Assembly (NCBI GenBank): GCA_965262915.1
Contig: OZ253564.1
Span: 2,848,001 to 2,912,000 of the forward strand
From: Candidatus Spongiisociaceae bacterium
GTDB lineage: Bacteria > Actinomycetota > Acidimicrobiia > Spongiisociales > Spongiisociaceae
Direction: 5' to 3'
Length of the DNA: 64,000 bases
Each line of letters opens with the position of its first letter. Position 1 is the stretch's first letter. The position numbers and the translations under genes were made by a program. Positions 1-64,000 of this stretch are shown piece by piece. A model generated the notes under the pieces. The model saw nothing but the letters and a program-made list of their open reading frames with translations. It did no database searches and was not told where the DNA came from.

Positions 1-234
1 GCCGAGGTGCCCGCCCCTGCCGGCTGAGGCCCGGCGGTCTCTGGATGAACCAGGTACTAGAAGTGGGACTTACCTACTCAGCTGCCGCCTGACACACCTT
101 GTCAGCTGGCCGTTCGCCGCTGTGGGCAGCGGAGGACCCTTCCGCTGGAGGCGCTCAGGCGCTGTGGCTGTGGGTGTTGGGCCAGCCCAGGTCGGAGGGC
201 GTCGTCACATGGATACTCGGCGGCGGTGGCACCG

Positions 235-1332
235 CTAAGGCCGTATTGGACGCTCCTCTCCCTTGATCGTGAGTTTGATCTTGTCCGCAAACTCCCTCTT
301 GTCCCCGGTCACACGAACCTCTCTCTTCGCTTGGACTCTTAAGCTTCCCGTTACCCCGACGTACTCGGCTTCGTCCAGGATCACACGGACGGCCTTTGCC
401 AAAGACCGTGCGGGTTGGGGGCCAGCCATTCCCCTGAACGCATCGGTTCCTACAGCAGCCTCGAAATAACGCCACTTCCCAAAGGTACCGCGGTTCTCTG
501 TCAGCACATCCCGTATGGTTGCGAAGTCTGCTTCGATCCGATCTCGGCTCTCCCGTGGGAGGTGGTCAAATAGATCCAGCAGGTCGTGGCTCTTGCTCGC
601 TTCATCGGTACAAGTTAGTGAGATGGCCTTCAGCGCGAGCTCGCACGCGAAGGCGGCGATCATCCCGTTCCCTAGCAGCAAGCCAGCTGTCGCAAGAAGT
701 TCTTGCTCTCGGTGCCGCGGGTTCTGGCTCAGGGCATGCGCATCGATCTGGAACGAGACCGACCCATCGGCGTTGACTCGGTAATCGGGAAAGTCCGCGA
801 TCGAGACCCTCTCATGGTCGGTGTTACGGGATACTCCGTCGAGGAGAGCCCTCGCCTGGAGGAAGAACAAACCTGGTGAACCTGCGTCGAAGTCACGGCG
901 GGTGAGCTTTCCCCTAGGGCTTTTGCTGCGGGCAACCCGGTCCAGCAGCTCCTGCTTCGACAACCTGTGGAGCTTAGGAAAAACCTTTTGAGCGAACGGA
1001 CCGTCACCGTACTTGGGTTGATGTCCCAACATCATGTTCAACGCGTTGATGAAGGACTCCTCGGATATCCTCTTTGCCTCTGCCGCTGCAGCGCTGCCTT
1101 CCAGTATCTCGCCACAGACGATGCACTTTAAGCCGGTGACAGCACGCTCCGGGTCGGTTCTTCCCCTGAGGACTCCCCAGCACCGCTTGCAGCGTCCCGT
1201 GGCATCGAACTCTGAGAAGGGGGGCTGGCCACCGATGACACCGAGCGAGACGGTTGTGGCGTCCATGTCCCAGTCCCACTCAATGGGAATCGTCTGTTTG
1301 GTTCTCTCACTCGGTTCGTTCATGTCGATCAA
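235..1332 (-). CDS. Zn-ribbon + HEPN-like domain protein
   Basis: 365-aa ORF. N-terminal CKRC...CIVC pair; C-terminal AFACELALKA...SHDLLDLFDHL...FGKWRY pattern typical of HEPN domains. Confidence 0.65.
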   Translation of the reverse strand: MIDMNEPSERTKQTIPIEWDWDMDATTVSLGVIGGQPPFSEFDATGRCKRCWGVLRGRTDPERAVTGLKCIVCGEILEGSAAAAEAKRISEESFINALNMMLGHQPKYGDGPFAQKVFPKLHRLSKQELLDRVARSKSPRGKLTRRDFDAGSPGLFFLQARALLDGVSRNTDHERVSIADFPDYRVNADGSVSFQIDAHALSQNPRHREQELLATAGLLLGNGMIAAFACELALKAISLTCTDEASKSHDLLDLFDHLPRESRDRIEADFATIRDVLTENRGTFGKWRYFEAAVGTDAFRGMAGPQPARSLAKAVRVILDEAEYVGVTGSLRVQAKREVRVTGDKREFADKIKLTIKGEERPIRP

Positions 1333-1602
1333 CGCTCTGCTCCTGCTACGTAGGATGCGGGCACATCGAAGTCCATTCCGGGCTGTCTGACCGCTCCGGA
1401 CCGGGTGGCACAGCAGGCGGATGTTTCACGGCGCCGACCATTACCTCGTAGCCGCACCGCGGGCACGGGACTCTCAGAAAGACGTGATCGAAGGGGTACA
1501 CCGTCTGGTCACCTCCGAACAACGGTCCTCGACACACAACCGGGACCGGCCGGCCGTGTCAGGCGGCCAACTCGAGCACTAAAGCCCCGTATGGGTTCGG
1601 GG

Positions 1603-1713
1603 TCAGAAAGCGAAGCGAACACCGACGAGGAGAGCCACCAGGCACACCACGATTCCGACTCCCGCGAACACGACATCGACGACGTCACCTAATAGGTCTC
1701 TGATCAGTTTCAT
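1603..1713 (-). CDS. putative small membrane peptide (36 aa)
   Basis: Manual translation MKLIRDLLGDVVDVVFAGVGIVVCLVALLVGVRFAF*, one hydrophobic helix; no clear RBS. Confidence 0.35.
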   Translation of the reverse strand: MKLIRDLLGDVVDVVFAGVGIVVCLVALLVGVRFAF

Positions 1714-1889
1714 GGTCGTAATTCTACAACCCGACCCTGACAAGGGTCGGTCCCGCCGTCTCACCCGAAATCACAGCAACCGACCGCGGGTGAGAAACGC
1801 ATGTGATTTCTGCAACGTTCCGGATGTTCAGGTCAGGGCCCCCTGTCTGGGTTTTGTTGTGCGAACTGGTGTCCGCAGGGGCGTGCAGA

Positions 1890-2092
1890 TCGTGGGCGGG
1901 TTCCCCCGGCCCCCAAAACGGCTTCTAGGCCTTTGGGTTATAATGGTTAACGTTCCAGGGGCGGTTTGTGGGGCGTTTCCGCCCGAAACCCCTCGAGAGG
2001 GAGAGCCGCCAACGGCGTGCTGGGGGGAACCGGTTACCTGGCTGTCAGCCGGGTGGCGGCAGCGGAGGACCCTTCCGCTGCGAGGGCTCGGG
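1890..2092 (+). repeat. dispersed non-coding element, copy A
   Basis: Aligns by eye with the reverse complement of 20276-20469; its 3' hairpin GCAGCGGA-GGACCCT-TCCGCTG also occurs at 106-159. Confidence 0.7.
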
Positions 2093-2596
2093 GTTCGGGG
2101 TTCCCCCCCGTACCGTGTTCGGCCGTTTCCTCGGATCCGACGGCCAACCCCTCGCCGGTGGGGTGGTGGTCGGCCTCCGCCGCCGGGTCGCGCTCGTGAA
2201 GGTGCTCGACGAGGACGGCCATTACATGCATGAACCGGAGTTGCAGGTGGCCTGACGGCCACCAACGTTCACGCTGGTTTTTAAACGGGCCGGGGGACGG
2301 CGTTAGGGGGGAGGGCCGTTTTTTACAGCGCAGCCTTTTTTCCTGCCCGACTGCCTCTAGACCCGCTCGGTAGTCTGGGTGGGTGAGTAACGGTGAGGCG
2401 TTCGGGGTGTTGGCTGGGCTGCTGGCCGACCAGGACCTAGCGGAGCCTTTGGTGGCTGAGATCGAGCTAGGGCGGACGTTGGCTGGACCGTCCGCGGTCT
2501 CGCTAAGGCGGTTGGTGTGTCGCCGATGTTGATTCAGAAACGGGCGGGACGATGAGGGCTTGGTGGCGGTCCTTCCGGCACCTCGGGTGGTCCCGG

Positions 2597-2708
2597 CACC
2601 TCACCCGGCTTGACCGGGGGGGCCTCGCCCGGCATGACCGGCGCCTCACCCGGAGTGACCGGAGCCTCGCCCGGAGTGACCGGCGCCTCGCCCGGCGTGA
2701 CCGGGGCC
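2597..2708. repeat. 21-bp tandem repeat, about 5 copies
   Basis: Units of GNGCCTCRCCCGGMGTGACCG, e.g. gcgcctcacccggagtgaccg / gagcctcgcccggagtgaccg. Confidence 0.85.
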
Positions 2709-2962
2709 TATGAGGGGTTGCCCCTTCGAATCGTTACCCACCGATGTGCTGCGGCGGCGGTACAGTTTTAGCGGCGTCTGAGAGTACAGACGCGTTTACG
2801 TCGGCCCCCCGCCCTCCTCCGGGGGGTTCGGCGTTTCCGGGTTGACGTGCGGACACCGAGCGTTGACCACGATTAACGGTCGCATATTTGACCGTGGCCG
2901 GGGCGGGTTATGGCCGCCAGCTGCGGAAACCGGTATCTACCTGGGGAAACACCGTCCCGGCT

Positions 2963-2990
2963 ACTTTACATAACCGGTATTATGGGACAT
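2963..2990 (-). other. dif-like XerC/XerD recombination site
   Basis: Reverse strand ATGTCCCATAA-TACCGG-TTATGTAAAGT; 11-6-11 architecture with a TTATG XerD-type arm. Confidence 0.65.
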
Positions 2991-3061
2991 TCCGGAAGGC
3001 TGGACACGGCCAGTGTTTGGGTTGACCCGCTGTAGTGGACGTTTTTGGGTGTCACCACACT

Positions 3062-3215
3062 CTCCGGCAAAACCGGTGCGGTTCATTGAACTCATCGGAG
3101 AACTTGCGTCTCGGTCGAGTCTCTCCCAACAGGACTCCTTCCCCACACGCTGTGTCCATTCTCGGACATCAAACGCGCTCTTTGTGGAAGTGTCCGGCCA
3201 CCGGGGGGAACTCCA
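3062..3215 (-). mobile_element. IS3-family left-end remnant joined to an IS6110-like end
   Basis: Reverse complement resembles 38918-39045 (GGAGTTCCCCCCGGTGG...GGAAGGAGTCCTGTTGGGAG) and runs into TGAACCGCACCGGTTTTGCCGGAGA. Confidence 0.7.
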
Positions 3216-3242
3216 ACCGTACCGGGAAACCCCCGGTACGGT

Positions 3243-4712
3243 TCAGGGGGCGGGTTGGGGTGGATCGGGGTGTTGACTGCGGTGGAGGAGTGTTGCTGCT
3301 TGGGCTCGGGTGGTTGGTTGGTGGGGGCAGTAACGCGCTGGGTTGGTAGCGCATCCTTTGGTTATGCCGGCGGTTGTGGCTGCGTCGATGTTGGCGGCGT
3401 GGGGGTTGTTGGCGATGTCGGTGTATCCGGTGGGGGTTCGGGGCGTCAGTTCGAACGTTCGGGCTAGAAAGGTTGCCATCTGGTCTCTGGTTAGGTGGTC
3501 GTGGGGGCAGAAGCGGGCGGGTTCGGTGGCGCATCCGTGGGTTATTCCTAGGGTGGAGAGCCGTTCGACGTGGGGTGCCCACCACTTGTCGGGGTCGATG
3601 TCGGCGAAGCGGCTGGTCGCCGTCGGGTCGGGTTCGCTGCTGTCGAGGAGTCGCACGAGCCACACTGCCATGGTCCATCGTTGTATGGGCTGGGCGGGGC
3701 AGAACAGTTGGGGACCGCATTCGGTGCTTTGGAGGATGCTCTGGGTGGCGAGTTCCAGTATGGCGGGTTTGTGGGTGCTTGTGCTGGTATCGCTGTAGGG
3801 GGAAGTGTTTCCTGGGGGTGGTGTGTCACCGTGAGGGGGGGCGACACAGCCGCCGGGGCCGCCGCTGTACAGCCTTCTTGTGGTGGTGGTGGTGCCGTTG
3901 TAGCCGGAGCCTTGATGGTCGGTGGTGAGATACCGGAGGATGCCGTGGGAGATGGCTTTGGCTTCGGCGGCTTGCACCTCGGGGTCGGCGAGGAGGCGCG
4001 CCTCGGCGGGGGTGGACAGGTAGGCGGCTTCGGTTATTGCCGATGTCATCCCTGGGGTGTATTGCAGGATGCCGTAGAGGTCTTTGCCGTCGCGTTTTCT
4101 TACGATGGCGTTGGCTCCCTGGAACACGGTGTCGCGCCATCCGATGTCGTAGCGGGACAGGGCGGTGTGGATCTGGTCGTACAGTATTCCGGCGAGGCGT
4201 TGGGATTTGGGGTTGTGGGCCTGATGGTAGGTTTCGGTGCCCGGGTCGGTGGATCGTCGTTGGGCTCCTCCGTTGTGGTGGATGGAAACGAACACGTACG
4301 GGTTGAGGGCTCGGGCGATTTCGGCTCGTACGACAACCGGTATTCGTATGTCGGTGGTGCGGGTGAGTAGAACGCTGTATCCGTGGGCTCTGAGTTCGGA
4401 GGCGGCCAGCCGCGCGATTGTGAGGTTCAGGTCCTTTTCCGATAGGCGGTTCGATCCGAGGGCTCCGTGTTCGGTGCCGCCGTGGCCGGGATCGAGTACC
4501 ACGTCTACGCCGGCAATGTAGGTGCCTGTGGTGACGAGGCTTTCTTTCCAACAGGTAGTCGTGACCTGATAGCCGTCGTCCTGTATCGCCCGTACGGGAA
4601 GCACGACTCCGGAGGGGGTGATGACCACGCCGTTGCCGGGCGGGTTCGGGGTGATGTCCTGAGCCGTGGTGGGGGCCGCGGTTGCCAGCACAGCTAAGGT
4701 CAGCGCTGCCAT
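3243..4712 (-). CDS. N-acetylmuramoyl-L-alanine amidase (Amidase_3) with C-terminal SLH domains
   Basis: VVLDPGHGG, EKDLNL, FVSIHHN and TEAAYLS motifs; signal peptide MAALTLAVLA; three SLH-like repeats (TRDQMATFL, TRAQAATLL). Confidence 0.9.
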   Translation of the reverse strand: MAALTLAVLATAAPTTAQDITPNPPGNGVVITPSGVVLPVRAIQDDGYQVTTTCWKESLVTTGTYIAGVDVVLDPGHGGTEHGALGSNRLSEKDLNLTIARLAASELRAHGYSVLLTRTTDIRIPVVVRAEIARALNPYVFVSIHHNGGAQRRSTDPGTETYHQAHNPKSQRLAGILYDQIHTALSRYDIGWRDTVFQGANAIVRKRDGKDLYGILQYTPGMTSAITEAAYLSTPAEARLLADPEVQAAEAKAISHGILRYLTTDHQGSGYNGTTTTTRRLYSGGPGGCVAPPHGDTPPPGNTSPYSDTSTSTHKPAILELATQSILQSTECGPQLFCPAQPIQRWTMAVWLVRLLDSSEPDPTATSRFADIDPDKWWAPHVERLSTLGITHGCATEPARFCPHDHLTRDQMATFLARTFELTPRTPTGYTDIANNPHAANIDAATTAGITKGCATNPARYCPHQPTTRAQAATLLHRSQHPDPPQPAP

Positions 4713-5038
4713 CAACGGCCCTAGGGTGTGCGTCAGCGGCCGTGATCTCCCGGGCAAAGCTGGCCGACCTCCGGTCCTGTGGCGCCTGACCCGCCGGTGT
4801 AACACCTGGTCCTCCCCCTTTCCCTGGCCCAATCCTTAGTGAACGGTGCGCCGCTATCGGAGATGTGGTCACAAAGAGGTTCCCCACCGTCGGGGGCACC
4901 TCCCGACCCTAGCCTCGGCTCGCCCGGCCGGGTGCTACTGGGGTTTTCTGGTCGACCGGTTGCCGTTGCCGGTTTCATGGCCGGGGCGCCGGACTGGTAC
5001 GGTTCCGGCCTCGGTACGTCCGGCAACCAGGAGGTCCG

Positions 5039-6127
5039 GTGACACGATCACATCCTGCCAGGTCGCGTTGGGTCTTGGTTGTCGGCTGCCTGCTTGCGAC
5101 CATCCTGGGACCAGGTTTCGCGGCCCATGGGCAGAACCGGCAGGGCTTTGAGGATGTCGGCGACAGTGTGCACTCCCCGGCCATCTCAGCTCTCGAGAAG
5201 GCTGGGATCCTCGAGGGTACAGGCTGTGGGGGGGATCGATTCTGTCCGAACGAACGGTTGGAACGCTGGGTCATGGCCGTGTGGATCACACGAGCGGTCG
5301 AGAGCGGAGACCCCAACCCTATGGCGGTGGCACCTTTCACCGACGTTGATAGTGGTGTCTGGTGGGCGCCCCATGTGGAACGTCTCAACCATCTGGGTAT
5401 AACCAGAGGCTGCGCAACCGGTCCGGCCCGGTACTGTCCTCAGGAACCGGTCACCCGCGCGCAGATGGCCTCGTTCCTCGCCCGGGCGTTTCGCCTGGAT
5501 CCCTCCGGATGGGTCGGCTTTGCTGATACCGCCTCCAACACCCACGAACCGAGCATCAACGCGTTAGCCATGGCCAATATCACAACGGGTTGCGATACGA
5601 GTCCTGTCCGCTACTGCCCTGACAGTACGGTCACCCGCGCGCAGATGGCCACGTTCCTTGCCAGGGCTCTCGACCTGGTCACCGGTCCGGGCGTATCCAC
5701 CATCAAGTTCCTGGATGCGTCTCTACGCGAAGCCGTGGCGGGCGGCGCGAAGCACGTCGTCTACGGTCGGGGCGCACAGCATGTTTGGCTGATCGGAGCT
5801 GATGGAACCCTGTTCGATTCGTACCCGGTGAGCGGCAGAGCAGACTGGCCGGTACCGGGGCGTTACAAGGTACTGTCGAAGTCCCGGCATACCCGCTCGT
5901 TTCAGGGTGGAATCACCATGGAGTACATGGTGCGTTTCGTGCAACCACCCGGCAAGGCAGCCACCGGTTTCCATGACATACCTCTCTACGCGGATGGAAC
6001 CCCGATGCAAACCACCGAAGAACTCGGTCAGTACCGGTCAGCGGGGTGTGTGCGCCAGCGGGACGACAAGGCGCAGCAGCTTTACGAGTGGGCGCCGATC
6101 GGTACCCCGGTTGTGGTGCTGGGCTGA
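5039..6127 (+). CDS. SLH-domain L,D-transpeptidase (YkuD family)
   Basis: Signal peptide, three SLH repeats (VTRAQMASFL), C-terminal GFHDIP...SAGCVR catalytic motif and GTPVVV end. Confidence 0.88.
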   Translation: MTRSHPARSRWVLVVGCLLATILGPGFAAHGQNRQGFEDVGDSVHSPAISALEKAGILEGTGCGGDRFCPNERLERWVMAVWITRAVESGDPNPMAVAPFTDVDSGVWWAPHVERLNHLGITRGCATGPARYCPQEPVTRAQMASFLARAFRLDPSGWVGFADTASNTHEPSINALAMANITTGCDTSPVRYCPDSTVTRAQMATFLARALDLVTGPGVSTIKFLDASLREAVAGGAKHVVYGRGAQHVWLIGADGTLFDSYPVSGRADWPVPGRYKVLSKSRHTRSFQGGITMEYMVRFVQPPGKAATGFHDIPLYADGTPMQTTEELGQYRSAGCVRQRDDKAQQLYEWAPIGTPVVVLG

Positions 6128-6296
6128 GACGGACACGTGACAGCCGGGCTGTGGCCGTTCATGGATGCATAGGGGGATGCTCGGATCCGCAGCGGATTCG
6201 TGCCGCCGGACCCTTCTAGTGCATGCCCAGGTGACCGACTCGATCCAGAACTAGAGTCCAACCAGGCCTCCGCCGCGACTCAAACACAGAGGTGTT

Positions 6297-7769
6297 GTGA
6301 ACAAAGCATGGGCAGACCTCCGTCGGCAGGGGCCCGATCCGCTGGTGGCTGTGGCACTGTCCGCCGTTTGGCCGGGTTTGGGCCATTTCGGGCATAGCAA
6401 CGCTCGTGCGCTGCTGCTCACGAACCTGACCCTGGCCGCTGCTGTTGCAGGAGTTGGTCATGCCGCAACACGCAGCCTGGGTACCCTACTCACCTGGAGC
6501 CTGACCCCTTCGTTGCTGCGGGCACTGATCGCCGCCACGCTTTGCGTCCTGGTCTTTCGGATAGCGGTAGCAGCCGACGCGTACCGAACAGCGGCGGTTC
6601 GCTACGGTACCGGCAGTGGGGGCTTGGCCCGGCGGGTCGGAACCCTAGCGACGCTGGTGGTGGTAGCGGTGATCATGGCTGCGCCTCATGCGATCACGAT
6701 CCGTTTCGCCCTAGCGCAGTTGGACCTGCTGTCAGCGGTCTTTGACACGACCGTCACCAGAACGGCGACCCCCACTCCCGTTCCTGCTACCACGCTTCCT
6801 ACAACACTGCCTTCGACTTCTGTTCCCGAACGGTCCACTTCCCTGCCTGCGCTCGCGCACACAACGTCGGTTCCGTCAACTACCGAACCGGTACCGACCT
6901 GGGACGGTGCCGATCGGCTCACCATCGCGTTGCTCGGTAGTGACGCCGGCTTCGACCGCCATGGGGTGAGAACCGACACGATCATTGTGGTCTCCTTCGA
7001 TGTGGCTACCGGCGACGCTGCGGCGTTTAGTGTGCCGCGCAACTGGCATCATGTCCCTTTCCCCGAAGGGACACCCGCCCATGAACGCTGGCCCGAAGGC
7101 TATCCGGGTATCGCCAACGAGATCTACGGTCTAGGGCTTAGACACCCCGAGGCATTCCCACATGTTGAAGATGCTGCCGGTCACGCGGTCAAATCAGCGC
7201 TCGCTCAGCTAACCGGCCTCGACATCCAGTTCTACGTGCTCATCGACATGGTGGGCTTCGTCAAGTTAATCGATCTGTTCGGCGGTATCGACCTGCATGT
7301 CAGCGAATCGATCAACGACCGGATCAAACCGATCGTGCCCGACGGTCCCCACATCGACATAGTTGTCGAACCGGGCGTTCACCACCTCGACGGTTTAACT
7401 TCCCTAGGTTATGTCCGTTCCCGCACCAGAAGCACGGACTGGCATCGCATGACCCGACAACGATGCGTGATCGAAGCCCTGATCGACCAGATCCCGCCCC
7501 TAGAAGTGATCTACAACTATGCCAAGTTCGTCGACATCATCTCCGACCACATCCAAACCGACGTTCCCCTCGACCGTCTGGAAGAACTCATCTTCCTCAC
7601 GGACAGGCTCGACACATCAAGAATCGTCACCGTCAACTTCATCCCGCCCGAGTTCCAGGACGGCGACGCACCCGTCGTCCAAGTACGCGAGGCGGTCGCC
7701 CAGGCGCTGCAGGGTACCAGCGGTGAGGCGAACGCTTTTCTCCGTGACAGATGCAAAGCGCCCTCCTGA
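6297..7769 (+). CDS. LCP family (LytR-CpsA-Psr) protein
   Basis: N-terminal TM helices, Pro/Thr linker, LLGSD...RTDTIIV...SVPRN...YVRSR...DWHRMTRQ motifs. Confidence 0.92.
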   Translation: MNKAWADLRRQGPDPLVAVALSAVWPGLGHFGHSNARALLLTNLTLAAAVAGVGHAATRSLGTLLTWSLTPSLLRALIAATLCVLVFRIAVAADAYRTAAVRYGTGSGGLARRVGTLATLVVVAVIMAAPHAITIRFALAQLDLLSAVFDTTVTRTATPTPVPATTLPTTLPSTSVPERSTSLPALAHTTSVPSTTEPVPTWDGADRLTIALLGSDAGFDRHGVRTDTIIVVSFDVATGDAAAFSVPRNWHHVPFPEGTPAHERWPEGYPGIANEIYGLGLRHPEAFPHVEDAAGHAVKSALAQLTGLDIQFYVLIDMVGFVKLIDLFGGIDLHVSESINDRIKPIVPDGPHIDIVVEPGVHHLDGLTSLGYVRSRTRSTDWHRMTRQRCVIEALIDQIPPLEVIYNYAKFVDIISDHIQTDVPLDRLEELIFLTDRLDTSRIVTVNFIPPEFQDGDAPVVQVREAVAQALQGTSGEANAFLRDRCKAPS

Positions 7770-7808
7770 CCTTCGCTGCCACCAGTTTGGTGCCTCGCCA
7801 CCCATTTC

Positions 7809-8098
7809 GCCCGCTGCTTCGCCCGCCCCCAACTCTGCCACCGCCGGCACCAAGGCGCCTGCGGTGGCACCCGTCTCAACCAGCACCGCGGCCGCCGCCT
7901 CGACGAAAACCTCGCCACCCGAACCCAAGGTGGCGACAGCCCCCCCAAACCGACACCAACAGCAGCACCGAACCCCGCTACCGAACCCAGACAGACGGTT
8001 CCGGTCACCGCTACCGAACCCCGGGTCATCGACCAGGCACAACTGGAAGCCGCCCTGGCTCGACTACCGGCACCTCTAGCCGCCCAACTCGCCCGCCT
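7809..8098 (+). repeat. ~290-bp degenerate direct repeat, copy 1
   Basis: Homologous to 10930-11218 (shared ccgaacccagacagacg..ttccggtcacc; atcgaccaggcacaact.gaagccgccct). Confidence 0.85.
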
Positions 8099-8347
8099 AG
8101 CTAGCCGCTACGGGACCAGTTCGGAATCCACCGCGCAGACCCCCCGGAGGGACACCCCACACCTGTGATATCTGAAAGCCGTAACCCGTCTACCGGTTCA
8201 GGGGATGCTGCTGGGACAGCAATTAACCTGCCAGGTTCTCCTACATCCACGCGTCCGGATGGATTCCTGTCACACTTGGCGCGTACGGTAAGCAGAGAAA
8301 CAGCGGGGCCCCGCCCACGGGGACAACGGGGAGAAAGCGGTGTGACC

Positions 8348-9268
8348 ATGACCGGCCTATTTGACCTAACAGCGATCCTCGCGGATAAGGCTCTCGCCCT
8401 CGCCGTTAGTGAACAAGTCGCCCCTTCAATGAACGGTCCTGCACTTCGACGGTTGTCAGCGGTGCTCGATGATGTCTCGCTTGGGAACGACTTCGTTGAC
8501 CCCGTGGACGCGGAATGGCTTCGAACTGGTGCGGAAAAGGCCGAAACAGCGGGTCGGCTGCCGTTCTGGGAAACGGAAGTGCAGCGGCTGACCGATGAGG
8601 GTGTCGGCATCATCTCCTGTATTGATCCATCGTATCCACCGAACCTGGCCATGATCCACGACCGTCCGCCGTTCCTGTTCGTACGCGGCAACCTGACCGA
8701 GGCCGACGTTCGCGCCGTGGCCGTCGTGGGGACGCGCGCGGCGAGCGATGAAGGCGTGGGACTGGCAACGCGTATTGCGTCCGAGCTGGCAACCAACCGG
8801 ATCACCGTCGTCTCCGGACTAGCGAAGGGCATAGACACGGCAGCCCACGCAGCGGCGATCAACGCCGGTGGTCGCACCATCGCCGTGTACGGAACCACCA
8901 TCGACAGGGTATACCCGGCCGCTAACAGAGGCCTGGCACGCTCCGTTGCCCGCTCTGGAGCTTGCGTCTCTCAGTTCCTCCCGACAATGCGCACCGGTCC
9001 CTGGTGCTTCCCGGTCCGCAACATCACCACTTCGGGACTCTCACTCGGAACGATCGTCGTCGAGGCCGGGGAGACGTCGGGAGCAAAGATGCAAGCCGAA
9101 GCAGCGCTCGCTCACGGCAAGCGGGTGTTCCTCGTTGAAGAACTCACCCGACAACCCTGGGCGAAAGACATGGCAGAGAACCCTCAGGTAACCGTTGCGT
9201 CAAACGCCCACGACATCGTCACGGCCGTCGACGCGGAGGTCGCGCCCCGCGCCGACGTCCTCATCTGA
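8348..9268 (+). CDS. dprA: DprA/Smf-like DNA-processing protein (probable ShosA-like antitoxin)
   Basis: YPPNL..IHDRPPFLFVRG, VAVVGTR, VVSGLAKGIDTAAH, FPVRN, VEAGETSG motifs; lacks the C-terminal winged helix of competence DprA. Confidence 0.88.
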   Translation: MTGLFDLTAILADKALALAVSEQVAPSMNGPALRRLSAVLDDVSLGNDFVDPVDAEWLRTGAEKAETAGRLPFWETEVQRLTDEGVGIISCIDPSYPPNLAMIHDRPPFLFVRGNLTEADVRAVAVVGTRAASDEGVGLATRIASELATNRITVVSGLAKGIDTAAHAAAINAGGRTIAVYGTTIDRVYPAANRGLARSVARSGACVSQFLPTMRTGPWCFPVRNITTSGLSLGTIVVEAGETSGAKMQAEAALAHGKRVFLVEELTRQPWAKDMAENPQVTVASNAHDIVTAVDAEVAPRADVLI

Positions 9269-9270
9269 CC

Positions 9271-10821
9271 ATGCCTACTACTGCTGAGGAGTACCTCCAG
9301 CCGCTCCTCCCAGGCCTGGTGCCAGTACCGGCGGTCCAACCTGGCGTATGCCCCATCTGCCGGACCGCAGCCAACGACGGCTACGACGACTGCTACCACT
9401 GCGCCGGCCAAACCGTGTCCGTAGTCCCGATCTCGCTGTCGATCCACAGTGAGCTCCTTCACCACCATCTCAGGCACTACAAGGACAACCCGCACGCCGA
9501 CGTTCGTCAGAAACTCACCATCCGCCTTGCCGCACTGATCGAGTTGTTTCTCCGCCACCACCTCGACTCATGTCTCGGTGGCCCCGTACACCGAGTCGCT
9601 ACCGTTCCCTCGCAACACCGCGATGCCCCATGGGGAATCATCCGCTGGCTCGCCCGCTTCGCCGGACAAACCAACCCACTCACCTACCAGCCAGAGCACA
9701 GGTTCGTTGCCACCGCCAACCTCCAAGACCAGCGGGTCCTACTAGGGCGTGTTCACGTTTCTGAGCGTGTCGTGTATGAGCGCGAGGGTGATGAATGCTA
9801 GGAACATCACGTCGAGTTTGTCGTAGCGGGTGAAGACACGCCGGTAGCCTTTGAGCCGTCGGAAGAGCCGTTCGACCTCGTTCCGTCGCTTGTATATCGG
9901 ACGGTTGTAGTCCCACGGGTGGCGGCGGTTGCTTCGGGGTGGGATGACCGGCGTGTAGCCCAGAGCGACGGCCAGTTGCCGTGTTTCGTCCCCTTCATAG
10001 GCGCGGTCCGCTACCAGGAACAGCTCTAGCTGCTCCCCTTCCTGCTCCTTTTTTCGTGGGCCCATCTTTTTGAGGAGCTCCCGCCCATGGGGAGCATCAT
10101 GGTCCTGACCTGGGGAAAGAGCGAATAAGACGGCGCTACAAGCGCTGGCCGCGACCTGTGGATCTTGGTGTTCAACCCTCCCCGGGAGCGACCGATGGCC
10201 TGGGGACCCCGCTTTCGGAGAGCACCACAGCCGTCGGGATGAACCTTGACCGACGTGCTGTCCAGGCCCAGAACTTCGAGGTCGATGAGCTGTTCCTGCT
10301 GTAGACGCTGGAACACCCGGTCCAAGACGCCGCTGGCCGCCCAGCGGCTCATCCGCATGTAAACGGTGTGCCAGTTCCCGAACCGTTCGGGAAGCGCCCG
10401 CCATTTGCAGCCGTGCTCCAGTACGTACAGGATGCCGTTGAGGGCTTGGAGGTTGGATACCTTGACGGTACCGCGGGGTTTCGGGAACACGTCTACTATG
10501 AGTTGGTATTGTTCTTGTGTTATTGTCATATCGTAATGATATCACATCAGTGTAACTTTAGGTGAACACGCCCTAGTAGACGACACCTTCACCTCCGGCC
10601 AGAGCCTCTTAGCCGCTCACCAGGCACTCACCGACGCCGGAGCCGAAGTTGCAGGACCTCTTGTGATCGGCCGCCACGTCCGACCCGACTGGCCACCAAG
10701 CGCAGAACTACTCCAACGCCTCAAATCCATGCAGTGGACTGTGACAAGATGCTGCCGCTGCGCAGGCGTCGTCTGCGACCCACCCCTACGCGACAAGCCA
10801 ACATCACTATTCGGCAACTGA
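9271..10821 (+). pseudogene. ComF-like Zn-ribbon phosphoribosyltransferase (ShosT-like), split by IS5
   Basis: CPIC..CYHC N-terminus. Removing the IS joins 9271-9744 to 10576-10821, restoring VLLVDDTFTSG (PRPP-binding loop) and a 239-aa ORF. Confidence 0.88.
9746..10572 (-). mobile_element. IS5-family insertion sequence with frameshifted transposase
   Basis: Terminal IRs GGCGTGTTCAC/GTGAACACGCC flanked by CTAG duplication; WRALPERFGNWHTVY, LDSTSVKVH, VADRAY and RNEVERLFRRLKGYRRVFTRYDK motifs across two frames. Confidence 0.95.
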
Positions 10822-10929
10822 CACCGGCGAAAAGACCCACGACGTTGACACCCCACCGCCCTGGGATCGTTCCGTGTCCGTCGCTGGCTTCGGGTGGCGG
10901 GCGACGTACCACGGGTCCGGCGGGGACTA

Positions 10930-11218
10930 GCCCGCTGCTTTGCCCAACCCAACCACTGCCCCAGACGACGCCAAAGGTGTGTGCGGCGACCCGCCTCAAC
11001 CTGTACCGCGGACGCTGACTCGACGAACAACTCAAGGGTCGAACCCAACACAGCGACCACAGCTCCCCGACCGGACCAGTACCAGCCCCGAACCCGGCTA
11101 CCGAACCCAGACAGACGATTCCGGTCACCACTCCAGAACCCCGGATCATCGACCAGGCACAACTCGAAGCCGCCCTAGCCCGCCTACCCGCACCCCTAGC
11201 AGCCCAACTCGCCCGCCT
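10930..11218 (+). repeat. ~290-bp degenerate direct repeat, copy 2
   Basis: Homologous to 7809-8098; a shorter third trace lies near 11570-11610. Confidence 0.85.
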
Positions 11219-11642
11219 TACCACCGCCCGCAAGGCGTTGGGCTAGCAATGCGACCGACGTCGTCATCGCACCAGCCCCCGAAACACCACGACCACGACG
11301 CAGGTCGACGGGGGACCTAGATCGCCGGGCCGAACGACCGGCCTGACCACCGGGGTCTGATATCCCGATGCTCTCAGTTCCGCCTTCCCGCATAGCCGGC
11401 CACCTCTTCCCCATAACCAGTACCTGAACCTCATTGACCCGGCTGCGTTCGGTGTGCTACACCAACTGAGCCCTCCACGGACAGCGTAACCAACACCAGA
11501 GGCTTCGCCCCGCGCCGAAGGCGCATGCGGTACCCACACGTTCAAAGTGGGCAGCGGACGGCGAATGTATCAGCCCCGAACCCAGGCGGCCGATTCCAGT
11601 CACGACTCCCGGGAGGACTGGGTCGAGCCAGGGGGTCGCGTG

Positions 11643-11672
11643 GAGCGGCCCGCCGTTTTGGGCGGGCCGCTC
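11643..11672 (-). terminator. hairpin downstream of groEL
   Basis: Perfect 12-bp stem GAGCGGCCCGCC/GGCGGGCCGCTC, about 30 bp after the groEL stop. Confidence 0.7.
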
Positions 11673-11700
11673 GTGCTGGTAGATGTGGTGGTCTGGGGGG

Positions 11701-13359
<1,659 letters not shown>

Positions 13360-13382
13360 CTAATCCTGTCCTACAGCAACCG

Positions 13383-13673
13383 TCAACCGACGATCGCCAA
13401 CAGGTCGCGGGACGAGAGGATCAGATACTCATCGCCTTCATGTTTCAATTCGGTGCCTCCGAACTTGGAGTAGACGACCACATCACCCTCGGATACATCG
13501 AGGGGGATCCGCTCTCCGTCATCACTCAGATCACCAGGCCCCACAGCCATAATCGTTCCGGTCTGTGGTTTTTCCTTGGCCGTGTCGGGGATTACCAGTC
13601 CCGACGACGTGCGCTGCTCGTCATCCTCGTTGGGCCTGACGATCACACGGCCGCCGAGTGGCTTCAGATTCAT
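13383..13673 (-). CDS. groS: co-chaperonin GroES
   Basis: [29 protein letters not shown] motifs; SD AAGGAGG upstream. Confidence 0.99.
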
Positions 13674-13767
13674 CCGAAGTCCTCCTTAAACAGGTGAATA
13701 TGCGTACAAAGCGCCAACCGCCCGATCGGGCATCACCAGAAACCAGTAGTCTCCCACGGCACCTGGA

Positions 13768-13822
13768 TTGGCACTCGTACCTTACGAGTGCCAAACTAGC
13801 AGACCCTCCCGAAGACTGCTAG
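13768..13822. promoter_or_regulatory. tandem CIRCE (HrcA operator) elements
   Basis: TTGGCACTC-N9-GAGTGCCAA at 13768-13794 and degenerate CTAGCAGAC-N9-GACTGCTAG at 13796-13822, upstream of groES. Confidence 0.92.
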
Positions 13823-13915
13823 TCCAGTAGTCGGTCGCCAATGGTGGCCAACTCGATATCAAACCCGAGATAACCCCGCAACTGGTGGATGTCCCCACCT
13901 ACCGGCGCATCCTCT

Positions 13916-13946
13916 TATTGCACATATGGGACGGATATGTGCAATA
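13916..13946. other. palindromic tyrosine-recombinase-type site, copy 1
   Basis: TATTGCACATA-TGGGACGGA-TATGTGCAATA; identical to 17009-17039. Confidence 0.75.
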
Positions 13947-14246
13947 CCCGACATGTCCGAAACACTGTGACCAGGCGGTTCGTGTCCGATCCCACGATAG
14001 TTGGCGAATTCTCACGGACGTGGCGAACCTTCTCATCTAGTCGGCGAATGAGCCTTCGGTGTTCACCGCGACACGCCGGTCTTCTACCATTCGCTGGAAT
14101 TCTCCCGTGATATGGGAACGGTGCCGTGTCCTGGGGTTCTGAGGTCAATCCTTTCTCCCGCTACCTACCCGACGGGTGTTAGCGGTCTCGTCTCCGATAC
14201 CGTGGCAACCTCCACCGCAGACCTGCGTGACGGATGCGGCGGTGAC

Positions 14247-14927
14247 TCACATGTGTTCGATATAGCTTGCTGCGACGTGTTCGGGTGGGTTGGTGTAGCG
14301 GGCGATGTAGCGCTGTGATCGGTGACCGAGGCGTCGTTGGGGTTCGGTGTGTTCAGCGTCGTGGAGCCGGCCGATCCGTTCGAGGATGGTGTTGATGCTA
14401 CGTCCGGAGAGGCGCCCGTCCGGGCGGCGGCTGCTCACCGATGCGGCGGATAGGAAAAATGCGGTGGACTTGGGGGTGGTGTCGGCCGGTCGTTCCTCCT
14501 CCAGGTAGTCGGCGAGGGCGTGGCGGGCGTCGACGGAGAGGAAGACTGTGCGCTGAGTTTTTCCTTTGCCCCGAACACCCACGACCCGGGCGCGGCGGGC
14601 GGCACGCAGTTGCGCTGGTCGGGACGGTTGAACCTGGTCGAGGTCAAGCAGCACAAGTTCGAGGCGTCGGAGTCCGGTGGACAACAGCACGAACACGATT
14701 GCACGATCTTGGACGGGTCGGCTGTGGCCATGCAGCCGAGGCGGATCCCCTCTCCCCCGCCGCCGGCCCTTACGTTGGCTGTATCTTTCCAGCCGATCGC
14801 ATAGGTTCTTGAGTGATCTCACCTGTCCCGGGGCGAGGCTGCGCGGTTCCAACGGTGGTAGCGGCAACGCAGAGACACCGGTGGAGGGGTTTCCGGTCGC
14901 GAACAGCCCGGGCTCTTGTGCGCTCAC
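14247..14927 (-). pseudogene. tyrosine recombinase remnant
   Basis: RAIVFVLLSTGLRRLEL, VRGKGK and LGH..Y motifs present; HxxR box and N-terminus missing. Confidence 0.8.
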
Positions 14928-15995
14928 CCAGGTGGTACCAGGCTACCGGTTGCCTTCACAGAAGGGGCATTCCGTGAAGGCACCGGCTGCCGAAGCAGCG
15001 ACGTGTCGTCCCCAGCTTCAGCAGCAACACCCCCGGCCTCGGGACGGTTGACCGCCGCCAACCAAGTCGCTGTCCGAACCCGTCGCCGGAGCAACCGACG
15101 AGACCGCACCCGGCCACTTCTCGTACCGCCTCGTACATCGCGACGCTACCCCGGTCGGGCACGAGACCGCCTGGTGGAAGTCGTTCCGATCTACCGCCGC
15201 AGCGCCAGGGTTGTTAGGGCTGTTGGAATCCGTGGTCTAGTGGCCGTTGTCCGGTTCGGTTTCGGCGTTTGGTGGCTGGGGTGGGGGGGATGTTTATGAC
15301 CGGCGCGTAAGGAATCTTTTGGTGCGCGCCCTTCGGGCGACGCCCCGAGGAGAAGAATCACCACGAAACGGCGGGTGGTGGGACGTGGCCCACCCACCCG
15401 GCGTCGGCGGAGGTGGACTCCGGAGAGGCGCAACTACGAAAACCGGGGCTACTTCGGGGTCTTGGGCGGGACCTGAGGTGGGCTTGGTGGGGTCGGAGCT
15501 GGCTCGGCGGTGGGGTTGGCATGTCGCCGGAGCAGGCCGCTCTCGAGGTCGACCGGGTGATACGGCTGGGACGGCCGGTACGGAACCGCCGAGGCCTCGC
15601 CACCCGCCACTGGATCATCCTAGACAACAGCACCAGCCAGGCACTCACCGGAGACCCGCTCCCACGATCGGCCCTGGTCTCCGTAACCAGGTAACCAGCC
15701 GAACAGTTCGTGGTACACAAGCCGTAGCCAGTATCCTCGCGTTTGGGACAGGTTGGGTAGCCGCCCAAATGGGAGGCACACCCCGGGAGAGACAACCCGG
15801 CCAACGACCTACCAGACGCTACAACCCCACAGCCACAGCGACCAACTCCCACATAACGAGCAGGTCGACGGTTCATTTCCGTTTTTCTGCAACTTTTCTG
15901 TTTTGGGTGCGTCTTGTGGGTGGAAGTATTAGTGGGCGGGGCCGAGCGAAGCGTTTGGTGTTCCGTCCTAGGGAGATTCGAGGAGGTACGAGTTG

Positions 15996-16652
15996 ATGTC
16001 AGATCTTATTGATGGCCTGTCGGACGGTCTACAGAACGCGGGGGAGACGATCCTGTCTTTTTTGCCGCGTCTGATAGGAGCTTTGGTCATCCTGGTGGTC
16101 GGGTGGCTGGTCGCCCGGTTGGTACATCGGGCGGTCAAACGTCTGCTGAAAGCGGTAGGCCTCGACGGTTTGTTGGAACGGGCCGGGCTTGGTGAGCGGC
16201 TGCAGGCGGTGGGCCATACGGCTACCGACCTTGTTGCGCGGGCGATCTATTGGATCGCGTTGTTGGTGGTGTTCCTGCTCACGGCCGAAGCGTTGGATGT
16301 GGAGTATCTCAGCAGTATCTTGACGGGGCTGATCGGGTATCTACCGTTGGTGGTGGTGGCCATTGTCATCGTCATCGTCGCAGCGGCGGTTGGTGCATTC
16401 CTCGCTGAGGTGTCAACGCCTTGGTCTCAGGAGCGCCATATCCGGTGGCTGCCCACAACGGCGCGGTGGATGGTCATCGGGTTCGGTGTGTTCGCTGCTC
16501 TGAACACGTTGAAGATCGCCGAGGAGATCGTCAACACCCTGTTCATCGCTGTGGTAGGGACAGTCGGAGCGATCCTGGTTATCGCTTTCGGGGTTGGGGG
16601 CATCTCCGCGGCGAAGGAATGGTGGGCCAGCGTCCTACCCGACCGCGACTGA
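15996..16652 (+). CDS. TM-helix-repeat membrane protein (MscS-associated TM_helix/CmpX-like)
   Basis: Two repeats of FLP.LIGAL.IL.VGW.VA / YLP.V..AIVI; C-terminal AFGVGG; SD GGAGG. Confidence 0.85.
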   Translation: MSDLIDGLSDGLQNAGETILSFLPRLIGALVILVVGWLVARLVHRAVKRLLKAVGLDGLLERAGLGERLQAVGHTATDLVARAIYWIALLVVFLLTAEALDVEYLSSILTGLIGYLPLVVVAIVIVIVAAAVGAFLAEVSTPWSQERHIRWLPTTARWMVIGFGVFAALNTLKIAEEIVNTLFIAVVGTVGAILVIAFGVGGISAAKEWWASVLPDRD

Positions 16653-17008
16653 CCAAAGGTCTCGACGTGGCCTGACCGACCGTCCCCGGTTCCTGCTCGG
16701 CCGGCCGGTCAGGCCACTAAGGAAAGTTACGCCCCCGGGGATTCTTCGTAACTTTCCCACCTGCTTGTGCGTCCCCCTACTGAAACGTAGAAAGAGGGGC
16801 AGAGGCAAAGAGCGTCCCGTCCACTCGACATTTGAGGAGGTAACCGATGGTGATCGCAGTGAACCGCGAGTGGTTGTTCGCGATCCCAGCGACAGCCGCG
16901 TAGCTCGCAGACGAACGGGTCCTCCAGCTCTTGGAAAACGTGTTCGACAGGCTCGGGTAGTACACCGCGCTTCAACGGACCGGAACGGGACCTGCCCGAA
17001 GTGTCCGG

Positions 17009-17039
17009 TATTGCACATATGGGACGGATATGTGCAATA
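17009..17039. other. palindromic tyrosine-recombinase-type site, copy 2
   Basis: Identical 31-mer to 13916-13946; its left flank is shared with 18512-18538. Confidence 0.75.
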
Positions 17040-17091
17040 ACCGTCCCGGACGGTAGGCGGCTGGGGGTGGTTGTCGTCGGGCTGCTGGGGG

Positions 17092-18336
17092 TCAGGGGGT
17101 GGTGGGTTGGTTTTGGGTGGTGAGGGCTGTGTCGAGGCTGGCGATTAGGTGGGTGATGTCGGGTGCTTCGAAGACTCGGTATCTTTGTTTGCCGACGCTG
17201 CGTACTGTGAGGATGCCTACTTGGGTGAGCCGGTTGATGGCCTGGCCTGTTGTGACGGTGGATCGTCCGATGGTGGCGGCGGCTGTTGTGACGGTGAAGA
17301 CCGGTCGGGCGGGTAACAGGCCCACGAGCAGGTCAGCGGCTGATCCACGCCGGATGGGTGCGGCCCGGGCGCGGAGGTCTGCTTCTAGTGCGGAGACAGC
17401 ATCGAGGTAGCGTTGCGCTTCGTGGCAGGCGTCGTAGGTGGCCTCGAGGAACACTCCTAGCCATTGTTCGGCAGCCTGGTCTCGGCCCGGGTCGGTGGGG
17501 GCACCTTCGTGCCGGTAGGCGGTGAGTCCGTCAAAGTAGACGTTGGGAGACCGGGCGAGGGCGGCGCTGATGGGCGGCACGAACGCGGGAGCGAGATTCC
17601 GCTGGTGTAGCACGGCGTGGATTAGTGCCCGCCCGACGCGTCCGTTGCCGTCGGCGAACGGGTGGATGGTCTCGAATTGGGCATGGGCGATACCGGCTTG
17701 GATCAGCGGTGGGATATCGGATCGGTTCATGTAGGCGACTAGGTCCGCCAACAGGTCGGGGACTTGTTCGGCGGGGGGTGGCACATAGGAAGCGCCCACT
17801 GGTGTGTATGCGTTTGCACCGATCCAGTTCTGCGTGTCGCGTACCCAGCCGCCTAGGTGTGGATGAGCAGAGGTGGCCATCAGCCGGGTGTGGACCTCCA
17901 GTAGGTCTGTGGTTCGGAGCGGTCCACCGCTGGTAGCGACGCGGATAGCGGTTTCCATCGCTTCGAGGTTCCCCAGCACCTCTGTCGCCGCCCGATCCGA
18001 CGACCTGCCCCCTTCCCGTTGTTCGGCCTCGGCGGTGAGGATCCTCCGAGCCGATGGGTTGATCGCTTCGATACGCGAAGACGCCATGGCCTCGACGCGC
18101 AGCAGCACATGAGCGAACGTGTCCAAAGGATGGGGGCTGCCGGCGGCGTGTCGGGTGTTCAGCGCCCGAACCGCGGCGGAGGCGTCACCAGCTGTGGCTA
18201 CCACATCGAGGGACAGACGCGGTGTCCACCCACCAAGGGGGTCTGGCACATACGCCTGGTAACGGCCGCCCCGCCGCTCTCTCGCTGCTGGCGCGTCCAG
18301 ACGTGGCTGCCAGTACCCCGAGACGTATCGGCCCAT
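17092..18336 (-). CDS. Fic family protein
   Basis: HAQFETIHPFADGNGRVGR catalytic motif, EAMASSRIE inhibitory-type helix, C-terminal HTH. Confidence 0.95.
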   Translation of the reverse strand: MGRYVSGYWQPRLDAPAARERRGGRYQAYVPDPLGGWTPRLSLDVVATAGDASAAVRALNTRHAAGSPHPLDTFAHVLLRVEAMASSRIEAINPSARRILTAEAEQREGGRSSDRAATEVLGNLEAMETAIRVATSGGPLRTTDLLEVHTRLMATSAHPHLGGWVRDTQNWIGANAYTPVGASYVPPPAEQVPDLLADLVAYMNRSDIPPLIQAGIAHAQFETIHPFADGNGRVGRALIHAVLHQRNLAPAFVPPISAALARSPNVYFDGLTAYRHEGAPTDPGRDQAAEQWLGVFLEATYDACHEAQRYLDAVSALEADLRARAAPIRRGSAADLLVGLLPARPVFTVTTAAATIGRSTVTTGQAINRLTQVGILTVRSVGKQRYRVFEAPDITHLIASLDTALTTQNQPTTP

Positions 18337-18340
18337 AACC

Positions 18341-19699
18341 CTAACCCCCAACCAACCTAACCAAACTGACGAACACTAACCCTAGCTTAGAACCTTTTGG
18401 GGGGTGGGTAAGGCAGAAGCGGCCAGGGTGGGTGGATGTGGATGTGTTGGCGGGTCGGGGGGTGGGGTGGTTGCCGTGGGCGGCGTCGGACAGCTCGCAT
18501 CGTTTGTACCCGAACGGGACCTGCCCGAAGTGTCCGGGTATTGCAGGTATGGGGGCGTTATCTGCCGTCGTAACCCGTCGGAGGTCTGGGAGGGCCGTGT
18601 TGAGGACGGCCGCTGCATCGAAGATACCGGTCTCATGGCGGGCGAAGCGCTCGTAGGCGTCCTTGTCGAGGATCCGGAGCACGACTAGAGCAACAGCGGA
18701 GCCTACCCATAGGTCATTGTCAGGCAGCGACGACAGCACCACGGCCGCTAGATGGGTCGCTTGCTCCAGGTCACGCAGACTGCATTCGGGGTGTTCCACT
18801 ACCAGGTGCATCATCTGGCGGATCCATCCGTTGGTCGGTCCGAAACGGGCGGCGAGTCCAGTAGCGTCCAGTAGCCCATCGAGGAACGTTGTGATGTCCG
18901 GTTGGGCTGGTACCGGAAGGCCAACATGCAGATCAGCGAAGCGTCGCAGATACCTGTCGGCGCCAAACTCCTCACCGTAGAGCGACCCCACAGCACAGCG
19001 CAGCTGGTCTCGGTTGATCGCCAAGACAACCACAACTCCGTCAACTGAGAACAGGTGCCTGACCACCTCCAAAAGATCGAGGGCATACGCCGGTCGGCAT
19101 CTATCCAACTCATCCACGAACACGACTAGGGGACGGTCCTCGGCTGTGGCGGCCCCCAGCGCCTTGGTGAAGGCGTCGATGGCCGTCTTAGCAGCGTCCC
19201 ACGAACCCAGCATCGAGGGGCCGCTACCCAGCATCTCCCGGTCGATGATCCCTTTCGTGAGTACCTTGGCGAGATGCCACGCTACAGCGTCGGCATTTCG
19301 CCTCAAGGTGTCCCTGACGGGACCAGAGACACGAGCCGATATCGCGGCCACCAGATCGACCAGGGGCCTCTGGGTGTACTGCTGCCGCCACGCGTTGAAC
19401 TCGACCACCCGCACGTCTCGGGATTGAAGAAACGCCGAACACATCCTCACGAACGCGGTCTTGCCCGAACCCCACGGGGCGTCGAGTAACACAACAGCAG
19501 GACCTTCAATACCCGAAAGCACAGAACAGAAAGCCTCGACGTGGTGGCGCCGGCTCAGTTTGTCGTGCTTGAAGGGGTCCTTCGGGTCAGCCTCGAACTC
19601 GTTGGGGTGTAACCGCACGAACACCCAGGATACAAAGCGGCGGAAGCTGCGAAGGGTCCCGTCGAGGCGGAAGACGAGGACCGACCCGGCTGTGGCCAT
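18341..19699 (-). CDS. KAP-family P-loop NTPase, C-terminus disrupted
   Basis: LLDAPWGSGKT, VEFNAW, VFVDELDRCRP, YLRRF; sequence beyond ~18570 reads through a recombination-site repeat. Confidence 0.85.
   Translation of the reverse strand: MATAGSVLVFRLDGTLRSFRRFVSWVFVRLHPNEFEADPKDPFKHDKLSRRHHVEAFCSVLSGIEGPAVVLLDAPWGSGKTAFVRMCSAFLQSRDVRVVEFNAWRQQYTQRPLVDLVAAISARVSGPVRDTLRRNADAVAWHLAKVLTKGIIDREMLGSGPSMLGSWDAAKTAIDAFTKALGAATAEDRPLVVFVDELDRCRPAYALDLLEVVRHLFSVDGVVVVLAINRDQLRCAVGSLYGEEFGADRYLRRFADLHVGLPVPAQPDITTFLDGLLDATGLAARFGPTNGWIRQMMHLVVEHPECSLRDLEQATHLAAVVLSSLPDNDLWVGSAVALVVLRILDKDAYERFARHETGIFDAAAVLNTALPDLRRVTTADNAPIPAIPGHFGQVPFGYKRCELSDAAHGNHPTPRPANTSTSTHPGRFCLTHPPKGSKLGLVFVSLVRLVGG
18512..18569. 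other. degenerate recombination site, copy 3
   Basis: GAACGGGACCTGCCCGAAGTGTCCGG flank as at 16983-17008, then TATTGCAGGTA-TGGGGGCGT-TATCTGCCG. Confidence 0.65.
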
Positions 19700-19968
19700 T
19701 GACGCCGACGGACAGCTACACGCCGAATCCGGGGGTGTCCTGGTTATGGGCTCGGCGGCCGTTACCGGTGCTATCCATGCAAACTGACGCCCCGATCACA
19801 TCGTCGAGAACTAGTGGTTGGTTCCACGGTTTCCCAGGCACCTCATGAGCTTGCAGCGGAAGGGGGTGTAGGTGGTGGGGGTTTAGGAGGGGGAGCCGTG
19901 TTGGGGCTGGTGAGGGTGTGTGGGGTCGGTCGGGTTCTCTTGTTGGTGGGGTACGGAGGCCCGACGGG

Positions 19969-20120
19969 TCACCAGCCGCACCAGGATCCCCACAAAACAG
20001 AGACGGTCCGGGATGCGTGGTTATGGCATCGGAGTGGATGGTTGTCCTCACGGGACGGTATCAAAGCCTCGACCGCTGTCCAGACCACGTTTGCTACTTC
20101 GGGTTCGAGCGCGCGCATAA
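19969..20120 (-). pseudogene. IS5-family transposase N-terminal fragment
   Basis: MRALEPEVANVVWTAVEALIP..DNHPLRCH, continuing frameshifted into CFVGILVRLVT. Confidence 0.65.
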
Positions 20121-20275
20121 TGGTGTCTCCACCAGTTGGGGTGAGTTTTTTGCACTCGGTATCAAACCCGAGGAACCTCCTCAACTGGTGGATTTCCCCA
20201 CCCGGGCACACACCCCACAGCCTCCCTACCCGCGCGCTGGCTGTCCTGAAACGCCCAGCCTGCCTAACTGCCCCC

Positions 20276-20469
20276 TGAGCCCCTCCCACGGAAGGGTCCT
20301 CCGTTGCCCACAGCGGGGAAGGGCCAGGCCAGACCCGGCCTCAGCCTCTGATGATTTTCGAGCCGCCAGTTTCGGGCGGAAACACCCCCGAACCCGACCC
20401 CCGAACCGTTAACCAACGCGACCCAAAAGCCCGGAAGCCGATTTGGGGGTTGGGAGAACCCGGCCACGA
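20276..20469 (-). repeat. dispersed non-coding element, copy B
   Basis: Reverse complement aligns with 1890-2092 and 106-159. Confidence 0.7.
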
Positions 20470-20595
20470 CCCATACAGCTTGGCCGTTCTAAGTTTGCAG
20501 CCCTCGGTCCGATTGTCTGGGTTCCCCTCGGGTAAGCGCCCATACCCGGTACGCTTAGGTTATCTATCCCACTGTGGGATTGTTGAGGAGGTATC

Positions 20596-20841
20596 ATGGC
20601 GAGTTACCGTTGGACTAGACGGGTAACTGTTATTGGCGGCGGTTTCCTAGCACTGCTAGTCCTGTTTGTCGCCGTTACCCGGATCCTGAACGTAGAAGTC
20701 GCCGGTGTGCAACCCGAGGCCTGGGCACTGACCGCCACCATGACTGCGCCGCTCACCCTTGGGACTCTGCTGGTAGCCATCTCGGTGACGGCAGTAGCCG
20801 AGAGATCACGACGCCACCGAACACCAAAACCGGTGCGATAG
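20596..20841 (+). CDS. small two-TM membrane protein
   Basis: Strong SD GAGGAGG; two hydrophobic helices. Confidence 0.7.
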   Translation: MASYRWTRRVTVIGGGFLALLVLFVAVTRILNVEVAGVQPEAWALTATMTAPLTLGTLLVAISVTAVAERSRRHRTPKPVR

Positions 20842-21476
20842 CAAACGCGTACCGTGAAACCCCCTATGACCAGTGCCCGCCCCCAACAAGGCCGCCCACC
20901 ACCCACATATCCCCCCGGCCGCCACTGCGCCACCGACAGCTGCACGGCGCGCCTATCCATCTACAACCCGACCGACCACTGCGGCCTCCACTCCCCCCTC
21001 AAACGGGACCGCCAACGCTGGTGAGACCATCGGGCGGGTAACCGCTGTCGGCGGCCGGTCGAGCCCCCCGAGTCCCTTTCGGAGGCCGAGAGTACGCCAG
21101 CAGATGGGCGGGGCCGTTACGTGGGGAGAAACAGCCCGAGGTTCCCAGGCCCACAACGCTGCTCTACCCGCGGGCTCACCGGATGCGGGACACCGACGAC
21201 GACCACTCCCGATCCGCCGCCGGCATGTCTTTACCCACCAGCACCCGCAGCGACACGACCAAAAGCCGACATTGGGTGACCACCATTAGGCCGCCCGTCG
21301 TCGAGACCACACCACCGACACAAGCCCCCAGCGGAAGGGTGGTCCGTTACCTGGTCGAGCAGGGCAAGAGGGTGGGGATTGGCGGATGTAGCCTCATCGG
21401 TGCCGCTGGTGACGCAAATGCCGCTGTTCTAGCGGGGCCAGGCTCCAGACACTCGCCGTTGGGGGAGTGATAGCAG

Positions 21477-30514: not shown

Positions 30515-32700
30515 TTAGCTGTGCGTTCCCCTGCGGGTGGCGATGATGCGGGCTTTTTCTTTGGGGTCGGTGATGGAGATGGTGCTGACGGGGGTGCGAT
30601 GCCAGAAGGTTTCGGTTTTGTTCTTGTGGTCGTAGATGGGGTGGGCGGAGGGTCCGACGTTGATGCGGGTGAGGTCGTTGCCTCCGATTTTGTGGAAGAC
30701 CCAGGTGAGCAGGGAGAGGGCGTAGTCGCCGAGGCGGTGGTGGATGAGGTTCTGGAGGTGTTGGCCCCAGAGGTCGCGGTCGCCGATCAGGCCCCGTTTG
30801 GTGAAGGTGTTGTAGTCGTCTTCGAGGCCGTGGACGTTGCCGTTGTCGGCTACTCCGATGAGGAGGGTGCCCCCGTAGGGGGAGTTCGCGAAGCCGGCGA
30901 CGGTCTTGATAGCTGCGGTCTCGATGGTCTTGGATTTCTGCTGCTGTTTGATGTCCCACCGCAGAGTGGACTTGTATTCGAGGTAGAGGGACTCGCGGTC
31001 GGCGCCGAGCAGGTCACCGATGGGACAGGTTTGTTGGTGGGCGACGATGGCCTGTTTCTGTATCTTCGCCGCGTAGACCGCTGCCACCGCCTCCTGCATT
31101 TCTTTGCTGTCGAGGTAGGCGAAGACGACCTTTTGGTTGCGGTCGTGCCGTGACACCAGCGCCTTTTGGAACTGTCCGGCGAAGACATGATCACGAAACG
31201 TTTCTTCGTCGTTGCTGATCGCCTGGTTCCGGATCTCGTCGTCTTTGACAAGGTCTTGGGCGGCTGCTTCGAACACCAACTCGTCTTCTTCGGTCCAGTC
31301 AGTACCGAAACGTTCGTTGATACGAGCGATGATCTCCGACAGGCGCTCCTCTTCGGGGTCGGTCATCGGCCCTGTACCCGAGTAGATGGTCGTCACTTCG
31401 CCTTCGTCGTCGGGGAGCGGGATGGAACCTTCGAATATCTTCTCGTGGCGGAGGTGGGTGAGATCAACCTCGGAACCCAGGTCGATGCCGCCGTTGGGGT
31501 TCTGGTCGCGGATCAGCATGGCCAGGGCCCGGCAGTAGATGTAGTCACGTTCGAGGCCGGGATTGGCGAACTTGACGATCTGGGCCAAGAACCCGTACAC
31601 CCGCACGAAACGGGTGAGCGCATCGCGGAACACTGTCTGGTCCTCTTCGTCCAGGTTCCTGAAACGTTCGACAGCTGGCTGCATCGCCGCGTGGATCTGG
31701 TGGTGGTTGCCTTTCCCCAACAGGAGGCCGGCGGCCTGTTGCATCTCGCCGGGGTCCAGGATCTGGAAGCCGTTCAGCTCGTCGCGGGTGTCGAACAACA
31801 AGTTCGGGTCGGTGGGAGGTGCGACGGTTTTGCCGTGGTAAACCGCAAACGCGTCGCCGATGTCGTCGCTGTCGTTCACGAAGTCCAACACGAATGTGCC
31901 GTCCTTATCCGGATGGATCCGGTTCAGACGTGACAGGGTCTGCACCGCGGCGAGGCCGGTCAACGTCTTGTCAACGTACATGGCTACCAGCTTGGGCTGG
32001 TCGAAACCGGTCTGGAACTTCTCGGCCACCACCATGACCCGGTACTCGTCGCCATCGAACCGGGTAGCGGTCTCCGAGGAGGGGAACCCGTTAGCCTTCG
32101 ACTCGGTCAGACCCTCCACCTCGCCGGAGAACGCCACCAACACCCCAAGGTCGTACCCGTGGTTGTTGATGTGCTTGCGCAGCGCCTCCCACATGTGCAC
32201 CGCGTGAGGCCGCGACGAGCAGACCACCATCGCCTTGGCCTTCCCAGCCATCCGATGGGCGATCTTGTCCAAGAAATGCTCGACGACGATCTCGGCCCTC
32301 TGCGCCAGGTTCACATCATGCAGATTGATGAAACGGGCAAGCGCAGCACGAGCCTTCGCTGTCTCGTACCTGGGATCTTCCAGCAGCGTCTTCTCCAGAT
32401 GGAGGTACCGGTTGTAGGTGAGGTAGTTGGCCAGCACATCCTCGATGAAACCCTCCTCGATGGCCTGGCGCATCGGATACAGATGGAAAGGATGATGCTT
32501 ACCGTCGGGCCCTTGATTGCCGAACAGCTCCAGCGTCCGACCCTTCGGAGTAGCGGTGAACGCGAAGAACGACAGATTCGGCTGCCGACCCCGCGCTGCC
32601 ACCGCCTCCGCCAGCAACGTCTCCACGTCGGTCGCGTCGTCAACGACATCGACTTCGGCTGTGCCCAGAACCCGGCGGAGTTCCTTGGCTGCCTCACCGG
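30515..32700 (-). pseudogene. hsdR: type I restriction subunit R (5'-truncated) with C-terminal AlbA_2/Schlafen domain
   Basis: FFAFTATPK, HLYPMRQAIEEGFI, AKAMVV, KFQTGFDQP, AVQTLSRLNR; C-terminal ES.YLEYKS..FANS.YGGTLLIGVAD; N-terminus lost at the IS cluster. Confidence 0.9.
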
Positions 32701-32714
32701 GGTGACCGTAGTAA

Positions 32715-35163
<2,449 letters not shown>

Positions 35164-35185
35164 GCGCTAGAGAAGGAAGAACTGT

Positions 35186-36358
35186 ATGGAATTGGGCGGT
35201 TCCGCTATGACATGGATGGAGAGGGTCACCGTGGCCGAGAGCCCGGTCGATCCCGAGTTGCTGACCCCGTTGGCCGACGACACGGACATCACGGTACGAG
35301 CCGAGGTGGCTGGCAACGACAACACCAGCCCCGAAACGTTGACCCGTCTCGCTACCGACCTCGAACCCGAGGTGAGGGGCAGAGTCGCGGGCAATCCCCG
35401 CACCCCGCCCGACGTGTTGGCCCACCTGGCCGAGGATGCGCAGGCTCGGGTCCGTGGGGGGGTGGGATGGAACCCGAACTGCCCGCCGGGGTTGTTGAAC
35501 AGCTTGGCGTCGGATCCCGACGACAAAGTACGGACAGCGGTAGCCGCCCACCCGGCAACACCGGTGGCCACCTTGGCTGCTCTGTCCACCGACCCCTCCT
35601 GGCGGGTTCGCGGGGAGTTGGCTTCCAACGCCAACTCCGACACAGACCTGCGGGAACTGGCGGAGGACCCGTTGGTGCGGGAAGGCGCAGCGTGGAACCC
35701 GAACTGCCCACCCACCCTGTTAGCCGACCTGGCAGCCGACGCCGATCCCGACGTGCGCTACGCCACCGCGTGTAACCCCAACACCCCCACCGATGATCTC
35801 CGCGAACTGGCTGCCGACCCCGACGAGGAAGTACGTGAGGGAGCTGCCCACAACCCCAACATTCCTGTGAGGACGCTCCTGTCCCTTTCCGAGGATCCCA
35901 GCGGAGCCGTACGCCGCGAAGCCGCCACAAACCCCCGCATGCCACCCGACGTGCTAGCACGTCTCGCTCAGGACGAACAGGCACAACCCGGAGTGGCCAC
36001 AAACCCCAACACCCCAGCCGACATCCTGACGTATCTAGCAGAGGCCGGCAACAACTGGGCCCGTAACCGACTCCTGGACAATCCCGCCACCCCACCCGGC
36101 GCCCTAGCCGTCCTCGCCTACGACACCGAACTGCTCACCTGCACAGGCGGCGCCGCCGCCCACCCAACAGCAACCCCACAGTTGCTCACCGAACTCGCCG
36201 ACAGCAACAACCATTGGACACGACGCGCAGTCGCCCAACACCCCAACACCCCACCACAAGTACTCGAACAGCTCACCACCGACCCAGACCCCTCAGTACA
36301 ATGGGCCGCCACCACCAACCGCAAAGCATGCGCTGAACCCACCACCCGGCCGCGCTAG
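35186..36358 (+). CDS. leucine-rich-repeat-variant (LRV/HEAT-like) protein
   Basis: About 14 ~24-aa repeats L..LA.D....VR..VA.NP.TP. Confidence 0.85.
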   Translation: MELGGSAMTWMERVTVAESPVDPELLTPLADDTDITVRAEVAGNDNTSPETLTRLATDLEPEVRGRVAGNPRTPPDVLAHLAEDAQARVRGGVGWNPNCPPGLLNSLASDPDDKVRTAVAAHPATPVATLAALSTDPSWRVRGELASNANSDTDLRELAEDPLVREGAAWNPNCPPTLLADLAADADPDVRYATACNPNTPTDDLRELAADPDEEVREGAAHNPNIPVRTLLSLSEDPSGAVRREAATNPRMPPDVLARLAQDEQAQPGVATNPNTPADILTYLAEAGNNWARNRLLDNPATPPGALAVLAYDTELLTCTGGAAAHPTATPQLLTELADSNNHWTRRAVAQHPNTPPQVLEQLTTDPDPSVQWAATTNRKACAEPTTRPR

Positions 36359-36413
36359 CCAACATCCCCGCCGCCCACAACTCGGCTACATACGCGAGTA
36401 CCTCAGGCCAATA

Positions 36414-36494
36414 TGGAGTTCCCCCCGGTGGCCGGACATTCCCACAGTGAGCGCGTTTGGTCTCCGACAATGGGACTGCGCTCTGGGAAGGAGT
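36414..36494 (+). mobile_element. IS3-family left-end fragment
   Basis: TGGAGTTCCCCCCGGTGG...GGAAGGAGTCC, near-identical to 38918-39000. Confidence 0.8.
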
Positions 36495-36955
36495 CCGCCT
36501 AGTGGAGATGCCCCGCACATAGGCCTCGGTCACGACCTGCACGAACGCCCGCTCCGACCGTGTCCGAGCATCCAGGAGCCACTCGGGGAAGTACGAACCC
36601 CGCCGCAGTTTCGGGATACGCAACTCGATCGAACCCACCCGGGTGTCCCACCGGCGCCTCCGGTACCCGTTACGACGACACACCCGCTCCGGACTCTGCT
36701 GCCCCCAAGGCGCCCCGCAGACCACATCCGCCTCAGCAGACATAAGCCCCTGAGCCAAGCTACGCACCATCTCCCCCAACAGATCATTGCCTTCTACCTC
36801 AAGCTGGTTGCGCAAAGCACACCAACTCGTCCATCCTTGTGTCGACCACCGCGTACCTCCTCACGGTCGAGTTACCAATATCCGTGAGGCTGACGCGGTG
36901 GTCACCTAAATCAAAGGACCCTCACCCCCCCGTACACCACAAGAATGGACTCCAC
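36495..36955 (-). mobile_element. IS256-family 5' remnant
   Basis: RNGYR.R.WDTRVG.IEL.IPKLR.GSYFP..L..EAYVRGISTR; terminal TACACCAC..GGAC motif. Confidence 0.85.
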
Positions 36956-36960
36956 TTCCC

Positions 36961-36984
36961 GGGGGGGGGGGGGGGGGGGGGGGG
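36961..36984. repeat. poly-G tract (24 nt)
   Basis: Directly visible homopolymer. Confidence 0.95.
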
Positions 36985-36989
36985 CCTCT

Positions 36990-38042
36990 CTAGTTGTGTT
37001 CGGTGCCGCCGCGTCGTAGCAGATACGCCGGGTTCACATATTTGACGATTACCCGACCCGCGCCGCTGGCGGTGCGGGTCTCGACCGGACGGACTACCAC
37101 CCCCTCGCGGAGGCCGCCGAAGCTTGACGGCGCCGCCGCCAGCCGCAGCATCAGGTCATGGTCGAAGGGGACGCTGTCCTCCACGACTGGTACCGACGGA
37201 ACACTCAGGTCGGCTAGCAGCGTCTGCGTCTGTTCCGGGTTGAGCGTGTCGTAGCCAACTTTGGCGTCGAATGCCATGAACGTCGGACGCTGCTGCCCGT
37301 AGGTGAGGTCCTGCACCTTCGGGCCGACGATTTCACCGAGCAGTTGAAGCCTCCGCCCATGCGTTTCTGCCCATCCGACGATACGGTCGGCGTGTCCATG
37401 CCACGCCCGCACATACAGGTTGCCGGTGTTCTCTTCGGCGTCGGGCACGAACCGGGCTTTGCCAGCCATCCGTTTCGACGCCGCTACCGAACCCTGATAG
37501 GGGTCGTATCCGAGCAGGCAGAACGTGCCGTGAAGCTTCTCGGTGACCTGCACCCGCTCCCCCAGCGCGAACAGGTCCGGATATTTCTGCCACGAATCGA
37601 CGTCGAACCCTGACGGCCACGAACACGGTTCGGCGACGCCGTCCAACCGCGGCGGGATCGGAGGTTCCCATTTGACGATCCCCAACGCCTCCGCCAGGTC
37701 GTCTCCCAGCTCCGGCGGGTTCCGGAACGTGGGAAGGTGCGGCGACCCGAGCGGTACTACAAGCCCTTGCGACACCACTCCCCGCAGCCGAACCACTTTG
37801 ACACGGTCCCTGCCTTTACCGGCGAGCCTGCCCGTCAGGCCCATCTCTTCGATGAGACTGCCCGGCAGAACGGACGCTTCGGGCACGTAAACGGCCCGGT
37901 CGCCGGTTGACCAAACACCTTTCCCGACGACCATCTGATAGCCGCCGTGGCCGGCTATTTCGAGACGATCGGCGTCAGGATGGTCGCGGACGGTCAGCTC
38001 CACTACCGGACAGACGGTACGCGACGTCGCGGATACAGACAT
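36990..38042 (-). CDS. ATP-dependent RNA ligase, DRB0094/Rnl5 family
   Basis: HPDADRLE N-terminal OB module; TEKLHGT (motif I), GEIVG, AFD, EGVVV, KYVNPAYLLR..GTE. Confidence 0.92.
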   Translation of the reverse strand: MSVSATSRTVCPVVELTVRDHPDADRLEIAGHGGYQMVVGKGVWSTGDRAVYVPEASVLPGSLIEEMGLTGRLAGKGRDRVKVVRLRGVVSQGLVVPLGSPHLPTFRNPPELGDDLAEALGIVKWEPPIPPRLDGVAEPCSWPSGFDVDSWQKYPDLFALGERVQVTEKLHGTFCLLGYDPYQGSVAASKRMAGKARFVPDAEENTGNLYVRAWHGHADRIVGWAETHGRRLQLLGEIVGPKVQDLTYGQQRPTFMAFDAKVGYDTLNPEQTQTLLADLSVPSVPVVEDSVPFDHDLMLRLAAAPSSFGGLREGVVVRPVETRTASGAGRVIVKYVNPAYLLRRGGTEHN

Positions 38043-38331
38043 TTGCAGATAGCCTCGCTAACCCTCTTATCGCCTATTGGAGTCCCCCCCTCTGCAGGGT
38101 CTAGGGGTGGTTGACCGGGTTGAGGGTTTGAGCATAGGCCCCAGGAGGGCGTTGGTAGATGCTCTTAGACCCAGATAGAGGTCCTAATGGAAGCGTGGGA
38201 CATCCTAGTGCATAAACCGGGCCGACAACGTACGAATATGCGACGGCTAGCGATAGAGCGCGGTGGTCGAGTACGGGCCGTAAGGAAAGGACTAGCCATC
38301 CGTTGCAGTCCCGGGTCGGGAGTCGTGACCC

Positions 38332-38545
38332 TTATTGTGCGTTGTCGTCATTGTGCTGTTCCAGTAGTTCTGTGCGGAGTTCGGACAGGGTTCGGCCGTC
38401 GCGTAACTTCCAGGTCTTCCAGCCGTTGGCGGCGGCGATGCTGGCGGCCTCTCGGGCTGCCAGCGAGGGTGACGAATAGGTTCTGTCGTCGTTGAGGCGG
38501 ATTGCACCGTTGCTGAGAACCCGCGCTTTGTAGGTTTTGCCGATC
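38332..38545 (-). pseudogene. RAMA-like (restriction/methylase-associated) domain fragment
   Basis: Manual translation KTYKARVLSNGAIRL.DDRTYSSPSLAA..A....ANGWKTWKL.DGRTLSELR*. Confidence 0.65.
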
Positions 38546-38665
38546 GGCAGCGTCGTGGGCCCTACCGTTCTCGGCAGGGATAGGGGTCCGGTATCGCTAC
38601 TTAAGGAGTCCCCTTCCGGGCCGACCCGCCAACAAGGCTCCCTTCTCTACCCGGGGGGTGAAACG

Positions 38666-38917
38666 GGCTCTTCGGATTTCACGGGGGAGTGACCGATGGG
38701 AGTAGGCCCCAGTTCGGCTTCCCGGCGTAGAGGAGAGCGCGTATTCGGTAGTTCGCGAAGTTGCGGAACCCGAACGCTGCCCGCTCGACGCGTTTGATGA
38801 GGTTGTTGAGGGCTTCGGTGGGTCCGTTGGTCACCTTGGAGATGTGCCAGTTGGTGATCTGGGGGGTCCAGCGGGCGATGGTTCTGCCCAGTTTGTGGAT
38901 CACGGGTGGGCAGGATT
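38666..38917 (-). mobile_element. ISL3-family 3' remnant
   Basis: TNGPTEALNNLIKRV.R.AFGFRNFANYRIR; end IR GGCTCTTCGGATTT. Confidence 0.88.
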
Positions 38918-41667
38918 TGGAGTTCCCCCCGGTGGACGGACATTCCCACAGTGAGCGCGTTTGGTCTCCGACAGTGGGACTGCGCTCTGGGAAGGAGTCC
39001 TGTTGGGAGGGAAACGACCGAGAAGAAGGTTCTCGGATGAGTTCAAACGAGGATGGGGTGGAGATCGTCCGCACGTCGGGCAAGCCGATCCGCCAGGTCG
39101 CCAACGAGTTGGGTATCTACGACTCGACCCTTGGCAACTGGGTGCGCCAGGACGAGATCAACCGGGGAGAGCGGGAAGGGCTGAGCAGCGATGAGCGGGA
39201 ACGGCTCCGCGAACTCGAGCGGGAGAACGCCCGGCTGCGGATGGAGCGTGAGCTCGAAAAGACGAGCTGTGGCCTTCTGGGTGAGGGAGTCGAAGGTGTG
39301 ACGCTGTATCGCTTCGTCGATGCCCAGAGGGCCGAAGGGTTCCCGGTGAGGCTGATCTGTTCGGTCGTGGGGGTTTCCCCCTCGGCTTACTACGCCCACA
39401 AGCAGCGGCCCCAGCCGAGTCCGGTCCAGCTGGCCGAGGCTGCCCTGGTCGCCGAGATCCGGTCTATATGGGCTGAGTCGGCCGGGACTTATGGTTCGCC
39501 CAGGGTGTCCGCCGAGCTGCGTAGGCGGGGTCGGGTGGTGAACCACAAGCGGGTGGAACGGCTCATGAAGTGCCATGATATGGCAGGTTTCGTTCCCCGC
39601 AAGAGGCGTGTCACGACCACAGCGGACAGCGCTCATCGGCTCCCTGACCTGCTGGAGGGCGACTTCGGAGCCGCCCGCCCGGATACGGCATGGGTAGGCG
39701 ATATCAGCTACATCAGAACCCGCCAAGGATTCCTCTACCTGGCGTTCGTCCTGGACCTGGCGTCGCGCCGCGTAGTCGGGATCTCAATGGCCCCACACCT
39801 CAAAGCATCACTCGCCACCGACGCGCTGCGCGAAGCCATCGCCACCCGAGGCGGCCAGATACGGGACGTGATCTTCCACACTGACCGCGGTTCCCAAGGC
39901 GGATTCAATTGGTGGTCGCAGCACCTACGAGTGAAGGAGGTTTGTGATGAGAGCAAGGAAGGTTCGTCGGTCGGATCGTGCGTTGAGGCCTGCGATGCGG
40001 TCGCCTGGTCGACCCCCGGGTTGGCGGCGTGAGCATCAGGAACGGTTTTGGGAAGGGATCGCTGGTGGGTTGTCGAGCGAGCAGGCCGGTGTGGCGGCTG
40101 GTGTGTCGCCCGCGGTTGGTTCGCGTTGGTTCCGCGAGAATGGTGGTATGGCACCTTTTTCTTTCGTCCCTGTTTCGGGACGCTATTTATCTTTTGTGGA
40201 GCGAGAAGAGATCGCGGTTCTCCACGCCCGCCAGTGTGGGGTGCGTGAGATCGCCCGCCGCCTGGGTCGGTGTGCGTCGACGATCTCTCGTGAGTTGCGC
40301 CGCAACGCTGCTACTCGTGGCGGAGGCCTGGAGTATCGGGCCACGACCGCGCAGTGGCATTCGGATCGGCGCGCCAGCCGCCCGAAGGTTTCCAAACTGG
40401 CCTCGAACGACGCCCTGCGTGAGTATGTGCAAGATCGTCTCGGCGGTGTTATCGCCCGCCCCGACGGCGAGCTGGTACCAGGCCCTCAGGTGCGTTGGGT
40501 GGGTCGTCGTCATGGGCCCCGAAAGGATCGTCGGTGGGCGACATCGTGGAGCCCCGAGCAGATCTCGGGGCGGCTCCGGGTCGATTTCCCCCATAATGAG
40601 TCCATGCGAATCTCTCACGAGGCGATCTACCAGGCGGCCTATGTGCAAGGCAGGGGTGCGCTCAAACGGGAACTGGTGGCGTGTCTGCGCACCGGGCGAG
40701 CGTTGCGGGTGCCGCGGGCACGGACCCGCCAGCGGGGCCGCAGCTTCGTCAGCCCCGAGATCATGATCAGCCAACGCCCCGCCGAAGCCGACGACCGGGC
40801 AGTGCCAGGACATTGGGAGGGCGACCTGATCCTGGGACTGCACAGCTCCGCGATCGGGACGCTGGTTGAACGCACCACGCGGTTCACGATGCTGTTACAC
40901 CTTCCACCCATGGCTGGCCACCGAAAACAGCAACGGGTCCACAACGGACCCCCTCTTGCCGGCCACGGCGCCCAAGCAGTCCGAGACGCCATCGCAGAGT
41001 CGATCACCACCCTGCCCCAACAGCTCCGCCGCTCCCTGACCTGGGACCAAGGCGCCGAAATGGCCCAACACGCTCAACTCCGCGTAGATGCCGACCTCGA
41101 CGTCTACTTCTGCGACCCGCAGTCACCATGGCAGCGTGGAACCAACGAGAACACCAACGGTCTCCTCCGTCAATACTTCCCCAAAGGCACCGACCTCACC
41201 AGACACTCAAGAGGCGACTTGGACGCCGTCGCTGCAGCCCTCAACGGTCGACCCCGCAAAACTCTCGGCTACAGGACCCCAGCCGAGGCCCTCACCGAAC
41301 ACCTAGACTCCCTCAAACAAGGCACTGTTGCAACGACCCCTTGAACCTGGTCAATACACCTCCGAAGCCACAGCCCGGCTCAGTAAGGCTTATGGCATCC
41401 GCCAATCCGTGGGCCGGACCGGGGTGTGCTGGGACAACGCCGCCGCCGAGTCGTTCCTCGGCACCCTCAAAAAGGAACTCGTCAACCGGGCCGACTACCA
41501 CAACCGGCACCAGGCCCGCCTGTCAATCCGTTGGTGGATCGAAGCCTGGTACAACCCCCGCCGGCTTCACTTCACCATCGGACAGCAGCCACCAAACGAA
41601 TGGGAGGACAACTACTACCATCACACGGCCGCATAAACCGAGTGTCCAGCACACGGGGGGAACTCCA
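38918..41667 (+). mobile_element. IS3-family element interrupted by IS30
   Basis: IRs TGGAGTTCCCCCCG / CGGGGGGAACTCCA; YGSPRV, WVGDISYI, HTDRGSQ|YTS, WDNAAAESF. Confidence 0.95.
39898..41351 (+). mobile_element. IS30-family element, copy 2 (transposase 39944-41344)
   Basis: 1454 bp, flanked by a CAA duplication within the IS3 orfB. Confidence 0.95.
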
Positions 41668-41908
41668 ACATATGGAGCTTCGGGGATCGCGCACTCGGCA
41701 GCCATTGCCCAACGTCACCCAGGTCGCATACGCCGCTGGTTGGGACCATCAGCGCGGTTCACAGACGGCCACCTCATCGCTAACACGAAGTGTCCGCCCC
41801 GTGGATTGGGAACAGGAGGGGCCTCAAGGTGATCATTGAGACCGTTAACTCTTGGCGTCGCGCATACAGGGCGTCAACCAGATTCGGGAGGCGGAGACGG
41901 CTAGGCCG

Positions 41909-43747
41909 TCAGTGGTGCTCTCTTAGGTAGCGCACGATTTCCATCATCGCTTTGCAGTCGACCTCGTTGTAGTCGCGTATCTGCTGCATCAGGTCCAGGT
42001 CGATGAGCCGGCCGGCGCGGCCCTCGTCGATCTGGTTTTGGCACCACCACGCCCCGACCATGGCTCCGAGACCGTCCGCGGGTCCGGTCCGCCAGCGGGT
42101 TTGGACTAGGCCTTGTGCGTGGAGGGCGTTCGTGATTGCCTTGAGGCCGAAGCCGTGCGCTCCGCGTACCGCTACCGGCTCTTGCCTCACAACGTGTTTG
42201 AGGAAGTCGAACCACCGAGGTGTGGGCCAGCGTCTGCCCCGGCTCCCGTGCCGCTTGACCGCCGCGTTGTACGCTTTCTCCAGAGAAGACACCTCATGGT
42301 CCGACCAGTGGATCACACGGGGACGCGACCCCGGGTCAAGCCGCTCTTGGACTTCGGCCATGTGGTCGAGCCACTGCTCGATCGCCGTCGCCTCTGCAGG
42401 CTCGCTGAGCTGCTCGGCGACGAAACACTTGAACTGCCAATGGCCGTTCTCGACGTGTCCACAGCCGATCATGAACACCAACGGGAGCCCGCCCCTGGCA
42501 GGTATAGCGGAGAAGTCGTCGTCGAGGTCGCTCACCGTCTCGAAATCGACGTAGAACTCAACAGACGGTCTGTCGATCCACTCCGAGCGGGCAGCACCGA
42601 CCCGAGCCGGCCGCACCCCAGGTCCCGGTGTGCGGTTCACGTCCAGCAGCGCCCCAAGCCTCACGGCTGTCAGAGTGCCCGTCACACCAAGCGAACGGGG
42701 TGTGACCCCCATGTCACGCCAGTCGCTAAGCCCCCTCGCGTTTGCCTCGTCCCGGGCCTGAACACCCATACCGTACAGCGCGGTCAGGTCGCCTCCTTCG
42801 GCCGCGATACGCTTCACAGCATCCGCCCACACCCCGGCGTCGCCCCCAGCATTGGGACGCAATTCGTCCACCGACGGCAAAGGCAGCACATCCCAACTCT
42901 CCCCGTGGCGGCGCAGACGGCGCAGCCAGTCGGCAGCGTCGTCGGCCCACCCGCTCAAAGGCAGCCCGGAAACTACCTCGTCGTGGTCGATGCCTCCGAG
43001 ACGATCCAGGCAGTCACCGACTCTGGTAGTGGCGCCCCGAACGGTCTGCGTCCAGCCCCGCCCCAACAAGAACATCCTCGGCGGGAGGTAACCCTGCAGA
43101 CGGGCCAACGCCCGGTTGTAGATGTGCAACTGTGTCATGTACGCGAGGCTCGAACCCGAACTCAGAACCCTGCCCCTCGCGGACAGACGCAACGTCGTGT
43201 ACTTGATGTCGACAACTACATAATGGGCGCCGATATCCAGATCCGGCGCGGCCACAGCAACCTCCCCAGGCTCTAACGCACCGGGAAACAACTGTGCCAA
43301 CACGTCGCTGCGCACCAACAGATCCGGCAGCCCATAAGTGCGATGCTCAGGATCGTGCAACACTCCCTGGTCAATGATCGCTACACCCTCCGCCATCGCA
43401 TCCCAAGTTGCTAGAGCAAGACCGACGTCGCGGGCGGTACCCCGCTCAGGATCCCGACCGCTGACCGCCCGGACCTCGGCCACACCCAGGCTCCGCAAGT
43501 GCTCAACCACAGCCCGCTCAAACTCCGCACCCTTGCGGAAAATGAACCGCCCGAAGTCAGTGCGCTCATCAGGCTCACAGCACGCGAACCCCCTCGAGCT
43601 GCCATAGCGGTCAAGCCAATCCAGCAGCGGATCGCCAAGCACAAAGCTACGCGTCGACGACGCCGCCACCCACTCATCCCACTCCGAACCCGCCGAAGGA
43701 ACACACTCACGCCCGTTATCATCAACAACGATCTCGTCCCGACCCAT
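41909..43747 (-). CDS. TM0106-like RecB-type nuclease with RNase H-like C-terminal domain
   Basis: G.PDLLVR, YVVVDIK, Q...Y; FYVDFET, IHWS..E, FGLK, YNEVDCKA. Confidence 0.82.
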   Translation of the reverse strand: MGRDEIVVDDNGRECVPSAGSEWDEWVAASSTRSFVLGDPLLDWLDRYGSSRGFACCEPDERTDFGRFIFRKGAEFERAVVEHLRSLGVAEVRAVSGRDPERGTARDVGLALATWDAMAEGVAIIDQGVLHDPEHRTYGLPDLLVRSDVLAQLFPGALEPGEVAVAAPDLDIGAHYVVVDIKYTTLRLSARGRVLSSGSSLAYMTQLHIYNRALARLQGYLPPRMFLLGRGWTQTVRGATTRVGDCLDRLGGIDHDEVVSGLPLSGWADDAADWLRRLRRHGESWDVLPLPSVDELRPNAGGDAGVWADAVKRIAAEGGDLTALYGMGVQARDEANARGLSDWRDMGVTPRSLGVTGTLTAVRLGALLDVNRTPGPGVRPARVGAARSEWIDRPSVEFYVDFETVSDLDDDFSAIPARGGLPLVFMIGCGHVENGHWQFKCFVAEQLSEPAEATAIEQWLDHMAEVQERLDPGSRPRVIHWSDHEVSSLEKAYNAAVKRHGSRGRRWPTPRWFDFLKHVVRQEPVAVRGAHGFGLKAITNALHAQGLVQTRWRTGPADGLGAMVGAWWCQNQIDEGRAGRLIDLDLMQQIRDYNEVDCKAMMEIVRYLREHH

Positions 43748-44639
43748 GAGGCGACAATAACAACAAAACACGCAGACGTATTAGTACAGGCACTCCACGC
43801 TCCACGCGTATCCGCCTCATACCTGCGGTAATCACGCAGCCTCCGATTGAATAACTGCCCCGACACGCGGTAGCAACCGCTCTGCCTAGCGTTTCGTAGC
43901 ATCGGTGACCAAAGGGCCACCGGTCGAGTATGTCAGAAGTGTTATCCGTCTCGGAGGATGAGGGTGTAGGCGTCGAGGAGGCGACGCCAGTCGTGGGCGG
44001 TGGGCATGCCGATGGTGAGCGGGGTGATCCAAGCATCGACGTAACCAACGTTCCCCCGAACCCGTCTGCGGAGCGTTAACTAACGGAACACAGGGGGCTG
44101 GAAGCCGTTTACGGGCCCGACGATCGGTCCCATGGCCCCAACACCCTACAGACGCCAGTTTGTGCACGGAAACGGCTACAAGATCGAGGCCGGGATGATC
44201 CGCTGTCGATCAGACCTCCCGGAAACAACAACTAGACCGGGTCACAGCTGCAACGGCCGACATTCGTATCACAGCCCCCGCAGGTGTAGGTTCCAATCTT
44301 GGGGCGCCCGCAACCGCAGACGTCAAGAAGGTTGGCCATTGGTCCACTCCCATCGCGTCGGATTGTGACCAACAATAGCGAACTACGGTGTTGCAGGTCA
44401 GTCTGAGAGACTTTTCTGGGTAGAGTCCACATACAGGCCGTGCTGACTATGGCCTGGACCTGCTCGATTCGCTAAGACGCTGGCCCGTGACCACCGTCCC
44501 CAGGGTGTGGGGGAACTCGAGGACATCCGACCGTTGTGATCGACCATCCGGCGGGCGAAGGACGAAATGTGGGACTCATCCTGGGCTGTTGGCTGTCAGC
44601 CCAGGTCAGACCGCCCGCAGTAACGGACTGGCACTCCGC

Positions 44640-44897
44640 TGTTAGGCATCTTCCCCACCCGAGCATCGATCATCCGACTCGCCAGCGCCATCCTCGCTGA
44701 GCAACATGATGAATGGGCCATCTGTCGCCGTTACATGAGCCTCGACAGCTTGGCCCAGGCACGCATCCGGCTCCTCGAACCCGAACCCCAACAGCTAACC
44801 GAAGAGGTCGCACCCAGAACCCAAATCAGCTAGAACAGAACCCAACAACAGAGGCAACGCGGAAGCCCTCTCTTACACCACATCCCTGGACGTGACC
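44640..44897 (+). mobile_element. IS256-family 3' remnant
   Basis: Manual translation GIFPTRASIIRLASAILAEQHDEWAICRRYMS; end TTACACCACATCCCTGGACGTGAC. Confidence 0.8.
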
Positions 44898-44994
44898 GTT
44901 TGTTCCAGCCGGAAACGCGAATCCCATCGAATGGCGCAACTCCCTTGGACCCGCAGAGACACCCGTCAGGCTTGGTCGGGCCGGCCCATATGAG

Positions 44995-45510
44995 TTAGGT
45001 GAATAGGGTTGCGATGGTGGATTTGGAGCGTTGTGGTAGTGGTTCGTTACCGAAGACGGACAGCGCGGTCTCCTCGACTTGTTCGGGGGTTGTGTATCCG
45101 AGGATGTCCACGAGCAGTTGCAGATCGGGAATGTCGGTGACCCGCGCTGCTCTGACTTTCATCGCCAGCATCCGTTCCGGCGACGCGGCGGTCACACGCA
45201 GGCCGGGATGATCGAACACGACCCTGCTGTGGACGTCGTCGCCTTTTGGCATGTAGGCGGTTGCCTGCTCGTTCAGCCACGAGGTGGGCAGCCCACGCCG
45301 GCGGGCGACCTCCTCCACTGCTCGGGTGACAGCGGTGTGGTTGTCGAGGATCAGAGCGTCGATGTCATGGGTGAACCGGTCGCTTCCATAGGCCATCGCC
45401 ATCGCAGCGCCCCCAACAATGTAGATACGTGCGGTCGTTCTGCGCGTACGGAGTAGTTCGGCCAGCACCTCGAGAGCCTCAACCAGTTCGCGGTGTCCCA
45501 TTGCAGGCAT
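44995..45510 (-). CDS. nucleotidyltransferase toxin-like protein (DUF6036/AbiEii-like)
   Basis: IYIVGGAAM..Y..R.T.DIDA, WLN, LAMK..A.R..D..D. Confidence 0.85.
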   Translation of the reverse strand: MPAMGHRELVEALEVLAELLRTRRTTARIYIVGGAAMAMAYGSDRFTHDIDALILDNHTAVTRAVEEVARRRGLPTSWLNEQATAYMPKGDDVHSRVVFDHPGLRVTAASPERMLAMKVRAARVTDIPDLQLLVDILGYTTPEQVEETALSVFGNEPLPQRSKSTIATLFT

Positions 45511-45896
45511 CAGACAACCATCAGATCCCGCTCCGCGATCAGCGTCCCGTGCGCTTCGAACGCGGCCGGGGCATGCTCCATTGCTTCTACCCGGAATGCT
45601 TCCCACTCAACGGGGAAGGGGAACCAGTAGCCGTCCAAGTAACGACATTCGTTGAACACCCAAGCCGGTGCCGCCAGCCGGTCGTGGTAGCAGCGATGCT
45701 CGACATAGGCAGCCAAGAAAGCGTCCCAAGCTGCGCTGATCGGCTCAGGTTCTGATTCGACTAGGCCCAGCCGCTGATGCAGCGGTGTGTCCTCCCAGCG
45801 GAGACCGAACTCGTGACAGACGATCCGGATCCGCCAAATATCGTCGTCGGCCTCCCTGAGCCGTGGTACGTAATCGGCCAGAGTGGCAGGGATCAT
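45510..45896 (-). CDS. putative antitoxin partner of the nucleotidyltransferase
   Basis: WDAFLAAYVEH..PAWV..WFP..PAAF..HG; TGATG coupling to the downstream gene. Confidence 0.75.
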   Translation of the reverse strand: MIPATLADYVPRLREADDDIWRIRIVCHEFGLRWEDTPLHQRLGLVESEPEPISAAWDAFLAAYVEHRCYHDRLAAPAWVFNECRYLDGYWFPFPVEWEAFRVEAMEHAPAAFEAHGTLIAERDLMVV

Positions 45897-46292
45897 CGAG
45901 GTCAGCCTACAAAGGACGCAACACCCGACACGATCGACCTCCGGGTTTCCGACTGCAGCGGGACCGTTCAGCGTTGACACAGCGAGGTTGGGGTCGCCTG
46001 CGTGAGGGCGCTGACGAGGCCTTTTGCCTGGACATGCGGGTATAGTCGCTGGATCTACGGTCGGGAGGATTGTGTCGCGTCTTTCCTCTGGAGTACCGCC
46101 TACGGAGGGCCAGTCCGTTGCCCAGAGCAGAGAAACAACCCAGTTAGCTGGACAACCCGACGGCCCGTACCTAGACCACCGTTGACCCTCGCTAACCGTC
46201 GCATATGCACACGTTGCTGGTTTGGTTTATGCGCCACTCCGGGTCACCGACGGGTGAAACCTGGTTCTACCTGGGGAAACGTCCCCACCCTA

Positions 46293-46320
46293 GGTTGTCA
46301 TAATGTCTGTTATCGGACAC
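46293..46320 (-). other. dif-like XerC/XerD recombination site
   Basis: Reverse strand GTGTCCGATAA-CAGACA-TTATGACAACC; 11-6-11 architecture. Confidence 0.68.
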
Positions 46321-46564
46321 CGTCCTGAGAACGCAGGAGGGTTCGGACCCGGTTGGTGATCTCCGCGAACGTCTGGGCCTCGACCGCGGCTGCTCGTGGA
46401 TTAGCGCGGATCTGCTCCCGGATAGCGTCGATCTCTTCGCCTGCTGTTGCCCACTCCCTGTCGGTGGCGTCGCTAGGTCCGAGTTCTGGGTTGTCGAGAA
46501 TGGCCCGCACCCTCTCCCGGTTTCGATCCCCGACTGAGTAGTCGGTCCCCTGATTCTCAGCCAT
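46310..46564 (-). CDS. hypothetical protein (84 aa)
   Basis: Strong SD AAGGAGGT; the stop codon falls within the dif-like site. Confidence 0.6.
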   Translation of the reverse strand: MAENQGTDYSVGDRNRERVRAILDNPELGPSDATDREWATAGEEIDAIREQIRANPRAAAVEAQTFAEITNRVRTLLRSQDGVR

Positions 46565-47121
46565 AGCCGACCTCCTTGACCCACCGAGCACCCCGCCGTC
46601 TTGTTCGTGCTTCAGTTATCGAATCCCTCTTACCTGCGGGCGATGGCTCGGCTGGTGTAGGTGCCACTCTCCGATCATGGTGCCCTCGATCTGTTTGACG
46701 ACACTCGGATGCCACTCGTTGCCCAACTGCAGTTGGTTCCATGAACCAAGTATCACAGGGCACCATGACAAGCCTCACAGGGTCACCTGACGGGCCGCTG
46801 ACGGTGAACGCCTAGACCCACGCTGAAGGTTACTGATCCTCGCCTACGGAGTGTCAGACCGCGTAACACCCCAGGTCAGCCTATAGTTCGGAGGTCACCG
46901 TCCCACAATAAGGCCCACAGTGACAACGGGATGAAAGCACGCTGTCTCCACTGGTTTGTCGGCTATCTGGATGTGGATCGTCAACGCCGGCGGGTGTAGC
47001 CGCCCGACAGCCTGTCACCCCTTCAGCCGGAATCTGTCACCTGACGCACAAGAGGATAGGGCCGCGTCAAGGGAGCGTCAGGCGAGCGGCTGCGGTACCA
47101 GGTCGTGTGTGGAGGGGTTGT

Positions 47122-48384
47122 TCAATCTACCGGTAGCGCCGCTTGGCACTGTCCGAACGACGTGTAGTCCAACCGGGGCCGGGGCGGTTCCGGGATTGGA
47201 TTGTTCGGGTTGTGGTGGGCTGCCCATTGTACTTCGGGTCGGGGATCTTGGGCTAGCTGTGCGACCACATGAGCGGGAGTGTGGGGATGGCCGGCGACAG
47301 CGACGCGTTCGTGGTGGCAGTCTGAGCGGGCTAGTTCGGTCAGCAGGTGGGCGGGCGCGGCCGGGTTGTCTCCGACCACACCGGTGCAGCATTTCAGTGA
47401 CGTGTCGCCGGCCAGTTGTTCCAGTACAGGGATCGGCGTGTTCGGGTTGTGGGCGACGGCCAGCCGAGTTGCCCAGTCGTCGGCGAATTGTCCCGCCACT
47501 TCCGCCGGGGTGTCCCAGTCTTCGGCTATTCGGTCCAGCATCTCCGTTGGGGTGTTGGGGTTCCCGGCGATGCTCTGCAGGTTGGAAACGTCGTTCGCCA
47601 ACGCGGCCAGGACCGGGATCGGTGTAGACCGGTTCCCGGCTACCGAGCGGCGTACATCGGGTTCGGGATCGGCCGCCAATCGTTCAAGTATCGACACGGA
47701 CATGCGCCCAAGTGAGCCGACCATTTGACGTATCTCAGGGTCGGGATCGTCCGACAGGCGATGCAGCACACCGGCCGGGGTATTCTTGTTGCAGGCGAGC
47801 ATGCTACGTACCCCAGGGTCGGGGTCAGCGGCCAACCGGTGCAGCACACCGGCCGGGGTATTCTGATTGGCGGCCACGTTTTCCCGTGCCGCCGGGTCCC
47901 CGGCCAGGCATTCCAGCACATCGGCCGGGGTGTTCTCGTTGTGTGCGACGTGGCTGCGTACCGCGGGTTTGGGATCGTCGGCCAGGCGGTGCAGCAACGA
48001 CACGGGGGTGTTGGGGTTGGCCGCTACGGCGGCCCGCACCCCCGGATCCGGATCGGTAGCCAGGCGTCGGAGCACACCGGCGGACGCGTTCGGGTTCCAG
48101 CCGACCCGTAGCCGCACGACGCTGCGGCTGTCGTCCGCCAGCCCGGACAGTGTGTCGGCTGCGGTGTTCGGGTTGGACGCTGCCGCGGCTCGCACGTCCT
48201 GCTCAGGGTCGGCGGCCAGACGTTCGAGGGTCACGGCCGAAGTGTTCCAGTTGTTACCCAGTTCGGTCCGGACCCCTACGTCGGGGTCGTCGACCAGGGC
48301 CTCCAGCAGACGGGGGTCCACTCGGGCCTCGCAGAGAACCCGCCTGTCCCACAAACTCAGACCAGAAAGATACTCGTCCATCAC
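47122..48384 (-). CDS. leucine-rich-repeat-variant (LRV/HEAT-like) protein
   Basis: About 15 repeats L.RLA.DP.P.VR..VA.NPNTP; C-terminus similar to 35186-36358. Confidence 0.88.
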   Translation of the reverse strand: MMDEYLSGLSLWDRRVLCEARVDPRLLEALVDDPDVGVRTELGNNWNTSAVTLERLAADPEQDVRAAAASNPNTAADTLSGLADDSRSVVRLRVGWNPNASAGVLRRLATDPDPGVRAAVAANPNTPVSLLHRLADDPKPAVRSHVAHNENTPADVLECLAGDPAARENVAANQNTPAGVLHRLAADPDPGVRSMLACNKNTPAGVLHRLSDDPDPEIRQMVGSLGRMSVSILERLAADPEPDVRRSVAGNRSTPIPVLAALANDVSNLQSIAGNPNTPTEMLDRIAEDWDTPAEVAGQFADDWATRLAVAHNPNTPIPVLEQLAGDTSLKCCTGVVGDNPAAPAHLLTELARSDCHHERVAVAGHPHTPAHVVAQLAQDPRPEVQWAAHHNPNNPIPEPPRPRLDYTSFGQCQAALPVD

Positions 48385-48473
48385 CCCAGGCTACACCCCC
48401 CGGGAGACGTGCTGAGCGTAGGTTCTGTTACCGCACGGCTAGCGCGTTTACCCGGGCAATCCGACTAAGAGCA

Positions 48474-48668
48474 TTAGCGGATAGGGACTGAGTGGGGGCT
48501 CCAGCGGTTTCTCCAGTCGATGAGTTTGCTGGTGATGATGAGGGTGATGGCTAGCTGGAGTTGGGCGTGTCGGTGGTGGGTGTGTCGGTCGGTGTTGCGG
48601 CGTAGTTGCCCGTAGTTCGAGAGCCATGAGTTGGTACGCTCGACGGTCCAGCGCATGCCGAGGGGTGT
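48474..48668 (-). mobile_element. IS5-family transposase 3' remnant
   Basis: RWTVERTNSWLSNYGQLRRNTDR. Confidence 0.8.
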
Positions 48669-49740
48669 TGGAGTTCCCCCCGTGTGCTGAACACTCGGTT
48701 TATGCGGCCGTGTGATGGTAGTAGTTGTCCTCCCATTCGTTTGGTGGCTGCTGTCCGATGGTGAAGTGAAGCCGGCGGGGGTTGTACCAGGCTTCGATCC
48801 ACCAACGGATTGACAGGCGGGCCTGGTGCCGGTTGTGGTAGTCGGCCCGGTTGACGAGTTCCTTTTTGAGGGTGCCGAGGAACGACTCGGCGGCGGCGTT
48901 GTCCCAGCACACCCCGGTCCGGCCCACGGATTGGCGGATGCCATAAGCCTTACTGAGCCGGGCTGTGGCTTCGGAGGTGTATTGGGAACCGCGGTCAGTG
49001 TGGAAGATCACGTCCCGTATCTGGCCGCCTCGGGTGGCGATGGCTTCGCGCAGCGCGTCGGTGGCGAGTGATGCTTTGAGGTGTGGGGCCATTGAGATCC
49101 CGACTACGCGGCGCGACGCCAGGTCCAGGACGAACGCCAGGTAGAGGAATCCTTGGCGGGTTCTGATGTAGCTGATATCGCCTACCCATGCCGTATCCGG
49201 GCGGGCGGCTCCGAAGTCGCCCTCCAGCAGGTCAGGGAGCCGATGAGCGCTGTCCGCTGTGGTCGTGACACGCCTCTTGCGGGGAACGAAACCTGCCATA
49301 TCATGGCACTTCATGAGCCGTTCCACCCGCTTGTGGTTCACCACCCGACCCCGCCTACGCAGCTCGGCGGACACCCTGGGCGAACCATAAGTCCCGGCCG
49401 ACTCAGCCCATATAGACCGGATCTCGGCGACCAGGGCAGCCTCGGCCAGCTGGACCGGACTCGGCTGGGGCCGCTGCTTGTGGGCGTAGTAAGCCGAGGG
49501 GGAAACCCCCACGACCGAACAGATCAGCCTCACCGGGAACCCTTCGGCCCTCTGGGCATCGACGAAGCGATACAGCGTCACACCTTCGACTCCCTCACCC
49601 AGAAGGCCACAGCTCGTCTTTTCGAGCTCACGCTCCATCCGCAGCCGGGCGTTCTCCCGCTCGAGTTCGCGGAGCCGTTCCCGCTCATCGCTGCTCAGCC
49701 CTTCCCGCTCTCCCCGGTTGATCTCGTCCTGGCGCACCCA
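48669..49740 (-). mobile_element. IS3-family element, 5'-truncated copy with intact orfB
   Basis: Near-identical to the 38918-41667 element without IS30; right IR at 48669. Confidence 0.93.
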
Positions 49741-49897
49741 CGAAGGAACCGACACACACACCAACACCACAGCCACCAACAAAACCATCGACCACCACCC
49801 CCGCGAAACCACCCCGGCCGCCACTACCACCAACCCGCCAACCGGCCCGACCACACGCCCACCAACACCACACCATCGAACCTTCCACAGGCCATTG

Positions 49898-50821
49898 TCA
49901 ACCCTCCCGACCCTGCGGCAGGTAACGACGGCCCGGGTCATGCTCAGCGGTAAGAGCCGCTACCGCCCCGATAACCGGCCGAACATACCGGTCCAGGCTG
50001 CGCAGACTCCGATGCCGGCTCTTCGCCTTCAACAACGGAGCCCCCACCCCCGCCTCACCCAGATGAGTCAGCGCCGAGTGACGCAACTGATGCAGCGTCC
50101 AGCCCGACGCTTTGCGGAACAGCGCCCACGCCTGCTGATACGACAGGCGTCCCCGACCGGTATCAGGACACAGATCAGAAAGAGCTGGCGCCTGGTTGGG
50201 TCGGCGGTGGGTGACGAACACAGGGCCCTGCTGCCGGCCACCCAGATAGCGGGGTAGGAGGCGGGCGGTACCCGATGCCCACACCACTTCTTGGCGGTGG
50301 CCGCCCTTGCCCCTGACCGCAGCCCTCCTGGCCCCGAGGTCGAGGTCCTCGATGTTGAGGGCGAGTATCTCGTTGGCCCGGGCCGCTGTCTCGTACAGCA
50401 TCCTCCACAGTGTCTTCTCCCGCACATGGACATCCGGCCGGGTCCACAGGGCGTGGAGCTGTTCGTAGCGGATCGGTGCAACTTCGTCCCGGGGCTGGGG
50501 GCGGCGTTCGATCCCCGCTAACGGATCCTCGGTAATCCAACCCTGCGCCCGTACCCAGCGGCGGAACGACCCCACAGCGGTGAGACGGTTGTTCCACGTC
50601 GCAGCCGAAGCGTCACCTCAGCGGTCCTCGAGAACGCGCCGTACCCGCTCGGCGGTGAACTCATCAAGAGCCAGGTCAGCGTCGAGGTCCCCGACCACAG
50701 TCCTGAGAGTGTGGGCGTAACTGCGGCGTCCGTTAGGCGACAGCGGTTTGGCCGCCAGGAACTGCTCGACAGCACGTCCGAGGGAGGGGACACGATGCGG
50801 GAGGGCCAGGACTTCGGGCAT
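49898..50821 (-). pseudogene. tyrosine recombinase with internal stop (50618-50620)
   Basis: ORFs 50618-50821 and 49898-50575 are in frame, separated by TGA; LYETAAR, KGG, HQLRH, SRH..L.RY. Confidence 0.88.
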
Positions 50822-50910
50822 CGTATCAGCCGTTACCAGAGATATCCGACAGGGTTCACGAGTGTGGAGGCTACCCGCTCCCCCAGCTTGTTCGTGGTTT
50901 CGTTCTGCTG

Positions 50911-50943
50911 TTACCAGAGATACTCCGCCAATATCTCTCGTAA
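50911..50943. other. palindromic recombinase-type site
   Basis: TTACCAGAGATA-N9-TATCTCTCGTAA, plus a repeated arm at 50833-50844, upstream of the recombinase. Confidence 0.7.
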
Positions 50944-51181
50944 GGCACAGGCGCAGCTCTCCTGACCCTTCCGGTAGGGGTTTATGTCGGATGGTGCCCG
51001 GATGTCGGGTGTCCGTATCCGTTGCTGACAGCCCCGATGTGGCGGGTCTGGTGGTCGCGCAGATGCGAAGCCGCCCCGGACCCGGGGAGAGGTTCCGAGT
51101 TCCAACGAGTACGCCGGTGCCCGCAGGTTCGCCCAGGGCCGTAACCGCCAGTTCGCCGGTCGCCTCTCGCCAGGGCTCCCG

Positions 51182-52237
51182 CTACTTGGCCGCTTCTGTG
51201 TATGCCTCGGTTAGCGCGTCCAGCAGGTCCTCGCTGATATTGCGGGTTGTGTTTCCCTGACCGACCGTGGTCCCTGCCAGATCCTCGATCCGGTCGATGA
51301 AGCCGGGCGCTCTCTTCTCGAAGACGCTGCGCCAGAACTGGAGGCTGGCGCCTCCGTCATTCCAGATGGTGACCAGACCCCTACCGCCGACAACCAGACG
51401 CGGTAACAGGGTGTACCGCTTCGCTCCTACGCCTTCGTAGGTCGAGAGGTTGACGAAGCCACTCCGCTCGAGGCCGCGAGCCCACTGCAGCATCCGGCCC
51501 AGCGACTCGCGAGTCTCCAGAGGCGCTCGGCTGATCGTGGCCTCAAATCTGTCGCTGCCGGGATAGAGAGTGCCGGATTCCTTGCGGCGTGTCTTCTCCA
51601 CGGTCACCTCGTGCCGCTCGGGTGTCACACGCTGGGGGAGCACGACGGACATACCGCCGACGTTGAAGGAGTTGACAGCGACCAGGTCGATGACCAGCTT
51701 GTCGGTTACGTGCTCGAGGTAAGCCACCAGTGTCATCAACTCCGGTGGCACAGCGTCAAGCACGAACACGAGCCGGAAGCGGCCCTCGCCAAGGTGCTCG
51801 TCAAGGGCCGCCGTGAACTCGTCAGCGTCGAACGCATCCTCCTGAACCGACCGCACCGCGGCCACGAGCGACTCGTGGCCGCGCTTCGCCAAGCCGTCAC
51901 CGAAGCGGTCCTCCAACTGTTCTCGGGTCGTGCCGTGAAGGCTCGCCGCGTAGGACAGGATCTGAGCTACAACAGCGCGACGGGCTTCGTTGTTCTCAGC
52001 GAGCTTGACTTCGATGATGACCGGACGGCCCGACGTCTCCACCCCCACAAGATCGGCGTAGCCCGACCCCAGCGGCACCTCCCTACCCAGGATCAGCAGC
52101 GGCGGCGCCCCCGACAGCGGCAGCATCTCCGGTGTCTTCTCGATCAGGTGGTGCAGGGTCGCCTCGTCGGGGAACCCCTCGGGCCGGCTCAGCGTCCAGC
52201 CCTCATCGTTCTGCGTCCAGACACCCGAGATCGTCAT
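51182..52237 (-). CDS. NucS/DUF91-like PD-(D/E)XK nuclease-domain protein
   Basis: E..L..LI..P, LGRE, YADLVGV...G..VIIEVK, AVVAQILSYA. Confidence 0.78.
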   Translation of the reverse strand: MTISGVWTQNDEGWTLSRPEGFPDEATLHHLIEKTPEMLPLSGAPPLLILGREVPLGSGYADLVGVETSGRPVIIEVKLAENNEARRAVVAQILSYAASLHGTTREQLEDRFGDGLAKRGHESLVAAVRSVQEDAFDADEFTAALDEHLGEGRFRLVFVLDAVPPELMTLVAYLEHVTDKLVIDLVAVNSFNVGGMSVVLPQRVTPERHEVTVEKTRRKESGTLYPGSDRFEATISRAPLETRESLGRMLQWARGLERSGFVNLSTYEGVGAKRYTLLPRLVVGGRGLVTIWNDGGASLQFWRSVFEKRAPGFIDRIEDLAGTTVGQGNTTRNISEDLLDALTEAYTEAAK

Positions 52238-52329
52238 TTCTGCTCCTGGTTCCTCCCACGAAGGCTACTGCCCCCAGATCGGGTCTCCCCATCCTGAGCC
52301 GTAGCCGACCAACCGAGCCAATGCTGGCG

Positions 52330-52805
52330 TCAGTGCGCCGGAGCCAGGTTGACCGTGACCGTCATGTCGAGGGCTGCTGCGGCCTTGTAGAGCGTCGTGA
52401 GCGTCGCGCTCGTGCCGCCGGAGGACGGGTGGTTCGAGTCCCAGAGCACACCGAAGCCCTGGAGAGGGTCGTCCTCGGGACGTTCACAACCGTCGGGCCC
52501 TGCAAACCGAAGCTGAACCGTCCGCCTACAGCAGCAGCACTGGCGATCGTCGCCAACATCGGAGCGACCCGAAGCAGCGAGCCGTGATCGATCTTGGGGT
52601 CTACCAGCGTCACATCGACCAACAGAACCAGGGTCGGAGGCGCCGATGAGCAAAGACTCTGTCTACCAACAGCTGAGGGGTCATCTCGCCTACCTCAACC
52701 TGGCAGCAGCAGCCGAAGCGCTGCCCGCCCACCTTGACCAAGCCCGCCGAGGTGGTATCGGTCATACCGAGTTCCTCGAGGGGCTGCTCCGGGTCGAGGT
52801 CGTCC
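52330..52805 (+). mobile_element. IS21-family remnant (istA end, istB start)
   Basis: EHTEALERVVLG.FT...CK.K.NRPP, then MSKDSVYQQLRGHLAYL.L.AAAEAL. Confidence 0.75.
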
Positions 52806-53055
52806 CTAACGCCGGCGGACCGGCTGTATGTTGAAATACGGAATGCGAAGCGGACAGAACGGGCATTCGGATTGTTGACGGTCGGATGTCACAACACAAG
52901 CGTCGCCGTGCAACTACTGAACAGGGCCTCAGCCCTAGGCGGCAAGCTGTGTAGGTGGCTGTTCCCGAAGCGACGCCAGGACACATACCCAAGTGTCGAG
53001 ACCCTTGCGATGTTTTCGATTTGGGGTATCGTAAGTGTTTGAGGAGGAGCACACC

Positions 53056-53520
53056 ATGACCGCGTTGACGCTTGAACGTACCGTTCTGCCCCCCGAGGAG
53101 TCGCTCGACAAGCTGGTCGCTCTGCTCGGTCCGATAGGCGCTGAGCCGACAGCGACGGTGTCCGGCTCCAACGGCGAACATATGGTGTTGCCCCCTGAGG
53201 TCTTCGCTGTGCTACGCGATGTTGTCGAAGCAATGGCCCACGGCCAGGCGGTCACGATTGTTCCCGTGCATCAGCGTCTCACAACCCAGGAAGCAGCCGA
53301 CCTGTTGGGTATCAGCCGACCGACGGTCGTGAAGCTTCTCGAGTCAGGCGAGATAGCGTTTGAGCGGCCGGGCCATCACCGTCGTGTTCGCCTCGCCGAT
53401 GTGCTCGCCTACCGCCAGCACCGCTCAACCCAGCGTCGGGACTCCCTCGATCGGATGGTCGAGATCGCCGACGAAGGCGGAATGTACGAACGGACCGCAA
53501 CACCCAAACGAACTCGCTGA
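53056..53520 (+). CDS. excisionase-like HTH_17 antitoxin
   Basis: LTTQEAADLLGISRPTVVKLLESGEI..G.HRRVRL.DVLAY; SD GAGGAG. Confidence 0.9.
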   Translation: MTALTLERTVLPPEESLDKLVALLGPIGAEPTATVSGSNGEHMVLPPEVFAVLRDVVEAMAHGQAVTIVPVHQRLTTQEAADLLGISRPTVVKLLESGEIAFERPGHHRRVRLADVLAYRQHRSTQRRDSLDRMVEIADEGGMYERTATPKRTR

Positions 53521-53529
53521 GCAACGCCG

Positions 53530-54081
53530 GTGCCGTGCGCGGTCGTCCTCGACACGTGCGTGCTGTACCCGGCCCACCTACGCGACACGCTTCTGCGACT
53601 CGCCGAACGCGGTCTATACCAGGCGTTGTGGTCCGCTGACATCCTCACCGAACTCCACCGGAACCTCGTGGAGGTAGGGATCCGCAGCGACACCGTCGAC
53701 TATCTCCACGCCGAGATGCAAGGCGCCTTCCCCCAAGCTGAGGTCACCGGCTACCACACTGCCATGCACTCGATGACCTGCGACCCCAAAGACCGCCACG
53801 TCCTCGCCGCGGCGGTCCGTTCCGACGCCGCCGCCATCGTAACCTTCAACGTGGCGGATTTCCCTGCCCCCAGCGTCGACCCCTACAAGATCGACGTTAT
53901 CCACCCAGCAGACTTCCTCCTAGACCTACTCGATCTGGCTCCCTCCATCGTGATCACCGAACTCAACAGCCAAGCAACCGCCAACCGGCGAGCTCCCAAA
54001 ACGCTGAACGGTCTGCTCGAAGCCCTCGGCAGGGCGGGGGTGCCTTCGTTCACTGACCAGGCCCGCCGCCAGACCGGGTGA
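53530..54081 (+). CDS. PIN-domain (VapC50-like) toxin
   Basis: VVLDTCVLYP..LRD.LL.LA, DPKDRHVLAAA, IVTFN..DF, HP.DFL. Confidence 0.9.
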   Translation: MPCAVVLDTCVLYPAHLRDTLLRLAERGLYQALWSADILTELHRNLVEVGIRSDTVDYLHAEMQGAFPQAEVTGYHTAMHSMTCDPKDRHVLAAAVRSDAAAIVTFNVADFPAPSVDPYKIDVIHPADFLLDLLDLAPSIVITELNSQATANRRAPKTLNGLLEALGRAGVPSFTDQARRQTG

Positions 54082-54120
54082 CCAACCAACAGCGCGACAC
54101 CAACCACCCCAGCCATACCA

Positions 54121-54291
54121 TTACCCACCGAGCTCCCCCATCATCGAACTCGGCCTGGCAGCCACCCGTGCCACGTGCCCCGGAGCTGCCCGGACCGACA
54201 CCTCCCGGTTTAGCCCCCAGAGGACCTCTACCGCACAGACCAGGTAGAAGCGGCCTCGCTGCGATTCGTCGACGAAGGCGTGGACGGTCAT
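54121..54291 (-). pseudogene. DUF3800-like N-terminal remnant
   Basis: MTVHAFVDESQRGRFYLVCAV, then the similarity is lost. Confidence 0.55.
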
Positions 54292-54409
54292 TGCGACGTA
54301 CTGGTGGCTGTACTGATCCGTCCCCGGGGACCGAACGGCGGGTTGAGGGTGTAACGGTTCTCCCAGGAAATACCCTCGGGTGCAAGCGGCGCCTCGTGGC
54401 GCTTGCACA

Positions 54410-55146
54410 TCGGTCACCCACAGGCGGTCCGGCTCGTTGTTGACGATCGACCAGGCCCGCCGGCGTGTCGACGGGGCGGATCAGCCGTCTGCAGCCTCGG
54501 CTCCCACTGAGGCCGGCCCGGCGCATGAGCATCGCCACCGCGTTATGCCCCACCGTGATCCCATAACCCAACCTCAGTTCCGGATGGACCCGCAGGGCGC
54601 CGTAGGTACCGCGTGACTGTTGATGGACCTGGTGGATGAGGTCGGTTAACGACACATGGCGGATGGCCCGGACCGAAGGCGGTCGGGGTCCTCCAAGCTT
54701 AGAACCCCGACTCCGACACCCCCAGCACCCGACAAGCCACCCGGGCGGGCAGCCCCTCGGTTCTCATGGTCTGGATCGCTTCGAACCGTCTCCTGCGGAC
54801 ACCACCTGTGCTCACAGCAACTCGTTGGCTCGCCTCGTCACGGCCAACTCCGTTTCCAACTCGGCAATCCGGCGACGCGCCGCCCACAGTTCCCCTTGTT
54901 CCGCCGAGGTCGCACCGGGCTTCAGGCCACGGTCAACAGCGTCCTGGCGTCGCCAGTTGTAAATCGTCTGATCCGACACACCAAGATCAGCAGACAAGGA
55001 CGCCACCGACCTGCCAGCCGCTAACAGACCCAAGGATCCTGCGACGGAACTCGGGTGGGTATCGATACGGCATGAAGACCTCTCCTTTGCGGGTCAGCAC
55101 ACCACTAATTCAAATATCCCGACTCCACGAAACTGGGTAACCATCA
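54410..55146 (-). mobile_element. IS3-family remnant (third type), frameshifted
   Basis: RYPPEFRRR, SDQTIYNWRRQD, SRGTYGALRVH.EL; left end TGATGGTTACCC. Confidence 0.85.
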
Positions 55147-55273
55147 GCTGTCTTCCCAGATCGTTTGGATAATGCATTTGCCTGATGGGTCGTCGAGTAG
55201 TCTCCTAATACTGAAGTTCCGTACGTCTCCTCCCCACCGGGTCCGGATCAGAGCCGTCGAGGATACGCACCAG

Positions 55274-55790
55274 TCAAACTGCCATCACCCAACGCTGCAC
55301 CGCATCCGTCGGGCAGAACCTGGCGGGTGCGCACTCGGTGCCCACAAACACCCCGTCAGCCGCAAGAGCGCTGATCGCTGTTTCATGAACAGAGCCCTCC
55401 ACGTCCGTGTAGACACCCGAGTCCCCATCGACGGTGGCCGGTGGCGCCGTCGTGGGCGTAGTCGCCGGTCCGGTCGCGGCTGATCCTCCTCCTACTTCCT
55501 CGATCAGCCATCCCCCACCAGACTGCCTAGAAGCCACAAACGTGTACTCCACCCCATTCACCGACGCAGCCCTAAGCTCGATACGCTGCCCCGACGTGAA
55601 AAACAACAGGCGGCCAGAACCAGAATCGTCTACCGGAACTCCACGTCGCTACCCGGATACCTACACGAGCCGCCCGGCTCCACCACCAACCCCACATAAC
55701 AATCACCACTCCCCTGCGCCAACACGCCAACCGCTACCACAACAGAAGCCACAACCGCCAACACAACCCCAACAACCCTGAACGGTCCCC
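55274..55790 (-). pseudogene. secreted SLH-domain protein remnant
   Basis: Signal peptide, CYVGLVV.PG.SC.YPG module, then TDVEGSVHETAI.ALA..G....ECAP..FCP truncated by a stop; frameshift near 55630. Confidence 0.7.

Positions 55791-64000: not shown

What the first reader, a model, noticed from the sequence alone, without database searches (positions are those of the whole stretch)
13916..18569. Tandem cassettes delimited by palindromic recombination sites
Seen: an identical 31-bp palindrome with an asymmetric 9-nt core, in direct orientation at 13916 and 17009, brackets a 3.1-kb unit containing a tyrosine-recombinase remnant and a membrane gene. A degenerate third site (18539-18569) shares a 26-bp flank with the second and brackets the Fic gene. 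It also coincides with the point where the KAP NTPase loses similarity. Inference: a recombinase-driven cassette-stacking system, integron-like in effect but with lox/dif-style sites.
Basis: partly seen in the sequence, partly recalled or inferred. Interest (0 to 1): 0.7.

Follow-up and report, generated by a model that had tools for sequence, protein, structure and literature searches.

The report
Orphaned transposon resolution sites bracketing cargo
The repeated 31-base palindrome is real and matches the site that sits in front of a transposon-type DNA-swapping enzyme encoded elsewhere in this genome; stray copies likely let that enzyme paste in, and perhaps cut out, blocks of island DNA such as this 3.1-kb piece, though an orderly integron-like gene array is not what the sequence shows.

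Summary
Observation confirmed, with one correction: 12-bp arms around a 7-nt core, not 9. The site has about 20 copies genome-wide. Its likely partner is not the remnant inside the unit, which is catalytically deleted and has its own different palindrome at 14951-14982. It is an actinobacterial tyrosine-resolvase family, with three intact genes elsewhere in the genome. The same palindrome-plus-third-arm design lies upstream of 30 of 60 homologs (0 of 53 controls), some divergent from Tn3 transposases. For crossover at the sites: left and right halves are shuffled between loci, site 3 is a hybrid of two subfamilies, and the junction a 3,093-bp circle would have exists in another locus. Against a cassette array: site 1's left join is an IS5-family insertion, KAP is cut at the outer arm edge rather than in the core, genes are not co-oriented, and no unit recurs between sites elsewhere. 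No circle or empty site was seen, but the read data could not show one. Best reading: TnpI/IRS-like res cores, detached from their transposon, acting as integration and rearrangement hot spots. The scan reported this site family twice before elsewhere in this genome.

The parts
13851..13914 (.). Terminal 64 bp of an IS5-family element (remnant); its TTA target (13915-13917) overlaps the first two bases of site 1
   Evidence: 17 of 17 other copies examined are followed by TTA or TAA at this point; full copy at G000 999495-1000460 has an inverted partner end and DUF4096/DDE_Tnp_1 ORFs
13916..13946 (+). Site 1: 12-7-12 palindromic core (S1)
13947..13976 (+). Conserved 30-bp right flank of the resolvase-linked (type A) sites; the accessory third arm at +78 and the resolvase gene are missing here
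14247..14927 (-). Remnant of a different tyrosine recombinase family: N-terminus lost, 31-aa internal deletion removing HxxR
   Evidence: four other damaged or truncated copies in the genome
14951..14982 (.). Second, unrelated palindrome (S2): the site found upstream of the remnant's homologs
   Evidence: conserved upstream of homologs in Chloroflexota and Bacillota
15993..16652 (+). Membrane protein with mechanosensitive-channel TM helices (cargo)
   Evidence: PF05552; paralog at G000 1154380-1155041, 78%, with no S1 listed near it
16983..17008 (+). 26-bp left flank shared with site 3; related to the left flank of a resolvase-linked site in locus L040
17009..17039 (+). Site 2: identical to site 1, the only identical pair among 190 pairs of genomic sites; no accessory arm
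17092..18351 (-). Fic-domain protein (Fic_N + Fic; homologs suggest a start at 18336)
18431..18514 (.). Truncated copy of a multi-copy non-coding repeat between Fic and site 3
   Evidence: matches G000 1241283-1241340 and L158; continues differently after 18514 in 4 of 4 runs
18512..18538 (+). Second copy of the 26-bp left flank, plus one G
18539..18569 (+). Site 3: hybrid core, left arm of the S1 subfamily joined to the right half of a second subfamily (type D)
18570..19627 (-). KAP-family P-loop NTPase, native part; about 100 C-terminal residues are replaced by read-through across site 3 to 18341

Best explanation
The three palindromes are copies of the site that lies upstream of an actinobacterial tyrosine-recombinase family, and they are likely the crossover cores of a Tn3-type resolution (res/IRS) site that has come loose from its transposon. 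Shown: the complete module is a 12-7-12 core, a third arm about 78 bp downstream, then the recombinase gene. Intact genes lie at G000 1434914-1435861, 1464813-1465730 and 315781-316698, and the three window copies keep only the core. Inferred: the enzyme acts in trans on such bare cores with relaxed selectivity, as TnpI does on core-only sites, so that incoming site-bearing circles are occasionally integrated and neighbouring blocks swapped. The 3,093-bp unit is most likely one such integrated circle and would be excisable. Site 3 is likely the product of an earlier crossover between two subfamilies. IS insertion and deletions then trimmed the neighbourhood (IS5 end at site 1, KAP C-terminus lost at site 3). 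The result is opportunistic stacking of island DNA at res cores, not a dedicated array of single-gene cassettes.
For: Cognate pairing: the recombinase's coding sequence starts within 1.5 kb to the right of 8 of 20 genomic sites. A 7-nt-spaced palindrome with a third arm at about 67, 77 or 88 bp lies upstream of 30 of 60 homolog loci versus 0 of 53 downstream controls (20 of 80 loci skipped as short or duplicate, spacings chosen), and on plasmid pFAJ2600. Tn3 origin: transposase hits in 10 of 80 homolog loci; in L041, L049, L055 and same-genus L189 the transposase starts divergently just left of the palindrome. Intact R-K-H-R-H-Y motifs in three genomic copies. Exchange at the site: G000 4391113 shares its left side (-84 to +27) with L039:2906 and its right side (+4 to +186) with L158:5750; all four combinations of the two arm variants occur, and second-subfamily right halves carry S1-type left arms. 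Circle test: site 2's left flank and site 1's right flank occur together around one site in L040 (17/24 and 23/30; 11 of 200,000 random positions reach 17/24), while the outer flanks match no other site. Sites 1 and 2 are the only identical pair of 190. A second direct pair, 3,095 bp apart, brackets an RCC1-repeat gene next to an intact recombinase. Core-only TnpI sites recombine both intra- and intermolecularly (PMC2847244, passages).
Against: No circle or empty site was observed. Similarity between loci starts at the outer edge of the left arm (-11 to +10 in 66 of 66 non-overlapping pairs among 25 site loci), and KAP alleles without site 3 part from the window at 18570-18572, the outer edge of the right arm; a crossover in the core does not predict such edges by itself. 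The original left neighbour of site 1 was replaced by an IS end, so the pre-integration target cannot be rebuilt. The circle argument rests on one locus (L040). Another S1 (G000 4081172) lies inside, not at the end of, a 4.2-kb insert that G302 lacks. Recombinase expression, binding and activity were not tested.
Confidence: 0.55

Rival explanations
1. A dedicated, selected cassette-stacking system: the recombinase plus its upstream site is a platform like intI-attI, each cargo block carries its own left half-site, and blocks are routinely added, excised and reordered.
For: Left flanks of recombinase-linked sites are nearly all unique while right flanks are shared; two direct pairs of about 3.1 kb with cargo; defence-like or toxin-antitoxin-like genes (GmrSD, KwaB, AAA_21, Fic/Doc) near several sites; many alternative left flanks at site-3-like sequences in 4 of 4 runs; 20 sites in this genome and 9 in G301.
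Against: No unit was found between sites in a second context; Fic homologs in 5 of 5 loci lack the site. Units are mosaics of pseudogenes and repeats with mixed gene orientation. Only 4 of 33 homolog loci hold a second site copy, and 2 of those are clearly inverted. The pattern matches in 4 of 7 other genomes of the genus (two with a single weak hit) and 0 of 21 other family members. The longest array is three sites.
Confidence: 0.18
2. Relics only: three separate copies of a decayed resolution module came to lie in tandem and were each trimmed by IS insertion and deletion; the 3.1-kb segment never moved as a unit.
For: The left join of site 1 is an IS5-family insertion; KAP is cut outside the core; both recombinase families are mostly pseudogenes here; only one Tn3 transposase fragment remains in the genome; window sites lack the accessory arm.
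Against: It does not explain the hybrid site 3, the left/right shuffles, the identity of sites 1 and 2, or why transposase sequence is missing right up to the arm in every S1 copy examined. An IS target of TTA needs T at position -1, whereas the site-2/site-3 flank has G there, so site 1 probably had a different left flank (one-base inference).
Confidence: 0.17
3. The palindrome marks the end of a transposon-like element whose boundary lies just outside the arm, so each copy's unique left flank is simply target DNA.
For: Similarity starts at the outer arm edge; inverted site pairs bound 4.0- and 7.5-kb segments in L099 and L070; the remnant's family has its palindrome at both ends of recombinase-plus-Tn3-transposase units (L017, L019, L020).
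Against: The window's sites are direct, not inverted; no common right end, target duplication or transposase accompanies the S1 copies; in Tn3-linked relatives the site is internal, between transposase and recombinase.
Confidence: 0.08

Closest known systems
[quoted passage not shown]
   Same: Palindromic core upstream of a simple tyrosine recombinase, with extra directly repeated binding motifs; linked to Tn3 transposase in relatives; core alone expected to recombine without selectivity.
   Different: IRS has 14-bp motifs, a 4-bp spacer and two accessory motifs in 116 bp; here 12-7-12 with one clear accessory arm at +78. The transposase is divergent in relatives and absent here. About 20 dispersed cores. 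Sequence kinship of the enzyme to TnpI was not tested.
TnpI/attI of Tn4655 on plasmid NAH7 (Sota et al. 2006; only the title was seen, in reference lists of PMC6723655 and PMC5336314; content recalled)
   Same: A transposon-derived tyrosine recombinase proposed to spread gene blocks without its transposase.
   Different: One large catabolic segment in Pseudomonas (recalled) versus many small chromosomal-island sites in an actinobacterium; no sequence comparison was made.
pdif-bounded dif modules of Acinetobacter (PMC9455709, passages)
   Same: Short recombinase cores bounding cargo blocks, toxin-antitoxin-like cargo, IS elements inserting right beside the sites.
   Different: pdif sites are read by host XerC/XerD; here the arms are symmetric and the partner is a mobile resolvase. 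Identical dif modules recur in many contexts, which was not found here.
Integrons (IntI, attI, attC)
   Same: Recombinase with an adjacent site whose far side varies between copies.
   Different: The enzyme scores 34.7 bits against a cut-off of 265 for TIGR02249. The site folds into a perfect 12-bp stem with no extrahelical bases. Units are multi-part and not co-oriented.
Site-specific integrase of Rhodococcus plasmid pFAJ2600 (NC_003846.1; the name PmrA and a multimer-resolution role are recalled)
   Same: 41% identical homolog with the same 12-7-12 core and third arm upstream.
   Different: Single site on a 5.9-kb plasmid with no transposase annotated.

Membership tests
Tn3-family tyrosine-resolvase res site (TnpI/IRS type) | Core of two inverted recombinase-binding arms around a 6-8 bp asymmetric spacer | tested here: met
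   12-7-12; feature as stated in PMC2847244
Tn3-family tyrosine-resolvase res site (TnpI/IRS type) | Site lies upstream of its own tyrosine recombinase, with accessory directly repeated motif(s) | tested here: met
   Met for the family (30 of 60 versus 0 of 53) and for 5 of 12 other genomic copies checked; the three window copies lack both the accessory arm and the gene
Tn3-family tyrosine-resolvase res site (TnpI/IRS type) | Inside an element with Tn3 transposase and terminal inverted repeats | tested here: not met
   One transposase fragment genome-wide, 1.6 Mb away; present beside 10 of 80 homologs and in L189
Tn3-family tyrosine-resolvase res site (TnpI/IRS type) | Recombinase belongs to the TnpI clade by sequence | not tested
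   No TnpI sequence was fetched; NCBIfam gives only sub-cut-off Xer-like hits
Tn3-family tyrosine-resolvase res site (TnpI/IRS type) | Recombinase cleaves at the spacer edges and resolves direct repeats | not testable with these tools
   Catalytic motifs intact in three copies; activity needs an assay
Integron | IntI-type integrase | tested here: not met
   TIGR02249 34.7 and 25.5 bits versus cut-off 265
Integron | attC sites folding into imperfect hairpins with extrahelical bases (feature recalled) | tested here: not met
   Sites 1 and 2 fold into a perfect 12-bp stem with a 7-nt loop; site 3 does not fold beyond shuffles, z -1.0
Integron | Array of co-oriented single-gene cassettes (feature recalled) | tested here: not met
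   Unit 1 holds a minus-strand pseudogene, a second recombinase's site, repeats and a plus-strand gene; Fic and KAP are on the minus strand
dif/pdif modules | Site with distinct XerC and XerD arms around a 6-bp spacer (geometry recalled) | tested here: not met
   Arms are symmetric with a 7-nt spacer and track a non-Xer recombinase
dif/pdif modules | The same module recurs in different contexts with site-exact ends | tested here: inconclusive
   Not found for the Fic or membrane-gene units, but the relatives are other species and short-read contigs break at the 31-mer

The most novel reading that the evidence does not exclude
In this genus a Tn3-derived tyrosine resolvase has been freed from its transposase and turned into a gene-collecting device: bare res cores act as reversible docking sites, cargo circles (defence, toxin-antitoxin and surface-protein genes) are stacked at them, and an intact enzyme in trans still excises and reorders the blocks. 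This would be a further route to cassette arrays besides integrons and pdif modules.
Probability: 0.2. Interest if true: 0.75.

Novelty: new variant of a known kind. Interest (0 to 1): 0.42.

Why it matters
It assigns a precise, conserved target site to a widespread but poorly described actinobacterial tyrosine-recombinase family, with natural arm variants, so a loxP-like recombinase/site pair can be tested directly. It also shows how transposon resolution sites can outlive their transposase and become junctions of genomic islands. If circles are found, it would be a cassette mechanism parallel to integrons and pdif modules. As it stands the chemistry is known in kind and much of this locus is decayed, so interest is moderate.

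Tried and rejected
Remnant in the unit as cognate enzyme: rejected (own site S2; HxxR deleted). The different left flanks of site 1 and its twin module at G000 1454574 first looked like proof of crossover; rejected after the IS5-family end was recognised. Reads for circle or empty site: laid 4 of the 20 holding runs on 12000-21500 and showed 15 joints (21 more not shown), none skipping or circularising the unit. The contigs break at the 31-mer (X1 records 5 and 6), so this says nothing either way. Contig depths stepped at the sites in X5, X6 and X8 (Fic above its neighbours), but the tool warns that depth is no copy number; not used. Viral contigs: 0 matches. Class-wide pattern search: 6 of 300 other genomes had 1-2 one-mismatch hits, not examined. 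Empty-site test at another copy (G000 4081172 versus G302): the site is internal to the insert. The window's groES neighbourhood is not syntenic with relatives, so no empty allele could be read there. A consistent orientation of genes left of the sites was looked for by eye and not seen. PDB search gave only distant Xer-like hits. My early note placed S2 at 14933-14965; the correct span is 14951-14982. Literature searches listed no description of this family's site; the library lacks most subscription papers and no supplements were read, so absence from print is not established.
Full report
Observation. The 31-mer is identical at 13916 and 17009, in direct orientation, 3,093 bp apart; arms are 12 bp and the core 7 nt. 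Site 3 at 18539 differs at 10 positions and shares 26 bases of left flank with site 2. Pfam confirms the recombinase remnant, membrane gene, Fic and KAP genes. The window is G000:C1:2848001-2912000. A matrix search finds 20 sites above score 17 in the genome, four of them weak; shuffled genomes gave none above 18 and 200 shuffled windows none above 17. The matrix was trained on 11-14 of these sites, so the scores of those are circular; the exact-arm count (9 versus 0.06 expected) is not.

Which enzyme. The remnant inside the unit lacks its N-terminus and 31 residues including HxxR. Its homologs (15 loci) lie beside Tn3 transposases (6 loci) or Mu-type transposases (3 loci) among the 9 checked by Pfam, and carry a different palindrome upstream; that palindrome is present at window 14951-14982. 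So the remnant is cargo. The 31-mer instead precedes a second family: its coding sequence starts within 1.5 kb to the right of 8 of 20 genomic sites, and of none of the three window sites. Complete modules read core, 30-bp conserved flank, third arm at +78, gene. Three genomic copies keep all catalytic motifs. Across 80 metagenome homolog loci, 60 could be tested and 30 have a 7-nt-spaced palindrome with a third arm, against 0 of 53 downstream controls (the allowed spacings were picked). Plasmid homologs, including pFAJ2600, have it too. Ten of the 80 loci hold Tn3 transposase sequence, and in L041, L049, L055 and same-genus L189 it starts divergently just left of the palindrome. This is the layout of a Tn3-type resolution site (PMC2847244, abstract, introduction and passages; PMC7157771, passages). 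The genome itself keeps one transposase fragment, far away.

Evidence for crossover at the sites. Among 25 site loci, shared sequence starts at -11 to +10 of the site in 66 of 66 non-overlapping pairs (the pairs are not independent, and L039 and L040 may not be independent of the same-genus genomes). G000 4391113 shares its left side with L039:2906 and its right side with L158:5750. The two arm variants occur in all four combinations, and right halves of a second subfamily carry either their own or S1-type left arms; site 3 is such a hybrid. If the 3,093-bp unit is circularised on paper, its junction pairs site 2's left flank with site 1's right flank; that pairing exists around one site in L040 (17/24 and 23/30, null 11 of 200,000), while the outer flanks match no other of the 32 sites compared. 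Sites 1 and 2 are the only identical pair of 190. A second direct pair at G000 1435995/1439090 brackets an RCC1-repeat gene beside an intact recombinase.

Evidence against a tidy cassette system. The 64 bp left of site 1 are the end of an IS5-family element: 17 of 17 other copies are followed by TTA or TAA, and here the TTA overlaps the site. KAP homologs run about 100 aa beyond the point where the window protein enters site 3. Contigs from three runs carry KAP alleles without site 3: X5 records 14 and 15 and X6 records 20 and 21 stop matching at 18570-18572 with letters left over, and X6 and X10 have 203-255 unmatched letters before 18586, which by eye align with one 3-base gap to about 18570 (depths 2-18, and at 88% likeness some may be related organisms). 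So site 3 is a true breakpoint, but at the outer arm edge and not in the core. In all four runs Fic's upstream region also continues into other DNA at 18413, without site 3. Fic homologs in 5 loci of G307, G321, G323 and G325 have no site. Unit 1 is a mosaic of pieces repeated elsewhere with non-site boundaries. Only 4 of 33 homolog loci hold a second site. One genomic site lies inside, not at the edge of, an insert missing from G302. The pattern matches in 4 of 7 other genomes of the genus and 0 of 21 other family genomes; close homologs of the enzyme occur in 7 of 200 other genomes of the order.

Reads. An X6 contig with 28 differences in 1,086 bases runs from the membrane gene to 17009, so that join is shared by a diverged strain.

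Mechanism. Shown: site anatomy, pairing with the recombinase family, Tn3 linkage in relatives, loss of the accessory arm in the window, shuffled halves, the IS end, KAP truncation. Inferred: that the enzyme binds and cuts these cores; that bare cores recombine without selectivity, as TnpI cores do; that unit 1 arrived as a circle and could leave as one. Unexplained: why so many junctions lie at the outer arm edges, and why several sites lose the module at +61 to +68.

Comparison. It works like TnpI/IRS but is not filed as a member: no transposon surrounds it and kinship to TnpI was not tested. It fails the integron and dif tests. Precedents for resolvase-driven gene spread are Tn4655 (title only; full text not held) and pdif modules (PMC9455709, passages). 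PMC8138268 (passages) lists simple-recombinase subgroups, and the passages seen do not describe this one. PMC6312765 (passages) gave only the general idea of plasmid multimer resolution. Seven searches listed no account of this site; supplements were not read. Two earlier scan notes on other parts of this genome reached a similar assignment; my reading was recorded before seeing them and they are not counted as support.

Verdict. A real feature and a new variant of a known kind: res cores of a Tn3-derived tyrosine resolvase acting as island junctions, with one probable integrated circle. Interest 0.42; the cassette-system reading has about one chance in five.

Noticed in passing
window 14951-14982; L017, L019, L020: The remnant's family has its own palindrome with a third arm about 87 bp away; in several Chloroflexota and other loci it stands at both ends of a recombinase-plus-Tn3-transposase unit, with inverted outer flanks.
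   Followed up: partly
   Followed up: partly
window 11701-13673: groES-groEL is one of three 96-99% identical copies; the copy at G000 3.29 Mb has the upstream gene seen in relatives, so the window copy looks island-borne or duplicated.
   Followed up: partly
L001:5995-9120 (G000 1435995-1439120): Second direct pair of sites, 3,095 bp apart (versus 3,093 here), around an RCC1-repeat surface protein gene next to an intact recombinase; the near-equal length is unexplained and may be chance.
   Followed up: partly
window 13947-13985 and G000 1439090, 1454574, 4081172, 4448331, L157:956, L160:5365: Sites that have lost the recombinase gene keep the same 30-37 bp of right flank and diverge at +61 to +68, suggesting a second constraint or breakpoint there.
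   Followed up: no
window 49940-50942 and 43800: A more distant member of the same recombinase family (49% identity, interrupted) with its own 12-7-12 site at 50912; a weak S1-like match at 43800.
   Followed up: partly
window 19841-21168: Segment with an IS5-like remnant duplicated at 99% at G000 1420125-1421451.
   Followed up: no
window 18828: KAP alleles in runs X5, X6 and X8 lack 2 bases here and carry 3 gaps in all over the gene; effect on the frame not checked.
   Followed up: no
window 21477-29850: Defence-like island genes: SDH-type protease, two DUF3800 proteins, a 1,369-aa HTH plus STAND-like NTPase.
   Followed up: no
L070:140-7650; L099:461-4462: In other lineages, inverted copies of the family's site with identical cores bound 7.5- and 4.0-kb segments containing the recombinase and cargo, and left flanks recur with different right flanks.
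   Followed up: partly
G000 1465990, 4921769, 4924664: Three sites appear to have lost the 78 bp between core and accessory arm, joining the core directly to the sequence after the third arm.
   Followed up: partly
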